This document shows positions 1 through 62,707 of a stretch of 62,707 bases of DNA, piece after piece. A program made the position numbers and the translations under genes. Numbering within the stretch: position 1 is the stretch's first letter; each line of letters starts with the position of its first letter. The notes below the pieces were generated by a model. The model saw only the letters and a program-made list of their open reading frames with translations. It did not search any database and was not told where the DNA came from. The stretch covers positions 1-62,707 of IMG/VR virus record IMGVR_UViG_3300033134_000003. One strand, given 5' to 3'. This DNA comes from a virus (lineage: Duplodnaviria; Caudoviricetes).

Positions 1-51
1 ACGTTGACGGCACATCATCATGGCACGGATATTCAGACGGTGCGGCCGTGA
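1..51 (+). CDS. 3' end of a partial gene, possibly a small T-fold/QueF-like phage protein
   Basis: Frame 1 reads TLTAHHHGTDIQTVRP* and overlaps the next start (GTGA). The tail resembles, from memory, small phage proteins found beside TGT/DpdA-like genes. Only 16 aa are visible. Confidence 0.3.
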   Translation, partial: TLTAHHHGTDIQTVRP

Positions 52-686
52 AGGTGATGCTCGATTGTTCACCGGCCAAGATCATCGAGTACCGCGAGCG
101 GTATGCCTTCGACTTCTGGCAGCTCCGTACGCCGCTCACAAAATACGCCCGCGCTGGGACTATCCCCTACGGTCTCGAAAATGGGTGCTTCAAGGAATTC
201 CACGAGACGGTCTGGGAGCGGTTGCTAGACGAGGCACTGAACGATCCGCCCATCTTCGCTTGCCTCCCGGACATCGTTGGAGATGCGGCACGCACTACGG
301 AGCTCTTCGAGCAGTTCCGCCACCGCACGCATGGCGTGCCGCGTGCCTATGTTCTTCAGGACGGGATCGAGCGCGTGCAGATTCCGTGGGAACACATCGT
401 GGCCGTGTTCGTTGGGGGCACCGACCGATTCAAGTACAGCCCGGAAGCCCACCGAGCGGCCAGGGCGGCGAAGATGATGGGCAAGTGGGTCCACGTCGGC
501 CGAGTGAATACCGCCGCGCGGGTGCGCAACTGGCTCGGGCTCGCTGACTCGATCGACGGCAGCGGCATGAGCCGCTACGACCATATGCTCGAGGATGTGG
601 TCGCGCAGATCACTGGCCAGCACCCCCAAGCCCAGATGTTCGATCTGGCCGTTGGCTCACAACTACCACAGAAAACAGAGCCGTGA
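48..686 (+). CDS. TGT/DpdA-like (guanine transglycosylase-like) phage protein
   Basis: Motifs LENGCF, PDIVGDA, VLQDG, FVGGT, WVHVGRVN and DSIDGS match the short phage TGT-like TIM-barrel family. Confidence 0.55.
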   Translation: MKVMLDCSPAKIIEYRERYAFDFWQLRTPLTKYARAGTIPYGLENGCFKEFHETVWERLLDEALNDPPIFACLPDIVGDAARTTELFEQFRHRTHGVPRAYVLQDGIERVQIPWEHIVAVFVGGTDRFKYSPEAHRAARAAKMMGKWVHVGRVNTAARVRNWLGLADSIDGSGMSRYDHMLEDVVAQITGQHPQAQMFDLAVGSQLPQKTEP

Positions 687-827
687 GGCGCATTACCTTT
701 TCGATCAGCGGCGAGACCGATGAGGACGGCAGGCGCCTCGAGGATGCCATCGACGGAGCCGCCGAGGCGCTAAAAGCCGAGCACCCGAAAGCGGCATTTT
801 CCGTTCGCTACGAGCGCGACGGGGCAC

Positions 828-1109
828 GTGAAGCAGAGAGCCAACGTGGCGACTGAGACTTTCTGCCTCAATTGCGGCGCGCGGCTGCGCTGCGATGCCT
901 GTCATGCTGGCCTGGACGAGCCTCACACTCTCGGCGAGCTGACTTGTCCAGCGTGCGGCTGGAAGATCGACGTGGCCCCTATGGTCATGAAAGATCATAG
1001 GCGAGCGGCCCTGGTCGATCGCCGAATTCAACGCGATCGCAGAGGCGATCCTTCCGGAGCGACGGTCAGGGAGCTAGATAGGCTGGGTCGATCGGGATGG
1101 CCGGATTGA
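828..1109 (+). CDS. Hypothetical Cys-rich (zinc-ribbon) protein
   Basis: Three CxxC pairs; GTG start after GGGG; converges on the lipase gene. Confidence 0.45.
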   Translation: MKQRANVATETFCLNCGARLRCDACHAGLDEPHTLGELTCPACGWKIDVAPMVMKDHRRAALVDRRIQRDRRGDPSGATVRELDRLGRSGWPD

Positions 1110-1836
1110 GCTGCGGCGCGTATCCGGAGGTCACGTGATGAAAGGCCACGAGCGAGCGCTTTACGCGAGGGTCATCCGGCAGGACGATCGTCCCCGGCAG
1201 CAACTCATAGCCGAGGCCCGCGGGCACATCCGGCACCACATCCGGGGTGAAGCGATACGAGGCGCAGTCATCGATCAGGCGCGCAGCGTATTCGCCGTAG
1301 AGGGCATCCCCGGGCCGAGGTGAGGCGAAGAGGCGAGCCTTCACCTTCGTCCCGAGCGCGCCGCAATCGGCCGCGAGATAGGTACTCCAGGCCGCCCCGA
1401 GGCTGTGGCCGGTGATGGTGATGCAGGAGCAGGTCTCCGCGATCGCCTTCGCAGCAGGCCCCAGGGATTCGCCATCGACCGTCTCAAGCTCCAGGGTGTC
1501 ATAGATCGAGCTGAACCCGTCCTCGACGAGGCCGCCCGTCGGCAGGTGCGGACGCTTGACCGGCAGAAACTGTCCGTCGAGCCACCACTCGATCGCATCG
1601 ACCGTGCCGCGGCCGACGCAGATGAGCTCGCTATCCGTTGAGAGAAGCCAGCCGTAGAAGACGCGCTCCGCTCCGAGCCTGATCGGCCCCACATGAAAGA
1701 TCGCATCGATGGCCGTGAGATAGCCCTCGAGCGTATATCCGGGCGGTGCCGGCGGCCTGGTCTTGACCGCTCCAGCCTGCTCCGACCTCAAGCATAGGAT
1801 CGACAGTTCGGCGTCTGCCTCGCGATCGGTGATCAT
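1066..1836 (-). CDS. Lipase class 3 (alpha/beta hydrolase)
   Basis: ITITGHSLGAA nucleophile elbow, FASPRPGD, DVVPDVP acid motif, C-terminal HH. Confidence 0.85.
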   Translation of the reverse strand: MITDREADAELSILCLRSEQAGAVKTRPPAPPGYTLEGYLTAIDAIFHVGPIRLGAERVFYGWLLSTDSELICVGRGTVDAIEWWLDGQFLPVKRPHLPTGGLVEDGFSSIYDTLELETVDGESLGPAAKAIAETCSCITITGHSLGAAWSTYLAADCGALGTKVKARLFASPRPGDALYGEYAARLIDDCASYRFTPDVVPDVPAGLGYELLPGTIVLPDDPRVKRSLVAFHHVTSGYAPQLNPAIPIDPAYLAP

Positions 1837-1848
1837 TTCTTGCCCCCG

Positions 1849-1881
1849 AAAAAAGACGCGGGCCCCGAATGGAGCCCGCGC
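1849..1881 (-). terminator. Intrinsic terminator between the lysis-region genes and the lipase
   Basis: - strand GCGCGGGCTCC-ATTC-GGGGCCCGCGT followed by CTTTTTT. Confidence 0.75.
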
Positions 1882-1887
1882 TGCGCG

Positions 1888-2139
1888 TCAGGCGAAGCTG
1901 AGAGGATCGTTCGGAGCGAGCTGCGTTTGAGGATCCTCGGCCGAGCCCGGCAGGTATTGCGCGATGATATCGCGCGCCTGCTGATGCTCGGCCGGGTTGC
2001 TCGCCGCGATCACCGGGAGGTGCGGCTGCACCTTCCCGAGGATGCCCTGCAGCTCCTGGCCGAGATCGACCCCGCCCTTGATGAGCGTCACGAGCTGTAC
2101 GGCGATCTGGATGATCGTCAGAACGGCGGCAGGGTTCAT
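1888..2139 (-). CDS. Hypothetical lysis-region protein with hydrophobic N-terminus
   Basis: ATGA coupling to the upstream gene; MNPAAVLTIIQIAVQLVTLI. Confidence 0.65.
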   Translation of the reverse strand: MNPAAVLTIIQIAVQLVTLIKGGVDLGQELQGILGKVQPHLPVIAASNPAEHQQARDIIAQYLPGSAEDPQTQLAPNDPLSFA

Positions 2140-2492
2140 GCCTTGGCCGCCGGGCTTGCGCCGGCAGCTGCGGCCGGAGGAGGCGCGAGTGCCGCTGTGA
2201 TCTTCGTCTGCCCGAAGCTGATGAGCGCTCCGATCGCCTCTGCGCCAAGATTCGGCAGGGAGCCGAGAATCCCAGCCTGGAATGTGACCCAGGCCGCCGC
2301 CGACTGCGCGCCGGCGATGGTGATCTGCGCAAGCGATGGAGTCGGCGTCGCCGCGAGATTCTGAGCAATCGTCTGGAGAGATTGCAGCAGAGTGAGAAGC
2401 GGGACCCCGGCCGTCTGGAGAAGATCTGTCTTGAGGGCCGCCTCGAGCTGCGCGAGGTCGGAGATAGTTGTCGTCGTGGTGCTTGCCGTCAT
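2136..2492 (-). CDS. Hypothetical amphipathic lysis-region protein
   Basis: Translationally coupled chain of ORFs; Ala/Leu-rich helices. Confidence 0.65.
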   Translation of the reverse strand: MTASTTTTTISDLAQLEAALKTDLLQTAGVPLLTLLQSLQTIAQNLAATPTPSLAQITIAGAQSAAAWVTFQAGILGSLPNLGAEAIGALISFGQTKITAALAPPPAAAAGASPAAKA

Positions 2493-2842
2493 TTCTGAGC
2501 TCCTGCCGGCGCCGAGCCGGTCTGCGTAGGGTTTACGTCTGCAATGGCCGACGGTGCCGGGTCGGCTGGCCGGGTGGAAACCTCGGGAGAATCGTCAGAG
2601 CCGTCGGCCTGCTGCGGGCGATGGCGCGCGAGCCAGAAGCCAACGCCGATGGCACCCATGTTGATGAGCGCATTGGAGACCGTGTTGAGGAGGGAGGTGA
2701 GGGTCTGGTCGAGCGCGACCTGCTTTATGGTCTGGTAGGCGATTATCCCCAGTAGCAAGAGCGCAAGGAGCGCCACTGCGCCTAGCAACAGGAATGAGAG
2801 GATGGCCTGCACTCGTGCGGCAAACTGCTGTCGATCGTTCAT
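2489..2842 (-). CDS. Putative holin (2 TM segments)
   Basis: Two hydrophobic segments; directly downstream of the endolysin. Confidence 0.55.
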   Translation of the reverse strand: MNDRQQFAARVQAILSFLLLGAVALLALLLLGIIAYQTIKQVALDQTLTSLLNTVSNALINMGAIGVGFWLARHRPQQADGSDDSPEVSTRPADPAPSAIADVNPTQTGSAPAGAQK

Positions 2843-3279
2843 GTGGGTTGCTGCCCCGTGAGTAGGATTTGTTTGAGCTTCTCGTAACGCGGCTCGACTT
2901 TAGGATCCTCGACATGACATTCAGCTGCCGCCGACTGGATGTCCCCGCGGGCAAGGGCTGCGATGAAGTGCGGCCAGCCGCCCAGAAACCCCGTCAGCCC
3001 CTCGTTGTAGGCCATGTCGAGCGGAACTGATCCGCGCACGTCATCGAGTTGCGCATACCAGGGGAACCTCGAAAGCTCTGCGTCGAGCGCGCTGACAAGG
3101 TAGCGTTCCATCACCGCGAAGAGGCCGGAGCTTCCGCACTGCATGAGATTGAAACCGCGCCCCCAGGTGATCTGCCCCTTGGGCGCTCGGACCGGCAGCC
3201 CCGTCGCATCATCGTAGGGCTTGAGGCGTTCCCCCTCCTCGCTCGTCAAACGGGCAAGAAGTGCATCGACCTTGCTCAT
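2839..3279 (-). CDS. Endolysin, T4-type lysozyme (GH24-like)
   Basis: EEGERLKPYDDATG...ITWGRGFNL and DMAYNEG match the phage lysozyme pattern. Confidence 0.85.
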   Translation of the reverse strand: MSKVDALLARLTSEEGERLKPYDDATGLPVRAPKGQITWGRGFNLMQCGSSGLFAVMERYLVSALDAELSRFPWYAQLDDVRGSVPLDMAYNEGLTGFLGGWPHFIAALARGDIQSAAAECHVEDPKVEPRYEKLKQILLTGQQPT

Positions 3280-3656
3280 CGTGCGCGTCTCTGTTCGGGC
3301 AGTCTCAGTAAGATCGCCTGGAGCGCAGCGCGATTCTCGGCGTGCATGGCGTCCTGCTGCACATCGCGCGCGCGGCGCTCGGAACGCCAGTCATCGAGGC
3401 TAGAACGCAGATCATGGATCTCCTGCTTCGAGGCTTTCTCGTCGAGCAATTTCTTGACCTCTGCCCACCTTGGGCCGCAGATCTTCTCGTGCCTCTCGTA
3501 GGTGAGGCCGTGCATGATCCGCCGCTCCAGGCGCAAGAACCAGGCGAGGACCCCACCGCACAATATGACCAGTAGGGTCGCGATGCCTGTCACAAGCCAC
3601 CGGATATAGCTCCACAGCGCGCGCACTTCTTCAGGCCCTCCGAGCGGTGCGGACAT
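3276..3656 (-). CDS. Single-TM membrane protein (holin/antiholin-like)
   Basis: One TM helix plus a coiled region; precedes the lysozyme. Confidence 0.6.
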   Translation of the reverse strand: MSAPLGGPEEVRALWSYIRWLVTGIATLLVILCGGVLAWFLRLERRIMHGLTYERHEKICGPRWAEVKKLLDEKASKQEIHDLRSSLDDWRSERRARDVQQDAMHAENRAALQAILLRLPEQRRAR

Positions 3657-3812
3657 CGGTTACTCCCATAGTTCGTGCTCTTCGTTAGATCCGTTCCAAA
3701 CGACACAAAATGAAGCGGCGTTATGTCCGCCTACGGTCCGATGCCTTTCAAATAACCCGGCTATTGCGACGCCACAGCTGCTGGTTGTACTGTGTTGCAC
3801 GGAGGTCCGTCA

Positions 3813-4226
3813 ATGCTGCGCCTTGCTCTTCTTGCGACTATGCTGATCCTCCCGGGCTGCGCTGACCTTGCGCTTGATCGCGGATCAGTCGCCCCGGAGC
3901 TCGCCTGGGATGCCGTTGCGGCGGTAGACATGGGGCAAACTGTCACCATCGCGCGCGAGCCCTCGCTCTACAGCGAAACGAACGAGGTTCTGGGGCCGCA
4001 CCCGACGCCCGAGCACGTCGAGGCGTACTTCGCCGCCTTCGCTGCCCTCCACTACGCAGGCTCCGTCTGGCTCGACCGCGAGGTGGATGCGACCGACTCC
4101 AAAGCCTGGCGCGCCGTTCGCTGGGGCTGGCGGCTGCTCACGATCGAGGACGAGACCCGCGCGGTGGTCCACAATTTCGCGATCGGGATCACTCCGTACG
4201 CGCCGGTGCAGCGCTCGCCGAAGTGA
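3813..4226 (+). CDS. Putative lipoprotein (moron-like, opposite strand)
   Basis: GGAGGT RBS; MLRLALLATMLILPG|C lipobox-like signal. Confidence 0.6.
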   Translation: MLRLALLATMLILPGCADLALDRGSVAPELAWDAVAAVDMGQTVTIAREPSLYSETNEVLGPHPTPEHVEAYFAAFAALHYAGSVWLDREVDATDSKAWRAVRWGWRLLTIEDETRAVVHNFAIGITPYAPVQRSPK

Positions 4227-4641
4227 TGATGGCGCGCTGCTCGGCGATCTTCGCTTTCAAGGCCTCGTAACGCTCCTTCGCGCCGGCCTCACCGTCGAGC
4301 AACTCGCGCACCACGCGCGGTTGCACATCGCGCTCGAGGCGCAGGATCTCCGCGATCGCCCGCGACCGGCTGTCCCTGGCGGCCGCGACGGAGGGCTTGA
4401 GCACCCAGCGCTTCGTGCCCGCATCCCATTCGTGATCCGCGCTCGGGGCTGGCGGCTGGTAGCTCACGACCTTCCCGGTTGCGACGTCGACGCGCTGGGA
4501 GAGCCGGTCGTAGGTGCCTTCGAGGGCGACATGCTCGGGCGGAGTTTGCCGCTCGAGGATCCCCGGCCTATCAACATCAGTCTTGAACCAGTCGGGGTGA
4601 AACTCCCCGCTCTGCCGGTGATAGAAGTGAAAGCGCCTCAC
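4189..4641 (-). CDS. Tail fibre assembly chaperone-like protein
   Basis: PPAPSADHEWDAGTKRWVL motif; GTGA overlap with the tail tip gene. Confidence 0.6.
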   Translation of the reverse strand: MRRFHFYHRQSGEFHPDWFKTDVDRPGILERQTPPEHVALEGTYDRLSQRVDVATGKVVSYQPPAPSADHEWDAGTKRWVLKPSVAAARDSRSRAIAEILRLERDVQPRVVRELLDGEAGAKERYEALKAKIAEQRAIITSASAAPARTE

Positions 4642-7600
4642 CGCTTGATGACCTCGCACTTGATGACGCCGCTCGCGGCGACGCCGGCGACGCCGGTGGG
4701 GGGCTGGCGCTGGCCAACGAGGTAATACGTCGTCGTGGTGTTGGCCGCGAGGGAGAACGTGTCTTCAGCCGCGATCGTTGCGTAGCTGTTACCGGCTGAG
4801 TCCACGTCGACGAGCTGGGAGATCGTGTGACCACCGCCCGAAAGCGACCCAGAAACATCGCTGTTCGCGTAATCGAAATACGCCTGCGAGCCCGCAGAGC
4901 CGCCGTAGCTTGCAGAGCCAGTCATCGTGACGACGACCGTGACCGGATAGGGGTACGGGCCTATCGTGAGCCCGCTGCTGAGGTTCCCTGCAGAAGCCCC
5001 CGCGCTCGATGAGAACGCCTGCACGTAGGTCTCGGTCGCCGCGTTCGTCCCGAGCTCCGCTGTGTCGTTGACCTTGAGGTTGGTCGTAGGTCCGAAGCTG
5101 AGCGAATTGACGCCGGAGCCGACGCTCTGGAGTGCGCAAAGACCGAAGAGCGTGAGCCCGGAGACCGACACCGTCCGCTGTGAGACCCCATTCAGCAGGT
5201 AGGTGATCGTCGAGCCGTCGTAGGTGACGGCCGCAACGTCCGTGAGCGCGACGGACCCGTACGAGCCCACGACCGTGCCGGCCTCGCAGATCTCCCAGGT
5301 CCCGAGCTGATTGATCCACGAATAGTTCGCGAGTTGCCAAATAGCATTGTTCCCGACCGCAGTCGCTGCGGCCGCGCTGACATTTGCAGAGGTCGCAAGT
5401 CCGATCTGCCAAGCGTCCGAGGCGTGGTTCGTCTTGCCCGAGATATGGCAGGTCGGATAGCCGATCGAGGCGAAGGCACCCGCGTCCCAGGTCGCAGTGC
5501 TCGCCGTCCTCGTCGCCGTCGTGTCATTGACCGCGCAGCCGTTGATCGTGATCCATTGCGTGGGCGTCACGGCGGTTAGGGGGCCGGTCTCGACGTTACT
5601 GAAGCTCGCGGCCGGGTCGAGCGCAAGGCCCACATAGAGCGCGCTCTGGTCGCGGGCGCTCGTGCGCAGGAGCGCCCCGTTCAGGTAATAGCGAACGTAA
5701 AATCCATCGTACGTGAGAAGCGCCGCGTCCCCGTGCACGGGAGGATTGAGCGTCGCTACGAGGCTTCCGCTCTCGAAGATCTCCCAATGCCCAGAGGAGC
5801 CGGAAAGCAGATTCGCAAAGAGCGCGAAATCCATGTTGGTCGCGGGGTCTAGCGTTGCAGGCAGCGTAGGGACACTCGAGACAAGGCCGACCGCGGCCGT
5901 CCCGCTTGAATACTGAGCGGAGAGCGAGAGCGATCGATAGGGCTGGGACGAAACGCAATCGCTGCTCCAGGCGCTCCCGCCGGTCGCGTAGAGCTCGCCT
6001 TGCGCCGTGAGAGAGGCATTTCCTCGCGGGATGAGCTGCGCGGCGCCATTGATCGCCCCCTGCGGTATCGTGTACGCATAGGCCGTGACCGCCGAAAGCT
6101 CCTGCGGCTGCTGGCCGACCGCATTGACCGAGACGAACTTGAAGTAGACCGTTTGCCCGGCCATGCCAGGATCAAAGGTCTGCTGGAAGATCGCCCCATC
6201 GAGCCGCACGAACTGCGCGCCAGAGGAGTGCGCCTTGGGGGGGTTCGAGCCGTATAGGCCGCGGCGAAGATAGGTGAGGTTGTAGGCTCCCGCCCCGGTC
6301 AGCGTCGCGTCCCCGTATGCCATCACCTCGGCATTCGTGCCGGAGTCCACGAGGATGAGAGTCTGCATTGCGTTCGCATCTGCATCCGTGACCGCTGCGA
6401 GCTGCAGGTTCGTATCCTCGAGCAGGATAGAGAGCGTCGAGGTCGTATCCGGATCCGCGACCGCGGGCAACGCCGCAGTGATCGTGCCATAGCGGGCTGG
6501 ACCCACCTGGCCGATCGTGCCGACCTGAAAGTACGTGCTCCCGCCATCGACCGAGCACCACACGCTGCACCACCCCCAGCTTGCGCTCACCGAACTCGGA
6601 CAGGCGGCGATGCCCACCGTGATGCCCTCTCCGAGGCCATTGCCGATCGAGGCCGGGACCGGGGGCATGACGAAGATCGCAGGCGTTGCGACCGAGGGGG
6701 GCACCGCATCGTAGTTTGCGTAATAGCCCTGCGACGCCGTCCAGTTGTACTGTGGGGTCGAGCGCACTACGCCCGGAACCTTCATCAGCTTCAAGTTGAC
6801 GAAGTCGTTGTCATCGTCCTCGACCTCGATGACGCGGCAGACCTGGCCCGAGAGGCCGAAAGCAGGCTCCGTCACCGAGACGTAGTCCATCGGCTCGAGG
6901 AGGCAGTAGTCCGCACGCACGCGCGCGGTGTAGGTGTTTCGCTCGTAGAGCTGAAACTGCAAGATGAGCTGCGCGACGGTCTTCGCAACGCTTGCCTGCG
7001 TGACCGACTGGAAATCAAGCGTTGACATCGCCTTCGGCCCACGGATCGAGATGTCCCAGTTGTTATCCGCCGTCGCAGGGGCCGGGTTGTAGTAGTTGCT
7101 GCGATCGTAATAGGTGAGATTGACGATGTTGTACGTGTCGGTCGGGGCCTTGCGATCGAGCTGCAGCGGCTCCTCGCCATCCTTCGGACAGAAGTCCGAG
7201 TCGGTGAACGCATAGATCGGGGTGAGATCGGGCGTGTAGCTGAACGCGGTGCCTGCGACCGTGCCCGACACGGGCTGATCGGCGTAGGGCACGATGCGCA
7301 GCATCCCGCACGACATCACGAGGTCGGAGTTCGTGCACTGCAGGAGCTCGCGCATGAAATCAGTGGCCGAGCGCTGGTTGTCCTCGTAGGGCGAGAGCAG
7401 CACGCCGATTGACATGCAGTACGCCTGGTACGTGTTGGTCGTGCCCTGCAGGTTCGGGTCTATCGTCCCCTGGAAGGCCGCTCCGTGGACGGGGTCGGTG
7501 AGGTAGTCGATGACCACGGCCGAGGGGTCCGCATCGTAGACCCCGTCGGCGTCCGAGAATCCCGGCACGCATCCTTCGACCTCGAAGTTGAGGTTCGGCA

Positions 7601-8231
7601 TGTTGGCGGAGGAGCCGAAGATGTACTCCTGCGAGGCCACGTACGCGATGCCGTCGTAGGGGATCTCCTGGCCCGCAGGCGTCCCCGAGGGATACCCGGA
7701 CCAGGTCGGCTGCCCTCCTCGCATCGCAGTCCCCGAGGCGACCGTCTGCGAGGGAGACACCGTCCAGGAAGTCCCGCTCCCTGCGGTGATCGTGGTGTTC
7801 GCGGCAACGCCTGGGCCCGTGATGTACTGCCCGACGTACATCGAGCCGCCGAGGATCTTTGAGACCGAAAGCGTCGTGCCGGAGATGCCGGCAACGAAAG
7901 AGGCGCTCCCGAGCGCAAGTGCGAGATTCTCGTACGTGAGCGTGACGAGGGACTTGTCCTGCCAGACCTGGCCGACGCCTTGGATGGGCCCGAGGCAGAG
8001 GGCTGCGATCCACGAGGCGGAGTAGGTGTAGGAGCTGACCGGGGAGCCGCCTTTGCCGCCGTCGTGATTCGGGGATGAGTTGAAGTTGCCGTACCAGATG
8101 AGGTTCATCGGCACGCGGTTGCGGCCCGCGACGTAGGGGATGGTCTGCCCCATCATCGAGGTCGAAACCTGAATGCCGGCGTATCGCTCGGGCTCTGGAT
8201 TCGAGCCGCCCCCGCCGAACATTGCGCCCAT
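4638..8231 (-). CDS. Tail tip / host-specificity protein (J-like, Phage-tail_3 type)
   Basis: 1197 aa; IPYVAG...NLIWYGNF, MPNLNFEVEG, LEPMD, YLRRGLYG motifs; follows the DUF2163 and NlpC genes. Confidence 0.85.
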   Translation of the reverse strand: MGAMFGGGGSNPEPERYAGIQVSTSMMGQTIPYVAGRNRVPMNLIWYGNFNSSPNHDGGKGGSPVSSYTYSASWIAALCLGPIQGVGQVWQDKSLVTLTYENLALALGSASFVAGISGTTLSVSKILGGSMYVGQYITGPGVAANTTITAGSGTSWTVSPSQTVASGTAMRGGQPTWSGYPSGTPAGQEIPYDGIAYVASQEYIFGSSANMPNLNFEVEGCVPGFSDADGVYDADPSAVVIDYLTDPVHGAAFQGTIDPNLQGTTNTYQAYCMSIGVLLSPYEDNQRSATDFMRELLQCTNSDLVMSCGMLRIVPYADQPVSGTVAGTAFSYTPDLTPIYAFTDSDFCPKDGEEPLQLDRKAPTDTYNIVNLTYYDRSNYYNPAPATADNNWDISIRGPKAMSTLDFQSVTQASVAKTVAQLILQFQLYERNTYTARVRADYCLLEPMDYVSVTEPAFGLSGQVCRVIEVEDDDNDFVNLKLMKVPGVVRSTPQYNWTASQGYYANYDAVPPSVATPAIFVMPPVPASIGNGLGEGITVGIAACPSSVSASWGWCSVWCSVDGGSTYFQVGTIGQVGPARYGTITAALPAVADPDTTSTLSILLEDTNLQLAAVTDADANAMQTLILVDSGTNAEVMAYGDATLTGAGAYNLTYLRRGLYGSNPPKAHSSGAQFVRLDGAIFQQTFDPGMAGQTVYFKFVSVNAVGQQPQELSAVTAYAYTIPQGAINGAAQLIPRGNASLTAQGELYATGGSAWSSDCVSSQPYRSLSLSAQYSSGTAAVGLVSSVPTLPATLDPATNMDFALFANLLSGSSGHWEIFESGSLVATLNPPVHGDAALLTYDGFYVRYYLNGALLRTSARDQSALYVGLALDPAASFSNVETGPLTAVTPTQWITINGCAVNDTTATRTASTATWDAGAFASIGYPTCHISGKTNHASDAWQIGLATSANVSAAAATAVGNNAIWQLANYSWINQLGTWEICEAGTVVGSYGSVALTDVAAVTYDGSTITYLLNGVSQRTVSVSGLTLFGLCALQSVGSGVNSLSFGPTTNLKVNDTAELGTNAATETYVQAFSSSAGASAGNLSSGLTIGPYPYPVTVVVTMTGSASYGGSAGSQAYFDYANSDVSGSLSGGGHTISQLVDVDSAGNSYATIAAEDTFSLAANTTTTYYLVGQRQPPTGVAGVAASGVIKCEVIKR

Positions 8232-8669
8232 CTAGAGCACCGACCAAAAGCTATGCTCGCGTGGCTCGAATTGCCTGCGGTCCGAGCGCGTCACGCAGTG
8301 CGCATACTTGTACGCGTGCACGATCGCGTGAGCATCGAGAATGATGGCCCCGTGCGCCGCATGGCGCCCGAAGTTGTACATGATGACATCCCCGGTAGTT
8401 GCGGCCTGCTTGGTGATCTGGCGCGCGTAACGCTCGAGCGTGCGCAGGAACCGCGGCTCGTCGCGATGCAAGAACCACTGCGGGGAGTAGTGCTCGGGCT
8501 CGAAGGCCTCGATCAGCGTCGCCTCTGAGAAGACCCCGATCAGGTAATTCGCGCAGTCCACTCCTGCGCCCTTCACGCGCTGATTATCGTGGAAAGGAGT
8601 TCCGAGCCAGGAGAGCGCCGCAGCCTTGATCCTTTGCCGGACGGATGCGTCCTCATAGCGCGCGAGCAT
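8232..8669 (-). CDS. NlpC/P60 tail assembly peptidase (K-like)
   Basis: WLGTPFH...GVDCA...HGAI...HA; AAAGGAG RBS before ATG 8669. Confidence 0.85.
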   Translation of the reverse strand: MLARYEDASVRQRIKAAALSWLGTPFHDNQRVKGAGVDCANYLIGVFSEATLIEAFEPEHYSPQWFLHRDEPRFLRTLERYARQITKQAATTGDVIMYNFGRHAAHGAIILDAHAIVHAYKYAHCVTRSDRRQFEPREHSFWSVL

Positions 8670-8706
8670 GGGCGCCTCTCCTTTCAGTTCGTCCGCCGAA
8701 AAAACA

Positions 8707-9045
8707 TCATCGAGCCTCGCCCGGCGGGACACCGCCATTGCCAACGAACCCGTGCCACCCGCAACCGCCCTTCAGCCACACCGAGGAGCTCCCCGCGTAG
8801 AGCGAAAGATCGTTGAGTCCGGTGCCTCGATGATTCCAGCGTCCGGGCCCCGGAGAGATGTGCGCCGGTACGTGCGGCTTCCAGCAAATGACGATGTGGG
8901 TCCCGACCGCGCCACCGTTTTCCGCGAAGCACTTCGGACAAAGGAACATGAGCCCGTCACAATCCTCGAAGCTCGCATCCGTGCGGAAGCTCCCGCGATC
9001 ATCCGTGAGCTTGATGAATCTCGCCTCAAGCTCGGAGAGCCTCAT
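8707..9045 (-). CDS. Conserved phage hypothetical protein (Cys/His/Trp motif)
   Basis: MFLCPKC...RW...GCGWHGFV; ATGA overlap. Confidence 0.65.
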   Translation of the reverse strand: MRLSELEARFIKLTDDRGSFRTDASFEDCDGLMFLCPKCFAENGGAVGTHIVICWKPHVPAHISPGPGRWNHRGTGLNDLSLYAGSSSVWLKGGCGWHGFVGNGGVPPGEAR

Positions 9046-10091
9046 GTCTTGTACGGCGGATAGGTCGCCGTCCCGCTCGGCAGGCTCCCGATGATGAGCC
9101 CCGCTTGAGAACCGGTCGGCTGCTGCGGAGGCGCCTGCGTATCTCCATCGACGATGGTCGAGGGGTCCGGGATGTAGGGCTGGCCGCCGAATCGGCGCAG
9201 GTTGTTGAACTTCGTCGTGCAGGTCGCCTGCTGAAGATCGCAGCCCGGATAGATCGAGAACGTGTCCCCGACCGCAGGAGGCACCGGGAATGGGAAGTTC
9301 ATGATGATCGCGCCGGATGCGTTGAGGTAGCTCGAGACGTTCTGCGCGAAGGCGCTGTTCGCCCCACTCGTGAAGGTGAGGACGCCGAGGTCGAAGTACC
9401 CGTCCGCCGCGGTGAGGTTGGTCGAGAAGGAATACCCGCCGGCGGACCCGGAGGCGACCGCCGTCACCTCACCTGTCACCGTGAACGCGGATTTGAGAAG
9501 CCCGCAGCCGGCATCGTAGACCTGGTGATAGCAGCCGACCCCGTAGAGCTGCCGCGGCATGTTCTGCGAGCCAAGAAGCGCAAGGTAGTCATCGATCGTG
9601 AGCTCCGCCTTCAGCCGCCCGGCCTGCACGCCCTGCACCTGGCCCACGAGCCACCCAACAGCACCCGGTGAGGTGTCCGGGAAATTGGCACCCCCCGTTA
9701 CGGCCCGGTTCATGAAGAGCTTCGACATGCGAAAGAACGCATTATCGAAGAACCCGAGGTCGCAGGCCTGAAGGAACGGGTAGCCGTTGATGAGGATCGG
9801 CGCGCTGGGCGAGTCGGCCTGCGGGGCAACGGTGAGCTTCAAATTGCCGGCCTCGGTGCCGGCTTTCTGCGTGATGGTCCCGCGCTTGATCGTGAGCCCG
9901 GTCCCGAAGGTGTACGGTCCGACCGGCGATGAGCCCTGCGGAGGCAGATAGATCTCGCAGGACAGGGCCACATCGAAGCTCGTGAAGCGATAGGTCTGCC
10001 CCGTTGCGAGCGTGAACTCGAAAAGCTCGGCGACCTGATAGAGCCCGCTCTGCAGGACGCTGAGCGTTGCCGAGGAGGCGTACGTTTTCAC
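9042..10091 (-). CDS. Minor tail / hub protein, DUF2163/BR0599 family
   Basis: C-terminal YPGCDLQQATCTTKFNNLRRFGGQPYIP. Confidence 0.85.
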   Translation of the reverse strand: MKTYASSATLSVLQSGLYQVAELFEFTLATGQTYRFTSFDVALSCEIYLPPQGSSPVGPYTFGTGLTIKRGTITQKAGTEAGNLKLTVAPQADSPSAPILINGYPFLQACDLGFFDNAFFRMSKLFMNRAVTGGANFPDTSPGAVGWLVGQVQGVQAGRLKAELTIDDYLALLGSQNMPRQLYGVGCYHQVYDAGCGLLKSAFTVTGEVTAVASGSAGGYSFSTNLTAADGYFDLGVLTFTSGANSAFAQNVSSYLNASGAIIMNFPFPVPPAVGDTFSIYPGCDLQQATCTTKFNNLRRFGGQPYIPDPSTIVDGDTQAPPQQPTGSQAGLIIGSLPSGTATYPPYKT

Positions 10092-10744
10092 AACGTCACC
10101 GAGGTGAACGACAGCTTCTCAGCGCTCCAAAGTCCGTACATCATCTTCTTCCAATCGTACTTGTCCTCGTCGAACCGGCAGCGGTAGTACCAGCTGCCCG
10201 ACCAGGTGAGCGTCACCCCGGAGGCCGGCGCATAGCCCGACCCGAACGTCACGATGCCGGTCGAACCGATCGAGTACTCGCTCGATGGGATCGCCGTGCC
10301 ATTCGCATAGAGGATGGGCGTTCCATTCAAATTCTGGATGAGCTCGGGCTGGCCTGGGCCGCCTGAGTTCTGGTAGGTCGCCGTGAGCTGAAAGGCGAGC
10401 TGCGACCCCGTACCGTACCCGAAGGTTCCGAACTTCGTCGCCTGTGCACCGGGATCGATCGTGTTGAAATCAGGATCGGTGTGCAGGAACGTGTCCCAAC
10501 GTCCGTGCACCGCATTGAAGAGCCCCACGATCGCGGTGATATCGGGAGCGCCCGTGGTGAACTCTGACTCTCCGTCGCGCAGGAACTCGAATGAATACTC
10601 AAACTGCACGAGCGGGAACGCTCGGAATGCGACGGTCGAAACCTTGCCCGAGAGCGCCTGCTGATAGCCCGTGTTCCAGAGGTAGCGCCGGACATAGTCG
10701 AACTGAATCCCCGGAAGCGTGTACGGGAAGACGTAACTGCTCAC
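10088..10744 (-). CDS. Distal tail protein, DUF2460 family
   Basis: FNAVHGRWDTFLHTDP, LTWSGSWYYRCRFDED; follows the tape measure gene. Confidence 0.8.
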   Translation of the reverse strand: MSSYVFPYTLPGIQFDYVRRYLWNTGYQQALSGKVSTVAFRAFPLVQFEYSFEFLRDGESEFTTGAPDITAIVGLFNAVHGRWDTFLHTDPDFNTIDPGAQATKFGTFGYGTGSQLAFQLTATYQNSGGPGQPELIQNLNGTPILYANGTAIPSSEYSIGSTGIVTFGSGYAPASGVTLTWSGSWYYRCRFDEDKYDWKKMMYGLWSAEKLSFTSVTL

Positions 10745-13575
10745 CCTCGCCCCCCGCGCCCGAAGTGGCTACCGATCGCCCTCACGATGGAGCCTCGACC
10801 ATCCGGGCTCTGGAGCCAAGATTTCAGGCCCGTGAGGTCATGGGCCTGGAGCGAGATGTTCCAATTGTGCGTGTCGCCTCCCCCGCCGATCCCGGATGCG
10901 AGGCCAGCACCCGAGAGAGAGCCAGACTGACGAATGCCCTCGGCGAACGTCGCAGGCACGACCATCTCGCCTTGGTGGATCTGGGCCACCATGTCCTGCG
11001 GCACGCTCCAGGCGCCCACATCAAGGGATGCGAGCGACTGGTAGGCGGCAACCGCCGCAAACGCCGCTGCGGCCGCGGCGGGGGCCAATATCCAACCGAC
11101 GTAGGGGATCTGAGCGACGCTCGCGTACGTCCCGGAGAAGGCCTTGGCGGCATCTGCGAGCACCGTCTGGGCGCCGGCCGCCGTCGATGCCGCCTTCGAG
11201 GCCGCGGCGCCCGAGGCGGTGGCTGCGGTGCGGGCGGCGTTGCCCGTGACCACGGCTGCCGTCTGGGCTTGCTGAGAGGCCGCGGTGGCGGCGGTCGCCT
11301 GATTGCTCATGAGGAGGTGATAGAGGAACCCGCCCTGCTCGAGCGCCTTCTGCTGCGTCTGGGCGGTGTCTGCGAGCAGGATCCGGGTCGTCATGGCCTT
11401 GATGTCGTCGGCGATCTCCTTGGTCACGAGTTGCGATGAGATCTGCAGCAGCGACTGGGAGAGGGACCGGCGCCGGCTGATGAGATCCGAGACCAGCGTG
11501 CTCTCGGCCCCCTCGATCTCATTGACGGCGGACTTCCAGCCGGCCGCATCCTGCTGAGCGGCCTTGCGGGAGGCCTCGGCCGCCTCCCGGTCGAGCTGGG
11601 CGAGGTCGAGCACCTCCTTCGCCTTCAGCTCCCGGATCTGGTTGAACACGCGGTCGTACTCGACCGGGAGCTGCTTTAGCGTGTCGAGCTCGTTCTGGAG
11701 ACGCTGCAGGTCGAGCGCGTACTCCTGCTGCGTGAGGTTGCGCAGGAGCGCGTACTTTGCGGCCGCTACCCCCTGTTCGTTGGCGATGGAGGCCTGGAGC
11801 GTCTGTTTCTCCGCCTCGACCTTCGTGCGTGCGATCGAGATGTCCGTGTCAACGTCCTGGCGAGCGATCGCTGAGCTTTCCGATGCGCGCTCGCGGTTCA
11901 GCTCCGCGATCGACTGGTTGAGCGAGCGCTGCACCTCGATGCGCTGAGCAGCGGTGAGGGAGTCGCCGGCGAGAAGGGTGCGCCAGACCTCGGCTTCGGC
12001 TGCGAGGCGCTGAGTCGCCCCCTGGCTCGTGGCCGCCGAGATCTGTGAGACCTGCTCGCGGGCCTGGGAGATAGCCTGCGACCCTGCGGCCTGGCGCACC
12101 TGGACCTCGAGCCGCGCGATCTCGGACTCGACCTCGAGGCGATCCTTTGCGCTCGATGAGACCTGCGCGAGAGTCGCCTGCGCCACGGCCTGCTGCTTGG
12201 CGAGAAGCCCCGCCTGAGTGCCGTCCCAGGTCGATGCGAGCTCGGACATCTGCTCGCGCATGCGCTCGATGACCGGCCCGAACTGCAGGCTCGAGAGTTC
12301 CGTGCGCGCCTTGTCGAGCCCTGCGTTCAGCTTGTCGATCGAGAGCTGGTCGCCCTGCTGCTTTGCGACCGCAAGCGCTGCGGTCATCTCCGCGATCTTG
12401 GATCTCGCCTCCTCGGCTTGCTGGGAAACGGGATTTTCTTTCTGTGCGACCTCGACGCCTGTCTTGAGCGTCTGGTTCGGATCGGGCGGTGTTGCCATGA
12501 GCGCGCTCGAGCGCTCACGAATCGCCTGTGCCTCCTGGTTGATGCGCGCGGTGCGCTCGGCGGTCAGGTCCGAGCTCACCTGCGCAACCGACGTGCCGGC
12601 GCTCACGTCCGCAAAATAGATTAGCGCCGAGCGCGCACTCTCGAGCCACCCTTGCGCATGCTGGGCGAGGAGCGGGCGCGCGGACTGCAGCGCCGCATCG
12701 AGTAAAGTGATCTTCTCGGCGGCGATCTCGTTCGCGTTGCCGCTTTGATCCGCCGCGCGCGCGGCGTTGATCATCTCTTGGGACAGGTTGAGCGTCTGGG
12801 CGAGGGTCTGAGCGGACTCGCGAGGCTCGAAGAATTTCGCAAGCGACTCGGCCGCCTTATCTGCTGCCTCGCCCGTCACCTGCATGTACTGGGAGACCGC
12901 CGGGGCGAGCGCGCTCATCATCTGGGAGGTCATGCCGGGCACGCGCCCGAGGGTCTCTGCGATCTTCGTGGCGCTCGAGGCAGAGATGACCCCGGCGCGC
13001 TCGATCTCATCCGTGAACTCTTTGACCGATGTTGATGAGATGTCGAGGTTCCCGAAGAACCTCGCCGAGGCTGCGGCCTTGTCGATAGCCTCGGCGGTCT
13101 CGATCGAGCGATAGGTGAGGTAGGCGAGGCCCCCGACCAGAGCCGTGACGCCGGCGAGTGCGCCCAGCGCGGCCGGGGAGAGCCCGAGCACCCGCTGAGC
13201 GATGATCGCAAGCGTGCCCGGGGTCATGCGTGTGCGTCCCGATGAAAGCTCGTCAAACAGCGCGCGAAACTCGCGGGTCGCGGTTGAGATGGAGCCGTGC
13301 ATCTCCTCGCTCGAGCGCGAAAATCCAGAGGCGCTGAAGCCTGCGGCCGCAAGGGCGGCCGAGTAGCCTTGCGCCTGGGTCTTCGCCTGCAGGAGGTCTG
13401 CGGCAAGCTGCTGCATCCTCGCCTGCCCCGCCGAGTCGATCGTCCCGCTCGCCGAGGCCCGCGCGAGCTTGTTGAGCTCGCTCGAGAGGCTCTGCGTTTC
13501 GGCACGAGCCACAGCGAACTTGGTCTGCATATCGACCACATCGGCTGTGACCTTGACGGAGAGATTCGACGGCAC
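10741..13575 (-). CDS. Tail tape measure protein
   Basis: 944 aa, Ala/Gln-rich helical; C-terminal IPYVGWILAP and IHQGEMVVPA. Confidence 0.9.
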   Translation of the reverse strand: MPSNLSVKVTADVVDMQTKFAVARAETQSLSSELNKLARASASGTIDSAGQARMQQLAADLLQAKTQAQGYSAALAAAGFSASGFSRSSEEMHGSISTATREFRALFDELSSGRTRMTPGTLAIIAQRVLGLSPAALGALAGVTALVGGLAYLTYRSIETAEAIDKAAASARFFGNLDISSTSVKEFTDEIERAGVISASSATKIAETLGRVPGMTSQMMSALAPAVSQYMQVTGEAADKAAESLAKFFEPRESAQTLAQTLNLSQEMINAARAADQSGNANEIAAEKITLLDAALQSARPLLAQHAQGWLESARSALIYFADVSAGTSVAQVSSDLTAERTARINQEAQAIRERSSALMATPPDPNQTLKTGVEVAQKENPVSQQAEEARSKIAEMTAALAVAKQQGDQLSIDKLNAGLDKARTELSSLQFGPVIERMREQMSELASTWDGTQAGLLAKQQAVAQATLAQVSSSAKDRLEVESEIARLEVQVRQAAGSQAISQAREQVSQISAATSQGATQRLAAEAEVWRTLLAGDSLTAAQRIEVQRSLNQSIAELNRERASESSAIARQDVDTDISIARTKVEAEKQTLQASIANEQGVAAAKYALLRNLTQQEYALDLQRLQNELDTLKQLPVEYDRVFNQIRELKAKEVLDLAQLDREAAEASRKAAQQDAAGWKSAVNEIEGAESTLVSDLISRRRSLSQSLLQISSQLVTKEIADDIKAMTTRILLADTAQTQQKALEQGGFLYHLLMSNQATAATAASQQAQTAAVVTGNAARTAATASGAAASKAASTAAGAQTVLADAAKAFSGTYASVAQIPYVGWILAPAAAAAAFAAVAAYQSLASLDVGAWSVPQDMVAQIHQGEMVVPATFAEGIRQSGSLSGAGLASGIGGGGDTHNWNISLQAHDLTGLKSWLQSPDGRGSIVRAIGSHFGRGGRG

Positions 13576-13591
13576 TTGCTCTTGCCTCTCT

Positions 13592-13996
13592 TTACGGAAC
13601 GATTACCCGCGGGCCTTGCTGTGTGCGAAAGAGCTCATCGAGCCCGGGCAACGGCCCTATGCCAGGAACCGGGTCCCCTGGCTTTACGCCCTTGCCGCCC
13701 CAGATCTTGAAGAGCTGGGCCGGATTCACCCACCGTCCAGACTTCCACCTTGCCTCGAGGGATGCCTGGTGCTCCTCTGGCGTGAGAATGCGGCCGGCAT
13801 CCGGGCGCCAGGTCGTGAGGGCCCGGGTGAGGATCGTGAGCACCTCTGGCTCTGGGGGACACTGTTTCCAATACTCGATGATGGCGCGAGCGTCGCAGAA
13901 CCTGATCGAGCGGACCTCGCTCGGAAGTTTCTTCAGTCCGACTGCGAGGCGGGCGATCAGGGCTGGCCAGTCGGCGCGCCCGCGTTGCTTTCCCCC
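13592..13996 (-). CDS. Tail assembly chaperone T part (reached by -1 frameshift)
   Basis: The -1 frame is open from the slip site: GKQRGRADWPALIARLAVG...YWKQCPPEPEVLTIL... Confidence 0.75.
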   Translation of the reverse strand, partial: GGKQRGRADWPALIARLAVGLKKLPSEVRSIRFCDARAIIEYWKQCPPEPEVLTILTRALTTWRPDAGRILTPEEHQASLEARWKSGRWVNPAQLFKIWGGKGVKPGDPVPGIGPLPGLDELFRTQQGPRVIVP

Positions 13997-14313
13997 GCGG
14001 CACCGTCCTTGCCACTGTCGGCTGCGGCCTTGTCGGTGGCCTTCTCATCGACGAATCCGCCGAATTTCAGGATCTCCCTGACGGTTGAGTCGAGCTTGCG
14101 GATGGACCCGAAACGCATCGTGCCCACGGATTTCGCAAGCTCGGGGTGATCCTGGGAAAGAGCCGCTGCGATGATGTCCCGGTCGGCGCCCTTGCGCAGG
14201 CCGCTCGCCGCGAGCGGCTTGAAGAGCGCCTCCTGGATCTCCTCCATCTGTCCGACCGTGAGCGGGCCAATGGTGATCGTCTTGCCGTCGACCTCGAGGG
14301 TGAGAGATTGCAC
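13957..14313 (-). CDS. Tail assembly chaperone G
   Basis: Position between the tail tube and tape measure genes; ITIGPLTVGQMEEI. Confidence 0.8.
   Translation of the reverse strand: MQSLTLEVDGKTITIGPLTVGQMEEIQEALFKPLAASGLRKGADRDIIAAALSQDHPELAKSVGTMRFGSIRKLDSTVREILKFGGFVDEKATDKAAADSGKDGAAGESNAGAPTGQP
13990..13996 (-). other. Programmed -1 frameshift slippery site GGGGGAA
   Basis: G GGG GAA near the end of chaperone G with an open -1 frame downstream; canonical location before the tape measure gene. Confidence 0.75.
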
Positions 14314-14511
14314 GTTCGATGCCTCTTTTGTTAGGGAGGGGTAAGGCGAGCCGGATTCGGCGTTCCGGCTCGCCCCGCGAGCCCGTTTGAGCGGGTCCGC
14401 GCCCCAAAAGACCTGAGATGAGGCTTCAGAGGAGTGCGAGAGGCCGGCTGCCGAGTGCCGGTGTTTTCCAATTCGAAAAATTGTTCAGCGCTGAGCGCTA
14501 ACCTCCTTGGG

Positions 14512-15381
14512 CTATGCCTGCGTCGCAAGTGCGATGAAGCCGAGCTGCTGGGACGCATTCGCGAAAAATCCGAAGTCATACTCCGGCATCGAGAAATCGG
14601 TGAGCTTGAAGCCCTCCGTCCAGCCGCCGCCCACCGCTGCGAAAAGCCGCATGTAGTAGATCGACCCATACAGCACGTTCATGTAGTCGAGCTGGAAGGT
14701 CGGGGTCTGGCCGATCAGCGGATTATTGATCGTGATGGTCTGGCCGGCTGCGTTGGTGAAGCTGTAAGAGAAGCTGATGTTCACCGAGAGCCCGGCGGTG
14801 TGGTCGGCCGAGGAAAAGGTGTACGCGCCAGCGGATTGCGTGTATTGGCCGGCGGCCGGGGTTCCAGACGGGATGAAGGTGAGCGGCTCGCCGCTCGTGT
14901 ACACGACGCCCAGATCGCTGTTGAACACGCCAGAGCTCGGAATCGTCGGGGTGATCTGGTACGGCGTTGCGGGGATCAGGGTGAGCCCGGTCTGCGTGAG
15001 ACCGTACTGCGTGCCGGTAACGACCGAGGTGCCCGTCCCGAAGAGCAGGGCATTCAAGGCCTGCCCCGAGAGGGTCGCCGCCTTGATCTTCCCGGTGCAC
15101 TTGGCCGTGCCGCGCGCGACCACGAGCGGAAGCTGGTTCTGCCCGTAGAGCTCCTTCAGGTCGAACTTGATGTCAGTCGAGAACTCGTTGACATAGCCCA
15201 CGTTGGTAGGCGTTGCGTTCGCGATGTCGGTGCGGGTGAGGTAGAGAATGCCGGGGCCAAAGAGAGCCTGCGGCACAGTGTTGGTGCTTCCCATAGTTAC
15301 TCCAAAAGGTCCAGAGTCAGCGGTGTAGAGGCCAGAGTCAGCTGTGATGCCACCGGAGTCAGCTGTGCCGCCTACTGGCAT
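14512..15381 (-). CDS. Major tail (tube) protein; two possible starts (15381, 15294)
   Basis: FGPG...KELYGQNQLPLVVARG...FKLTDFSMPEYDF; both ATGs have an SD. Confidence 0.85.
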   Translation of the reverse strand: MPVGGTADSGGITADSGLYTADSGPFGVTMGSTNTVPQALFGPGILYLTRTDIANATPTNVGYVNEFSTDIKFDLKELYGQNQLPLVVARGTAKCTGKIKAATLSGQALNALLFGTGTSVVTGTQYGLTQTGLTLIPATPYQITPTIPSSGVFNSDLGVVYTSGEPLTFIPSGTPAAGQYTQSAGAYTFSSADHTAGLSVNISFSYSFTNAAGQTITINNPLIGQTPTFQLDYMNVLYGSIYYMRLFAAVGGGWTEGFKLTDFSMPEYDFGFFANASQQLGFIALATQA

Positions 15382-15460
15382 TTCTTTGGGACCTCCGGTG
15401 ATCGAAGAAAACGAGAGCCACCGCCTGCGCGGCAGCTCACCAACATCGAAAGGCTTGCGC

Positions 15461-16069
15461 TTACGGCGAGCTGGACGAGCTCGACGCGCTCACCGTGTGC
15501 CACACGATCTGCGATGACACGCCCGTCGGCGCTGCAGGAGCCGCGGGGCCGCTCGGGGCGCTCGAGCTCGATGAGGACGAGGAGTTGCTGCTTGAGCTTC
15601 CGGGGACGAGCTGAGAGGTCAGCGCGGACGGAACAGAAGTTCCGATTGAGTTCGACGCGGTGACGTACCACCAATATTGAGTCCCCGGCACGAGCGGACC
15701 TGCGGTGTAGGTGCAGCACTGCACGCCCGGCGGGGATTCAGCAGCGAATGCAATGACCGCCTGCCCAGCGACCGTGCTCCAGAAGATCTGATAGGTGGGG
15801 GCGGAGGTGAGCGGGTTGCCGTTGGCATCGGTCGTGGGCGCGTTCCACGAGATGATCGCGTAGGGCGTGCCGCTGCTGCTTGAGGACGAGGAGCTGCTGG
15901 AGCTCGCTGAGCTCGACGCGCTGCTCGATACACTGCCGCTCGAGGACGATGACACGCTGCCGGAGGATGCCTGTGCAAAGGCGGGATCGCCTCCGCCCAT
16001 CATGCTGACGGCGAGTATTGCTACGGCCACCATCGCTGCGGCCAGGAACCAAGGTGCAAAGCGTTTCAT
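15461..16069 (-). CDS. Secreted Ser-rich fibronectin type III protein
   Basis: Signal peptide ending AFA|Q; ISWNAPT...YQIFW...YWWYVTASNSIG FN3 pattern; poly-Ser linkers; AAGGAG RBS. Confidence 0.75.
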   Translation of the reverse strand: MKRFAPWFLAAAMVAVAILAVSMMGGGDPAFAQASSGSVSSSSSGSVSSSASSSASSSSSSSSSSSGTPYAIISWNAPTTDANGNPLTSAPTYQIFWSTVAGQAVIAFAAESPPGVQCCTYTAGPLVPGTQYWWYVTASNSIGTSVPSALTSQLVPGSSSSNSSSSSSSSAPSGPAAPAAPTGVSSQIVWHTVSASSSSSSP

Positions 16070-16084
16070 GATCGACTCCTTTCT

Positions 16085-17201
16085 TTGGAGCTCCCCCGGC
16101 AGGAATGGGAGCGCAGTTCCAGTGCTACAATTTGCTTGTGATCCTGACTTACCGCTATCGCATCAAGACCACCTCCGGTGCAAGGCTTGCGCTCGATGCG
16201 ATGGCACGGGCTGCGAACCTCGTATGGAACTTCTGTGGCGAGACGCAAGAGGCGGCGCGGAGATGGAATAGACGGTGGCCGACCGGCTTCGATCTGATCG
16301 GGCTGACAAATGGGAGCTCGCGCGCGCTCGGCCTGCATTCCGATACGGTGCAGGCAGTATGCAAGCAGTTCGCCGTGTCCCGCGACGAAGCGGAACGCCG
16401 GCCACGCTGGCGTGGCAAGAAGTCCCTCGGATGGGTGCCCTTCCAGGCTGCTCGGGCCATTCGGCTCGACGGCGATGCCATTGTCTTCCTCAAGCGCCGT
16501 TATCGTCTCTGGCTGCACCGGCCGATAGACGGTGAGATCAAATCCGGTAGCTTCTGCGCGGATGCGCGCGGCCGCTGGTACGTGAATCTGCAGGTCGAGG
16601 TCGAGACTGATACGGCCTGCGGATCCGGCGAGGTCGGCATAGACCTGGGACTCAAAACGCTCGCCGCGATCTCGACAGGAGATAGGATCGAAAATCCGCG
16701 TCATCTGGACCGATACGCGCAAAAGCTCGCGACGGCACATCGTGCCGGCAATGCCAAGCGCGCCCGCGCGATACACGCCAAGATCGTCAACTGTCGCAGA
16801 CATTTCCTGCATGAGCGCTCGTCGCAGCTCGTGCGCGATAACCGGCGCATCGTCGTCGGCAACGTCAATGCAAGCGGCCTCGCCAGGACCAGCATGGCGA
16901 AATCCGTTCTCGATGCCAGCTGGTCGCAGTTTCGATTCCAGCTCCGCTACAAAGCCATCAGGCACGGGGCCGAGTACATTGAAGCTGATGAGCGATTCAC
17001 AACCCAAGTGTGTTCTGGCTGTGGTGCAGTCAGCGGCCCCAAAGGTATCGAACATCTTGGAGTAAGAGATTGGGTCTGTTGCGAGTGCGGTGCTTGTCAT
17101 GATCGTGATATCAACTCCGCCATCAACATCCTCGTCTCGGGCCGGAAAGTCGGCCTCCGGTTGACGGGAAACGACCGGCTTTAGCCGGTGGATAGCTTTA
17201 C
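16085..17201 (+). mobile_element. Non-autonomous IS200/IS605-family element (tnpB only)
   Basis: tnpB followed by a right-end hairpin ACCGGCTTTAGCCGGT; GCTCCC...GGGAGC hairpin upstream; no tnpA; boundaries approximate. Confidence 0.65.
16138..17184 (+). CDS. tnpB: RNA-guided endonuclease TnpB (rearranged RuvC-II)
   Basis: TYRYRIK, VGIDLGLKTLA, IVVGNV, DERFTTQVCSGC, CCEC, HDRDINSAINI. Confidence 0.92.
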   Translation: MILTYRYRIKTTSGARLALDAMARAANLVWNFCGETQEAARRWNRRWPTGFDLIGLTNGSSRALGLHSDTVQAVCKQFAVSRDEAERRPRWRGKKSLGWVPFQAARAIRLDGDAIVFLKRRYRLWLHRPIDGEIKSGSFCADARGRWYVNLQVEVETDTACGSGEVGIDLGLKTLAAISTGDRIENPRHLDRYAQKLATAHRAGNAKRARAIHAKIVNCRRHFLHERSSQLVRDNRRIVVGNVNASGLARTSMAKSVLDASWSQFRFQLRYKAIRHGAEYIEADERFTTQVCSGCGAVSGPKGIEHLGVRDWVCCECGACHDRDINSAINILVSGRKVGLRLTGNDRL

Positions 17202-19429
17202 GCTGCCTCCTGCAAGTTGTAGTGGTCATCGTTCGCCGCGCGAATCGGCTGATTGCGGCGGTCGAGCCAGGCATCCGAGAGCGAGGTGATGGGCACTACT
17301 TGCCATTCCTCCACGAGGATCGTCTGGCTGTCCGAAGGTCCTACGATCGCTGCGTATAAGATCCCGCCCACTGGGTCATATGTCATCCAGCTAATGCCGG
17401 GTGCCACAAAGCACCCACTGATAGATGCCGGGAAATTTGCATAGCCTGGGAAGTCCGCAAACGCATAAGGGCTGGCTGCGTACAGCGGGCTCGATCCCTG
17501 TTCTTGCGCCAGGAGGGTCTGCAAATCGTAGAGATTCACCTGCACGTTGTTGTAGTAGGTCGTGTCTGGCGTTACTGGTATTTCGTTAGAGGCACTGGCC
17601 CCGTTGCCGCACTGGCCACTGATCGGCCTTGCGCGTGAGGGGCCGTACTGGTGGCGGCTTATGACCGCAAGACTGCGGCTGCCAGGCACGATGAGGGCAG
17701 TACCAAACGGACCGTCGTATTCGCTTAGGAAGTTATCTCCAAGCGGCGCGATCGTGACCGCCGTGGAGCAACTCGGAGAGCACAGGAGAGGAGTGTTCGT
17801 GCAGGTCCCACTGCTGCAACCGGTGAGCGTTGCAAAGACCGTGAACGGGGAGGATGGGATTGCGGTGCTAAGCTCAGAGATCTGAGCTACCCGAGTTTCA
17901 CCGTCGCTAAAGGTGATCAGATAGGGAGTGTCAACATGCGCGGAAAAAGAATCCAGCAGGTAGGTGTCGCCTGAAGTTGGTGACGTTGCGAAGTTACACG
18001 TGATCGTCATCGTGGCCGTACTGCCCGAAGTCACGGCTGTGCTCGCCTCTACGCCGCACCCATACGCAGTGTGTGTTTCGTCGGCAAAATTCGCATAGAT
18101 CCAGTAATTCGCCCCCCAACTCTCAGGCCATCCACCGGTGGGCGCATTGAGCACAATCGAAGTGCCACTGACGCTGGCCACCGTGGAACTGGTGTTGTAG
18201 AAGCCGGTGACATTGTTTTGCGGAAACGGAGCGGAGAGAGTTACCGAGGTAGCCCCGCTTGCAGGCGCGGAGGCGAGCGTGTATGCCCCTATCGTTGGCG
18301 CGCTTGTGGGGAACGGTCCGGCAAAGGATCGGTAGGATAATTGCTCGGGGAACCCAGGCTCGCGATAGAGCCCCTGGTACGAATAGGCGAGGAACTGACT
18401 GAGTGGGACTGACGCGCCAGAAAAGCTCGCATTGGCTTGACTGAACGTCGCGAAGTTGAACCCCGGAGGTACATAGCAGCTGTCGATCGAAAGCCCAGCT
18501 CCTACCGCAACGAATGCCGTTCCGCCCAGAGTGGCCTGCCACAGACTTGGGATGGGCGCGATGGTGCCAGCGAATTGGCGATTGGATTGCGTGCTCACGC
18601 CCTGCACTGTATTGACCGTGCCCCAACTTGACGGGTTCGAGGTCAGCGGGAGCGTTACCGGCAGCAACCACCCCAATTGCTGATTACAGTTCGCGTCATA
18701 GTACGTGCCGCCCGTCAGATAGAGCGTGCTGCCGGAAACCATCGCTCCCGTAATCCTGAAACCGCTGGCGGCGCCCCAAGGGGCTGCCGGATACCATTGG
18801 TGCACAGATACCGTAGTGCTATACCCGCTGCCGGTGAGCGCAGCACCCCACGAGAAGGTGTCTCCAGTCAGCCCAGTGACTAGCTCATCCGGAGAGTTCG
18901 AACCGCTGAACTTCACGTACCAACCCGCATTCGCGGCAAATCCCGCGGGTAAGCTAGTCAGTGTCGCGCTCGTGTCCCCCGTCATCGGGGTAGAAGCCAC
19001 GCTGTAATTGCTCGGCGCCACTATCTGCGTCGAAAAGACCGGCACTTGCGTGACGGTCGCAGTTCCATTGGTGCCTGAATAATTTGGGGTCCCGGAGAGC
19101 GTGGGCAACGTGATCGTCCCCATCCCCCCGATGATGTAATTATTCGTGTCGTAAGGATCGTAAGCGTCGCTCGCGAGATACATGGTCGAACCGGATACGG
19201 TGAGAGCTCCCGCGTAGTAGTTGAACCCGGTGGAGCTTCCCTTTGGGATCGTAAACGATCCCAAGAAATTGAAAATTGAGCTCAGATCGCTGGTCTGCAC
19301 GAGCGGCAGCGACAGCGGACTGCCCGAGGCCGCCCCGCGCCCGTGGTGCGCATCAGCCTGCGGGCCGCCTGCAATGAGCAGGAGGCAGGCGAGCGCGAGG
19401 GCGGAGGCGATTCGGACGATGTATTTCAT
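17198..19429 (-). CDS. Large secreted beta-rich protein (adhesin/fibre-like)
   Basis: Start at an ATGA overlap; signal peptide ending ADA|HHGRG; Ser/Thr/Gly-rich. Confidence 0.75.
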   Translation of the reverse strand: MKYIVRIASALALACLLLIAGGPQADAHHGRGAASGSPLSLPLVQTSDLSSIFNFLGSFTIPKGSSTGFNYYAGALTVSGSTMYLASDAYDPYDTNNYIIGGMGTITLPTLSGTPNYSGTNGTATVTQVPVFSTQIVAPSNYSVASTPMTGDTSATLTSLPAGFAANAGWYVKFSGSNSPDELVTGLTGDTFSWGAALTGSGYSTTVSVHQWYPAAPWGAASGFRITGAMVSGSTLYLTGGTYYDANCNQQLGWLLPVTLPLTSNPSSWGTVNTVQGVSTQSNRQFAGTIAPIPSLWQATLGGTAFVAVGAGLSIDSCYVPPGFNFATFSQANASFSGASVPLSQFLAYSYQGLYREPGFPEQLSYRSFAGPFPTSAPTIGAYTLASAPASGATSVTLSAPFPQNNVTGFYNTSSTVASVSGTSIVLNAPTGGWPESWGANYWIYANFADETHTAYGCGVEASTAVTSGSTATMTITCNFATSPTSGDTYLLDSFSAHVDTPYLITFSDGETRVAQISELSTAIPSSPFTVFATLTGCSSGTCTNTPLLCSPSCSTAVTIAPLGDNFLSEYDGPFGTALIVPGSRSLAVISRHQYGPSRARPISGQCGNGASASNEIPVTPDTTYYNNVQVNLYDLQTLLAQEQGSSPLYAASPYAFADFPGYANFPASISGCFVAPGISWMTYDPVGGILYAAIVGPSDSQTILVEEWQVVPITSLSDAWLDRRNQPIRAANDDHYNLQEAA

Positions 19430-21663
19430 GGCAGCGTGCACGTGGGCATCTTGCCCTGCTGGAAGCAGTACATGGCGGGTAGCGTGTAGGTGTTCCCTGT
19501 GGTGGGGTCCACCCACGGCCAGGTCTGGCCCTGGAAGAATGCAGGGGCGGAGGCGAGGTAGAAGGAGCTGGGGAGCGTGACGCCGCTGCATCCGAGGTCC
19601 GTTGTCCCTCCCGTCCCGTAGCAGTGCTCGGCGCTCGTGTTCCAGTCCCAGTTCGCCGTGCGGGTCTGGGTATTGACCGTGCAGTTGTCGAACGTCCAGT
19701 TGCCGCCGGTCTGCGATCCCTCGCTGGCGCAGTCCGAGAACGTGAAGCTGCCGCTGGTGTTGACGCTTGCCTGGTAGGCGCCGAGCTGCCAGACGGGGAC
19801 CTTATTGCCGGTCGCGAGTCCGTTGTACTGCGTCTCCGTCGTGACCTGCAATACCCACGCCGTCTGCGCCCCCTCGTCGCACCCTGAGGGCTCGGTGAGC
19901 AACTGCTGCCCGCTCATCCCCAGCACATTCCCGACGATGTTATGGTTGAAGCTGTAGGCCTGGATGTCGACCGCCGCGCGGGCGCCTCCCACGTAGTCGC
20001 CGTAGTCGTGCGTGCAGTCGCTCGTGTAGGTGTAGGTGTTGAGGGGCGCATGCGCCGCGCGGTGCGCGGTCAGCCAGTTACGGAAGGCAGTGATGAAAAT
20101 GCTATTGCCCCAGTACGTGTCCCCCTTGTAGTTCTGGCTGTAGTTTCCCTCCAACAGCTCGAGGTGCGATGTGGTGAGATGCGCGGCGTTGATCCCAGCC
20201 TCGGGGCTGTCCGGGTACGTCTCGCCGAAAGCGTCGTCGGTATAGTTGTAGGCGAACACGTTGCCGCCTCCCGCCGCGCGCATCACCACCACTTTGTTGC
20301 CGTACCAAGAGATGTTGTTCTCGATCAGGTCCTCCGCCGACCCGCCGTCGATCGCGATCTGGTAGCCGGCGCCTCCCGGGCTCGGGTTGTCCGTCTCGTG
20401 GATGAACGAGTCGCGCAGCACGTTGCGGAAGGTGCCGGCGAGCTCGATGCTGGGGTTGTTGGTCCAGGTGGACTCCACATTCTTCACCCAGCAGTACGCG
20501 CACTGCCCGATGGAGATGTTGCCCGCGCCGCCCCACGTGAAGAGGTTCTCGATGCCCACGCCCTTGATCCACGGGTTGGGGTAGGTGGTGAGCTTGGCCG
20601 AGTAGGCGGTGTGGTACGGGTAGGTGATCGGTGTGTCGAAGGTGACGGTATCACCACTCACCGAGGCCACTTCCATCACATCGGCAAGGCTCGAATCCAC
20701 AACGCGCATGCCGTAGCCGATCTCGTTGTACGAGCCCCCAAATGACGGTCCCCAGACGACGTTAGGATCGCTCGTTGTAAGTTCGTCGAGCCACACAATG
20801 CTGCCGGGCGACAACCCGCTGGGCGCACTCGTAAGCGTGATGCTGTAGGCTCCCTGCACGGCATCCGAGGCGAGCGTATAGGACGTGTTCCACTCGTTGT
20901 CGCCCGAGGTGTAAACGTGGATTGGCACGTCGGCCTCGTCCGTCGCGCGGTCCGACTTGATGATCTGCGTGGCCGTGCTGTCGGTGCAGAAGCTGCCGTC
21001 GCCGTACGTGGTGAGCGTGCCGCTGGCGCAGCTGCGCGCCGTGCCGCCGCCGCCCACCTTGTTGAGGCCGGTGCTGAGCTGCTGCCCGGGGCCGGAGCCG
21101 CGCAGCGTGCAGCCTGAGTTCGTGATCGTGATACCGCCGCCCGAGACGTGATAGACGCCGGTATTGAGCAGCACCACTTCGCCATTCGGACAATTTGAGA
21201 GCGCGGTCGTGATTGCGGACGTATCGTCCCCACCGCTCGGAGACAGCGTCGTGTAGATTGTCGTGCGATTGGGGATGCCCGCAGCCGTCATCGTCTCGCT
21301 CGAGATCGCGACTGATGGAGCAGGGGAAACAGTGTACGTCCCGGTGCCACCACTGCCACTGCCAAAGGCGGTTATTGTGGTACCGCTCGGCACCCCAGTA
21401 CCGCTTAGTACCTCGCTGGGGCCCAACGCGTTGGATGGCGAATAGGTGACCGTCATCGTGCCGCTGGTTGCGATTGAAGCCGTGAGCGGCATGGCGTTCA
21501 TGCCGGCGACTTTCCAGTTGGCCCAGCCGTCTGAAGCTGCTGCGATGAGCCCCGAGGTAGGATCGGCATTCGCACTGGCCGCCGCGCCTCGGCCGTGATG
21601 CGCAATGACAGCGGCGGGCAGCAACACACCGCACAGCAGGAGGACGAGTGCTCTCAAACGCAT
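19426..21663 (-). CDS. Secreted pectate-lyase-like right-handed beta-helix protein (tailspike/depolymerase-like)
   Basis: Signal peptide ending VIA|HHGRG; GGDDTSAITTAL...VVLLNTGVY...TLRGSG beta-helix cap; repeated IENN-type rungs. Confidence 0.75.
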   Translation of the reverse strand: MRLRALVLLLCGVLLPAAVIAHHGRGAAASANADPTSGLIAAASDGWANWKVAGMNAMPLTASIATSGTMTVTYSPSNALGPSEVLSGTGVPSGTTITAFGSGSGGTGTYTVSPAPSVAISSETMTAAGIPNRTTIYTTLSPSGGDDTSAITTALSNCPNGEVVLLNTGVYHVSGGGITITNSGCTLRGSGPGQQLSTGLNKVGGGGTARSCASGTLTTYGDGSFCTDSTATQIIKSDRATDEADVPIHVYTSGDNEWNTSYTLASDAVQGAYSITLTSAPSGLSPGSIVWLDELTTSDPNVVWGPSFGGSYNEIGYGMRVVDSSLADVMEVASVSGDTVTFDTPITYPYHTAYSAKLTTYPNPWIKGVGIENLFTWGGAGNISIGQCAYCWVKNVESTWTNNPSIELAGTFRNVLRDSFIHETDNPSPGGAGYQIAIDGGSAEDLIENNISWYGNKVVVMRAAGGGNVFAYNYTDDAFGETYPDSPEAGINAAHLTTSHLELLEGNYSQNYKGDTYWGNSIFITAFRNWLTAHRAAHAPLNTYTYTSDCTHDYGDYVGGARAAVDIQAYSFNHNIVGNVLGMSGQQLLTEPSGCDEGAQTAWVLQVTTETQYNGLATGNKVPVWQLGAYQASVNTSGSFTFSDCASEGSQTGGNWTFDNCTVNTQTRTANWDWNTSAEHCYGTGGTTDLGCSGVTLPSSFYLASAPAFFQGQTWPWVDPTTGNTYTLPAMYCFQQGKMPTCTLP

Positions 21664-23492
21664 CAGTGAAACGCCGCCGCAAGGCCACCGCAGGTTGTGC
21701 CGGTACCGGCGATTGTCCACGTCCAGCTCTGCGCGGTGGTACTCGAATAATTGTAGAACGCATGAGCATCGCCAAAGGCCAGGTGCTCACCGTCGCTTTG
21801 CCCTGTGAACTGGGGTACCGCGTAGACGAGTCCGGAGGGTGCTGTGGCGCCATTGGCCGGACCGTTCCCAACGCCTACCATTGCAAGAGTCAATCCGGGC
21901 GCGGAAGACGGCGTTATGCTCGGGTCCGCTGCGATTGACCCTGTAGAGCAACTCAGAGCGGCATCCGCCTCGTTGAGATACGATGACGATGATGCATTGA
22001 TTACGTCGTAGAACTTGCCGGCCGTATTGGCGAGCGCCGTGCCGCTGTGCAGCGGAAATGTGATCGTGCAATTCGAGCACGGGCTGCAATTTTGCGCGTA
22101 ATAGACGTAGGTGCCGGTGTTGGCGCCGGTCACCTGGGTGAAGTTACACCCGTCTGAGCTGGTCACCGTGCCGTTCGCGGTATCCCAGGACCCGTTACCG
22201 TTCACGGCTTCAAACATGAAGACGCGCAGATTGCCGAGCGAGGAAAATGGAATCGAAAACGACGATGGCAGGTTCGGGCTACCGAAATTGTCAGTCGTCA
22301 ACTGCTGCGTCTGGACCACATGGATGCTGGTCGGATAGGCGATCCCAGCGGCCCCGATCTGAAGGGCCACTGTTAACGAATTGAATGGATCGCCGTTGCC
22401 GCTAGAACAAGTCTCCCCGGCCATCGTGACCGATGCTGAGACAGCGGCGGCCGTCAGCTGAGTTTCCGTCTGCATGACGCTCTGGAAGCCATAGCCATCG
22501 CCGTTGATCCAGTCGGAGGTGTTGCCGCCGAAGCGCTCGAAGCCGCTTGCGGGCGTGTAGCCGCTTGCGTTGCACGCAGGGGAATTTGTCCCCGTCGCAA
22601 GCGCCGTGTAGTTGTAGATTAGGTTCCCGTTCGAGTTGCTAGTCGGAGTGAAGCTCGTCGGAGTCACCGTGCCCGCGGTACTCGCGAGTCCCGCCTGGCA
22701 ATTGTGTCCCTGCGCGGTGGCTGAGGCGATGTTGTTGTACTCGGTAAGAACGTAATTGAATTCCGTGAATGACGCACTGAAGGCGATCTTGAACCAGGTA
22801 ACGCCAGCTGTCGGCGCAATCACGTAAAGGTAGCTCAGCCCATTCGTTGAGCCGTTGTCAGCGGAGCATACTGCGGCCGGGATCGTATCGCTTGCGCTGT
22901 CGGTAATGCTGGAGACCGTATCCCCGCTCACGCCAGTGAATGCCAGCACAACTATGTCGCCCGAGCCGGTCGGCTGCACATTGAGCTGGTAGTTATTGCC
23001 AGCCGGCTGGCCGCTGCCGGCAGAACTGGTGGCCGTATCCCAATGCTGCACAATCTCCGGGGCGTCATTGAGTACGCACGTGATGGTGATTGCCTGGGTG
23101 TAGGGAGAACCATAGGCGTACTGGTCAGTGGCGACCACGTTGATGTTGTTTATGACCGTTGTGCTGGAGCAGGTCGGTGTTGAGCCGTTTGTGGTAATGA
23201 CGCCAGTGGATGAGTTGATCGTAAACTCGCCGGCGTTACTTCCAGACAGTGCATAAGTGCCCGAGAACGCCGCGGTACTGGTGCCCGTCACTAGACCAGC
23301 CGCGGTCCCAACAACGGTCCCTGAGGATGATCCCGTGACGTAGTCATACGAAGTCGGCGCCACGCTCACGAGGTTCAGCACGTTCTGCGCGGTGTACGGT
23401 CTCCCCAGCGGAATCGGCATCAACTGCGCGAGATGCGCCCAGGCGATTCCAGCGGCAGCAAGAGCAATGAGCAGGGGAGCAAGGCGTTTCAT
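21663..23492 (-). CDS. Secreted protein with a cadherin-like domain
   Basis: Signal peptide ending AWA|H; GTVVGT...FTINSSTGVITT cadherin-like pattern; TGATG coupling. Confidence 0.7.
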   Translation of the reverse strand: MKRLAPLLIALAAAGIAWAHLAQLMPIPLGRPYTAQNVLNLVSVAPTSYDYVTGSSSGTVVGTAAGLVTGTSTAAFSGTYALSGSNAGEFTINSSTGVITTNGSTPTCSSTTVINNINVVATDQYAYGSPYTQAITITCVLNDAPEIVQHWDTATSSAGSGQPAGNNYQLNVQPTGSGDIVVLAFTGVSGDTVSSITDSASDTIPAAVCSADNGSTNGLSYLYVIAPTAGVTWFKIAFSASFTEFNYVLTEYNNIASATAQGHNCQAGLASTAGTVTPTSFTPTSNSNGNLIYNYTALATGTNSPACNASGYTPASGFERFGGNTSDWINGDGYGFQSVMQTETQLTAAAVSASVTMAGETCSSGNGDPFNSLTVALQIGAAGIAYPTSIHVVQTQQLTTDNFGSPNLPSSFSIPFSSLGNLRVFMFEAVNGNGSWDTANGTVTSSDGCNFTQVTGANTGTYVYYAQNCSPCSNCTITFPLHSGTALANTAGKFYDVINASSSSYLNEADAALSCSTGSIAADPSITPSSAPGLTLAMVGVGNGPANGATAPSGLVYAVPQFTGQSDGEHLAFGDAHAFYNYSSTTAQSWTWTIAGTGTTCGGLAAAFH

Positions 23493-26400
23493 CAGCGAGC
23501 CTCCTGCGCTGAGATCACTACGTTCGCAAGGGCGACGCTGGAGGCGGTGGTGACCGCTTCCGCAGCGAGATCTACATAGTAGGCAGTCCCCACAGTGAGG
23601 CCCGAAACATTGCAGGTGATCGAGAACGGTCTATTTGGGCCATCACCCGAGGTCACGGCAGCGCCGTTTCTATACTCCTGCGTGCCTCCACAGGTCGTCC
23701 CGAGCGTCGTGCTCCCGTTGGCGTTGCCGTTGCCGGTGCCATACATGATGTAGTACTCAACCCCGGCTGTTGCGGCAGTACAGGTCCCGGTACCGCAAGC
23801 GGTGCTACCACTCACCGTAATCGTCATGTTGCCCGTGGTAGTCGGCGTGAACCGCGTTACGCCACTTGAAAGACCCTGAGCGGAAAATGCGCTGGTGCTG
23901 GAAGGAGCAGAGGGATTCTGCGCGCTAGTGCTCGCAAGGAACGCTCCGTTCACCGGCCCATAGCACACCATCGTCGGCGTGGTCGTGATGACTTCACAAT
24001 TCACCAGTGTGACGGCATTCGCACCAGTGTTGAGCGATGGCGCACTACCTGCGGCCCAGGAATAGCCAGCGCCCCAGGAGACGGTGTATGGGCCGCCCGA
24101 GGAGGGCTGCGAGATCGCAAGCGTGAAGGATTCGCCTGCGATCGAGCCCGTGGGATTGGCGATAGTATCGCCGCTCCCCAGGGTCAGCGTGAACTGATTG
24201 GAGCTCGAGGCGCCCGAGAGGTTCGGCGTGAAGTTGCTTGAGACTGCGGTGAGCGCGATCGGCGTAGTCGTAAAGCCGAGCGGTACAGAACTCGCGTTCG
24301 CAACGTCCGTGCCGGAATTGGTATAGAGCAGCGTGTTAGCGGTGCCCCCCGACACTGCATTGCCGATCGTGACGCCGCCGCCCCCGCCGCTGCTCGAGTT
24401 CACCGTCTGCGAGCAATCAATCGTGGTGCCGTTTGACACCATGCTCCAGGTATCTCCCGAGGGGATGCCCGTGCCGCTCGCGCACCCGCCCCCGGAGTTC
24501 ACGGTCGGCGTCGTGGACACCGCCATCGTCGAGGCCGAGTAGTTGACGACGCGCAGCGCCATGTTCGCCGCGAAGATGGAGGAGCTGATCGCTGGAATGG
24601 TCAGCGTGCCGCCGCCCGACACGTTGGCCACGATCTGGCCGCCCATGTCCGTTGATGCGACCGTGGGGGAGGAGGTGACGGTGCGCTCGGGGACGAGCGC
24701 TGAGCCAGCTACGAGGCTTGCCGCGGTCCCTGAGCAGTTCGTGCAGGTGAGCGAACTTGGCGTGCCGCCAGCGCCCCCGTACACCACGGGCGCGCCTGCA
24801 CTGCCTATGTTGTCGCCCAGCGCGGCGGCAACGCCGGTCCCAGGCACCGTGGTGGCGAGCACGCTGAAGGAGGTCCCGTTGGTCGCGGTGACCTTCAGTA
24901 CGCCTGCGCTCGTGAGGGAGCCGTCACCTGAGAGGGTCTGCGGCGCGTAGGCGGTACCCCCGGAATTGCCCACTGGTATTTGCGCGGATGAGGGGACCGT
25001 GCTCGAGCCGGTGCCGCCCTGGCCGGCAGATAGCGCCGTGGTGAGTCCTGTGAGCGAGGTAATGCTGCTGTTCGCGCCCGCTGTGACGACATTCGTCCCG
25101 CCGACCTCAAGGCCGGTGCAATTCCAGTTCGTCGTTCCGGTTGCGACCGTGCAGACCGACGTGCCGTTCTTGTTGAAGAAGCTGAGGTCGTTGGTCGATC
25201 CTTCGCCGATGAAGGCAAGGCCCCCGGTCGTGGAGAGCAGGTAGATATCGCCCTCGCCTGCTGCCCCGAGCGTCGGCGTGCTGGTCTCACCTGCAACCCC
25301 TAGAGTTCCTGCTGCTTGGAGTGGCAAAGAGGTAGCCGTGTGCGCAACGCTTCCCGAGAAGACCGAGGCGCCGCTAAAGGTATTGTTCGTGTTGAGAAGA
25401 CCGAGTGTGGCGCCGGAGGTGCCGATGATCGAATACGTGAGAAGGCCGCCCGTGCCGTTGACAGCGTCGCCGAGTGCGGTGACGACGCCCGTCCCGGGGG
25501 TGATGCTCGTGCCCCAGGCGCTTCCGGTGGACTGCGGGATGCCCGCGCCGGGATAGACCATCCCGCCGCTTGCGGTGCTGACGGTCTGGTTGCAATCGAT
25601 CGTGGTGCCGTTTGAGATGAGCTCCCAGGTCGCACCCGCCGGGATCCCGGTCCCCGTGACGCAACCGCCGCCTGAGTTGACCGTCGGGGTGCTCGAGACC
25701 GTCTCCGTCGAGGTCGAATAATTGATGACGGTGAGGGTGGTGTTGGCCGGGAAGACCGACGAGCTGATCGCAGGGATCGTGAGCGTGCCGCCCCCTGAGA
25801 CGTTCGACACGATGACCCCGCCCATGTCGGTCGAAGCAACGGTCGGGGAGGAAGTCGCCGTACGCTGCGGCGCTGTCGTGTTGAGCGTGTTGCTCGCGAG
25901 CGCAAGGGTCTGGCCGATCGCCGCACACCCCATCGTCGTGCCGGTCGAGTTGTCGATGAGGCACGGGGCGGTCGCTCCGGAGACCGTCGTGGTACCGGGC
26001 GTGATCGAGGATGCGCTCGCGGACGGAGTCGCGCAATTGTTGCTGCCGGATGAGAGCCCCTGTGAAAACTGCCCCCCGGTGCACAATGCTGGATAGCTTG
26101 CAAGATTCGTCGCGGTCGCGGCGTTGCCACCGATGTTGAGGCTGCTCGCCGTACCGCTGAGACCGGTTCCGATCCCGCTGATGACGCCCTGGTAGGTGAC
26201 AGAGAAGACCGAAGCGCCACCGTTCACGTGCATGTCAAAGAAGTTGCCGAGGAAACTCGAAGGAGCATTGCAGCCGAACTCGGTCCCGTTGGTGCTCCAG
26301 GTGGATGGAGCAGTGCCGTCATTGCAGTAGAGCAAAGGCACGGTGGTGGTCCCGGTGCCGCCTGCAAATGGCGCCCCCGTCCACGATTGCGCGGGGGTGC

Positions 26401-27793
26401 TGGCAGCACCTGAGGAGGTCACTCCAAGTGTGGTGAAAGCACCCGCGGCCGGTGTAGTCGTACCGATGGGCGGCGGGGTCAAAAGGTAATTTGAAAAGGC
26501 GGTGCCCGAAAGAGCCCCGCTAGCGCTCAGATTGCTAAATGCTCCGGTGGAGGGAGCAGTGCTCCCGATGGGGCCGGGCGAAGCAAATGTGGCGCCATTC
26601 AACGAGGATGCATTGAGGTTCGCAACGTTCGTGGTCGAGGACACCACGAAAGGTGGCGTGCCGGTGTTGACCGTCGAGGTGAACTGTCCCGTAGCGGACA
26701 GCGTCGTGAATGCGCCGGCCGCAGGGGTCGTGGCGCCGATCGCAGGCGGTGTCGCATAGTTCTGCGTCGCGAAGGTGCCAAGCCCGCTGATCTGCGTGCT
26801 GGGGAATGTCGGGAACGCGGCCGCCGGATAGGAGGACATCGCGTGGTACCCGGCCGCCCCGCTCGAGGAGCCGGTGTTCCCCCACACCCCGTATCCGACG
26901 CCGGTGTTGGCGAGCGTGACCGTCACCCCGCCCGTCGAGCCAGAATTGCTGATGAGCGAACCATCGCCGGTGAAGGAGCTCACCCCGCCCCCGCCTGCCG
27001 TCGCGTTCAGCGTTCCGCTCGTGATGCTGAGATTCGTGCCGAGCGTGAGGCATGACCCGGTCGTGCCCGTCGATGCGTAGTAGATCAGCTGGTCCACCGT
27101 GCAGCTGGGAAGAGACCCGCCACCGCCGCTTGCGTTGATGGTCTGGTTCGGCCAGGTGCCCGAGATCGTGACGTTCGTGCCGGCAACCAGACTCGCGCCG
27201 GTCACCGCGCTCCCGAGGTTGGCCGCCGAGGGGGTCGCGAGGAAGGTCGCAACGCCGGTGCCAAAGCCCGTGATAGACCCCAGAGGGAGCCCCGTCGCAC
27301 TCGCGAGCGATCCGGAGTAGCTGCCAGAGAGGGTGAGCTGGATGTTGCCGCTCGAGGGGTTGATGAAGCCGATCGTGAGGCCGTCGGTCGCTGCGGAATT
27401 CTCGAAGTTGATCGTCGTGCTGCTGTCGAGGAGCGTACCGTTGACCTGAAAGATTGCCCCGCCGGGGCAGGTCACGGTCGTCGGTGGATCTGCAAGGCTG
27501 ATCGCCCAGTTGAGGCAGTACGTACCAAGGGCTCCGGGCAGGATGCTCGCCGGCGCGCCCCCGTTGGTCCCATACATGAGACCGTTGATGTTGAAGAGCT
27601 CCCCGAGATCATTGTTGATGAATCCGAAGGCCTGCCAGAGCGGGTAGCCCGTCCCGGTATTCGCAGGGCCGCTCGAGAAATTGCAGTTCGCCGAGGTGCT
27701 GCACTTGATCGGATGCTGCTGAGCGTGCGCGGGGGAGAGGTGCAGCAGGGCCGCGAGGCCCGCGAGGAGCAGGCCCTTACGAAGAGTTCGCAT
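23492..27793 (-). CDS. Very large secreted fibre-like protein (about 1433 aa)
   Basis: AAGGAG RBS; signal peptide ending AHA|Q; gp9-like N-terminal motif; IGxTTPAAGAFT repeats; internal domain duplication. Confidence 0.8.
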   Translation of the reverse strand: MRTLRKGLLLAGLAALLHLSPAHAQQHPIKCSTSANCNFSSGPANTGTGYPLWQAFGFINNDLGELFNINGLMYGTNGGAPASILPGALGTYCLNWAISLADPPTTVTCPGGAIFQVNGTLLDSSTTINFENSAATDGLTIGFINPSSGNIQLTLSGSYSGSLASATGLPLGSITGFGTGVATFLATPSAANLGSAVTGASLVAGTNVTISGTWPNQTINASGGGGSLPSCTVDQLIYYASTGTTGSCLTLGTNLSITSGTLNATAGGGGVSSFTGDGSLISNSGSTGGVTVTLANTGVGYGVWGNTGSSSGAAGYHAMSSYPAAAFPTFPSTQISGLGTFATQNYATPPAIGATTPAAGAFTTLSATGQFTSTVNTGTPPFVVSSTTNVANLNASSLNGATFASPGPIGSTAPSTGAFSNLSASGALSGTAFSNYLLTPPPIGTTTPAAGAFTTLGVTSSGAASTPAQSWTGAPFAGGTGTTTVPLLYCNDGTAPSTWSTNGTEFGCNAPSSFLGNFFDMHVNGGASVFSVTYQGVISGIGTGLSGTASSLNIGGNAATATNLASYPALCTGGQFSQGLSSGSNNCATPSASASSITPGTTTVSGATAPCLIDNSTGTTMGCAAIGQTLALASNTLNTTAPQRTATSSPTVASTDMGGVIVSNVSGGGTLTIPAISSSVFPANTTLTVINYSTSTETVSSTPTVNSGGGCVTGTGIPAGATWELISNGTTIDCNQTVSTASGGMVYPGAGIPQSTGSAWGTSITPGTGVVTALGDAVNGTGGLLTYSIIGTSGATLGLLNTNNTFSGASVFSGSVAHTATSLPLQAAGTLGVAGETSTPTLGAAGEGDIYLLSTTGGLAFIGEGSTNDLSFFNKNGTSVCTVATGTTNWNCTGLEVGGTNVVTAGANSSITSLTGLTTALSAGQGGTGSSTVPSSAQIPVGNSGGTAYAPQTLSGDGSLTSAGVLKVTATNGTSFSVLATTVPGTGVAAALGDNIGSAGAPVVYGGAGGTPSSLTCTNCSGTAASLVAGSALVPERTVTSSPTVASTDMGGQIVANVSGGGTLTIPAISSSIFAANMALRVVNYSASTMAVSTTPTVNSGGGCASGTGIPSGDTWSMVSNGTTIDCSQTVNSSSGGGGGVTIGNAVSGGTANTLLYTNSGTDVANASSVPLGFTTTPIALTAVSSNFTPNLSGASSSNQFTLTLGSGDTIANPTGSIAGESFTLAISQPSSGGPYTVSWGAGYSWAAGSAPSLNTGANAVTLVNCEVITTTPTMVCYGPVNGAFLASTSAQNPSAPSSTSAFSAQGLSSGVTRFTPTTTGNMTITVSGSTACGTGTCTAATAGVEYYIMYGTGNGNANGSTTLGTTCGGTQEYRNGAAVTSGDGPNRPFSITCNVSGLTVGTAYYVDLAAEAVTTASSVALANVVISAQEAR

Positions 27794-27804
27794 TGATGCT
27801 CCTT

Positions 27805-28470
27805 CTACGGAACGGTGATCTCTACCGGCACGACCGCGATCGCCTGCGAGTCGATGTCGCCGGTCAGCTTGTCCAGGCGCCCGGCGATGCGGCACCAGAA
27901 GACGAGCCCCCCGAGGGTGAAGCGCTGCTGCATAGGGTCATCCGGGGCGAAGGCCGCCTGCAGCGCATCGAGAATGTTGTTGAGCAGGCTTTCTGGCACC
28001 GCGTCCGGGTCGGAGCCAGCGTTCGCGTAGACCCACACTTCGGCGCGGATCGTCTGCGCTTGCTGGATGATGTTCTGGTACTCGAGATCCTCGTCCATGC
28101 CCCGGAGGAAGAGGGCCGGCTGCGCGGCAACATCACTCCAGAATTTGATCCTGCGGCCGGTGGTCTGGAATCCGGTCGTGAGGGCGACCGCGGTCCCGGA
28201 CGCAAGAGCAGGCTCGGTCAATGTGACCGTTCCGCCCACCGTATCGATCGCCTCGATGTAGCACTCCCGCTGCATGCCAGGCCCGAAGACCGGGAGGCCC
28301 AGGAAGAGCCCGGCGAGGCTTGAGACGTTCGTGAGGACTTCGGAGTTGGCCTCGGTGGTTGCCGTGAAGGACACCTGCAGGGCTCCGACCAGCGTCGAAA
28401 ATAGCGCCTGCATGACGCTCTCTCGCGATGGTCTACCCACTTGTCCCCACTCCTGCCCACTTCGGCCCAT
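27805..28470 (-). CDS. Tail terminator/completion protein with an inserted domain (start may be GTG 28440)
   Basis: RRIKFWSDVAAQPALFL, TLGGLVFWCRIAG, QAIAVVPVEI; neck position. Confidence 0.7.
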   Translation of the reverse strand: MGRSGQEWGQVGRPSRESVMQALFSTLVGALQVSFTATTEANSEVLTNVSSLAGLFLGLPVFGPGMQRECYIEAIDTVGGTVTLTEPALASGTAVALTTGFQTTGRRIKFWSDVAAQPALFLRGMDEDLEYQNIIQQAQTIRAEVWVYANAGSDPDAVPESLLNNILDALQAAFAPDDPMQQRFTLGGLVFWCRIAGRLDKLTGDIDSQAIAVVPVEITVP

Positions 28471-28971
28471 TCATGCGACATCGCCCCCCTGCGCGGCCGC
28501 CTGGGCGATCGCCTCCTCGAGTTGCGCCCGGATCTCCGGTTCCATTTGAGCGAATGGCCCGCGCAGGTACTCAAACGCCGCGATATGCACGGGCTTGGTG
28601 AGCCTTGCGAGAACGCGCCGGCGTTGACCGCCGAGGCGCGCAAGGGCGCCGGCGCGCTCGAAGATCTTGCGCGCCTTGTTGGAACCGTATTCGAGCGTCG
28701 CAGCTTTCGCGTATTCGCCGGCGATCCCTGGGGCGAACACGGCCACGTACCCCGCAACGCGCTCGGGGTTGTCCGTGAAGGTGCGCCCGCGGATCTCGCT
28801 CCTCAAGCGTCCAGTCCGGACCGGAGCTGCGACCTCGACGCGCCCCTCGAGCTCCTCGGTGATCTGATCGATGCGTGCAGCGAGTTGCCGGCGCGCAAAG
28901 GCCGGGAAGCGATCGAACCTCGCCTCGAGCTCGCGGTCCCCGTCGAGCCGCACGGACATGATCGGCATCAT
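28471..28971 (-). CDS. HK97 gp10-like tail component
   Basis: APVRTGRLRSEI, LEYGS, YLRGPF. Confidence 0.75.
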   Translation of the reverse strand: MMPIMSVRLDGDRELEARFDRFPAFARRQLAARIDQITEELEGRVEVAAPVRTGRLRSEIRGRTFTDNPERVAGYVAVFAPGIAGEYAKAATLEYGSNKARKIFERAGALARLGGQRRRVLARLTKPVHIAAFEYLRGPFAQMEPEIRAQLEEAIAQAAAQGGDVA

Positions 28972-29900
28972 GCGGAGGCGACCACCGGCACGCGATAGCG
29001 ATCGAGCACATCGAGAATCTCATTCGGGTACGGTCCGCGTTGACCCGGCGCCGCGCCCACCCAGAACCGCTCGAGCCCGACCTGGCCGGACTGGCTTCTC
29101 TCGACGATCTTCGGATCGCGCCCCTTCGACTTGAAACGCCCGACGAGGATCTGCTCGCACACCCTCTGGAGGTCAAGGGGCATGTTCGGCGTGTCATCGT
29201 TCGGGAGCTGGTAGCCGGCCTGGTAGATGACCGTGACTTGCACCGCGGCCCAGGTCCTGGGATTACCGGCCTCATTCAGGCGATAGAGCATTCCCGGGCC
29301 CTCATCCCCCGGAAGAAGTGATCCCGCCTGCACCTCAAAGCCCGAGCCTGCCGCAAGGCCGATGTCGTTCCCGTCGATGGTCTCAACGACGCTGATTCCG
29401 GCCGATAGCGCAATCGCACTATTGCTCTCGGTCGCGGCCTCGGAGATCGTGATCGAGCCTGAACCCAGGCCCGTGATGGTGGCGCCACTCGGGATGCCAG
29501 GTCCGGAGAAGAGCTGATCGACCGCGAGGCCCTGAAGACTTGCGATGCCGTCGACGAGCTGCTCGCCCTCGTAGGTGTTGCCGATGATCTCCACGACGGG
29601 CCCCTGAAACGGCCACCTCGTGAGCTTCAGCGGGTTGAGCGCTGAGCGCACGCCCTCGCCCCATACCCCGCGCTGCGGGCGATACACGTCCTGCCAAGTG
29701 GCAAGGCCGAACACGCGATTGCAGTAGCGCGCGATCCCCGCCGACTCCTCGTTCAGCATACGAGTGAGGGTCGCATCGTTACTCGTGTCGCTTGAGTTGA
29801 GGCCGAGCTCGTCCTTGATGTTGGCGAGCGTCGTGAGCGTATAGGACGCAGGAGGCTCGAGCAGCTGCGTGATGACGTAGCTTGCCGTCTGGCTCTGCAC
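28968..29900 (-). CDS. Head-tail connector (gp6-like) with an inserted domain
   Basis: LTTLANIKDELG, IARYCNRVF, YQAGY, LDRYR. Confidence 0.75.
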   Translation of the reverse strand: MQSQTASYVITQLLEPPASYTLTTLANIKDELGLNSSDTSNDATLTRMLNEESAGIARYCNRVFGLATWQDVYRPQRGVWGEGVRSALNPLKLTRWPFQGPVVEIIGNTYEGEQLVDGIASLQGLAVDQLFSGPGIPSGATITGLGSGSITISEAATESNSAIALSAGISVVETIDGNDIGLAAGSGFEVQAGSLLPGDEGPGMLYRLNEAGNPRTWAAVQVTVIYQAGYQLPNDDTPNMPLDLQRVCEQILVGRFKSKGRDPKIVERSQSGQVGLERFWVGAAPGQRGPYPNEILDVLDRYRVPVVASA

Positions 29901-29901
29901 G

Positions 29902-30264
29902 TCAGAAGACGAGGCGTGTGACGAGCGTGAGGGTTACGAGGTTGGTCTGGTTGACGGGAGAGGCCTGCGTGCCAGAGCGGATCTGAAAGAGGCTGATCCC
30001 GCGGAGCTTCGTCGGGTCGATCGCAACGTAGTATTGCAGCGAGCCGCCCGTGAGGCTCGGGATCTCAACCTCCGTTCCCGCGGTGCCGTCCCAGACCTCG
30101 CTCCAGGTCTGGCCCCCATCGATCGAGGCCTGAAGTGTGATCGCCGCGGTGGTCCAGTTGGAGGGAACCTGGAGCCCGACCAGCTCCTTGTTGCCGATCG
30201 CGACCGGCCCGGAGAGCGCCTGGCCGGCCGCGATGGTTGCTGTTTGAAGATCTATTTCCGCCAT
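29902..30264 (-). CDS. Hypothetical virion protein
   Basis: ATIAAGQALSG...WTTAAITLQASIDG; lies in the head module. Confidence 0.7.
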   Translation of the reverse strand: MAEIDLQTATIAAGQALSGPVAIGNKELVGLQVPSNWTTAAITLQASIDGGQTWSEVWDGTAGTEVEIPSLTGGSLQYYVAIDPTKLRGISLFQIRSGTQASPVNQTNLVTLTLVTRLVF

Positions 30265-30281
30265 GTGGGCGTGCCTTCTTC

Positions 30282-31043
30282 TTAGAGCCGGTTCATCCCG
30301 AGATCGACCTTGTCGAGCTGCAGCGTCCCGACACCCACGCCCGAGGCCTTGTACACGGTGCAGTAGGGCTCGAGCACGGCATTCGCGCCGGTCGCAGCGA
30401 AGCTCATCTGGTGGGGGGTCGAGACCTCGACTCCGTCGATGAAGAATCGCACGTTGGTCGGGTCCGTCGCATCGATGCGGAAGAGATGGAAGGTGCCTGC
30501 GACCGCAACGATGCCCGTCGATGCCGAGATCGTGTTGACCCCGTCCTTGGTCTGCATGTTGATGTTGCCGTTGCCGGACATCTGGAAGCGGGCGTAATAG
30601 GCATTGTTGTCCGGCCCGTCGATCCAGGCGGACATGAGCCCGAAGACAGCCTCACAGACGCCGGTCGGCACCACGGATGCATTGATGCGCGCCTCCCAGA
30701 TGGCGCACTTCGTCATGTCCCAGTTGAGCTCGTCGTTTGCGTAGAGCGTGGCCTCCTGCTTCTCGCTCGTCGCATCGAGCGCGCAGGCGACCGCACCGCC
30801 GGAGAAATTCGCGACCACCGCGACGGTCGGGCTCCCGGAGGTCTTCTGGATCTTCGAGCACCAGGGATAGCCCACCGCAGGGGACCCGCCCGCGGGGATC
30901 GCCGAGTGCCCCGGACCGATGAAGTCGTCCCCGAAGGTCACGGTGCTGAAGAGTTGCACGGTCTCGGAGGTGGCCGCGTCGTATTCGCTTTGCGGGTTGC
31001 CCAGCGCATCCGAATGGGATCGCAGCTGAATGGTCTGGCTCAT
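30282..31043 (-). CDS. Putative head-associated beta-sandwich protein
   Basis: GGAG RBS; DDFIG...VRFFIDGV lectin-like pattern. Confidence 0.65.
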   Translation of the reverse strand: MSQTIQLRSHSDALGNPQSEYDAATSETVQLFSTVTFGDDFIGPGHSAIPAGGSPAVGYPWCSKIQKTSGSPTVAVVANFSGGAVACALDATSEKQEATLYANDELNWDMTKCAIWEARINASVVPTGVCEAVFGLMSAWIDGPDNNAYYARFQMSGNGNINMQTKDGVNTISASTGIVAVAGTFHLFRIDATDPTNVRFFIDGVEVSTPHQMSFAATGANAVLEPYCTVYKASGVGVGTLQLDKVDLGMNRL

Positions 31044-31137
31044 CGAGTGCTCCTACAGAAAGATTGGAACTTGAGTCGCTGGTCGAAGGGGCCGCGGGTT
31101 GCCCCGCGACCCCTTGCGCCCTTCCCTCGTCGTTGGC

Positions 31138-31638
31138 CTAGACCTCGGAGGCCGGCGGAACCTGCTGCTGGAAGCGGCCCAGGTATTCCATGTACGCCTC
31201 GGTGATGTTCGCGGCGTTGGATGCCGAGGTTTCCACCGCGATGTGATTGAATCCGTTCGCAAGGTCGAGGCAGTCTGCGGGGTCGAACTCGAACACCACG
31301 ATCTGATCCTTGAGCGCAGTGCCGCACTGGAATGCGCCGTTGGTCGCCGGACCTTGAGAGACCAGCGTGTCGGAGGCAGTCGTGTCGGCGTTATAGAACA
31401 CGGGCGGCTGTGCATTCGTGCCGATGGCCTTCGAGCCCGCCCCGGCGCTCGAGGTGGCCTGCAGGATCGTGAACGTCACCTGCGCCGCGTTACCCTGGTT
31501 GACGCGGCAGACCACGGCGACCTTGCCGCTGCAGTTGCGCAGAGACTTGTAGGTGCCGGTACGGCCGGCGGCATCCGCAGCCGGGGGCAGCATTCCGATG
31601 GGCGGGCACTGGTAGGAGAATTGAAATTGCCTTGACAC
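31138..31638 (-). CDS. Putative capsid decoration protein
   Basis: Directly after the major capsid gene; VVFEFDPADCLDLANGF. Confidence 0.6.
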   Translation of the reverse strand: MSRQFQFSYQCPPIGMLPPAADAAGRTGTYKSLRNCSGKVAVVCRVNQGNAAQVTFTILQATSSAGAGSKAIGTNAQPPVFYNADTTASDTLVSQGPATNGAFQCGTALKDQIVVFEFDPADCLDLANGFNHIAVETSASNAANITEAYMEYLGRFQQQVPPASEV

Positions 31639-31781
31639 TGAGGTCTACCTCGACCCGCCCCCCATTGCGGGCAACCGGGATGTAGATAGGGCACGGGTGG
31701 GGATCCCGCACCAGAAGAGGCGCCCCTTCGCGGCGCACGCAGAGCGCGCCGCCGCGAGAAAGGCCGCCTTTGCAGCCGCAG

Positions 31782-33140
31782 TTAGCGCTGCGCCAGAACG
31801 ATGAACGGGCTCTTGGTGTTCGAGCCTTTGAACGGGGTGAGCGCGGTCTGCCAGAGGGGGTTCCCGTCCACCCGGTAGGTGAAGCGGAACGTCATCTCAT
31901 CGGTGAGGAACCGCACATGCATGGAGGTTGCCGCCTGCATTCCGCGCTTGTCTGCGAGGACGTACTGGCTGAAGTCCGCGAGGATGATGTCCCCCGGAGT
32001 GCCGAGGGTCGATGCGTACTCGATCGGGATCACCGGGCGCCCGAAAAGCTGCGAGTACGGGCTCTGATTGAGGCCGCCGGCGGGCAGGAACATCGGCAAG
32101 CCACCGCTCCCGACCGTCTGGGAGAGCTGGTAGAGCTGCGGCTCGACATCCTGGTTGATGAACCAGACCGAGTTCTTGCGCGAGCGGATCCAGCACCGCG
32201 ACCACATATTGACGATGTTGTTGAGCGAGAGCGTTGCACTCGCCTGCCCGCTATCCTTCGCGACCGTGACGAGAGCGGGGGCATTGAGGATGCCCAGGGG
32301 TTTGCCGACGCCGTCCCCTTCGACGATGCCGTCCTCCGTCATGAACATGATTTCCTCGGAGAACGCCTGGCTTGCGATCGTCTCGAGGGCCGTCTGGTCT
32401 GCGAGGAGCTCGTCGGAGACGTACATGACCGACATGAGCTTCTTCAGGTCGAGCTCGATCAAGCGGAACTTCGGCTTGGTCGCGTTCGCACCGTCTCCTT
32501 CAGAGACCCAGTACGACTGCACACCGCCCCAGCGGCTGCCGGTCGCGCGGCTCGATTCATCGACCGCCGGCAGTTTGATTCCGTTTGCGTTGGCGGAGAT
32601 CGGGAGCTTGAAGACGCGGCCCAGAATCTCGCCCATGTCGTAGGCGCGCGTCCACACCGCCGATGCGAAGTCCGACTGCACCAGGAAGCCGCCCGCAGAG
32701 GGATCCGTTTCACCAGCACCGGCCGGGGCTCGCACGAGGCGCCCGTCGGTCGTCCCGCCTGCGTAGTGCTGGACGATGGCCCGCAGCTGCTCGCCGAAGC
32801 TGCGGAAATGCTTGCTCGACTCGGGCTTGAAGCCGGTCACACCGCGCGCGTGCGCGACGTAATCGGACATGGCCCATGAGGCCCGCGCCGTGCGCAGCTC
32901 GGGCGTTGCGGCGACGAGCGCCCCAGCCGAGAACGGCGAGGGGTCGGTAGCCTCCTCGGTGGACGGCCGAGCCTGGCCGCGGGAGATATCCTGCGCTCGC
33001 TGAGCGCGGGTGATCATCGCGTCGAGTTCGGTGATCTCCCGCTCCGTCGAGCCGAATTGCTTCGGATCATCGATGAGCAGCTCGAGACGGGCCGCAAGGT
33101 CAGCGCGACGCTGTTTCAGGGCAGCAAGTTTCTCAGACAT
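31782..33140 (-). CDS. Major capsid protein, HK97 family
   Basis: AGGFLV, WVSEG, VSDELLAD, GDGVGKPLGILN, LFGRPV, GDIILADFSQY. Confidence 0.95.
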   Translation of the reverse strand: MSEKLAALKQRRADLAARLELLIDDPKQFGSTEREITELDAMITRAQRAQDISRGQARPSTEEATDPSPFSAGALVAATPELRTARASWAMSDYVAHARGVTGFKPESSKHFRSFGEQLRAIVQHYAGGTTDGRLVRAPAGAGETDPSAGGFLVQSDFASAVWTRAYDMGEILGRVFKLPISANANGIKLPAVDESSRATGSRWGGVQSYWVSEGDGANATKPKFRLIELDLKKLMSVMYVSDELLADQTALETIASQAFSEEIMFMTEDGIVEGDGVGKPLGILNAPALVTVAKDSGQASATLSLNNIVNMWSRCWIRSRKNSVWFINQDVEPQLYQLSQTVGSGGLPMFLPAGGLNQSPYSQLFGRPVIPIEYASTLGTPGDIILADFSQYVLADKRGMQAATSMHVRFLTDEMTFRFTYRVDGNPLWQTALTPFKGSNTKSPFIVLAQR

Positions 33141-33228
33141 TTTTCAGGGACTCCGTATGACAAAGCCGCTGCCTAGGCGGCCGAAGGGAAGGCGCTCGCG
33201 TCGCCGCGCGCGAGGTTTAGGGAATCAA

Positions 33229-35364
33229 TCAATCACCGCTCGGGACGATGCGGAGCTTCCGCGCGCGCTCGAGGCGCGCCGCCCGAGACTCCGGGTCGGT
33301 ATTCCTGGATTCATCCTCGGCCGGTGCTGCTCCGTCCATCACCGAGCGCATGCACCGCTGGCCGCTCTTGATCGAGCGCCCGACCATGCTGTGCGAGTCG
33401 CACGCATCCGAGTGCCGGTCGGAGAGCTCCTCGATTCGCTCGGACATGCCGTCCATCGCGCGAGTTACGCGGTGGTGATCGTAGCCAAGCTCTGCGAGCG
33501 TTGAGACGGCGCGCTTGTGGAGGCTGCGCAACTCCTCGGCGTGCTCGCTTACGGCCTGTTGATGCTCGCCTTGCGCGCGATGGTGCTTGAGCGCGCGGTC
33601 GAGGTGCCCGTGCGCGGTCGCGAGCTTCTCCTGATTCGCATTCGAGAGGGTCCGGCCCGCGCGTACGCACGCGATGCCGCGCCGGAATGCCCTGGTGCGG
33701 GGGGATGTGGCCCGCGCGACCCAGGCGCGCTCCCCGTCCGGGAGTTCATCGCTCCCGCCCTCGATCTGCTCGAGAAGCTCTGCGGTCTCCTCCTTCGCCA
33801 TAGCGAGGAACGCATCGGCCGCGGCCTGGAGGGCCTCACCGAGGAGCTGCGGCAAGTCAGAATCCTCGTCCTGCTCGAGCGCCTCCTCGATCGTTGAGTG
33901 ATCGTGCATGAAGCCAAGCTGCATGAGGAGGTAGCCGAGCTGGCCGCATTCGTAGAGGCCGCGGCGAAACCTCGGGGCCCCGATGCGGCGGCTCACCGGG
34001 GAGGCTCTGCGACCGGCGCCGCCCTTGCCCTTGGTGGTGGCAGTCTTCCCCTTGCCGGCTTTCCCCTTTCCCTTGGTGTCCTCCTCCTCTTCGTCGTCGT
34101 CCTCCTCGTCGTCCTCGTCATCCTCATCTTCGTCATCCTCCTCGCCCTTCGTCCCGGCGCGCTCCTTGTCCTCGTCCTCCTCGTCGTCTTCGTCCTCATC
34201 CTCCTCGTCATCTTTGGACTTGCCGGCGGATGCGGCGCGGCGCTGCTCCTCATCGCCGTCGCCCTTGCCGCCCTCCTTGTCCGCATCCTCCTGGGCCTCC
34301 TCGTCCTCCTCGCCGACGAGCGCGCGCTCCTCCTTCGATTCGTCGTCCTCGCCGATGCCGGCCTTTTCCTTGTAATGATCGAGCACGGTCTGCGCGGACT
34401 TCTTCACATCATCGGGGATGTCGGTCTGCGAGATGCGCGAGAGCGCCGCGCGGATGGCGCCCTTCGGAACCTTCAGCTCCCCGTCGACGACGTGGGCGAT
34501 CGGCAGTTTGTAGGAGCCGCGCTTGTCGGGCTCGGATGCGTCGTAAACGAGAAAGCCATTGCGCGCCTTGGCCGGGGAGAACTCATCCCCGCCCGCCCAT
34601 TCAAAGATGGACTTCTGAGCGGCCGCGCCGTCCCACGAATCGGAATCCTCGATCGGTAGGTTCTTCGAGGCTCCGACCTTCCAGTCCGACCCGGTAGCTC
34701 TGCTCACTGGACTCGCCATTTTTGCGGCTCTCCGTAGGTTTTCGATTTCCGCGCGCGGCACGAAGACCATGCCGCCGCTGTCAAGAATTCGCTCGGCCCA
34801 TTCATAGAGCGGGCTCGTGTCGATCCCCTGCGAGCGCGCGGTCGCAAGCGCCTCGGGGAGCGCGGGGATTGGGACCTGGCTCACCTCGAGGAGGTCCACT
34901 TTGCTGAAGTCGATCCCGCCCGGCCGAGCCCTGTCCTTCGAGAGCGACCACTCGAGCGGCTGCCACGAGGTCGAGACCGCATTCAGGTACCCGGCCCGCG
35001 TCAGCCGATAGATCATGTCGGCGAACGGGTTGAGGTCGCGCTCCGCGTACTCGACCGTGCCCTTGAGAACCCCGGCCACGTCCCCGATCTGCACCATCCG
35101 CCCGATCGGAGGCTGCTTGTCATCGTGGGCCCAGAGAAAGACGGGATTCTTGAGATAGTTGCGCAGCTGCCAGGCCTCGGGCTCGACGACGTGGAAGTCC
35201 CGGCCTACCGCACCCGTTGATAGAACGTAACGGATCAGGCGCCCGGACTCACCGGGCTCTGCGGGCTCTGCCAGGCCCATCGCCGATGCAACTGCGGCCT
35301 GCGGGTCGCGCTGGTCTGCATCTGCGAGCCTTGCGAACTGCTCTGGCGTGTAGAGGCGTCTCAC
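33229..35364 (-). CDS. HK97-type prohead protease with a long C-terminal extension
   Basis: YLKNPVFLWAHD, LNAVS, LLEVSQVPIPALPEAL; extra domain and D/E tract. Confidence 0.85.
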   Translation of the reverse strand: MRRLYTPEQFARLADADQRDPQAAVASAMGLAEPAEPGESGRLIRYVLSTGAVGRDFHVVEPEAWQLRNYLKNPVFLWAHDDKQPPIGRMVQIGDVAGVLKGTVEYAERDLNPFADMIYRLTRAGYLNAVSTSWQPLEWSLSKDRARPGGIDFSKVDLLEVSQVPIPALPEALATARSQGIDTSPLYEWAERILDSGGMVFVPRAEIENLRRAAKMASPVSRATGSDWKVGASKNLPIEDSDSWDGAAAQKSIFEWAGGDEFSPAKARNGFLVYDASEPDKRGSYKLPIAHVVDGELKVPKGAIRAALSRISQTDIPDDVKKSAQTVLDHYKEKAGIGEDDESKEERALVGEEDEEAQEDADKEGGKGDGDEEQRRAASAGKSKDDEEDEDEDDEEDEDKERAGTKGEEDDEDEDDEDDEEDDDEEEEDTKGKGKAGKGKTATTKGKGGAGRRASPVSRRIGAPRFRRGLYECGQLGYLLMQLGFMHDHSTIEEALEQDEDSDLPQLLGEALQAAADAFLAMAKEETAELLEQIEGGSDELPDGERAWVARATSPRTRAFRRGIACVRAGRTLSNANQEKLATAHGHLDRALKHHRAQGEHQQAVSEHAEELRSLHKRAVSTLAELGYDHHRVTRAMDGMSERIEELSDRHSDACDSHSMVGRSIKSGQRCMRSVMDGAAPAEDESRNTDPESRAARLERARKLRIVPSGD

Positions 35365-36818
35365 GTTCTCGCGTTCCCATTCAGTCTGCGTTTGCGCATG
35401 GGCGCCGCGCGCCCGTTGACGACCTTGCCGACTTTCTTGATCCCTTTCTTTGGCGGCCGGCCGCCGCCCTCGGCGCCCTCTCCGGTCTGATCAGATCCGA
35501 GCCCCGGCTGCTGCTCCTGTCCTGGGTTCGTGTCATCCGGGACGGTCGGGTCGTTCGGATCTGCCTGGCCTGCGAAGACATCCGAATCCATCGGGGCCGT
35601 GTTGACCGGACGATAGACCGTGTCGCCGCCCTCGAGGTCGTCCTGCCCCTCCTCGGCGCGCACCTCGTTGGGCGTTGCCCACCCCGTTCCCCCGAGCGCC
35701 ACGCGGTGCGCGGCATAACGGGTCTGAATATCCGCACGCAATATCCGATCGACATTGAACTCGATGAACATCTCATCGGTGTCGAGGTCGAAGGTGAACG
35801 GGATGCGCTCCTCCCACATGGTGATCCAGGTCGAGAGCGTGTAGTTCAAATACTCCTGCGCCTGCTGCGTGATGCCGGCGCCGGCGCTGCGACCCTGCTG
35901 CACGCCCAGCATGTGCGGGGGCACCCGATAGATGCGGCCGATCTCATCGAGCTGGAACTGCCGCGAGGCCATGAACTGCACATCCTGCGCAGTCATCGAC
36001 AGCGGCTCCCATTTCAGGCCCTGCTCGAGGATCGCCGTCTTGCCGGCGTTGTAGAGTCCGCTGTTCAACGCCTTCCAATCATCGGCGATGCGCTTGGCCG
36101 CATCTGCGGTCAGCTTGCCTTCGGTCTGCAGGACCCCGCTCGGCTTTGCGCTGTTCGCGGCCCACCGCGATGCGAGTTGCTCCTGCGCAATCGCGAGGCC
36201 GATCGCCTCGCGGGCCATGCTGATCGGTGAGAGGCCGAGAAGCCCGTTCATCGACAACGCCTTCAGGTGGAAGATGTCGTCCGAATGAATTAGAAGCGGC
36301 TCGCGAGCGAGCATTGCCATCTCGTGGAGCCCCGAGCGCGTGACCATGTAGAAGAGCTCGCCGTCGGGTGCTTCCCAGAGCGCGACGCGATCGGGATTGA
36401 TCGGCACGAGCTGCGTCGGATACCCGCGCGGGTCGCGCAGGATCACTGCGTACCCATTGCCACGCAAGAGAACGCTCGCCTGCAGCATCGAGCAGAACTC
36501 GAACCAGGTGAGCCAGCTCGCGGGCTTGCGCAGCAGCGGATAGAGGAAGTGTCCCTTCGCCTTCGTGCGCTTGCCGCCCTGGCGCTCGCCCTCAAAGATC
36601 ATCGCCCCGAGCTTTGCGAGATCGTAGGAGATGATCTGCACGCAGGCGAAGACGGCTGCGACCTGCATCGCAGAAGCCTGCCCCACGAGCACGCCCGCGG
36701 CGGTCGGAACCGACCAGCCCCAGTCGGCCCAATTCAAAGCATCGAGCGTCGTGTCGTTGGTGCGCGAGAACCGCGGCCCGAGCCCACGCGCGAGCGCGCC
36801 AAATAGACCCCGCGCCAT
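35361..36818 (-). CDS. Portal protein, HK97 family
   Basis: LLRGNGYA, GLSPI, ILEQGLKW, IGRIYRVPPHMLG, TPNEVRAEE. Confidence 0.95.
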   Translation of the reverse strand: MARGLFGALARGLGPRFSRTNDTTLDALNWADWGWSVPTAAGVLVGQASAMQVAAVFACVQIISYDLAKLGAMIFEGERQGGKRTKAKGHFLYPLLRKPASWLTWFEFCSMLQASVLLRGNGYAVILRDPRGYPTQLVPINPDRVALWEAPDGELFYMVTRSGLHEMAMLAREPLLIHSDDIFHLKALSMNGLLGLSPISMAREAIGLAIAQEQLASRWAANSAKPSGVLQTEGKLTADAAKRIADDWKALNSGLYNAGKTAILEQGLKWEPLSMTAQDVQFMASRQFQLDEIGRIYRVPPHMLGVQQGRSAGAGITQQAQEYLNYTLSTWITMWEERIPFTFDLDTDEMFIEFNVDRILRADIQTRYAAHRVALGGTGWATPNEVRAEEGQDDLEGGDTVYRPVNTAPMDSDVFAGQADPNDPTVPDDTNPGQEQQPGLGSDQTGEGAEGGGRPPKKGIKKVGKVVNGRAAPMRKRRLNGNART

Positions 36819-36979
36819 CAGGCCGCCCGGGCGCTCAGAAACGCGCCAGCGAGCAGCAGGGCCCCTCCGATGAGGAACCCGGCTGGTGGGTATATTCTCC
36901 AGGCGCCGTAAGAGATCAGAGCGGCGCCGGCGAGGCCGGCTAGGTCGCGTGCGAGCTCGGGCAGCGGAAATTTTCTCAG
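36818..36979 (-). CDS. Small membrane protein between terminase and portal (CTG start)
   Basis: RDLAGLAGAALISYGAWRIYPPAGFLIGGALLL; AAGGAG 8 nt before CTG; TGATG coupling to portal. Confidence 0.7.
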   Translation of the reverse strand: MRKFPLPELARDLAGLAGAALISYGAWRIYPPAGFLIGGALLLAGAFLSARAA

Positions 36980-36992
36980 GCTCGCCGCTCCT

Positions 36993-39959
36993 TCAAGTGC
37001 CGATGATGAGTAACCCGCGCTCCTCGTAAACGGAGCCGGGGCCGGACGAGGGCGCGCCTGTCGCGGCGCCCACCGCCATCGTGAGTGCGACCAGGGCGTC
37101 GATCCTGTTCACCGCGCGGCGCTTGGAGAACCAGCGGTTGTCGAACGGGTCGTGCTCTACGACGGCCGACATCATGGCGGAGATGACAACCGGGGAGCGG
37201 CGGATCCTGATGCGCTCCTCGAGGATCAGGGTCTCGAGCGCGACGACCGAGCCTGGCATCCAAAGTCCCTGCGGAGGCTCCTGGCTGTTCGCCTTCGCCG
37301 CATCGATCCACTCCTGGGGCGGCTTCGCGCGACGGACGCCCCCTTGTGGATGCTCGACCTGCGGGATCGTGATGCCGAGCTTGTCGAGCTCGTCCTCGAG
37401 CTTGCGATAGGCGTAGCGGTCGTACGCGAGAAGTCTTATCAGATACTCGATTGAGACTTCCGCAAGACGCGCGGCGACGAAGTCGAGCCGGATCGTCTTG
37501 CCCTCGATCGCATTCAGCCAACCGCCTTTGACCCACACCTCGTAAGGTGCCTGGTCCTTCAAGGCCCGCTCGGCGAGCGTGTCGCGAGGCGTCCAGACCT
37601 CGACCCACGCATCGAAGGTCGGAAGCTCGATCGGCTTGCCGTCTCGCTCGCGCGTGACGGTACCAGTTTGAACGCAGAAACCCGTGGCGGTGAGATCCTG
37701 AACGCCCGAGAGGTCCGCGGAGGCGCACAGCTCCTTGCCCACGTGGATCGCCGGATCGAAATCAAACAGCACACGCTCCAGAGCCTTGCGGCTCATCCAG
37801 GCGGTGTCGGCGTCAGTCCACACGCAGCCGTGCAACCGCAGAACGCCGTTCGCCTTGCCGGGGATGAGCTTCGCCTGTTTCACGGCTGATGCGATGGTCT
37901 CCTCGCGCACGATGACCCCGAGGAGCGGATTCGCCTTGATCCAGCACTTCGGGTCCTCGAGAAAGTCCTCGTCCTTGTCGAGGCCACAGACGTAACTGAA
38001 CGTCTCATCATCGATGGGCTCACCGACGTAGGTGAACTCATCATCCGGGGCCATCGTGCCGGCGGCGACGCGCACCGCGTGCTGATGCTCCTGCCAGCAC
38101 ACCGTGTTGCGATCGCTCCCGGAATTGGTCGCCATGACAAGGAGTGGCTGCCGGCGGAATTTGAATCCGCGCTCGAGCATGTCGATGATGGCCCCGCCGT
38201 CCTTGTGCTCGTGGATCTCGTCGCACAGCGCGCAGGAGGGCCGCGGGCCCGACTGACCATCATCCGAAGAGATCGGCTTGAAGGTCGACCCCGAGCGCGG
38301 ATCGGTCATCTGCCACACCGGATTTGCGCCCGACTTCAGGAGCCGAGACTGCAGCGCCGGGGACTGGTCGCGCATCGCCACCGCATCCCTGAAGAGGACC
38401 ATCGCCTGATCCTTTTTCGAGGCGGCTGCATACACCTCCGCGCGTGGCTCACCATCCGAGAGCATGCAGTAAAGGCCGATGCCGGCCTGCAGCGGGGAGT
38501 TGTGCGTCGCCACCATGCTGGTGCCGGCCAGAAACAGGTGCGACGGGCCATCCACCTGAATGCAGCGCACCGGGACCGAAGGAATCGGATCGCAGGCCAC
38601 GATCATTCGTCCGCGCGACAACGCGCGTCTTCCGGCCGGGGAAGGCTTCAGGCGCGCGAGTTTTCGTGGCAGCCGAAAAACTGGCACGTCGCCGGCGTGA
38701 AATTGAATCCGAAACGCCTCGCCACAGTCTTTGCCGTTTACCTTGGCGCGTACCGTGCTGTAGCTCGGCTTCAGTCCGAGCGTACGAACCAGCTCGATGA
38801 TGTCATCACGCAGCCGCGCGCTGATCGTGGTGATCTCGCACTGCGCTTGGCCTTTAGACACGAAGCCGTCGGTATCAGCGAGCCCCTGCAGGAGCGCAAG
38901 TCGCTGCGCGTGACTGCCACGCAAATAGCGAGCCGGAACGTGCTTGTTATGAAGCACACCCAGGGCGCGAAGTCGCGCAGTGAGGCCAGTGATCCTGAAA
39001 CGCCCGGTCGAGGGGCGCTGCGGCTTTCGTTCCACGACGCCGAACCCGTCGGCTGCCACCTGGTCGATGACCGCGCGATCCGCGAAAGCGGCGGTGATGC
39101 GGCCGCCGGCGCTGTCGCCATCACCCAACCAGGCGCCGAGCGTATAGGGCGGGATCGGTAGACTCGCCGCGGGCAGTTGCAGCGACCTGGCGACCTCGAT
39201 GCGATGATTCCATTTCGCCTGCGGATGCGCGCCCGATCCCTTGGGCACGACCAACGTGCGCGCGATCTCTGCCGTGGTGCGCAGGCCCTCGGCCCCCTTC
39301 GCGCTACGCTTCCACTGCGATCGCGGGACGCCGCGTATCTTGTCGCCGCGCCGGCCGCCGGTTCTCAGCCGCGCCGTGACCCACTGGTGCCCAGCCTCAG
39401 CGATTATTTCCCCGCCGTCGGAGAATCTCATGCGATAGCACTCGCGATTGAGCATCACGTCGCTCGCCGCAACCACGACTCGCGGTGCTCCTTGCTCGTC
39501 GAACACTCGGTCGCCAACGCGCAGCTCGCCCATCGTTGACCAGCCGCTGGGGGTGGGAATCGGGGTACCTACGAAAATCGGTTTCCCGTTCCCTTTCCCC
39601 TCCTCGAGGTACGCGCGCCGAAAGCGGCGCGACTTGTCCGTCGTGCGCTTCCACCCGAAGATCGACCCCACGATGAAAGCCTGCGAAGGCTCGAGCTTGA
39701 AGGGCTCGCCCTCGAACTGCCCGCTGTTCAGGCGCAGAACCGTCTCGAAGAACCTGATCGCGCGATCGGAGGCTTTCAGATCCCAGATGAGCCCGCGGCC
39801 TGCTCCGAGCCTCCTGTCGTCTAGGTGGCGGCGGCACGCGTTGCGAACGTGCGGACCGGCGATGATCCTGCCGGCGAGCACGGCGCGCGCATACGCGCCG
39901 ACGCGGTCCTCGGTCCTACGCGCCGAGGAACTCTTGCGCTGGGTCCTGCGAGCCGGCAT
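36993..39959 (-). CDS. terL: Terminase large subunit containing an intein
   Basis: Walker A GKGNGK/S split by the intein; Walker B LCDEIHEH; DLSGVQDL; RIDALVA. Confidence 0.95.
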   Translation of the reverse strand: MPARRTQRKSSSARRTEDRVGAYARAVLAGRIIAGPHVRNACRRHLDDRRLGAGRGLIWDLKASDRAIRFFETVLRLNSGQFEGEPFKLEPSQAFIVGSIFGWKRTTDKSRRFRRAYLEEGKGNGKPIFVGTPIPTPSGWSTMGELRVGDRVFDEQGAPRVVVAASDVMLNRECYRMRFSDGGEIIAEAGHQWVTARLRTGGRRGDKIRGVPRSQWKRSAKGAEGLRTTAEIARTLVVPKGSGAHPQAKWNHRIEVARSLQLPAASLPIPPYTLGAWLGDGDSAGGRITAAFADRAVIDQVAADGFGVVERKPQRPSTGRFRITGLTARLRALGVLHNKHVPARYLRGSHAQRLALLQGLADTDGFVSKGQAQCEITTISARLRDDIIELVRTLGLKPSYSTVRAKVNGKDCGEAFRIQFHAGDVPVFRLPRKLARLKPSPAGRRALSRGRMIVACDPIPSVPVRCIQVDGPSHLFLAGTSMVATHNSPLQAGIGLYCMLSDGEPRAEVYAAASKKDQAMVLFRDAVAMRDQSPALQSRLLKSGANPVWQMTDPRSGSTFKPISSDDGQSGPRPSCALCDEIHEHKDGGAIIDMLERGFKFRRQPLLVMATNSGSDRNTVCWQEHQHAVRVAAGTMAPDDEFTYVGEPIDDETFSYVCGLDKDEDFLEDPKCWIKANPLLGVIVREETIASAVKQAKLIPGKANGVLRLHGCVWTDADTAWMSRKALERVLFDFDPAIHVGKELCASADLSGVQDLTATGFCVQTGTVTRERDGKPIELPTFDAWVEVWTPRDTLAERALKDQAPYEVWVKGGWLNAIEGKTIRLDFVAARLAEVSIEYLIRLLAYDRYAYRKLEDELDKLGITIPQVEHPQGGVRRAKPPQEWIDAAKANSQEPPQGLWMPGSVVALETLILEERIRIRRSPVVISAMMSAVVEHDPFDNRWFSKRRAVNRIDALVALTMAVGAATGAPSSGPGSVYEERGLLIIGT
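38499..39581 (-). mobile_element. Class 3 intein (361 aa) with LAGLIDADG homing endonuclease
   Basis: Begins PIFVGTPIPTPSGW, ends THN|S; HQW, VRCIQV and THN supply the WCT triad; LGAWLGDG and LQGLADTDG. Confidence 0.9.
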
Positions 39960-40392
39960 CGCTCGGGTCGACGCTGACCCTGGTGCGCGAGCTCGGCGTG
40001 AAGCCAAGCTCCGAGGCGGCCTTCAACATGATCGCCGCCTGCTTGTTGATGATCGGCAGGTACGGGGACTGCACGAGATGCCCCTCCGGGGTCTTCGTTA
40101 GAAGCTGCAGCCCCCCAACGGCGTCGATGCGCGACTGCGCCTCGATCGCGCGTTGATAGATCTCACTCGCGACGCACCAGATCGCGAGCACCTCGCGGTC
40201 GAGGAGCTTCAACAGTCCAGGCGGTGCGCTCTCGATCGCGTAGCGCCACACCTCGCGCTGCTGGTCGGTGAACCAGCCGGGCGGTGTCTGAAGATTCCCG
40301 CGAGGCTTGGGTTCGTTGAGAGGCGGCGGGCGTCGCCCGCGATTGCCCTCTATCAGCCGCAGATGAGTCGGTTTCGGTTTTCGCCCGCGCAT
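39916..40392 (-). CDS. terS: Terminase small subunit, P27 family
   Basis: MRGRKPKPTHLRLIEGN, SPYL, SELGFTPSSRTR. Confidence 0.92.
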   Translation of the reverse strand: MRGRKPKPTHLRLIEGNRGRRPPPLNEPKPRGNLQTPPGWFTDQQREVWRYAIESAPPGLLKLLDREVLAIWCVASEIYQRAIEAQSRIDAVGGLQLLTKTPEGHLVQSPYLPIINKQAAIMLKAASELGFTPSSRTRVSVDPSDAGSQDPAQEFLGA

Positions 40393-40497
40393 GGTCCCTC
40401 ACCCTTTTCGCCGAAAGGGCATTTTCAGGAAAGATCGATAACCCCCTCGTTTCCCTACCATTGCTGCGCCGCACACGCATCTAGGTGCTTGTTTTTG

Positions 40498-40550
40498 TTT
40501 ACTTTTTCGTCCAAACGGCTCAGAATACGCCTCAGTAGATCAATGACTTG
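40498..40550 (+). promoter_or_regulatory. Sigma70-like promoter and IHF-like site for the counter-oriented cassette
   Basis: TTTACT-17 bp-CAGAAT; GATCAATGACTTG at 40538-40550 resembles WATCAANNNNTTR. Confidence 0.5.
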
Positions 40551-40572
40551 CCACCCACACGGAGACACGACC

Positions 40573-40776
40573 ATGACCACGAAGACCAAAGCTTTCCATG
40601 CCGCCCGTTCGCTCGCTGCCTACCGCGCGCACCTGACCCGCCAGACCGAGGCCCAGAAGAAGGCCCGCAACGCGAAGGCAAAGGCAGAGGCCCGCGCGAG
40701 CGCTGCCGCGATTCGCGGCCGCCTGGAGAAGTTCGCCCGCGCGAACACTCGCCTCCTGGCGCAGGCCGCAAGCTGA
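40573..40776 (+). CDS. Small basic hypothetical protein
   Basis: CACGGAG...GACCATG leader; Ala/Arg/Lys-rich. Confidence 0.7.
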   Translation: MTTKTKAFHAARSLAAYRAHLTRQTEAQKKARNAKAKAEARASAAAIRGRLEKFARANTRLLAQAAS

Positions 40777-40844
40777 AGACCCTTCGGGGGGCCGCAAGGC
40801 CCCCCGGTTCCCTTCCGGACCCATCACGTCGGAGACCAACGACC

Positions 40845-41087
40845 ATGACCCGAGCACAGAAGGCCGCCGCGACCCGCGCCGCCTACCGCATCCAGGCCGA
40901 ACGCCGCACGGCCGAGCAGGCCCGGATACGGGCGATCGTCGCCACGGGCAAGTGCCCGCTCTGCGCCTCGCCGCTGCGCCGCAACACTTCCCTGACGGGC
41001 TGGTGGCAGTGCAGCCAGTACGGGGCACCCGGCTTTCGCGCGATCGCGAGCAAGGCGCCTTGCGAGTGGCAAGGCTTCACGGAGTGA
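40845..41087 (+). CDS. Small zinc-binding hypothetical protein
   Basis: Same leader; CPLC...WWQC...CEWQGF. Confidence 0.7.
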   Translation: MTRAQKAAATRAAYRIQAERRTAEQARIRAIVATGKCPLCASPLRRNTSLTGWWQCSQYGAPGFRAIASKAPCEWQGFTE

Positions 41088-41154
41088 CCAGCTTGCGGCG
41101 CTCCACGTGGAACGCCGCGGGAAGCTCACTCACCCAACACGGAGACTTCAGACC

Positions 41155-41556
41155 ATGTCCGCCTTTGTCGTCCCAACCGCCCACATCGCCGCGATCGTCC
41201 GCGCCGCTCAGGAGCGCGGGCTCGTGAAACCCACGAAAGCCGCAGCCACCGCCGACATGCTCATGCGCGAGAACATCGCAAGCGTCCGGTACCGACACGA
41301 AGATCCTAGCGACCTCATCGCACCAGAGGCCCTCGAATCCTTCACCCGCGACCAGATCGAGACCGCCCGGAAGCTCAACGCGGATGAGACGCGCCACGCG
41401 ATAGCGTGCCTGGAATACCAGTCCTGCGAGCATCCCGGCTGGCACGACTCGGACGCGCGCAAGTTCCTCGACACGCTCAACACGACTTGCGTCTCGGCCG
41501 GCGGCAAGCGCACGGGCTCGTCGCACTCGGTCGGGTGCTGGCCCATCGGCGAATGA
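41155..41556 (+). CDS. Conserved phage hypothetical protein
   Basis: MSAFVV...ENIASVRYR...CLEYQSCEHPGW. Confidence 0.75.
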   Translation: MSAFVVPTAHIAAIVRAAQERGLVKPTKAAATADMLMRENIASVRYRHEDPSDLIAPEALESFTRDQIETARKLNADETRHAIACLEYQSCEHPGWHDSDARKFLDTLNTTCVSAGGKRTGSSHSVGCWPIGE

Positions 41557-41625
41557 CGTTGAGAGGGCGCCTTTGGACCTTGCGAGGGCGCCCCGCTGAA
41601 CGCCACCACACGGAGACGCAAGACC

Positions 41626-42294
41626 ATGACCGCAATTCAGACCCTACAGCAGCTCGCGCAGGCCGGGCGCATCCCGTACCGCGAGTTACGCTTTGCCCTT
41701 TCGCTCATCCGCGCGGACGGCGCGCAGGGCATGACCCTCTCGCAGGCGCAATGGGCTGAGCGGCTCGTCGCGCGCCTCACCGCTCCCGCCGCACCGGCAG
41801 CCGCGGTGCCCGGGATGCCGGGCGTCGTCGCGCTCCTGGCGCGCGCGCGGGCAAGCGGGCTCAAGTTCCCTAAGCTCTGGCTGCGCTTCGCAGACGGCTC
41901 GCCCCTTCGCATCACCGTCGCAGGCGAGAAGTCCCGGACCCCGGGCTACCTCATGCTGACCGACGGGGAATCCTTCGGCTCGAATCGCTACTACGGGCGC
42001 ATCAGTCCGCAAGGCGCGCTCGACATTGGCCGGGACGGGCATCAGAGGACCGCGGAACTCGTCGCGCTCCTATCGCGCCTCGGGGATGACCCGGCAGGCG
42101 TCGCGGCCGAGTTCGGGCACCTGACCGGTCATTGCTGCTTCTGCTCGCTTGCGCTGAAGGACGAGCGCTCCGTCGCGGTCGGCTATGGCCCGATCTGCGC
42201 GGAGAAGTTCGGCGTCCCCTGGGGCGAGCGGCCGGCAACGGACAGCCCGAAGAGCGCGCGCAAGGCCCGCACGCGCGCGACCGCTGCCGCCTGA
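41626..42294 (+). CDS. DUF6011-like zinc-finger protein
   Basis: GHCCFCSLALKDERSVAVGYGPICA. Confidence 0.75.
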   Translation: MTAIQTLQQLAQAGRIPYRELRFALSLIRADGAQGMTLSQAQWAERLVARLTAPAAPAAAVPGMPGVVALLARARASGLKFPKLWLRFADGSPLRITVAGEKSRTPGYLMLTDGESFGSNRYYGRISPQGALDIGRDGHQRTAELVALLSRLGDDPAGVAAEFGHLTGHCCFCSLALKDERSVAVGYGPICAEKFGVPWGERPATDSPKSARKARTRATAAA

Positions 42295-42378
42295 GAAGAG
42301 CCCAGCCTGTAGCGGCTCGCCCCTCGGGCCGCTACGGGATGCCGGCTTTTCGGCATCGCATCACGGAGTTTCCAGACC

Positions 42379-43635
42379 ATGAACAGCAAATCAGGCCGCA
42401 AGGCCAAACCGGCCCCCAAGCAGAGCACCGCGGCGCCCGCGCCAGCGGCCCCCGCTGGGGCACCGTCCGCAAAGGCCGCCGCAGTCACCGCCAATAGGCC
42501 CGCTAATGCGGCCGCGCCTGTTGACCCTGCTCGCCGCATGCCGAGCATCACGCCTCAGGTCGGCCCGGCGCAGCCGGCCGAGTCGGCGGCACCCAAGCTC
42601 GCAAACGGCAACGGCATACACCTCGAGCACCCGACCGCGGGCACCGGCGCGCATGCCAAACCGGCCGCCACGGTGGCCGAGGCGATCGAGGCCCCGGCAG
42701 GCTGGCTCGAGATCGGATTGACCGCGATCGAGGCGGCGCTCGTGATCGCCCCGAAGAAGGAGATCCGGCACTACCTCAACGGCGCTCTCTTGCATCGTGT
42801 CGGCGCCGACGTGCGCCTCATTGCCACGGACGGCCACAGGCTGCTAGCCCAAACGCTCCCGATCGACCCGAAGGTGACGGAGAGCAAGGCTTTCAAGTGG
42901 CTGGATGAGGGCGTCATCATCCCGCGCGTGTTGCTCGACCGCGCGGCTCGCGCGCTCCCGGCAGACGTGCAGCAGCAAGGCGGCGGTCGCGCCTTCCTGC
43001 AGTTCGATCCGGTCGCAAAGCGCCTGACCTTCCGCGACTCATTCTCCGAGGTCACGCTGCGGGGCGTCCCGGTCGATGGGAAGTTCCCAGACTACCAGCG
43101 GGTGCTCTCGGCGGCCGGCGCATCGCTCACAACCGGCGAGCGCACGCCAGGGGAGGCCACGAGCTTTGATCCCAAGTATGTCGGGGATGCCATGAAGCTC
43201 GCCAAGCTCTACGAATCAAAGAGCATCGCGACCTATCCGGGCGACGGGAAAGACGCCGGCATAATCACCTTCGCGGGCCGCGCGAACGTGCTCTATGTCG
43301 TGATGCCGATGCGCGCAGGCGGACCCACGCTTGAGGCGGGCGCAGCACGTCTCATCGGTGCCCCCGGACTTTCGCGCACCATCGCCGCCTTGAGGGCCCA
43401 CGCGACCCGCCACACGCAGGCGGCGAAGGCGAGCAAAGACGAGAAGGTCAAAGCACGCGAGAAGGCTGCCGCGGATGAGCTGCTCCAGCGCATCGCGGAC
43501 CTGCAGGCCGCAACGGGCAAGGCGTTGCCGGCTCCCGAGCCGAAGAGGCCCGAGACGCCAGACATGCCGAAGATGGCGCCCATCCTCGGCACGGGTTTCA
43601 AGGCCCCAGCGATCACCCCGCCGCCCAGGAATTAG
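42379..43635 (+). CDS. DNA polymerase III beta-clamp-like protein with low-complexity termini
   Basis: IRHYLNG, ATDGHRL, VDGKFPDYQRV, VVMPMR. Confidence 0.75.
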   Translation: MNSKSGRKAKPAPKQSTAAPAPAAPAGAPSAKAAAVTANRPANAAAPVDPARRMPSITPQVGPAQPAESAAPKLANGNGIHLEHPTAGTGAHAKPAATVAEAIEAPAGWLEIGLTAIEAALVIAPKKEIRHYLNGALLHRVGADVRLIATDGHRLLAQTLPIDPKVTESKAFKWLDEGVIIPRVLLDRAARALPADVQQQGGGRAFLQFDPVAKRLTFRDSFSEVTLRGVPVDGKFPDYQRVLSAAGASLTTGERTPGEATSFDPKYVGDAMKLAKLYESKSIATYPGDGKDAGIITFAGRANVLYVVMPMRAGGPTLEAGAARLIGAPGLSRTIAALRAHATRHTQAAKASKDEKVKAREKAAADELLQRIADLQAATGKALPAPEPKRPETPDMPKMAPILGTGFKAPAITPPPRN

Positions 43636-43645
43636 CGGCAGACTC

Positions 43646-43679
43646 GGGACGCGTCGCCCTCGGGCGCGTCCCTCTTTTC
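43646..43679 (+). terminator. Intrinsic terminator
   Basis: GGGACGCGTC...GGCGCGTCCC followed by TCTTTT. Confidence 0.55.
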
Positions 43680-43705
43680 ACTCAAAACCGAGAACGGAGA
43701 ATCAC

Positions 43706-43822
43706 ATGCTAGCGCTTGTACTGATGTTCGCACTGCACGGTTCGATCACACCGCACGGGCCGCCCCCGCCCATTCACCATGCCCCTATCGAGCCTCACGG
43801 GCCACCGCCGCCGCGCAAGTAG
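43706..43822 (+). CDS. Short hydrophobic-leader Pro/His-rich peptide
   Basis: CGGAG RBS; MLALVLMFALHG then PHGPPPP twice. Confidence 0.4.
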   Translation: MLALVLMFALHGSITPHGPPPPIHHAPIEPHGPPPPRK

Positions 43823-44106
43823 GGGCACCGCTCCAAGCGCATCGGCCTTACGCGGTGCGCTTCGGGATGCGCCTCTCATCGGCATCACATCATCACGGAG
43901 GCCGAGGGAGTAACCTCGTTCACGCAACTAGGCCTCATCTGATGCGAAAGCGGCCCGGAAGGGTTTACACCCGACCGGGCCGCGCTCGCCCATCACGGAA
44001 GCCCGCGAAGCCGACCAAAGCCTCGCGACGCTCGCAGTATAGGAGCTATCAGGCATGACCACAAATAGCGCAAGAGGCTGGCAAGACTACAACAGGAGCC
44101 GTCGCC

Positions 44107-44952
44107 ATGGGTGAAACTACCGAAATTTCTTGGTGCTCGAGCACGTTCAACCCCTGGCTGGGGTGCACCAACATCTCGCCCGGCTGTGACCACTGCTACG
44201 CCGAATCTTGGTCAAAGCGTTCAGGCCTCGTGCGCTGGGGCAACAACCCGCGACGGCGCACCTCGGCCGCGAACTGGCGCAAGCCTCTCGAATGGAACGA
44301 GGATGCCCCGCGCTTCCAGCGCGAGCACGGCCACCGACAGCGCGTGTTCTGCGCATCCCTCGCCGATTGGCTCGACAACCAGGTCGACCGGCAATGGCGC
44401 GCGGACCTGCTCAGCCTCATCGAGGCTACCCCGCTTCTCGACTGGCTGCTTCTCACGAAGCGCCCGCAGAATGCCTTGAAGCTCGTCCCGCGCGAATGGT
44501 TCGGGCGTCACAACGTCTGGATCGGGATCACGGCCGAGGACGAGGCGCACTACCGTCAGCGCTGGCCCATCGCCGCAAAGATCCCCGCCGTCGTGCGCTT
44601 CATCAGCTACGAACCCGCAATAGGCCCCCTCGGCCCACGACTGCAACTCGGAGACGACCCGACCGTGCCCGACTGGCTCATCATCGGCGGAGAGTCAGGC
44701 GGCAATGCGCGCCGTATGGATGTCACCTGGGCGCAGCAGGCGCGCGATCTGTGCCTCGAGTACGGCGTCGCCTGCTTCTTCAAACAGTTCGGCATCCCGC
44801 AGAATAATCCGATCTATCGCGAGCGACCCACGCAGGCCTGCGCCTTCAGCGGCACCCGGCGCGTCGCGCACTTTGACCCGCACGGCAAGGGCGGCTCTCT
44901 CCTTGACGGCCGCCCCTGGAAAGAATACCCAACACCGCGGAGCACGACATGA
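44107..44952 (+). CDS. Phage Gp37/Gp68 (DUF5131) family protein
   Basis: TFNPWLGCTNISPGCDHCYAE, LLLTKRP, FISYEP, WLIIGGESG, FFKQFG. Confidence 0.9.
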   Translation: MGETTEISWCSSTFNPWLGCTNISPGCDHCYAESWSKRSGLVRWGNNPRRRTSAANWRKPLEWNEDAPRFQREHGHRQRVFCASLADWLDNQVDRQWRADLLSLIEATPLLDWLLLTKRPQNALKLVPREWFGRHNVWIGITAEDEAHYRQRWPIAAKIPAVVRFISYEPAIGPLGPRLQLGDDPTVPDWLIIGGESGGNARRMDVTWAQQARDLCLEYGVACFFKQFGIPQNNPIYRERPTQACAFSGTRRVAHFDPHGKGGSLLDGRPWKEYPTPRSTT

Positions 44953-45049
44953 ACGACCGACGAAAACACACCCCCGGCCGGCGCCCGCTTTCCAGGCGCG
45001 ACGCCAAAGAGGACCGCTCGCATCTGCTTTTCGCTCTCGTCCATTGGTG

Positions 45050-45160
45050 CCGATATCCCCCTATGTCAATTTCGCGACGTTGCGCGCGAAGGCACTACAC
45101 GGTCCGGCGACGTGGGGGGTGAGCCAAACTAAAACCCCCTTGCCACGCACGAGTACAGCG
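45050..45160 (-). other. Candidate cos/packaging-site region
   Basis: Non-coding DNA just after HNH with G-runs and CGCGAAATT...GGGGG, as seen upstream of P27 terS in HK97-like phages (inference). Confidence 0.35.
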
Positions 45161-45162
45161 CG

Positions 45163-45495
45163 CTATCTGTGCGAGCCAGAGTGGCGAGGATCGATGGGCC
45201 AGCCCTCAGCATCGCACCCGCGCACCTTGAACTCACCGCCCTGCGCCCTCGAGCGTGCATCACCGCGCCGACGCTCCTTCACCTGCGAGTCATGGCCCAC
45301 GCACAGCGCGCGCAGGTTGCTCAGCACATCAAACTCCGTGGGGCCAGGCGCATCAGGCGGCCGAGCGATGATGTGATCGGCGCGCGTCGCACGCTTCGTG
45401 CATCCCGGCGCGCGGCAGGTATAGCCGTCGCGATACAAACAATCCTCGCGTAGGCGTTGCCAATGCTGGGACTTGTAGTAGGCGCCGTTCGGCAT
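45163..45495 (-). CDS. HNH endonuclease (terminase-associated)
   Basis: YKSQHWQRLR...RDGYTC...ADHI...NLRALCVGHDS...GCDAEGWPIDP. Confidence 0.85.
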   Translation of the reverse strand: MPNGAYYKSQHWQRLREDCLYRDGYTCRAPGCTKRATRADHIIARPPDAPGPTEFDVLSNLRALCVGHDSQVKERRRGDARSRAQGGEFKVRGCDAEGWPIDPRHSGSHR

Positions 45496-45505
45496 GTGCG
45501 ATCTA

Positions 45506-45688
45506 TCAAGGCGCCGGTCCGCCTTCAGCTGCGGCAATCGCAGCGGCGAGCTGCGAGCGCGTGTCATCGTCCACGACCTGGAGCGTATCGAGCAGATCGA
45601 AGTCCGTTGCTCCATTTGATTCGGCGCTTGCTGCTGCGGCAGTGAGTGCGGATGCGAGCGAGCGTGCGCCGGCGACGGTGATTCTCAC
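45506..45688 (-). CDS. Hypothetical protein
   Basis: GTGA overlap; coupled in the late operon. Confidence 0.55.
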   Translation of the reverse strand: MRITVAGARSLASALTAAAASAESNGATDFDLLDTLQVVDDDTRSQLAAAIAAAEGGPAP

Positions 45689-46062
45689 GGGACCGCCTTT
45701 CTTGCTTGCTCGAGAAGCTGGAGCGCTTTCGCGCGCGATGATCCTAAGCAGTTGCCTTCGGAGCTGGTAGCACCGCACGCGATGCGCGCCTGCTGATAGA
45801 GCGCGCGCGCGCGGTCGGCCCTTGTTTGAACGCTCTGCGCTTGCGCTGCGCTGATCGATTTGCTCTCGAGTTGCCTCAAGGCAAGCGCGCGTGCGGCCGT
45901 GATCTCGCTGATGACCTCGGCCGCTTGCAGCTCGAAGCTCCCGATGAGCGCGGTGGAGTCCGTGCTGCAATCCATTGGATTGCTCGCACAGTCCGCGAGT
46001 GCCGATGCGGCAGCCGAGACGAGCAGGAGCGCGATGATGATCGCTGCCGACAGTCGCGTCAT
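45685..46062 (-). CDS. Small secreted helical protein with Cys pairs
   Basis: Signal peptide ending ALA|D; AAGGAG RBS. Confidence 0.65.
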   Translation of the reverse strand: MTRLSAAIIIALLLVSAAASALADCASNPMDCSTDSTALIGSFELQAAEVISEITAARALALRQLESKSISAAQAQSVQTRADRARALYQQARIACGATSSEGNCLGSSRAKALQLLEQARKAVP

Positions 46063-46292
46063 GAACTTGAGCGCTCCTTTCTACGGGCAAGGCCGAGGTC
46101 GCGGAGCTTGCGCCGCGCGATGGATTCTTTCACCCAGGTGCGAAGGCAGAGCATCACATGCTCCAGGATCACCGCGCTCGAGACGCACGCCCACGGCAAG
46201 CCGAGAGACTCCGCTGGGAGCCTCGAGCGGTGAAAGTGACGCCAGGCATCGGCGACCGGATCGAAGCGCTCGATCTTCGGCGGCAGCGGCAT
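46059..46292 (-). CDS. Hypothetical protein
   Basis: First ORF after the terminator; ATGA coupling. Confidence 0.4.
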   Translation of the reverse strand: MPLPPKIERFDPVADAWRHFHRSRLPAESLGLPWACVSSAVILEHVMLCLRTWVKESIARRKLRDLGLARRKERSSS

Positions 46293-46310
46293 GGTGCGAC
46301 CCCCAGAAAT

Positions 46311-46338
46311 AAAAAAGCCGCTGACATTTCAGCGGCTT
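46311..46338 (-). terminator. Intrinsic terminator (tR'-like) at the head of the late operon
   Basis: AAGCCGCTGA-AATG-TCAGCGGCTTTTTT. Confidence 0.8.
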
Positions 46339-46425
46339 ACGTTATTGCTCTATTTCTTCGGGCGACAGCTTGGGCGGTGTAAGACCCGACCCTTTTGGAG
46401 AAGTCGCAGCTAGATTGTGCCGCGA

Positions 46426-46455
46426 ATCCTAGACCTGATCTATGCTGTGGCGCAA
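46426..46455 (-). promoter_or_regulatory. Candidate late promoter (pR'-like)
   Basis: TTGCGC-18 bp-TAGGAT about 90 nt upstream of the terminator. Confidence 0.35.
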
Positions 46456-46694
46456 GAGGAATCGCGCATGTGGTGGCCGCACCCGGCGGAGGAGCACCTC
46501 GCGCCGGGGCGGACGACTGTGCGGGCTCGGCCTCGGATCGTCCCGAGAGATCTTTGTCCCCTGACGGCGCCGGCGGACGGCCGATCTACATTCTGACTTC
46601 CCTGTGGGCCGACCCGCGTGTTGTGCACGCACCCGGTCGCCTTGCTCCTCGGCGGGCCCCATTTCATCGGCAGTCTGGGGCGAAAATGCTTCGA

Positions 46695-47243
46695 TCACGC
46701 GCGGCTCAGGTCCCGATCTTCAACGGCTTCGCCCTTGGGTTGGCAAGGCGCAGAATCTACCGCGCGTGCTCTTCGGTGACAAGGCCCAGGCGGCGGCTCG
46801 ACCTTGAAGCGATACTGAAGGGCGAACGCCGTGCGGCCGAACGCCGTGCGGCCGAGCCGCGCCATCACGCCCTGCATCGCCGAATTCGAGACAGCGGTGC
46901 TGCCCAATATCTCCGGGACCTTGCGCTCGCGCGCGATCTCGACGAGCTTGTCCCAGAGCGCGCGATAGATCCCCTGGCGCCGGCGCGCGCGCAGAACGTA
47001 GCCGAACTTGACGAAGATGGAGCGGTCCCACTTCTGGTGCGTGAATGTCAGAACGCCGGCCGGCACGCCCTCGACCCGCGCAAGCAGCGCCTCATCGTCG
47101 TAGTTCAGGATCGTGACGACCGGATCTGCGAGGCCCTGGACGATGAGCTCAGCCAATCCGGAGGTTGCGATCTGCACGACCGGCGTGCGGTTCAGCATCT
47201 CGAAATGCTCGACAACTGCGCGCGCGATCTCACCCGTTGCCAT
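46695..47243 (-). CDS. GNAT acetyltransferase
   Basis: YVLRARRRQGIYRAL motif A; NSAMQGVMARLG. Confidence 0.75.
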   Translation of the reverse strand: MATGEIARAVVEHFEMLNRTPVVQIATSGLAELIVQGLADPVVTILNYDDEALLARVEGVPAGVLTFTHQKWDRSIFVKFGYVLRARRRQGIYRALWDKLVEIARERKVPEILGSTAVSNSAMQGVMARLGRTAFGRTAFALQYRFKVEPPPGPCHRRARAVDSAPCQPKGEAVEDRDLSRA

Positions 47244-47625
47244 GACCTGATTCCTTTTTCTCGCGATGGAAAGCGATGTCGATGCTGAAGCCCTGGTAGG
47301 TGTCCCCGTCATTCGGCACGGCAAAGAAACTGACGAGGCGCCCGCTGCGCGCGCGCTCTAGAACCCGCTCGAGTTGCGCGATGCACGCGGCCTTGGCCTC
47401 AGGCGACCAGTCCTCGATCTCAATGTCGATGTTCGGCAGCGGCGGTGGAGCATGCGCCTGCTCATCCTCCTCGTCGCAGTCGCGCGCCTTCAGCGCCCAC
47501 AGCCAGTGGTCTCCGTCCTGCTCGGCAGGCTCGCGGATCACGAGGCAAGAATCCTCGCTGACGTGGCAACGCGCCTCACCGGGCAGTTGCGCCAGAATCT
47601 CGCGCAGGCGTTGAACGCTGATCAT
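47230..47625 (-). CDS. Hypothetical protein
   Basis: GGAGGAG RBS; ATGA overlap. Confidence 0.6.
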   Translation of the reverse strand: MISVQRLREILAQLPGEARCHVSEDSCLVIREPAEQDGDHWLWALKARDCDEEDEQAHAPPPLPNIDIEIEDWSPEAKAACIAQLERVLERARSGRLVSFFAVPNDGDTYQGFSIDIAFHREKKESGHGNG

Positions 47626-48299
47626 GCGCGCTCCTCCTCGTGCCGGTCCCGGTTGCAGCGCCTGCGAATGACTTCCCTCGCGCTCGCAAGCCAAGCACCG
47701 TACCGCGATTTCAAAAGCCAGAAGCGCGGCTCGAGCACGCGCGCCCATGTCAGATCATCGACCTCGAGGTAGACCGGATACATCGCAGGCGCCGCAGCGA
47801 AGATCGCAGGATATGCCTCCTCGTCGAGGACCAGCGTGCACAACTCCGAGCGGTAGAACTTGGGCGCAGGCCGCGGGGTCGGGAGCGGGCAGATGACATC
47901 CGGAGCGCGCGTGCACTTGCTTTCGATCGGTGCGCGTCCCATGACCTGCGGGCGCCAGCCCTCGCGCTGGGCGAGCTTGCCGGCCTGATACATGAGGGCC
48001 TCCCACAGGCGCCAGTACGCCGAGCGGTCGCCGGCGTAGGAGTAGCAGGCCGCGAGCCAGTGCAGCTCATCCATGTGCTGCGCGGCATGCCCGAGGTCTG
48101 CGTGCGACCAGGTGGGCCGGCGGTAACTGCGCGATCCGCGGCCGAGCGCGCTTTCCACCACTTCGAGCCCGAGCCTGCGCTCCTCCTTGGTGCGCCGCCG
48201 GCGAGCGGCGTCTCCGTCAGTCTTCGTCGATGTCCCACCAACGCTTGATAGATCGATCCCACGCGCCGCGGCGAGTGCGAACAACTGCTCTGCAAGCAC
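47622..48299 (-). CDS. Putative late regulator/antiterminator (by position)
   Basis: GGAGG RBS before GTG; lies upstream of the promoter-terminator pair; no diagnostic motif. Confidence 0.45.
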   Translation of the reverse strand: MLAEQLFALAAARGIDLSSVGGTSTKTDGDAARRRRTKEERRLGLEVVESALGRGSRSYRRPTWSHADLGHAAQHMDELHWLAACYSYAGDRSAYWRLWEALMYQAGKLAQREGWRPQVMGRAPIESKCTRAPDVICPLPTPRPAPKFYRSELCTLVLDEEAYPAIFAAAPAMYPVYLEVDDLTWARVLEPRFWLLKSRYGAWLASAREVIRRRCNRDRHEEERA

Positions 48300-48301
48300 C
48301 G

Positions 48302-48955
48302 CTACGATCCTCCAGGAGAGTGCGGGCGATATGGTCGAAGAAGCGACTCGAAGAGAACGGGGCCACTGGCTTCGGTCGCCATCTCGGGCTCCCACTCGAA
48401 GTCCTCGAGCATCTTGACGCAGAGGTCCGCGACCTCGATTGCGCGCTTGGCGCTCGCATTCCTCCTGCGCGCAAGCTCGATTCGCTTCTCGAGGGTTGCG
48501 GCGAGAAAGTTGTGGCCGCTTTTCGCCTTCCATTTGAGACGGGCCATCTGCTTCGTGGCCTTGCGAATCGCCTCGTCGTTGCTCGCGATTGCCTCTTGCG
48601 ATTCGGACTGCATCTGGGACAGCTTGCGGCACATCGCGAAGAGCACATCGACGTGCTCGGGGAGCTGCTCGCACGCGGCATCGAAGAGGCCGGCGAGCGT
48701 GTTGCGCGCGAGAACCTCGAGCGGCGGTGGACGGCTCGCATCGCCCGTCTGATCGAACCTCTCGCGCGCGACCTCGTCCGAGAGTAGCGCCCACGCGCCG
48801 TTGATCGCGATCATTTCCTGCGACGAGCCACCGGGCCGGTCGGGGTGCGCCGCGGCGGCCTTCCTGCGGTAGGCCTCGCGGATCGTGGCGGCGTCGGCGT
48901 CCTTGGCAACGCCCAACGTCTCGTAGGGATCTCGTTCTTGAGGCTTGCTCTTCAT
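48302..48955 (-). CDS. J-domain (DnaJ-like) protein
   Basis: DPYETLGV...AYRRKAAAAHPDRPGG...RERFDQTG. Confidence 0.9.
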   Translation of the reverse strand: MKSKPQERDPYETLGVAKDADAATIREAYRRKAAAAHPDRPGGSSQEMIAINGAWALLSDEVARERFDQTGDASRPPPLEVLARNTLAGLFDAACEQLPEHVDVLFAMCRKLSQMQSESQEAIASNDEAIRKATKQMARLKWKAKSGHNFLAATLEKRIELARRRNASAKRAIEVADLCVKMLEDFEWEPEMATEASGPVLFESLLRPYRPHSPGGS

Positions 48956-49091
48956 GCGGCCACGAGCGGCATCACGGCTTCACCAACGCAAGAGCCGGCG
49001 GAACGATCGTCGATCCCGGCGGGGCGGCGCGGACACTCACGGCGCCTCGTGAGCGTATCGTGCATATGATCGTAAGAGCAGACGGGCGCAC

Positions 49092-49328
49092 TCACCGCGT
49101 ATCCTCCTTCAGCTTGATCCTGATCTCCCGAGCGAACACCCACGAGGTGAACCGCGTCCCGTTGCCCCACCAGGAGATCAGGTATTGATTCGCATCGGCA
49201 CTGCGCATGAGGGCGGTCACGTCGGCCTCGATCGATGACCCGCGAATGACGACGCGATCGCCGATTCCGAAGTCGAACTCGACGATTGTCTTCGGCGGAA
49301 CCGGACGAAGAATTGGCGAGTCGTTCAT
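49092..49328 (-). CDS. Hypothetical SH3/KOW-like protein
   Basis: FGIGDRVVI; coupled ORF. Confidence 0.6.
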   Translation of the reverse strand: MNDSPILRPVPPKTIVEFDFGIGDRVVIRGSSIEADVTALMRSADANQYLISWWGNGTRFTSWVFAREIRIKLKEDTR

Positions 49329-49606
49329 GACTCGACGCGCTCATCCTTCGTGCCCTCTTTGCCGATCAGGATCCGCAGCGCACGCGCGCTATCGACCTCG
49401 CCATACTGGCAGAACTTCACATGCGCGGGCTTGCCTGCAAGCTCATCGTCGAAGTCGATGAGGAACACCTCGCCCAAGTGCGGGCGCACCTGGCCGACGA
49501 AGGCATACGTGCGGCCGCTATCAACCGACACATGCACCTGCGTGCCGACCTTGAGCCATTCCTTCGGGACCTGTAGCGAGTGCTTCACGTCATCCTCCGA
49601 TACCAT
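49325..49606 (-). CDS. Hypothetical protein
   Basis: Coupled ORF in the - strand operon. Confidence 0.55.
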   Translation of the reverse strand: MVSEDDVKHSLQVPKEWLKVGTQVHVSVDSGRTYAFVGQVRPHLGEVFLIDFDDELAGKPAHVKFCQYGEVDSARALRILIGKEGTKDERVES

Positions 49607-49954
49607 GTCTGCTGATCCCCCTGCCAAACTCGCTGGTGCGCTGCGACCGGGTCACCATTCACGAGGTATACAGTGATCTGAATGCCGGGGCGGTCGATCG
49701 TGCGACGCTCGAGGTGCTTGCGGTGGTCGACGCGGATGACGCGCAGGAGCTCGTCGAACTCGGAGCAACGGATCGGCGCGAAGGCGAGGCCCTCCTCAAG
49801 GTGTATCACATTGCCGTGCGCCGCGCCGCGCTGAAGCAGGCGGCTCACGACACGGCCTCGACGATTCGCCTCGCTCTGCGTGAGGCGCGAGGCGCGCGCA
49901 GACCGTGCAGCCAGAGCCACATGAGAATGCCGCGCTTTGTCCTGGGACGTGCTG

Positions 49955-50185
49955 TCATGCGACCTGCTCCTCGAGCTTCGGCCTTCCCGGTATCGCGATC
50001 CACACCTCGGGGTCTATCACCTCGGGGTAGAGGGCGGCATAGGCGTACGCAGCGCGTGCGCACGGGAAATCCTTCGCCTGGGATGCGTACGCGCTCGCCC
50101 CGCCCGGTTCGCTCCAGAACTGGTACACCGGAGCGCCGTCGCGGCGCTCGCCGATCTTGCGCGCGAGATGCCAGACGCGCATCAC
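49955..50185 (-). CDS. Hypothetical protein
   Basis: Coupled ORF. Confidence 0.5.
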   Translation of the reverse strand: MMRVWHLARKIGERRDGAPVYQFWSEPGGASAYASQAKDFPCARAAYAYAALYPEVIDPEVWIAIPGRPKLEEQVA

Positions 50186-50697
50186 TGGAATCCGGCCGGT
50201 TCAGGCGGTGCGATCACAGCACCGAAGTTCCCGGCGACGCCTGCAACGGTGCGCGCATCCTCGCACGTCGCCTCCCAATCCTTCGCAGGAGCAGGCCCCA
50301 GCAAGCCGATCTCCACGCGCAAGAGGCCGCCGTCCGCATCACAAGCGTGATACCAGTCTGAGACCTCCGGCGAGCTGAGCGATAGAGCGCGTCCGCCCAG
50401 GCCCTGAAGCTGGCTCACTTTCGCGCCGGCTGGATCAGCAGGAACGCTCGAAAGGCGAGCGGCTGCCCAGATCACCGCGAGCCAGAAAGAGATCACGGCT
50501 ATCGCGATGAGGACCGGAAGGAGCCAGGGGGGGCCGACCGGCGCGCGAAGCGGCACGCGCGGGGCGAGGCGAGCTCGATGCCCGCAGCCGTTCATTTTTT
50601 GCTCGCGGAGTGTCGCGATCGCCTGCTCGCTGACCTTGGTTGGAATCACGGATTCCCCGCCGTGAAGCTCGCCGTTGTGGAGATCGCCTTCGCTCAT
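50182..50697 (-). CDS. Hypothetical single-TM protein
   Basis: WLLPVLIAIAVISFWLAVIWAA. Confidence 0.55.
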   Translation of the reverse strand: MSEGDLHNGELHGGESVIPTKVSEQAIATLREQKMNGCGHRARLAPRVPLRAPVGPPWLLPVLIAIAVISFWLAVIWAAARLSSVPADPAGAKVSQLQGLGGRALSLSSPEVSDWYHACDADGGLLRVEIGLLGPAPAKDWEATCEDARTVAGVAGNFGAVIAPPEPAGFQ

Positions 50698-50942
50698 CTG
50701 CGTGCCCTCAGAGTCGCTGCTCGAGCGCGGCGCCAGCTGCGCGGCGGCCGCTTGCGCCGATGTTTGATCCGTTTGGAGTGCGGGCGCTTCGGCCTGTAAC
50801 GCCTCGATGGGGGTGTGCCGAGTTGGAGCGGTGAGAGCGGCTGCTCGAGCGCGTTGCCTATCGCATGCCGCATCGAGGCCAAGCCAGCGGCAACCGAGAG
50901 CACTGCAAGGTGCTGGAGGAGCTTCGGACGCTGGTGACTCAT
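50694..50942 (-). CDS. Hypothetical basic protein
   Basis: ATGA overlaps at both ends. Confidence 0.45.
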   Translation of the reverse strand: MSHQRPKLLQHLAVLSVAAGLASMRHAIGNALEQPLSPLQLGTPPSRRYRPKRPHSKRIKHRRKRPPRSWRRARAATLRARR

Positions 50943-51379
50943 GCGATGTTTCTCCAGCCTCGGGAGGCTAACACCCGAAGCGTCATGTCGATCGCGCGCC
51001 GCGGACGCACGTCGTTCTGCTCGAAGCGAAGCACGAGCCAACCCAAGAGCGCCGCGGCGTTGTACTTGCGCATATCCTCCTTGATGCCCTTGACCGTGCC
51101 GTGCCGACCGCCGGCGACGATCTCCCTGCCGACCTTGCGCGGTGCGAGGCCTTCGATCTCGACGGCAACGAGATACTGTCGAAAAGCGAAGTCAAAACGC
51201 CACTGCCGCCCGTATGACTTCGCGAATCGATACTCGCGCTCGAAGCGCAGCCCGAACGGCACGAGCTGCGCGGCGAGCATATCCTCGGGCCCGGGCGGCT
51301 TCTCATGCTCGCCCGGGCCGTCCAGCGCGCTTCGCTCAGCGGTGACGTGCACCGGATCGACCTCCGCGGGTGCGACCAT
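50939..51379 (-). CDS. PD-(D/E)XK endonuclease (DUF559/Vsr-like); start uncertain
   Basis: EYRF...WRFDFAF...AVEIEG...GGRH...KYNAAALLGWLVLRF. Confidence 0.8.
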   Translation of the reverse strand: MVAPAEVDPVHVTAERSALDGPGEHEKPPGPEDMLAAQLVPFGLRFEREYRFAKSYGRQWRFDFAFRQYLVAVEIEGLAPRKVGREIVAGGRHGTVKGIKEDMRKYNAAALLGWLVLRFEQNDVRPRRAIDMTLRVLASRGWRNIA

Positions 51380-52091
51380 CGATTGCACCGCTTCCGCGTT
51401 TTGACTTGTGCTCCTCGACCTTGCGCCGCGCGCCGGCCTCGAAGGCCTTCGCATCGTCCGCCTTGTCTTCGCCGCTTGCGCCTGCGGCCGGGTGAGAGGA
51501 GCCATTCGCCGGCGCCGCTCCTGCGCCCTCGGCGGCCGGCTCGAGTGGGAGCGCCTGCTGCTTTTCCTTGCGCTCGATCGCCTTCAGATCCCCGAGGGTG
51601 AGCGTCACGTGGCGGAACTGGTGCTTCTGCAGCGCGAGGTTCTCCTGGCCGAGGCCTGGGGCGACCTGCAGGTGGAACGACACGAGCACGACCCCGCCGA
51701 GCTTTGCTGAAAGGCGGATGTTCGTGACGCGCGCTGCCGGCTGCGGCTCGCTGTCCTCGTCATCCTCATCCGCCTCTGTCGCCTTAAACACGAGCGGCTT
51801 GTTGCCCGACACGACGATCTCGGCTCCGTCCGTTTCAAACTCCTCGTCGATCAGCATCTCGCCCTTGGGGAGCTTCGTCCACCAGTCCATCGGTACCCAG
51901 ATCCCATCCTTGCGCTTGTTGAACCAGCTCGCGAAGGTGTACGCGCCCATATACGCGTCGAGCTGTTTCTCGGCGAGCGAGAGGCCTTCCATCGGCAGCG
52001 TGAAGCGCGTATTCGCGGCGTTCTGCTGCAGGATGTTGAGAGAGATCTTGCGCAGGAACACTTGCGCGTTCTCGACTTTCAAAGCAGGCAT
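51336..52091 (-). CDS. Hypothetical protein
   Basis: CACGGAG RBS; 251-aa ORF. Confidence 0.7.
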   Translation of the reverse strand: MPALKVENAQVFLRKISLNILQQNAANTRFTLPMEGLSLAEKQLDAYMGAYTFASWFNKRKDGIWVPMDWWTKLPKGEMLIDEEFETDGAEIVVSGNKPLVFKATEADEDDEDSEPQPAARVTNIRLSAKLGGVVLVSFHLQVAPGLGQENLALQKHQFRHVTLTLGDLKAIERKEKQQALPLEPAAEGAGAAPANGSSHPAAGASGEDKADDAKAFEAGARRKVEEHKSKRGSGAIDGRTRGGRSGARHR

Positions 52092-52327
52092 GTTTGATTC
52101 TCCGTGATCGGGCGTTTGAGAGGATCGGCCCCGGCCGCTGGGACTCCCGAGTCGCTGCCCGCGCGAGGGGATGCGCTTGCAGAACCCATCTCAGCAACCG
52201 GGGCCGAATCTGGAAACGAAACCAGGCAAGCCTCAAAGCCTGGGACTGTGAGCTCGCAGCGCACCGGCCTTCCAAAGACGCGCAGGAACTCGCCCACGAA
52301 TTCGACGAGGCCAGCATCGAGGCTCAC
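52079..52327 (-). CDS. Hypothetical protein
   Basis: GTGA overlap with the replication gene. Confidence 0.4.
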   Translation of the reverse strand: MSLDAGLVEFVGEFLRVFGRPVRCELTVPGFEACLVSFPDSAPVAEMGSASASPRAGSDSGVPAAGADPLKRPITENQTCLL

Positions 52328-53046
52328 GAGTAGATCCCCTTTTCGCGCTCGGCGAGGCGCAACTGCGTTTCGTAGACCCCGGCCGACTCATCAGGGAGCG
52401 GTGGCCTGAAGCCGATCTTGGCGGCCCTGGTCGCAAGGCCGCCCCAGGCCCGCTGCTCCCGACTGGCCTTTGCCACCGCCCGCGGGTTCGTGCCCGCAGC
52501 GCGGGTTCCATTCCCGCTTCCGTTCCTGCTCGAAGAGGATCCCCCACTGTGTGGGGGTAAGGGGGTCTTAAGAGGGTCTTGTCTGGTCTGGTCTGGTAAC
52601 GCATCTGCGTTACGTGATTGTGGATCGTGTAACGCTGCTGCGTTAGCATGAACGGCGCGATGCTTGCTGACGCGCTTTGCCGTCAGTGCTTTCCGCTTCG
52701 CGATGGAGCCGTTATGTTCTTGAAAACCAGGGAGTTTTACGCGGTCCGAGTCGAAAATCTCGAACCAGTCGCGCGGGAGGATCTTCGAGAAACCCTCGAT
52801 GCCGGTGAGCTTGTCTACCTCTTCGGGGGAGAGGTCGATGCTGTCGTCATCGCGGGCGAAGGTGTCGGCATGAAACCAGAGCCTTGCGAGGCCTCCCAAC
52901 ACCAGCGTTACAGCTGCGCGCTCCTTGTAACGCATGTGCGTTACTTGGTCGGTGGCGAGGATGCGCTCAGCCATCCGTGACACGCGGATGTCAGCCTCGA
53001 GACTCTTCTCGAATTTGATCCATCCCCACCCATCGGCGCTCCCCAC
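52324..53046 (-). CDS. Phage replication initiator (DnaT/O-like)
   Basis: WIKF...LARLW...FQEHNG...KRVSKHR; downstream of the Cro-like gene. Confidence 0.7.
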   Translation of the reverse strand: MGSADGWGWIKFEKSLEADIRVSRMAERILATDQVTHMRYKERAAVTLVLGGLARLWFHADTFARDDDSIDLSPEEVDKLTGIEGFSKILPRDWFEIFDSDRVKLPGFQEHNGSIAKRKALTAKRVSKHRAVHANAAALHDPQSRNADALPDQTRQDPLKTPLPPHSGGSSSSRNGSGNGTRAAGTNPRAVAKASREQRAWGGLATRAAKIGFRPPLPDESAGVYETQLRLAEREKGIYS

Positions 53047-53112
53047 TCCCCCGACTCCTTTCTCCGCCGCACGCCCTTCGACTGAGGCGCTGTCAGCGCG
53101 GCGAAAAAAAAT

Positions 53113-53328
53113 CTACGCGGTCTGCCCCTGCGGTGCGCTGCCGTTCATGCGACGGTAGACGAGACGACGCTCGATCCCCAGGCCCAGGAGCACGCGAGGC
53201 CCGGGGGCCCTGCGGCCCTTTAGGATATCGTTGATGTGCTGCACGCTGACGCCAAACTCGCGCGCGACGCGGTGCTGGCTCGATTGCTTGCAGCGCCTTG
53301 CGAGCGCCTTGACCGGATCGATCATCAT
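53113..53328 (-). CDS. Cro/XRE-type HTH regulator (module 1)
   Basis: SQHRVAREFGVSVQHINDILKGRRAPG. Confidence 0.8.
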   Translation of the reverse strand: MMIDPVKALARRCKQSSQHRVAREFGVSVQHINDILKGRRAPGPRVLLGLGIERRLVYRRMNGSAPQGQTA

Positions 53329-53337
53329 GGGGCGGCT

Positions 53338-53402
53338 ATCCTACGCCTCGCTTTCCTCGGATGGCAAACGAGTTGACACCGTCTGTCACGATGGCGTATA
53401 GA
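53338..53402. promoter_or_regulatory. Divergent promoter pair (module 1)
   Basis: + strand TTGACA-18-TATAGA; - strand TTGCCA-18-TAGGAT ending 9 nt before the HTH ATG. Confidence 0.6.
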
Positions 53403-53436
53403 TGCGCCTCGCCCACGGATGGGGGTCTTCCGGAAA

Positions 53437-53712
53437 ATGACGGACGCACGACCGCCCAAGACCATGACCGACACGTTGAACCACATCGAGTTGCTGCGCA
53501 CGGCACAGTCTCGAGCCCTTGCTCATGCAGAGGCCCAGACGCAACGGCTCGCAAGTGCCACCGAGCGCGCCGCGATGCTCGAGGGCCTGCTTTCAAACAT
53601 CCATGAATTGTGCGATCGGGTGTACAAAGACGAACGCGCCGCAGATGCCCTTCGCCTCATGAACACCGTCGGAGACATCCAGCTCATCGCCGCGAAAGGC
53701 AAGGCGCCGTGA
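53437..53712 (+). CDS. Early protein A1 (paralog of 58463-58759)
   Basis: LLSNIHELCDRVY...LMNTVGDIQLIAAKG. Confidence 0.75.
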   Translation: MTDARPPKTMTDTLNHIELLRTAQSRALAHAEAQTQRLASATERAAMLEGLLSNIHELCDRVYKDERAADALRLMNTVGDIQLIAAKGKAP

Positions 53713-53897
53713 TGGGCATCTTCTCGCGCATCGGAGCATGGCACACGCGGCGCCAAATAGAAGCGCATCGAAACTGGCTCCGCACGAGCCGCGTGACATT
53801 CGTTCCGCACGACTATAGCGCGGCGCGCGAGCGGGCGCTCGAGCAGCTCGGCGAGCGCTATCTCTGCAAGAATCCGATCAACAGGAGACGCAAATGA
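53712..53897 (+). CDS. Early protein B1 (paralog of 59246-59410)
   Basis: MGIFSRIGAWHTRRQIEAHRNWLR; TGATG coupling. Confidence 0.7.
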   Translation: MGIFSRIGAWHTRRQIEAHRNWLRTSRVTFVPHDYSAARERALEQLGERYLCKNPINRRRK

Positions 53898-54358
53898 CCC
53901 GCTTTTCGGGGAAGCAGCGTCAGATGGCCTATGCGGCGGTCAGGCGCTGCCGAACGTACCCGGCCGCCAGTGGCCTCACGGAGAACGAGGAGGCGATCCT
54001 GGTGCTCGCCGATGAGATCGAGCGAGTGCGTGCGGGAGATGTGACGGTCGAGCCGATCGCGACGGACCGCATCCTCGCCGAGATCGCGGGCAAGCGCGCG
54101 CGCCAGGTCGCCGTTCACGGCTACGAGCCCGCGCACGACGACGAGCACGCGGCCGGGGAGCTCGCGCGCGCAGCGATTGCCTACATCCAGGGCGCCTACG
54201 CGACCGAACTCGGGCTGACCGACGACGAGCTTCTCGTTTTCTGGCCCTTCGATGATGCGCTGCCGAACCTCGAGCAGCCACGGCGCGAACTGCTCCTCAA
54301 TTCCGCGGCGCTGATCGTCGCCGAGATTGAGCGCCTGGACAGGCGGGAGGGCAAGTGA
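53894..54358 (+). CDS. Conserved phage hypothetical protein
   Basis: RQ...GY...HDDEH..GELARAA...WP...ALIVAEIERLDR. Confidence 0.75.
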   Translation: MTRFSGKQRQMAYAAVRRCRTYPAASGLTENEEAILVLADEIERVRAGDVTVEPIATDRILAEIAGKRARQVAVHGYEPAHDDEHAAGELARAAIAYIQGAYATELGLTDDELLVFWPFDDALPNLEQPRRELLLNSAALIVAEIERLDRREGK

Positions 54359-54543
54359 AGGTCTCATTCTACGTGGACGTTCCGCCCTACATCGGCCCGG
54401 GCTACTCTCTTTTCGCAATCAGCTCGCCCGCGACGGGTACCTTGCCAGAAGGCTACAAGCGCGTGCGCATTGAAGCCGACCTTCCGTGCAAGCTGTTCGA
54501 CGAGGAGGTCGAGGCGCAGACGCAGGAGATCCCCGCACCATGA
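54355..54543 (+). CDS. Hypothetical protein
   Basis: Coupled ORF with GGAGG RBS. Confidence 0.6.
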   Translation: MKVSFYVDVPPYIGPGYSLFAISSPATGTLPEGYKRVRIEADLPCKLFDEEVEAQTQEIPAP

Positions 54544-55016
54544 ATTTTGAATGCCCGCTTTGCTCGTGGGGCTACAGCGACTCGCGCCCTGAGATTGCGG
54601 CGGGGGCTCTCGCCGGCGTCTTTGGCGAGGGCGTGATGGCCTCGATCGATGCGCACCGACGCAAGAAGAACGCCGGGCGCGCGCTGCGAGATCACTTCCG
54701 CGGGCATCGGCTCGAGGAATGGGTCAAGACCATCACGGAGTTGAGAGGAGTTCTGCGCGCCGTGCTTGTCTTCCACGAGGTGGCGCCGTCCGAGGAGCGA
54801 ACGCTCGAATGGGCCAAGCTCACGGGCCGGGATATCCCGACCGCGCGGGCACTGTGTGATACGGTGCGGGAGGTTCTCCTTCGGCGCATCTGCACGTGCA
54901 AGCCGATCGAAACGAACCTGCCCTCGATGCAGGGCATGTACATGATCGCCGAGGAATGCCCCGTGCACGGAGAGGGCGCCCGGACGAAGTACGGCGCCTC
55001 GGGTGGGCCGGGATGA
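54540..55016 (+). CDS. Hypothetical Zn-binding protein
   Basis: ATGA overlap; CPLC, CTC...CPVHG. Confidence 0.6.
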   Translation: MNFECPLCSWGYSDSRPEIAAGALAGVFGEGVMASIDAHRRKKNAGRALRDHFRGHRLEEWVKTITELRGVLRAVLVFHEVAPSEERTLEWAKLTGRDIPTARALCDTVREVLLRRICTCKPIETNLPSMQGMYMIAEECPVHGEGARTKYGASGGPG

Positions 55017-55231
55017 CTGCCACGACCTTCGCGCTCGGGGTCCTCGTGGGCATGTGCATCGCGGGAGCGCTGCTCAAGGGGCTGCTTCTCGCGGCGAACC
55101 TCGCGATGGAAGCCTGCGGGCGCGAGATGGACCGCTGCAAGGCGCAGCTCATCGAGGCGACCCGGATGCTGCGAGCCTTCCAGAATGCGCAGCTGAAAGA
55201 GCCGCGGCCGAGGCGCTTTCAGCGAAATTAG
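55013..55231 (+). CDS. Small membrane protein
   Basis: Hydrophobic N-terminus; ATGA overlap. Confidence 0.5.
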   Translation: MTATTFALGVLVGMCIAGALLKGLLLAANLAMEACGREMDRCKAQLIEATRMLRAFQNAQLKEPRPRRFQRN

Positions 55232-55346
55232 GCGGCCCTGCCGCGGCGCTCCAGCAAGCCGATTCATTTCGCTGACGCTCGATTGTTGATAATTCTTGAG
55301 AGCTGTAGAGAATCCCTAATGGCCACGAATTCAAGGAGGGCCGTCA

Positions 55347-55601
55347 ATGTTGTCGAAGCCTAGAGCCGCAAGGCGCGACCGGCAGAAGCGCTTGCCGCCG
55401 GTCGACCACCAGCAGCGCTACGAAATCCCCGAGGCGAGCACATACCTGCGTCAGTCCGACGCGAAGACGTACCTCGACATCAAGCAGGGCAAGCTTCGGG
55501 TGATCCGCGACGAGGGAAGAACTTACGTTCCCGGGAGCGAGATCATCCGGCGCTCGACGCTGTCCCCTGCGCCACCGCGCCCACCCGAGGACACCCAGTG
55601 A
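55347..55601 (+). CDS. Excisionase-like winged-HTH protein
   Basis: RYEIPEASTYLRQSDAKTYLDIKQGKL...GRTYV; AAGGAGG RBS after an AT-rich spacer. Confidence 0.7.
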   Translation: MLSKPRAARRDRQKRLPPVDHQQRYEIPEASTYLRQSDAKTYLDIKQGKLRVIRDEGRTYVPGSEIIRRSTLSPAPPRPPEDTQ

Positions 55602-55918
55602 CGCTCCTAACCGAAGAGCAGGCGAGGCAGCGCTGGTGCCCATTCGCACGAGTGCTGCTGCCGGCCAAGAAGATCGGCAGCAAACGCGATGTCGAGTACT
55701 TCGAGCAGCAGGAGCGCGACTGCCGATGCATCGCGAGCGATTGCATGGCCTGGCGCTGGGGCGGCTATCGGCGGGCGCGGACCTGTTGTCACCCCCGGGA
55801 ACGGCCACGCGCGGGCCCCCGAGTGATCAGATCAAAGAATTTGATGGAGTCGTTAACTGGATGCGGCCCGTTCACGACGGTGGCAGGTGACATCAAAAGC
55901 TGCGAGGTATTTCAATAG
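55598..55918 (+). CDS. Hypothetical Cys-motif protein
   Basis: WCPFAR...CIASDCMAWRW. Confidence 0.6.
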   Translation: MTLLTEEQARQRWCPFARVLLPAKKIGSKRDVEYFEQQERDCRCIASDCMAWRWGGYRRARTCCHPRERPRAGPRVIRSKNLMESLTGCGPFTTVAGDIKSCEVFQ

Positions 55919-55995
55919 ATGGACGCCCTGGACATGCTCGCCCAAGCGATGCGCGTCGAGCGCGAGGCCGCAGGCTCTGCGGGAGGAGTCCCATC

Positions 55996-56220
55996 GTGAC
56001 ACCGCGTCGCATCCGTTGGCCCGACATGCCGCATCGCTGGTACATCGCGACGGGAGCGATCGCGCACATCACCCGCACGAACATCGCAGGCTGCACGACC
56101 TTGTGCGGGGTCAAGCTGCGCGCCGGGACCCAGTTGACCGCGAACGCGCCGGCCGGGCGCCCCATCTGCCCGGCCTGCGCGGCAGAGCCCGAGACCCACG
56201 CCGTGGGAGTGCGAGCGTGA
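55996..56220 (+). CDS. Hypothetical zinc-finger protein
   Basis: GGAGGAG RBS; H...LCG...CPAC. Confidence 0.6.
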   Translation: MTPRRIRWPDMPHRWYIATGAIAHITRTNIAGCTTLCGVKLRAGTQLTANAPAGRPICPACAAEPETHAVGVRA

Positions 56221-56450
56221 GCGCAAGGGAAGGCCCGATCGGAGAAGCAGCGCCGGACTTCTGCCCATTTTGTGGCTCGACCGACGCAGCGCTCGGGCAG
56301 CAGTTCAGCGCGGCCGGCCCTTCGCACTTCGTTTTCTGCCGCCGGTGCGGGGCCGAGGGGCCGCATCTTGGGGTGGTCCTGCAGTCGGAAGCGACGGCAA
56401 TCGAGCAGTGGAACTTGCGCGCGCTGCCGCCGCAGGCGGGGCGGCATTGA
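56217..56450 (+). CDS. Lar (restriction alleviation) family protein
   Basis: CPFCGS...CRRCGAEGP...AIEQWN. Confidence 0.7.
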   Translation: MSAREGPIGEAAPDFCPFCGSTDAALGQQFSAAGPSHFVFCRRCGAEGPHLGVVLQSEATAIEQWNLRALPPQAGRH

Positions 56451-57955
56451 GCAAGTGGATTCCACTTGGCTTCGAGGTCGGATCCGGCAAGCCGGTCTCG
56501 ATTCCGATCGCTCACACGGTGATAACCGGCCAATCGCAGCAGGCAGGAAAAACCACGACCCTCGAAGCGCTGATCTCCCGCGCGAACGTGCCGGGGATCG
56601 CCTTCGTGACCAAGCGAGGGGAGCACTCCTTTGCGGACGGGAGACGCATTGCGCCCTACTTTCGCGAGCGAGCCGACTGGCAGTTCGTAGCCTCCGTGCT
56701 CGAGGCCACCATGCGTGAGCGCCTGAAATTCGAGCGCGCATGGATCATGCGTGCGAGCAAGGGCGCGCGCACCCTCGCCGACGTGCATCGCAACGTGCGC
56801 CGGCTGATGGAAACGGCGAAGGGCCTCTCGGCGGATGTCTACCTCACGCTCGATGCGTACCTCGAGATTGTCGTGCCGCGCGTTGCGGCCGTGCGCTTTG
56901 CGAGCACGCTCGAGGTGCTTCCTGGCCTCAACGTGCTCGACCTCTCGGACCGCGATCGCTTTCCGCCCGAGCTTCAATCTCTCGTCATGCGCTCGGTGAT
57001 CGAATGGATTTACGAGCACGCCGACGGAACCATCACCATCATCCCGGAGGCCTGGGAATTCCTGCCTCAGGGCCGAGGCTCTCCGGTCAAGCTCGCAGCC
57101 GTCGAGCTCATCCGAAAGGGTGCGGGCCTTGCGAACTTCGTATGGCTCGACAGCCAGGACATCGGGGGGATCGACAAAGAGCTGCTGCGCTCCTGCCCGG
57201 TCTGGCTCCTCGGCGTTCAGCGCGAAGCGAACGAGATCAAGCGCGTGCTCGAGAACATCCCCGCGGGCATCGCAAAGCCGAAGCCTTCCGACGTGGCGAC
57301 GCTCCGCAAGGGGCAATTCTTCGCCTGCTTCGGAGAGAGCGTCATCAAGACCTACGTGCAGCCCGGGTGGATGATTCAAGGCGAGGCAGTCGGCATCGCC
57401 CGCGGGACGCTCGAGATGGAGCGGGCGAGTTCGCGGCCGCCGTCACCACTCCCACGCTGGACCATAACCAACGACGCATTGCGACAGGAAGACACCATGA
57501 GCAAGACCGACGAGAAGCTAGACCAGCTGATCGAACTCCTCACGCGCCAGGCCGGGAACCGAACAAGCCCCGCGGCCGCGCCGCCTGCGACCTTCGCAGT
57601 AGGCGCCGAGGAGGAGGAGCTTTTCCAGCGCTTCAGGGCGCGGCTCCTCAAAGAGCCGGCGGTCCTGCGCGTCCTCGCAAGCGTGCCAGTCATCGAGATC
57701 TCCGAAACGCGCGAGGTGATCGAGATCGACGGCGCAACGGTGCGCGGTCAGATCGCAAAGCTGATCGCGCGCGGGTTCTTCGATGAGCCTAAGAACGGCA
57801 ACACGGTGTTCGTCGAGCTGAAGCGCATCGGGGCCAAGGTCGCAAAGCCAAGCGCCTACAAAGAGTGCGACAAGCTCACCTCGATGGGATTCCTCACGGC
57901 CGAGGCGACCGGATACCTCGCCGTCGAGGGCATGAAGCGGAACATCACGAAGTGA
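56447..57955 (+). CDS. HerA/FtsK-like P-loop ATPase with C-terminal wHTH
   Basis: HTVITGQSQQAGKTT, IIIPEAWEF, WLDSQD. Confidence 0.75.
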   Translation: MSKWIPLGFEVGSGKPVSIPIAHTVITGQSQQAGKTTTLEALISRANVPGIAFVTKRGEHSFADGRRIAPYFRERADWQFVASVLEATMRERLKFERAWIMRASKGARTLADVHRNVRRLMETAKGLSADVYLTLDAYLEIVVPRVAAVRFASTLEVLPGLNVLDLSDRDRFPPELQSLVMRSVIEWIYEHADGTITIIPEAWEFLPQGRGSPVKLAAVELIRKGAGLANFVWLDSQDIGGIDKELLRSCPVWLLGVQREANEIKRVLENIPAGIAKPKPSDVATLRKGQFFACFGESVIKTYVQPGWMIQGEAVGIARGTLEMERASSRPPSPLPRWTITNDALRQEDTMSKTDEKLDQLIELLTRQAGNRTSPAAAPPATFAVGAEEEELFQRFRARLLKEPAVLRVLASVPVIEISETREVIEIDGATVRGQIAKLIARGFFDEPKNGNTVFVELKRIGAKVAKPSAYKECDKLTSMGFLTAEATGYLAVEGMKRNITK

Positions 57956-58096
57956 GCGCCCGGGAGCCTAGAACGTTCACGTTCAACTTTAGCCCGCTGT
58001 TCGTGGACAAGGTGCAAGCCGGCGCGAAGCTCCAATTATCTCCCCAGCCCGGCGGTCTGTCGGCGCCCGGCGTGCGTGCGAATCAGACTTTGCGGT

Positions 58097-58309
58097 TCAT
58101 CTCGCGGCGGCGGATGCATCATAGAAGTCAGCGAGGATCCGCGACGGGCGCATCCCGAGCTCCGCGCTCAGGCGCGGGAGCGAATCTCGAGACGGTGCCT
58201 TTTTGCCGTTCACCCAGTCCGAGACGGTGGGCTGCGACACTCCCACGCGGTCTGCGAGCTCGCGGTGAGTGATCTTCTGACGTTCGATGTATCTCGCGAC
58301 ACAGTTCAT
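58097..58309 (-). CDS. XRE-family HTH regulator (module 2)
   Basis: THRELADRVGVSQPTVSDWVNGKKAPS. Confidence 0.85.
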   Translation of the reverse strand: MNCVARYIERQKITHRELADRVGVSQPTVSDWVNGKKAPSRDSLPRLSAELGMRPSRILADFYDASAAAR

Positions 58310-58317
58310 GGGACGCT

Positions 58318-58435
58318 AGAATAGCCATCGGCTATGCGATGTCAATAGGCGGACGGTGAGTCGTTCCGAGCTCGGGCGGTTCGCCGCAGCGCGATAGCAG
58401 CGGGCTATTGACACACCATAGCCGGTGGCTATACT
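58318..58435. promoter_or_regulatory. Divergent promoters with three palindromic operators ATAGC-N5-GCTAT
   Basis: Operators at 58321-58335, 58394-58408 and 58418-58432; + strand TTGACA-16-TATACT; - strand TTGACA-16-TATTCT. Confidence 0.8.
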
Positions 58436-58462
58436 TGCCCTCCAGCACGTCGGGAGGGTCCA

Positions 58463-58759
58463 ATGTCAGATCTCAACGAAACCGCGACACAAGTCGCACG
58501 CGCCGAGAGTTTGCCTCAGGTGCGCACGCTCACGGATGCGCGCAATCTCGCGGAGATCCAGCGCATGTCGCACACCGCGCAGATCGCCGAGCTGCAGGAG
58601 GCCAATACGCGGCTGCGCCAGGAGCTCACGACCGCGCGTGCCCTGCTTCCGAACATTCACCACGCTTGCGATGGGGTGTATGACGGTGCCTCGGAGAATC
58701 CGCTCATGGGAACCGTAGGCGATGTGATGATGCTCGCCGCGAAGGGGATGCTGCGATGA
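58463..58759 (+). CDS. Early protein A2 (paralog of 53437-53712)
   Basis: LLPNIHHACDGVY...LMGTVGDVMMLAAKG. Confidence 0.75.
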   Translation: MSDLNETATQVARAESLPQVRTLTDARNLAEIQRMSHTAQIAELQEANTRLRQELTTARALLPNIHHACDGVYDGASENPLMGTVGDVMMLAAKGMLR

Positions 58760-58854
58760 GAACCCATCAAGTGGTCCTCACCGGTAAGACTCCGCTGCTC
58801 ATGCACCACGACAACATCGATTGGGCCGACGGCATGGACGAATGGAAGAGATGA
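58756..58854 (+). pseudogene. Truncated phage gene remnant (32 aa)
   Basis: MRTHQVVLTGKTPLLMHHDNIDWAD resembles the N-terminus of a longer phage family. Confidence 0.4.
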
Positions 58855-59249
58855 GCATGAATAAGAAGAAACAAGGGGGGCTGGGAATGGCATTAGAAAA
58901 GCGCATCGCCGCCGCAATTGCCAAACTGATTAGCTTACACGCCGGGTTCGAGGTGCGGCGCGCGCTGCTGCACACGTGCTTTGATAAAAACGGGAGCCTG
59001 GTATTCCGTCGAGAGGATGCGGAACTCATTTACGATTTGCTCGATAAGGCATGCGAGGCTCATATGAATGCCAAGCACGCCGAACTTTCTCATACGCTCC
59101 GCGGTGCCACCATGACGGACGAGCGCCAAGTCGCCGTGAATGCTGAGATAGCTATTGCGACGCTGTTCTGCGCGGTCGAGCAGGCGGGTTCGAGGGTGAT
59201 CCGCCTCGATGCGGCATTAGCTGAGATAAGACACAAGGAGGCGAAATGA
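58851..59249 (+). CDS. Hypothetical protein (lower GC)
   Basis: ATGA overlaps; visibly more AT-rich. Confidence 0.6.
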   Translation: MSMNKKKQGGLGMALEKRIAAAIAKLISLHAGFEVRRALLHTCFDKNGSLVFRREDAELIYDLLDKACEAHMNAKHAELSHTLRGATMTDERQVAVNAEIAIATLFCAVEQAGSRVIRLDAALAEIRHKEAK

Positions 59250-59410
59250 CCTTCCTTTCCAGGCTCCTCGCCTGGCGCGTGCGGCGCCGTCATGAGAAGC
59301 ACCTGCGCTGGCTGCGCAAAAACCACGTGCTCGGCCCCATCGCCCGTGACGAGCGCAACTCGATCGAGCGCTTCAACAGGATTCTCGCCCGAAGGGAGAC
59401 CCCGTGGTGA
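59246..59410 (+). CDS. Early protein B2 (paralog of 53712-53897)
   Basis: MTFLSRLLAWRVRRRHEKHLRWLR; AAGGAGG RBS. Confidence 0.7.
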   Translation: MTFLSRLLAWRVRRRHEKHLRWLRKNHVLGPIARDERNSIERFNRILARRETPW

Positions 59411-60309
59411 AGAGGAAGCGGCCGAGCGGCGAGGGCGCGGTGCGCCTCGCGCACATCCGCGAATGGTCCCCGGAGGAGTACCACGGTGACCCTTGCGCAA
59501 GCGGGCCGAGCCTCTCCTCCAGCATCGCGCACACGCTTGTCACGCGATCCCCGCGACATGCGTGGCTCGAGCATCCGAAGCTCGGCGCACGTGAGCGAAA
59601 GCCCACCCGCGCGATGGACGAGGGCTCGATCTTACATCGCCTCATCCTCGGCAAGGGCGCGCAGTTTGAGATCGTCAACGCTCCGGATTTCCGCCAAGGG
59701 TGGGCGCGCGAGATGCGCGATGAGATCCGAGCGAACGGCAAGGTGCCGCTTCTTACCCACGACTTCGAGCGACTCCGGCACATCGCCGAGCGGGTCCGCA
59801 AGCGCTGCGAGGAGGAGGGGTTTGCTCTTGCTGGGGAGAGCGAGGTGTGCGTCGAATTCCAGGAGAAGGGCGAGCACGGACCGGTGAGCTGCCGTTGCAT
59901 GTTCGATCACATGCGCCGTGATGTGCACGCGATCTTCGACCTGAAGAAGGTCGCAACGGCCAGGCCGATCGACCTGGAGCGGCGCATCGTCGAGAACGGC
60001 CTTGACATCCAGGAAGCAGCCTACCGCAGCGCCTACGAGAAACTTTTCCCCGAGGCAGAGGGGCGCACCGATTTCGCCTTCATTTTCGCCGAGACCGAGA
60101 GCGAGCCGTACGAGGTCGTGACGGCGCGGCTCGACGGAGCCTTCCGGGAGATCGGCCGACAGCGGTGGATGCGTGCGGTGCTCGCCTGGGAGCGGCTGCT
60201 CGCCTGCGGGCAGTGGCCCTGGCCCGGGTACGTCGACGGCGCGGTCGTGCTGAACCCGCCCCAGTGGGTCATCGCGCAGGAACTCGGGAACGATTACGCA
60301 ACGAGATAG
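59404..60309 (+). CDS. RecE/exonuclease VIII-like PD-(D/E)XK nuclease
   Basis: EEYHGDP...SLSSS...GSILH...CRCMFD...FDLK...Q.AAY. Confidence 0.85.
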   Translation: MVKRKRPSGEGAVRLAHIREWSPEEYHGDPCASGPSLSSSIAHTLVTRSPRHAWLEHPKLGARERKPTRAMDEGSILHRLILGKGAQFEIVNAPDFRQGWAREMRDEIRANGKVPLLTHDFERLRHIAERVRKRCEEEGFALAGESEVCVEFQEKGEHGPVSCRCMFDHMRRDVHAIFDLKKVATARPIDLERRIVENGLDIQEAAYRSAYEKLFPEAEGRTDFAFIFAETESEPYEVVTARLDGAFREIGRQRWMRAVLAWERLLACGQWPWPGYVDGAVVLNPPQWVIAQELGNDYATR

Positions 60310-60317
60310 GGGATTCT

Positions 60318-61472
60318 ATGAACGCTGAAGCACGCGCTTTCGATGTCAAGCCGGCGGTCCGTGAGGCCGTCGGGCTCCTGATCGGGATTGTCGGCCCATC
60401 ATCGAGCGGCAAGACGTACACCGCCTTGCGCCTGGCGAGCGGTATGCGCCGCATCGTGGGCGGGGAGATCGACTTCGTCGATACCGAGAATCGTCGCGCG
60501 CTCTACTACGCCGACAAGTTCCGGTTCAATCACCTGAACTTCACGAAGCCGTTCTCGCCGCTCGATTACCTCGAAGCAATCAGGCACTGCGTGAAGCGCG
60601 GCGCGAAGACGATCGTCGTCGATTCTGCGTCGCACGAGCACGAAGGCCCGGGCGGTGTCCTCGAGTGGCACGCCGAGGAGACCAAGCGCGTCGCCGCGCA
60701 GTGGAAGACGAGCGAGGAGAAGGCGCAGATGGCGGCGTGGGGACCGCCCAAAGCCGCGCGTCGGCGCCTCATCAACGAGGTGCTGCAGATGAACGTGAAC
60801 CTCATTTTCACGTTTCGCGCGAAAGAGAAGATCAAGATCGTGACGGGCAAGAATCCGATCCCGCTCGGCTGGCAACCGATCTGCGGCGAGGAGTTCATGT
60901 ACGAATTCGCGCTGCAGATCCTGCTGCCCCCCGGCTCCGAAGGCCGCCCGCGCTGGAACTCCGACATGGAGAGCGAGCGGGCGATCATGAAGCTCCCGTC
61001 GCAGTTCCGCGATATCTTTCTAGGCGAAAATGACGGCAAGCAACTCGATGAGCGCACCGGGGAGCGGCTGGCGGAGTGGGCCGCGGGCGGAGTGAAGCTC
61101 GCGCCGCAGGCCGTCGAGCTCATCGCGGAATTCGCCAAGTGCGAGGACGAGAAGGCCTACAAAGCGCTCGAAGCAAAGCGCGCCGCGGCGTGGAAAGCAA
61201 TGCCGCCGGAGAGCAAGCAGCGCGTGAAGGCGGCATCGGAGGCCGCGCTCGAGCGGCTTGCGAAGCCGAGCAACGGCACCGATGCGGGCGGCGGTCTGCG
61301 GCCAGCATTCACAAGCGAAAGCGCCGTCAAGCTCATCCGGGAATGCAAGACCGAAGAGGACCTGCGTGCCGCTCGCGCAGAGATCTGGGGCGAGTTCAAC
61401 GGAGACGTGCCAATCGATGTAGAGGCGAGCTGGAATGACCGCGCGGAGGCCCTCAAACAAGGCGAGCTTTGA
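60318..61472 (+). CDS. Sak4-like AAA ATPase / single-strand annealing protein
   Basis: GPSSSGKTYTAL, VDTE, VVDSASHEHEGPGG, FMYEF. Confidence 0.85.
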   Translation: MNAEARAFDVKPAVREAVGLLIGIVGPSSSGKTYTALRLASGMRRIVGGEIDFVDTENRRALYYADKFRFNHLNFTKPFSPLDYLEAIRHCVKRGAKTIVVDSASHEHEGPGGVLEWHAEETKRVAAQWKTSEEKAQMAAWGPPKAARRRLINEVLQMNVNLIFTFRAKEKIKIVTGKNPIPLGWQPICGEEFMYEFALQILLPPGSEGRPRWNSDMESERAIMKLPSQFRDIFLGENDGKQLDERTGERLAEWAAGGVKLAPQAVELIAEFAKCEDEKAYKALEAKRAAAWKAMPPESKQRVKAASEAALERLAKPSNGTDAGGGLRPAFTSESAVKLIRECKTEEDLRAARAEIWGEFNGDVPIDVEASWNDRAEALKQGEL

Positions 61473-61586
61473 ACATCGCCGCGTCTCCCGCAATGACTGC
61501 GCCTGCGACTGACCCCCTTTCCGCAGCTGCTCTCAGCTCGCGAGGCGCGGCGATTCTTTCCGCATGAACTTTGAGGTCACCAGCCG

Positions 61587-61781
61587 ATGAAGAGCACCCG
61601 CGTGCGCCTGTCTTGCACGACGAGCCCGCAGGTCGGTGAGGCGGTCGAGGCGCTCTTGTGGTCAGGGCTCTACGGCCGTACGCGCGCGGAGGTCGTCGAG
61701 CGGCTCCTGTGCGATGCGGTCGCCGAGAAGATCCGCGCGGGAGTTGTCAGGGCCGATGACCTGCAGGAGCCGCGGACGTGA
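61587..61781 (+). CDS. Small ribbon-helix-helix-like protein
   Basis: GLYGRTRAEVVERLL. Confidence 0.5.
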   Translation: MKSTRVRLSCTTSPQVGEAVEALLWSGLYGRTRAEVVERLLCDAVAEKIRAGVVRADDLQEPRT

Positions 61782-61832
61782 GCGAGCCGCTCAAAACCAT
61801 GCACGGCTGCTTTGCGGGGAAGGAGGTGGAAC

Positions 61833-62013
61833 GATGGCTCGCGAGATATTGAGGATTGAAGCGTTGAAGCGCATCGCCCAGATTCGCCAGCGCGATCGAG
61901 AGATGTACCGCGAGGGCGGCAGCAACCTCCAAGTGCGCGAGGATATCCACTTTCTGCTGACACACTTGGACGAGGTTCTCGCGCAAATGAATCGAGAGGC
62001 CGCCAATGGCTGA
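61833..62013 (+). CDS. Hypothetical protein
   Basis: AAGGAGGT RBS before ATG (start coordinate approximate). Confidence 0.5.
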
Positions 62014-62038
62014 GCATCCCGAGAAGAAGGAAAGCCAA

Positions 62039-62707
62039 ATGCACGATTTTGTTAAAACGCGCGCCGCGCAACTGCGGCTCGAACAGGTCATGGCGTGGTC
62101 GCTCAGAAGCGGCGCGCATAACCAGAACGACAAAGGGGAAGCGTGCGTCATGGAGGCTGTCGCGTATGTCGCAGGCCGTCCGTGGTCTGATTCGCCCCCC
62201 TGCGTCTCGCCTTCAATTGGCGCGTTTATGCGTTCGTGGAACGATGCACTACCGAGCGATGCAGAGCGCGATCGGCTGCTAAAACCGCTGATTCCGACGC
62301 TCATCAACACCAAGACTTCTGACGCGGATGAGCAGCGCCGCGCCTTCATGGCGATGGACTGGCTCGTGCGCGTGTTCACGCCCAAGTGGCTCGATCTCGT
62401 TCCGGCTCTCAAACCACACTCTGTGGCACTGCGTGACTCCGAAGAGATTTGCGATATAGCAGGGCTCGTAGCGGCGACAGCGAAGCTGCGTGCCGCGCGC
62501 GAGGCTTCGGCCGCCGCCTGGGACGCCGCCAGGGACCCCGCCTGGGACGCCGCCAGGGACCCCGCCTGGGACGCCGCCAGGGACGCCGCCAGCGACGCCG
62601 CCAGGGACGCCGCCTGGGCCGCCGCCTGGGACGCCGCCAGGGACGCCGCCTGGGACGCCGCCTGGGACCCCGCCTGGGACGCCGCCAGGGACGCCGCCTG
62701 GGACGCC
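62039..62707 (+). CDS. Phage protein with AAWD/AARD repeats (3' partial)
   Basis: [24 protein letters not shown]...[12 protein letters not shown], then tetrapeptide repeats; runs off the window. Confidence 0.8.
62510..62707 (+). repeat. Degenerate 12-bp coding tandem repeat (GCCGCCWGGGAC)
   Basis: About 16 consecutive units to the window end. Confidence 0.9.

Follow-up and report, generated by a model that had tools for sequence, protein, structure and literature searches.

Results

A siphophage structural module with a tail tube gene

The window analysed here, 62,707 nt in all, is the complete, linear 62.7-kb record of an uncultured virus (CheckV: 100% complete). A siphophage structural module is encoded on its minus strand:

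36993-40007, minus strand: large terminase with an intein
35361-36818, minus strand: portal
33229-35364, minus strand: protease-like protein
31782-33140, minus strand: major capsid protein
27805-29900, minus strand: head-tail joining genes
27805-28470, minus strand: conserved 221-aa gene (phrog_8150), which in relatives directly precedes the tube gene
14512-15381, minus strand: tail tube gene under study
14512-15294, minus strand: body of the tail tube protein (AlphaFold2 and Foldseek)
10741-13575, minus strand: tape measure protein, 944 aa, with the tube gene just upstream
4638-10744, minus strand: GTA-like distal tail genes (DUF2460, Phage_BR0599 hub, NlpC/P60, Phage-tail_3 with Rcc01698_C)

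The distal tail genes at 4638-10744 match the families of the GTA-like siphophage tail module. The tube gene has the head-tail joining genes on one side and the chaperone and tape measure genes on the other, an order conserved in 39 related loci. An AlphaFold2 model of the tube protein, for which 50 sequences were aligned, reaches 84.7 in mean pLDDT. Foldseek returned solved siphophage tube proteins as its best matches (8xkn_B, 2e-11; 8ygm_A from SPR; 6xgr_A from YSD1), together with those of Chi (8vhx) and JBD30 (8rk3_f). There were 21 matches at E ≤ 0.001, and all of those listed are proteins of tail tubes. On the evidence of this modelled fold, gene 14512-15381 encodes a siphophage tail tube protein, so that the carrier of the peptide described below is a structural component of the virion. 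Separately, a weak match to PF07880, below cut-off (E 0.0022), was observed inside the tube body at residues 172-227.

The tube gene has two in-frame ATG codons and a coding 5' extension

The 5' end of the tube gene comprises the following elements:

15392-15396, minus strand: Shine-Dalgarno sequence GGAGG of the long-form start, read from the sequence, with a 10-nt spacer to the ATG (9 nt if the site is read as GGAGGT)
15379-15381, minus strand: ATG of the long form (289 aa); the extension that follows is conserved as protein in relatives
15295-15381, minus strand: 29-codon N-terminal extension, MPVGG-TADSGGI-TADSGLY-TADSG-PFGVT
15316-15366, minus strand: proposed docking peptide, consisting of three T-A-D units spaced 7 residues apart; the one pattern match in the window
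15300-15303, minus strand: internal Shine-Dalgarno sequence GGAG, inside codons Gly27-Val28, with a 5-nt spacer; also found in two related loci, L010 and L032
15292-15294, minus strand: internal ATG, where the 260-aa short form begins; judging from the starts of relatives, also the ancestral start of the family

The original prediction had described two in-frame ATG codons (15381 and 15294), each equipped with a Shine-Dalgarno sequence, and 29 extra residues in the longer product. Both points were borne out on the minus-strand sequence, where the additional residues read MPVGGTADSGGITADSGLYTADSGPFGVT.

A protein search identified 913 relatives of the tube protein, of which the best 120 (119 of them non-self) were examined. 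Seven of these 119 are 290-293 aa long and carry an N-terminal W-T[AF]D x3 motif, in either a TADS or a TFDD variant; the remaining relatives listed among the best 120 of 913 are 256-266 aa long and begin at the position of the internal Met. The start of the short-form relatives is preceded, within a few codons, by a stop codon, hence the extension is truly absent there. The source database entry for the tube protein of the window is itself the 260-aa form. The Trp residue preceding the first TAD is present in the other eight long forms and absent in the window. When the window is aligned with L010 (63% identical), the nine codons for T, A and D comprise three that are identical, six with synonymous changes and none with a non-synonymous change, while the spacer residues differ. 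Judged by this pattern of codon conservation, the extension is real coding sequence and not a leader. No further long-form tube was recovered in a metagenome scan with the long-form N-termini, which yielded nine short forms and five other carriers of the motif. Among cultured phages, seven records of tube relatives were found (32-34% identity), all lacking the extension.

A degenerate DNA pattern specifying three T-A-D units at 21-nt spacing occurs once in the window (15316-15366, minus strand) and never in 100 dinucleotide-preserving shuffles. When the window was searched more loosely for the peptide in all six frames, 15316-15366 again came out as the sole site. The tube ORF thus contains a triple [ST]-[AF]-D series in frame, with spacings of 7 and 7 residues. 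In the AlphaFold2 model, residues 1-39 are disordered (pLDDT < 50).

Signals of the internal start are retained in long forms

Short-form relatives have GGAG, AAGG, AGGA or GAGG 5-10 nt ahead of their ATG. A comparable signal persists inside the extension of the long forms: in all three for which DNA is available (window, L010 and L032), the internal Met is preceded by GGAG or AGGAG at a distance of 5-8 nt. In each of the three, the retained GGAG is encoded by a Gly codon (GGA) followed by a codon starting with G, despite differing contexts (FGVT, SGAS and TGVKP). GGA is a rare codon in these genomes, making up 9.5%, 14.7% and 10.2% of Gly codons; if the three cases were independent, which the window and L010 are not, the probability of finding it in all of them would be about 0.0014. 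Gly27 is invariant in 9/9 long forms, and the residue that follows it is always one with G-starting codons. The RNA fold of the start region is no more stable than that of shuffled sequence (z +1.15).

Conservation of the internal GGAG in the three long forms with DNA makes the use of both starts plausible, although, since the window and L010 are related, the evidence drawn from this retention is thin. Both starts look usable, and the two protein forms are predicted from sequence alone. The further proposal that the choice of start sets the number of fibre-bearing tube subunits draws some support from the retained GGAG, and may hold. The 944-aa tape measure protein, combined with the disc rise of 43.2 A given for JBD30, suggests a tail of about 33 discs and about 200 tube subunits. 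Three copies of a 1433-aa fibre on every one of these subunits seem implausible, and partial occupancy is therefore favoured.

A 12.4-kb insert accompanies the extension

The tube gene of the window is separated from the conserved gene that precedes it in relatives by a segment with the following features:

15382-27804: 12.4-kb insert, from the conserved gene 27805-28470 to the tube gene, delimited by comparison with 39 related loci
16105-17184, plus strand: TnpB element, confirmed
23492-27793, minus strand: 1433-aa fibre-like protein (ATG 27793), the proposed partner of the docking peptide
27722-27793, minus strand: N-terminus resembling a Sec-type signal peptide, MRTLRKGLLLAGLAALLHLSPAHA, then QQ; judged by eye
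27584-27664, minus strand: gp9/gp10-like anchor motif of the Phe type (PLWQAF), found with an HMM of Phe-type anchors

Besides the 1433-aa fibre, the insert contains three further large proteins, a small fn3-like protein and the TnpB element. Signal-peptide-like N-termini are found on the fibre and on four other insert proteins (the three large ones and the small fn3-like one). Cysteine content does not distinguish the insert proteins from other virion proteins.

In the 39 related loci, 12-341 nt separate the end of the 27805-28470 homologue from a short tube gene, and no homologue of the insert genes was found there. The extension is present in three loci in which an insert lies upstream or the adjacency is lost (window, L010 and L032), versus 0/39 loci in which the adjacency is kept. 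The upstream sequence in L010 measures 1.2 kb and codes for a 312-aa protein with a signal-like N-terminus. In L032, a distant relative with 39% identity, the tube protein is arranged as three TFD units, two Ig-like domains and the tube, and two signal-peptide-like proteins and a gp10-like anchor protein are encoded upstream. One locus, L009, shows neither the adjacency nor the extension, and nothing recognisable was found in its gap. Four loci had too little upstream sequence for this comparison and one lacked a full tube match. Most likely, the fibre cassette and the peptide were acquired together, the peptide being fused in frame onto the old tube start.

The 1433-aa protein of the insert carries a gp9/gp10-like anchor motif

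A motif resembling the N-terminus of T4 gp9 had been placed at about 27594-27671. It is present, as ANTGTGYPLWQAFGFINNDLGELFNIN, at 27584-27664, corresponding to residues 44-70 of the 1433-aa protein. When a home-made HMM of Phe-type anchors was run against all six-frame ORFs of the window, the fibre scored E 1e-4 and the next best ORF 3.3. A first, broader anchor HMM gave the fibre of the window only E 0.011, so that the subtype HMM was needed for significance. The motif aligns with canonical anchors without gaps and contains the core N-x-G-T-G-x-P-L-x-x-A-F-x-x-x-N-x-[ND]-[FL]-x-E-L near the mature N-terminus. The 1433-aa protein matched no Pfam family even at E 0.1, PF07880 (T4_gp9_10_N) included, and no PHROG family. 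The clearer anchor of L032 reaches only E 0.015 with PF07880; this model is therefore insensitive for short anchors.

The fibre begins with MRTLRKG-LLLAGLAALLHLSP-AHA followed by QQ. Assessed by eye, this looks like a Sec signal peptide, with a basic n-region (MRTLRKG), a hydrophobic core (LLLAGLAALL) and a putative A-x-A cleavage site (AHA). An exhaustive search with the first 180 residues of the fibre recovered 79 relatives, and at least 20 cluster representatives share the putative signal peptide, A-x-A then Q, C-x6-7-C and GTGDPxWxAFGKxNxN. If the fibre were cut at A-x-A, its new N-terminus would line up with residue 1-2 of anchors devoid of a signal. An AlphaFold2 monomer of the N-terminal piece of the fibre was of low confidence (mean pLDDT 63.7) and placed the motif in a helix (residues 29-50 of the modelled piece). 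Prediction of a complex between three 127-aa fibre pieces and tube residues 1-40 gave run scores of 0.73, 0.00 and 0.00, with the median under the mark and the controls not folded, a result to be read neither as support for binding nor as evidence against it. Because of its putative Sec-type signal peptide, the fibre may find itself in a different compartment from the assembling tail. This feature, which had escaped the earlier description of the locus, complicates a simple cytoplasmic assembly.

Triple T[AF]D motifs are linked to anchor genes across phages

The proposal that the peptide is a docking site had started from an association of triple T(A/F)D repeats with gp9-like N-termini in phages. 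Scans of viral contigs for TAD or TFD units repeated three times, 7 residues apart, returned at least 119 and at least 120 stretches. Dropping 20 perfect DNA repeats left at least 213 motif-carrying ORFs in at least 161 distinct sequence contexts. Anchors were detected with an HMM for N-termini of the type MAKQTINIGxxANDGTGDxLRxxxxKINxNFxELY (gp10-like). Among the matches listed, the gene following a carrier of a C-terminal motif matched this HMM in 65 of 70 distinct carriers. The association holds. Since the loci that were scored also supplied the seeds of the HMM, and the matches listed are a sample, the figure of 65/70 describes that sample and is partly circular. The background of HMM matches was 107 in 4126 ORFs in the motif loci listed and 1 in 3719 ORFs in the loci of tube relatives.

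With internal motifs (78 carriers among the matches listed), the anchor was the next gene in five cases and lay on the same strand within the 2-kb flanks in eight. With N-terminal motifs, as in the window (13 carriers among the matches listed), it was the next gene in 0/13 and lay on the same strand within 2 kb in 6/13. Unlike typical pairs, the fibre gene of the window does not adjoin the gene of its carrier; it lies on the same strand, with its start about 12.4 kb upstream.

A profile of 29 anchor N-termini compared with solved structures retrieved only T4-type entries (gp10, 2e-14; gp9, 1.6e-7). In cultured phages the anchor occurs mostly in T4-like genomes, where it is annotated as gp9 or gp10 (1786 records). 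The carriers are varied virion proteins, including gp7-like baseplate wedge proteins, J-like central fibre proteins, a GTA-type distal tail protein (L107), a tube protein of the Phage_tail_2 family (L192), a Pam3 gp18-like plug and stand-alone adaptors of 48-74 aa. A blastn search with a small adaptor locus found no match in the phage collection. No curated family was found for the triple T[AF]D docking peptide, a designation that we use as a working name.

Two further loci provide independent parallels. In L290, which belongs to another phage backbone, nine TADSG units are found in a 124-aa protein, and the gene directly after it encodes a 620-aa protein whose signal-peptide-like N-terminus and anchor are both homologous to those of the window fibre (47% identity, 2e-6). 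In L291, a gpI-like baseplate protein with an N-terminal W-TADS x3 motif is followed by tail fibre genes with signal-like N-termini.

The central residue of the motif co-varies with one residue of the anchor

The anchors that accompany TAD peptides have Phe three residues after a conserved Arg (LRtAF) in 31/31 unique pairs among the matches listed; those that accompany TFD peptides have Gly or Ala at the same position (LRaGa) in 43/43, of which 40 were classed by script and 3 by eye. Altogether, 74/74 unique carrier-anchor pairs among the matches listed are concordant with this Ala/Phe pairing rule, counts that are not phylogenetically independent. Clustering of these anchors at 80% identity resulted in 35 clusters (9 TAD/aromatic, 26 TFD/small and none discordant), and at 65% identity one cluster comprised both states, each concordant. 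The window obeys the rule, with TAD on the tube and PLWQAF (Phe type) on the 1433-aa fibre; in L290, TAD is paired with PLWKAY. A large residue on one partner facing a small residue on the other is what a direct contact would predict.

Discussion

A proposed docking peptide on the tail tube

The reading that we favour is that the first 29 residues of the long tube form would serve as a docking peptide, both flexible and portable, with three T-A-D heptads, each of which would bind one subunit of the presumably trimeric gp9/gp10-like anchor at the N-terminus of a fibre, so that each peptide would hold one fibre. The partner would be the 1433-aa fibre supplied by the 12.4-kb cassette just upstream of the tube gene. 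As the old start and its GGAG have been kept, a short, fibre-less tube subunit would probably be made as well, and only a fraction of the approximately 200 tube subunits would carry a fibre. The tube peptide would thus probably let fibres attach along the tail itself. We give this model as a whole, that is, a docking peptide on the long tube form, a fibre trimer as its partner and an occupancy diluted by the second start, a probability of roughly 0.65. Its central element, the fibre docking site envisaged in the original prediction, is strongly supported by comparison: by the adjacency in 65/70 carriers among the matches listed, by the Ala/Phe swap in 74/74 pairs, by the T4 gp7 loop and by the link between cassette and extension.

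In T4, the long tail fibre attaches via a gp9 trimer bound to the docking loop gp7(258-292) in domain III of gp7, a figure legend placing the contact at the N-terminal helices of the connector (bioRxiv 10.64898/2026.03.06.709160). Binding of the gp9 N-terminal domain to a gp7 domain is also reported in a 2010 review (PMC3004832). Residues 259-279 of T4 gp7 read STDVRW-SADDVRF-SSQDITF, a degenerate triple [ST]xD series with aromatic residues between the units. The two systems would share a short loop of a single scaffold chain offered to the N-terminal helices of a gp9/gp10-type trimer, and the mode of binding in the window would be that by which the gp7 loop holds gp9. We thus infer that the T[AF]D motif is the equivalent of the T4 docking loop. 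The gp7 loop is internal and degenerate, and it belongs to a baseplate wedge protein present in six copies, whereas the peptide of the window has the canonical form, lies at a terminus and is carried by the major tube protein of a non-contractile tail, of which there are hundreds of copies.

Comparable arrangements are found elsewhere. The gp7-like protein of cyanomyophage S-RIM2 (NC_020859.1) has TFD..RFD..TFD at 7-residue spacing, and the next gene, annotated as gp9-like, begins with a Gly-type anchor, as the pairing rule would have it. It differs from the window in its T4-like baseplate context and internal motif, and has neither a signal peptide nor an alternative start. In L192, a tube protein (Phage_tail_2, Pfam 2.5e-7; phrog_1407, major tail protein) ends in three TFD units and a gp10-like anchor gene (206 aa) comes directly after it. 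Here too a tube protein bears the docking motif, but the tube family is another, the motif is C-terminal and of the TFD/Gly type, and the partner is small. In L107, a large distal tail protein (phrog_1101, like that of the window) has three TAD units at its C-terminal end, with a Phe-type anchor gene next in order; the docking peptide is thus at the tail tip, the usual place of fibres, whereas in the window it is on the tube. Pam3 gp18 was set aside as a lead, since Pam3 fibres are fixed to the wedge by disulfide bonds, a different mechanism.

Tube surfaces of other siphophages likewise display extra modules, as do those formed by lambda gpV and T5 pb6, with their Ig-like domains, and by SPP1 gp17.1 and gp17.1*. 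In SPP1, a minor longer form of the tube protein (gp17.1*) is mixed with the major form, gp17.1. The modules of lambda, T5 and SPP1 are fused, folded domains, and the longer SPP1 form arises by frameshifting at the 3' end. In the window, by contrast, the added part is a 29-aa peptide encoded at the 5' end, the role of which would be to bring in another protein, presumably a trimer, and two start codons would give rise to the two forms. The JBD30 paper makes mention of the decoration domains on the T5 and lambda tubes.

Alternative readings

The alternative that comes closest to the favoured model shares its docking peptide and differs in the fate of the second start: only the long form would be made, the internal ATG and GGAG would be leftovers of a recent fusion, and fibre supply or crowding would set the number of fibres. 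The long start does have the stronger Shine-Dalgarno sequence (GGAGG), and ribosomes arriving from 29 codons upstream would interfere with internal initiation. Furthermore, with the window and L010 63% identical, common ancestry could account for their common GGAG. It could less easily account for the distant L032, which at 39% identity and with two Ig-like domains inserted still has AGGAG before the ancestral Met, or for a Gly27 that is invariant in 9/9 long forms and always followed by a G-starting codon. Moreover, three times 1433 aa on each of about 200 subunits, a number derived from the tape measure length and the JBD30 disc rise, would be expected to outweigh the rest of the virion. We regard this alternative as unlikely, although it carries some weight. 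Far more doubtful, to the point of being very improbable, is the opposite reading, in which the upstream ATG is unused, only the 260-aa form is made and the TADS stretch belongs to an untranslated leader. The gene caller of the source database did choose 260 aa, and most relatives are short (best 120 of 913). Against this, the motif is conserved as protein with synonymous changes only, a strong GGAGG precedes the upstream ATG, the same peptide occurs on other virion proteins, and the pattern arose in 0/100 shuffles.

The identity of the partner raises a separate issue. The peptide could dock some other protein, or the 1433-aa fibre could go elsewhere, for instance as an exported receptor masker or a free enzyme. 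The signal-peptide-like N-termini of the fibre and of four other insert proteins would suit such roles, the fibre gene does not adjoin the tube gene, and the prediction of the complex gave no answer. We nonetheless find this improbable: the window contains exactly one triple-T[AF]D site and exactly one anchor-like N-terminus, the two match the Ala/Phe rule, and in L290 a fibre of the same type, signal-peptide-like N-terminus included, comes directly after the TADSG carrier. Moreover, the only known role of the anchor is attachment to a docking loop of the virion.

A broader proposal takes the favoured model as its starting point and builds on the signal peptides. The fibres of this phage, and those of a wider family comprising at least 20 clusters, would be exported by Sec and would mature in the periplasm, possibly with formation of disulfide bonds. 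They would dock late, snapping onto tails built in the cytoplasm once holin has opened the inner membrane or after lysis, with the short peptides on the tube surface as their docking sites. Long fibres would then stand along the length of the tail at a density set by the ratio of the two tube starts, the Ala/Phe plug-and-socket would be universal, and fibre cassettes would move between siphophage tubes, myophage baseplates and small adaptors. We put this forward tentatively, as an unlikely extension.

Implications

The plug-and-socket principle as such is already known from T4. What we did not find in print is the N-terminus of a siphophage tube protein as the site, the spread of the motif as a module with an Ala/Phe code, and the putative signal peptide of the partner. 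In the open full-text literature searched, neither a general role of triple T[AF]D repeats in plugging fibres into virions nor signal peptides on tail fibres are described, and passages of PMC10966104, PMC9509320, PMC10579305, PMC9942802 and PMC11445458 contain neither.

Fibre attachment is the step by which phages swap their host-recognition modules. If the proposed mechanism is true, the movement of fibre cassettes between unrelated tails would be accounted for by a plug of 20 residues, able to sit on a tube, a baseplate or a 50-aa adaptor, and by a one-residue code. For uncultured phages, it would become easy to annotate which fibre is held by which virion protein, and ordinary phage engineering would gain a handle for fibre grafting. 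The putative signal peptide of the partner raises the question of where fibres and tails meet. Finally, a tube protein as carrier, with a second start that dilutes it, would represent a new way of building and dosing the side fibres of a non-contractile tail.

Other carriers of the proposed docking motif

The triple motif, three T[AF]D units at 7-residue spacing proposed to dock the fibre, also occurs at the C-terminus of small stand-alone proteins of 48-74 aa whose N-terminal part is variable (viral loci L039, L043, L049, L061, L062, L173, L230 and others). Each is followed by a fibre gene bearing the gp9/gp10-like anchor, and none of them has a Pfam match that exceeds the family's cut-off. 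These proteins look like dedicated fibre adaptors. In locus L290, a 124-aa protein (9914-10288) consists mostly of nine TADSG units, equivalent to three triple sets, and the fibre gene directly follows; this protein could hold three fibres at once. Locus L032 has a second motif copy at 3961-4005, a Leu-type variant (WSLDGLATLDSSNTLDGGG), whose gene precedes the tail terminator-like gene of that locus.

Signal-like N-termini in the fibre cassette

The five proteins of the fibre cassette, the 12.4-kb insert, all open with segments that, judged by eye, resemble signal peptides:

27722-27793, minus strand: fibre (insert gene)
23421-23492, minus strand: insert gene
about 21580-21666, minus strand: insert gene
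about 19350-19432, minus strand: insert gene
15980-16069, minus strand: insert gene

In the fibre, this segment is followed by A-x-A then Q, by C-x6-7-C and by the gp9/10-like anchor, a layout found again in at least 20 cluster representatives. At L291:9493-10620, matches to tail-fibre PHROGs start only downstream of a signal-peptide-like segment. A shared short motif (seen as AHHGRGAAAS, AHHGRGAAS and ARHARGAAAS) lies directly after the signal-like segment in two insert proteins (about 21560-21600 and about 19320-19360, both minus strand) and in one L290 protein (12829-14019).

Other genes of the window

Within the fibre cassette, on the strand opposite to its genes, lies a TnpB-type gene (OrfB_IS605 plus a Cas12f1-like TNB domain). 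The large terminase gene has an intein-like insert between the ATPase parts, with Hom_end and LAGLIDADG_3 at residues 368-440. These and other genes are:

1066-1836: class 3 lipase-like protein, adjoining the tail genes
16105-17184, plus strand: TnpB-type gene
36993-40007: large terminase
42379-43635: DNA polymerase III beta clamp-like protein
44107-44952: DUF5131 protein

Middle part of the tube protein

Tube residues about 121-230 (14700-15020) are 38-51% identical to parts of different virion genes found in relatives (L012:15316-15543, L034:771-1034, L037:951-1154 and L038:3964-4206). A sub-threshold PF07880 match (E 0.0022) falls in the same part. Given its similarity to those virion genes, this stretch of the tube may represent a decoration domain that they have in common.

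Follow-up and report, generated by a model that had tools for sequence, protein, structure and literature searches.

Five predicted Sec-exported proteins, among them a mosaic fibre, encoded in an accessory cassette between the neck and tail-tube genes of a lambda-like siphovirus

The structural parts of tailed phages are normally built in the cytoplasm, and the products of a virion operon are generally taken to be cytoplasmic. Signal peptides are not known from the fibres of the neck and collar or the decorations of the tail tube (T4 fibritin, for instance, or the Ig-like extensions of major tail proteins), which are assembled in the cytoplasm. Exported proteins encoded among virion genes are known from the lambdoid morons (lom, bor), patchily distributed accessory genes of the tail-gene region. 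A moron is transcribed in the lysogen, between a promoter and a terminator that belong to it.

The phage described here, a wetland phage known through metagenomic sequence only, is a lambda-like siphovirus, seen in a window that is the whole 62,707-nucleotide stretch of DNA analysed. An accessory cassette of about 12 kb has recombined into the spacer between its neck- or terminator-like gene, term221, and its tail-tube-like gene, tube289 (Table 1). The cassette occupies the same gene position as the genes for neck and collar fibres and tube decorations, by the neck/terminator gene and before the tube gene, but its five proteins, P1 to P5, bear predicted signal peptides. It differs from the lambdoid morons in having neither a promoter nor a terminator of its own and in being translationally coupled to the late operon.

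Several described systems resemble parts of the cassette. The mosaic adhesive trimer (MAT) proteins of Bdellovibrio bacteriovorus are described as signal-peptide-bearing surface fibres akin to phage fibres (PMC10769870). In an architecture analogous to that of P1, MAT proteins are presented there as having a signal peptide, a conserved N-terminal domain, a mosaic fibre of about 1000 amino acids related to phage tail fibres and swappable C-terminal tips; the MAT fibres are adhesins working outside the cytoplasm, and their genes are chromosomal genes of the predator (PMC10769870). P1, by contrast, lies inside a phage virion operon. The likeness is one of architecture only: P1 and its profile had no sequence match among solved chains, any deposited MAT tips included. 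WceF of Pantoea stewartii is described as a Tat-exported, tailspike-like exopolysaccharide enzyme (PMC7949094). It shares with P3 a beta-helix of tailspike type (in P3 suggested by weak profile matches), an export signal and a proposed action on surface glycans outside the cytoplasm, but in that account it is a bacterial protein with a Tat signal, encoded in an exopolysaccharide synthesis cluster (PMC7949094), whereas P3 is phage-borne with a Sec-like signal. Precedents for phage proteins outside the cytoplasm include the Sec-exported endolysin Lys44 of phage fOg44, the SAR endolysins and free phage depolymerases, as covered in a review (PMC6116005). Sec-exported and SAR endolysins are late proteins that reach the envelope through the host Sec system before lysis, as is proposed here for the cassette; they are small and encoded in the lysis cassette (PMC6116005), whereas P1 to P5 are five large fibre- or adhesin-like proteins encoded next to the neck and tube genes. 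Phages of P. gingivalis are also noted to encode signal-peptide proteins, with their function given as unknown (PMC10367356).

Table 1. Coordinates of the cassette genes and of the features that flank them in the window
Feature	Position	Strand	Remarks
term221, neck or tail-terminator-like	27805..28470	-	phrog_8150, E 1.2e-16; directly upstream of the cassette
P1, 1433 aa	23492..27793	-	predicted signal peptide AHA|QQ; mosaic fibre
P2, 609 aa	21663..23492	-	predicted signal peptide; weak cadherin-like N-terminal part; Cys-rich core
P3, 745 aa	19426..21663	-	predicted signal peptide; fibre-shared module; family domain of putative pectate-lyase-like beta-helix type
P4, 743 aa	17198..19429	-	predicted signal peptide, then HHGRGAA; rare secreted family
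IS200/IS605-type TnpB (OrfB)	16105..17184	+	between P4 and P5; Pfam and phrog_506
P5, 202 aa	15461..16069	-	predicted signal peptide AFA|Q; Ser-rich linkers; weak FN3
GC-rich hairpin, then U-run	15415..15438	-	10 pairs (scan); between P5 and the tube gene
tube289, tail-tube-like	14512..15381	-	phrog_8234, E 2.3e-49
tube289 N-terminal extension, 29 codons in frame	15295-15381	-	three TADSG heptads

An earlier note on this DNA had placed five open reading frames between a tail terminator and a tail tube gene. All five are there at the lengths it gave and on one strand, but it overlooked the TnpB gene between the fourth and the fifth. Its names for the flanking genes agree with their position, although phrog_8150 and phrog_8234 are both annotated as function unknown. 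The translational coupling that it proposed for the four large genes is borne out by their overlaps (TGATG at P1/P2 and at P2/P3, ATGA at P3/P4). The stop codon of term221 is followed by AAGGAG, 7 nt and the ATG of P1, with an intergenic gap of 11 nt, and P5 has its own AAGGAG as ribosome-binding site. An assembly chimera was ruled out by Logan contigs: those of run X1, probably the sample from which the sequence came, bridge both cassette borders with 0 differences and an even depth of 14-20. Scanning positions 14000-29000 for sigma-70-like promoters gave no site on the coding strand and one on the opposite strand, against 2.6 expected by chance. As no promoter-like site was found and the cassette is tightly coupled to the neck gene before it, we infer that the cassette is transcribed with the late virion genes, in support of the late expression that had been proposed. 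Rfam at gathering thresholds and ARAGORN gave no match anywhere in the window.

In the order of virion genes, term221 is placed after the Neck1/tail-completion and adaptor genes, and the phage has a complete, lambda-like tail tip of J type. A hairpin comparable to the one between P5 and the tube gene is present in the terminator-tube spacer of three cassette-free relatives (L004, L005 and L006); the hairpin is thus ancestral, with the cassette upstream of it, and was dropped as a candidate moron terminator. Two ribosome-binding sites are described alongside the N-terminal extension of tube289. Tube extensions of the same kind are found in loci L002 and L025, both with signal-peptide cargo upstream, so that an extension accompanies 3/3 cargo-bearing loci, the window included, versus 0/15 cargo-free loci; the tube N-terminus of L025 has two Ig-like domains. 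The codons of the Thr-Ala repeat differ synonymously between the window and L002, which indicates that the extension is translated. The TAD heptad repeat occurs in many other phage contexts (at least 81 matches in 80 contigs), so it may accompany the cargo only by coincidence; the idea that it is specific to cargo-bearing phages was dropped for this reason.

Signal peptides were called by an in-house heuristic that considers the Kyte-Doolittle maximum, the charge of the n-region and an AxA-type cleavage site. By this heuristic the classical signal peptides reported for all five proteins are recovered in 5/5 proteins of the block and in 0/19 other structural proteins. The 10-residue Kyte-Doolittle maximum is 2.7-3.3 in the five N-termini and at most 2.0 in the 19 other proteins of the structural operon, the five n-regions have a charge of +2 or +3 with no acidic residues, and the predicted cleavage sites are AHA|Q, AWA|H, VIA|H, ADA|H and AFA|Q. 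The layout of a substrate of Sec and signal peptidase I (a basic n-region, an h-region of about 10-15 residues, small residues at -3/-1) is predicted in 5/5, and none of the five lacks a predicted export signal, as a virion tail fibre assembled in the cytoplasm would. As judged from N-terminal sequences, the predicted export signal is a trait of the protein families: signal-peptide-like N-termini are found in 28/35 P1 homologues and 11/11 P4 homologues, and export signals in at least 9/13 P2 homologues and about half of 29 P3 homologues, Tat-like and lipoprotein forms included. Gln comes right after the predicted cleavage site in 17/28 P1 homologues by a strict rule, in 25/28 by manual reading, and in 5/5 signal proteins of G001, a complete phage. 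P1 has exactly 26 Cys in 13 sequential pairs, where approximate numbers of the same size had been counted by hand; the partners are 3-26 residues apart, and one pair is invariant in 11/11 aligned rows. The mean Cys content is 1.47% in signal-bearing P1 homologues versus 0-0.48% in four full-length signal-free ones. The earlier note held that the proteins are exported, folded oxidatively and docked on virions; export and oxidative folding gain from the family-wide signals and from the tracking of Cys with the signal, whereas docking, with some indirect evidence in its favour, is weakened. At their predicted cleavage sites P3 and P4 have one octapeptide in common, AHHGRGAA, whose coding DNA differs between them by 4 synonymous changes.

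Directly behind its signal peptide P1 has a conserved, Cys-bearing N-terminal domain, which recurs in P0035, P0045, P0047, P0048, P0054, P0060 and P0064. Within the mosaic fibre a domain of about 100 aa is duplicated (residues ~640-745 and ~1033-1132), and the C-terminal tip domain of about 140 aa recurs in P0226, where it is fused to the core of P2. The 35 homologues are mosaic, each covering 5-28% of P1. Modules of P1 are shared with P0056 and P0059, and the former also shares modules with proteins of cultured cyanophages annotated as 'virion structural protein'. The mature N-terminus of one signal-bearing P1 homologue aligns with the extreme N-terminus of a signal-free fibre (E 6e-4). P1 had no match in Pfam or PHROGs or, searched by sequence with P1 and its profile, in the PDB. 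Neither P1 nor P3 found a match by tblastn among 50,697 cultured-phage records, a search in which the BLAST low-complexity filter may hide S/T/G-rich parts. The P1 domain recovered four loci in an alignment-based scan and zero in a single-sequence scan, and it was not found in 401 Acidobacteriota genomes or in two MAGs that hold P4 relatives.

The resemblances to cadherin, beta-helix and FN3 domains that had been read from the sequence exist as weak matches, all of them sub-threshold or obtained with profiles only. The cadherin match in the N-terminus of P2 is sub-threshold (E 0.026), and the Cys-rich core of about 470 aa has a fold not recognisable by sequence; elsewhere in the P2-core family the core is found fused to He_PIG, Ig or CHB_HEX_C domains, in proteins with signal peptides or lipoprotein signals. 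Apart from the sub-threshold cadherin match, Pfam and PHROGs had no match for P2 or P4, and sequence and profile searches of the PDB gave nothing usable for either. The ESM Atlas gave no lead for P2 and weak leads for P4, with scores of at most 0.80 and a TM of 0.53 to one unnamed cluster. Mature P3 is predicted to start with HHGRGAA and has an N-terminal module of about 70 aa common to tail fibres; phrog_21413 matches its residues 59-130. A beta-helix in P3 is suggested by weak family-profile matches: P3 alone had no match in Pfam, but within its family of 2995 representatives at E<=1e-3 PF12708 is found in 2/30 and PF13229 in 1/30 of the relatives considered, and the P3 profile matches a mannuronan C5-epimerase over 63 positions (E 8.6e-6). 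G001 encodes a P3 homologue with 50% identity. P4 has 11 homologues in total among 5.8 billion clusters, with RRGRG and similar motifs where P4 has HHGRG. Its family was not found in IMG/VR; it has members on a contig of an Acidobacteria MAG and, in a non-phage setting on the chromosome, in a Bdellovibrionales MAG. By their homologues, the P2, P3 and P4 families would be mainly bacterial secreted proteins. Truncation of P4 by the insertion sequence was considered and dropped, as the homologue P0005 has a similar C-terminal tail. P5 is 29% Ser, with Ser-rich linkers, and its fn3 match (E 7.7e-4) reaches 20.1 bits versus a cut-off of 25. The plus-strand reading frame is by its domains an IS200/IS605 TnpB, with Cas12f1-like TNB (PF07282, E 1.2e-20, 73.8 bits, cut-off 26.3) and OrfB_IS605 (PF01385, E 2.5e-14, 54 bits, cut-off 30.5) domains above the Pfam cut-offs, and it matches phrog_506 (transposase) at 1.1e-66. 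Pfam and PHROGs gave no endolysin domain in P1 to P5.

The cassette is an accessory insertion. Homologues of its flanking genes are adjacent, with no block between them, in 25/29 related viral loci; L002, with cargo, and L003, cargo-free, are sisters with support 100/98; the GC3 of P2 (0.71) and P4 (0.69) departs from that of the flanking genes (0.80-0.87); and an insertion sequence is tolerated inside. Patchy presence and deviant composition are thus found as in morons, but a promoter and a terminator of its own are not. The survey of related phages that had been suggested found other signal-peptide proteins at the junction in L049, L002 and L025, but most of the 29 loci have no such block. 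In L049 a P1-like signal-bearing fibre directly follows the term221 homologue. A 312-aa protein of L002 was considered as a P2 relative and dropped (hhalign E 0.11, not significant). Two unrelated complete phages, G001 and G002, have similar blocks of signal-bearing proteins, and the five of G001 occupy the slot usual for tail spikes. A signal peptide ahead of an otherwise ordinary fibre N-terminus is also found in L048 and L052. In all, at least nine viral contigs, from phages of several types, show the theme of signal-bearing fibres (the window, G001, G002, L002, L025, L046/L047, L048, L049 and L052).

The reading that we prefer is remodelling of the host surface or matrix, which the earlier note had given as its alternative. 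The cassette would encode a late-expressed, Sec-exported, disulfide-folded set of adhesins and glycan enzymes that acts outside the cytoplasm and is optional for the virion, a reading to which we give a probability of about 45%. Late in infection P1 to P5 would be threaded unfolded through the host Sec translocon and cleaved, mostly exposing Gln or His, and would fold in the periplasm, where their paired cysteines would be oxidised. P1 would be an elongated fibre of mosaic make-up that binds through its distal tip, P3 a putative beta-helix glycan-active enzyme, and P2, P4 and P5 adhesin- or enzyme-like secreted proteins. Outside the cytoplasm their targets would be surface glycans, in the exopolysaccharide or the envelope of the host, which they would bind or cut while the infected cell is still intact or, as soluble factors, after their release at lysis. 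This may help progeny to leave the matrix, to reach neighbouring cells or to escape entrapment on debris. The proteins would be optional extras, dispensable for virion building. We counted for an accessory, extracytoplasmic role the non-phage chromosomal context of P4 and the beta-helix, epimerase and lyase profile matches of P3. We counted against remodelling of the surface or matrix the position, which has virion genes on both sides, a mere 11 nt behind the neck gene and with the ancestral hairpin downstream, the P1 modules in cyanophage virion structural proteins, the alignment of a mature N-terminus with a signal-free fibre, the tail-spike slot of the G001 signal proteins and the co-occurrence of cargo and tube extensions.

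The same proteins might instead be virion appendages matured in the periplasm, exported, disulfide-folded and bound to completed particles once lysis breaks the inner membrane. Their dock might be the neck, or the TADSG-repeat extension if some of the tail-tube subunits carry it. Coupling of the cassette to the neck gene inside the virion operon argues for such appendages, as do fibre modules common to virion structural proteins, the signal peptide prefixed to an otherwise ordinary fibre N-terminus (in the homologue alignment and in L048 and L052) and the presence of a second phage, L049, with a P1-like signal-bearing fibre at the same junction. The tube extension is translated and, in the loci compared, accompanies cargo; AHHGRGAA in both P3 and P4 is what a shared docking peptide would look like; and the G001 proteins take the place of tail spikes. 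However, close relatives such as L003 make virions without the block, the tail tip of the phage is already complete and of J type, P2 and P4 belong to families that resemble secreted proteins of bacteria, the wide spread of the TAD heptad may make its link to cargo incidental, and capture after lysis would compete with dilution. Searches of the open-access literature, moreover, yielded no tailed-phage virion protein with a cleaved Sec signal. Virion appendages are accordingly a tentative second choice, and somewhat more doubtful is the wider proposal that a class of environmental tailed phages has a second, extracytoplasmic virion route, in which exported and disulfide-folded fibres and spikes attach to particles of cytoplasmic origin no earlier than the breach of the membrane at lysis. 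In this phage a long isoform of the tube protein bearing TADSG repeats would be the dock, and P3 and P4 would bind through HHGRGAA.

It is unlikely that the cassette is a self-transcribed moron of lysogenic conversion, active in the prophage apart from the late operon and changing the surface through adhesion, biofilm or phage exclusion. Its accessory nature and patchy presence among relatives, the deviant GC3 of P2 and P4, the exported, surface-type products and the insertion sequence within it, which points to time in a bacterial genome, would all suit a moron. They are outweighed by the missing promoter-like site on the coding strand, the 11-nt gap to the upstream gene and the start/stop codon overlaps between genes, by a hairpin that belongs to the lineage and not to the cassette, and by the finding of no integrase among 46 window ORFs scanned against Pfam or PHROGs. 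Least probable of all, and very improbable in our estimate, is that the hydrophobic N-termini are uncleaved membrane anchors or segments for assembly or chaperoning on ordinary fibres assembled in the cytoplasm. Sec export is disfavoured by basic residues that come straight behind the hydrophobic core, as they do in P3 and P4 (HHGRG) and in the P4 homologues; cleavage, too, is predicted. But the n-h-c layout with an AxA-type site is present in all five proteins, most homologues have Gln behind the predicted site, cysteine pairs go together with the signal, and homologous families have lipoprotein and Tat-type signals at the same position.

The block of 12 kb thus places five proteins of predicted exported, disulfide type within a virion operon, and its 1433-aa fibre uses ordinary tail-fibre modules. 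The breadth of the theme among viral contigs suggests that the viromes of wetlands and soils contain a class of phage cargo, signal-bearing fibres with paired Cys, that has gone unrecognised. Should these proteins act on the matrix or surface of the host, they would represent a late 'exo-module' of a new kind, serving release and spread; should they be part of the particle, phage assembly would have a previously undescribed periplasmic branch. Either way, the cassette may be a source of new putative glycan-binding and glycan-cutting domains, among them the P2 core and P4, which have no sequence-recognisable fold.

The five cassette ORFs lie between term221, a 221-aa neck or terminator-like gene, and tube289, a 289-aa tail-tube-like gene, and their sizes (1433, 609, 745, 743, and 202 aa for P1 to P5) are exactly those reported in the earlier note. 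The translational coupling that it described for the four large ORFs was likewise recovered, with TGATG overlaps at P1/P2 and P2/P3 and an ATGA overlap at P3/P4. At the term221-P1 junction, AAGGAG follows the stop codon of term221, and after a further 7 nt comes the ATG of P1. A plus-strand TnpB gene between P4 and P5 had been overlooked. Signal peptides were called with our own heuristic of hydrophobicity and charge together with reading of the sequences: signal-peptide-like N-termini are present in all five cassette proteins, compared with none of the 19 remaining operon proteins. The Cys count of P1 was also borne out, with 26 residues forming 13 sequential pairs at a spacing of 3 to 26 residues.

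The window (62,707 bp, about 64% G+C) is one entire IMG/VR virus record and is rated complete by CheckV. Its minus-strand virion operon begins with the large terminase, portal, protease/scaffold, major capsid protein, and adaptor, continues with a Neck1/tail-completion protein, term221 (phrog_8150), P1 to P5, and tube289 (phrog_8234), and ends with chaperone-sized ORFs, the tape measure, and lambda-like tip proteins, the last of which is J-like and 1197 aa long; the names terminator and tube are positional. The terminase contains a LAGLIDADG-type homing endonuclease insert, located between the ATPase segments, that looks like an intein. No integrase was found among the window ORFs that were scanned. 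Logan contigs assembled independently from run X1, a wetland metagenome that is probably the source sample of the window, bridge both cassette borders with 0 differences and an even depth of 14 to 20, and the cassette region is therefore not chimeric.

Coordinates of features in the window and, where named, in other viral sequences
Feature	Position	Strand	Remark
P1	23492-27793	-	1433 aa
P2	21663-23492	-	609 aa
P3	19426-21663	-	745 aa
P4	17198-19429	-	743 aa
P5	15461-16069	-	202 aa
AHHGRGAA octapeptide of P3	21588-21611	-	approximate
AHHGRGAA octapeptide of P4	19339-19362	-	approximate
P4 C-terminal tail	17198-17240	-	
TnpB, IS200/IS605 type	16105-17184	+	359 aa; antisense to late operon; inserted between P4 and P5
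Tube extension, window	15295-15381	-	
Tube extension, L002	1237-1326		
Tube extension, L025	8650-9276		
Large terminase	36993-40007	-	1004 aa; Pfam Hom_end at residues 368-440
Class-3 lipase-like protein	1066-1836	-	downstream of tail genes
Small signal- or lipoprotein-like ORF	3792-4226	+	outside cassette
Small signal- or lipoprotein-like ORF	45685-46062	-	outside cassette
Small signal- or lipoprotein-like ORFs, G001	36220-41551		at least six

A scan with tube289 recovered 29 related viral loci, and in 25 of them, several of which are near-duplicates, the term221 homolog ends 19 to 341 nt ahead of the tube alignment, leaving no block. Two of the other four give no upstream view (L028 and L030), and two encode signal-peptide proteins immediately before the tube gene: one of 312 aa in L002, and two of 363 and 430 aa in L025. 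A further contig, L049, whose TerL and term221 are 73% and 56% identical to those of the window, encodes a signal-bearing P1-like fiber directly after term221. The survey of relatives proposed in the earlier note thus yields signal-bearing cargo at the same junction in L002, L025, and L049, but not in most tube-related loci. Signal-bearing-looking ORFs of at least 150 aa are rare across the 29 loci (6/244). In the tube tree, cargo-bearing L002 is sister to cargo-free L003 (support 100/98) and the window branches apart, which indicates that junction cargo is gained, lost, or exchanged quickly. Judged from these sequence comparisons, the five-ORF block is an accessory insertion at a hot spot. 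Third-position G+C is 0.71 in P2, 0.69 in P4, and a similar 0.70 in TnpB, with 0.79 in P1, 0.78 in P5, 0.85 in P3, and 0.80 to 0.87 in the flanking genes. No omega-RNA-like Rfam match for TnpB reached the gathering threshold. Just ahead of the tube gene is a GC hairpin with a U-run that is present too in cargo-free relatives; the hairpin is ancestral, and the cassette, lying upstream of it, would be in one unit with the low-copy neck genes.

In the window, L002, and L025, all three with signal-peptide cargo upstream, the tube gene is extended in frame at its N-terminal end, and the extension is absent from the 15 cargo-free loci examined. Three TADSG heptads begin at residues 6, 13, and 20 of the window extension, that of L002 likewise has three TADSG-type heptads, and that of L025 consists of TFDG-type repeats and two Ig-like domains. 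One ribosome-binding site belongs to the extension and a second is kept before the canonical Met30, which makes two tube isoforms likely. The heptad hydrophobic-Thr-Ala-Asp-x-Thr-x, in three or more repeats, is widespread in phage proteins, with at least 81 matches in 80 viral contigs (L053-L132); among the matches listed, the repeats often sit at N-termini or, in small ORFs, at the extreme C-terminus.

P1 is a mosaic, with 35 homologs that each span 5 to 28% of its length at 31 to 77% identity. Signal-peptide-like N-termini are found in 28 of these; three others are N-terminally truncated, and four are full-length, have ordinary fiber N-termini, and contain 0 to 0.48% Cys versus a mean of 1.47% in the signal-bearing homologs. 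The Cys pair within the duplicated domain of about 100 aa is invariant in all 11 aligned rows. One signal-free homolog, P0056, has modules in common with cyanophage "virion structural proteins," and the predicted mature N-terminus of the signal-bearing P0049 aligns with P0056 from residue 1 on. The P2 core of about 470 aa has 14 homologs, often with He_PIG, Ig, or CHB_HEX_C domains and signal or lipoprotein signals ahead of it. A protein from a 64.6-kb contig (P0226) combines a signal peptide, the C-terminal 140 aa of P1 (the tip domain; 45% identity, E 2e-23), and the P2 core, and the neighboring genes P1 and P2 therefore draw on one domain pool.

The P3 family is large, with 2995 representatives at E<=1e-3, and in a sample of 29 relatives about half have Sec-, Tat-, or lipoprotein-type signals, the others none. 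Of the domain likenesses listed in the earlier note, the β-helix one appears for P3 as weak β-helix, epimerase, and lyase signals at the family level, and the FN3 one as a sub-threshold match in P5, a Ser-rich protein. P1, P2, and P4 have no match in Pfam, PHROGs, or PDB sequences. P4 has only 11 homologs, every one signal-bearing; its relatives include two MAG copies, one amid ordinary chromosomal genes. The protein ends in a tail of about 13 residues (…AANDDHYNLQEAA) that we take to resemble an SsrA-type degradation tag. A similar tail is found in the homolog P0005, and 7 of the 11 homologs terminate about 30 residues before the position of the P4 end; no tmRNA gene was found in the window. 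The otherwise unrelated P3 and P4 have the identical octapeptide AHHGRGAA at their predicted cleavage sites, encoded with four synonymous DNA differences. Arg/Gly-rich motifs are found at the matching position in P4 homologs and in a 741-aa protein of the viral contig L047.

Comparable signal-bearing proteins recur in other phages. The complete 60.5-kb podovirus-like genome G001, which has terminal repeats, encodes five consecutive signal-bearing proteins (685, 134, 748, 842, and 761 aa). They are flanked by a tail protein and the endolysin, and the 761-aa member at the end of the series is 50% identical to P3; small signal- or lipoprotein-like ORFs also lie downstream of its lysis genes. In the complete 68-kb genome G002, a lipoprotein-signal fiber contains P1 modules and a signal protein of 741 aa contains a CHB_HEX_C domain; more signal-bearing fibers are encoded by L046/L047, L048, and L052. 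Gln directly follows the predicted signal peptidase site in 25 of the 28 signal-bearing P1 homologs when read by eye (17 by a strict rule), in all five G001 signal proteins, and in most signal-bearing proteins of G001, G002, L046/L047, L048, and L052. A "Q rule" for such sites is described for Bacteroidetes in PMC10367356. The Gln could hint at the host or could form a pyroglutamate cap.

Taken at the level of sequence, the signal-like N-termini are conserved across families, Cys pairing tracks the signal, coupling within the late operon is tight, and the cassette is accessory. P1 to P5 would be exported by Sec, lose their signals, fold oxidatively, and act outside the cytoplasm. We tentatively prefer, at a probability of roughly 0.45, that they are an exported set of adhesins and glycan enzymes that target the host envelope or matrix, because close relatives make virions without the cassette, the phage has a complete tail tip, three of the five families resemble bacterial secreted proteins, and there are precedents. 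These are the exported tailspike-like enzyme WceF (PMC7949094), exported phage lysis enzymes (endolysin review PMC6116005), and bacterial signal-bearing surface fibers of phage kinship (PMC10769870).

The model of the earlier note, in which the exported proteins dock on virions at lysis, is less likely and draws on the fiber kinship of the P1 modules and the structural position of signal proteins in several phages. We see no other explanation for the octapeptide common to P3 and P4 or for the confinement of the tube extension, among the loci examined, to cargo-bearing ones; however, TAD heptads occur frequently in phage proteins from diverse contexts, and the link between extension and cargo consequently carries less weight. 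That the cassette is a self-transcribed lysogenic moron is improbable, given that there is no promoter-like site and the genes overlap.

Exclusion lipoproteins and morons are further phage-encoded exported proteins. Phages of Porphyromonas gingivalis encode unnamed signal-peptide proteins, according to PMC10367356. In open-access full text, we found no report of a block of several genes for large fiber or enzyme proteins, signal-bearing and Cys-paired, that is joined to a virion operon by translational coupling, nor of a cleaved Sec signal on a virion protein of a tailed phage. If P1 to P5 do dock on virions, the finding would be categorically new.
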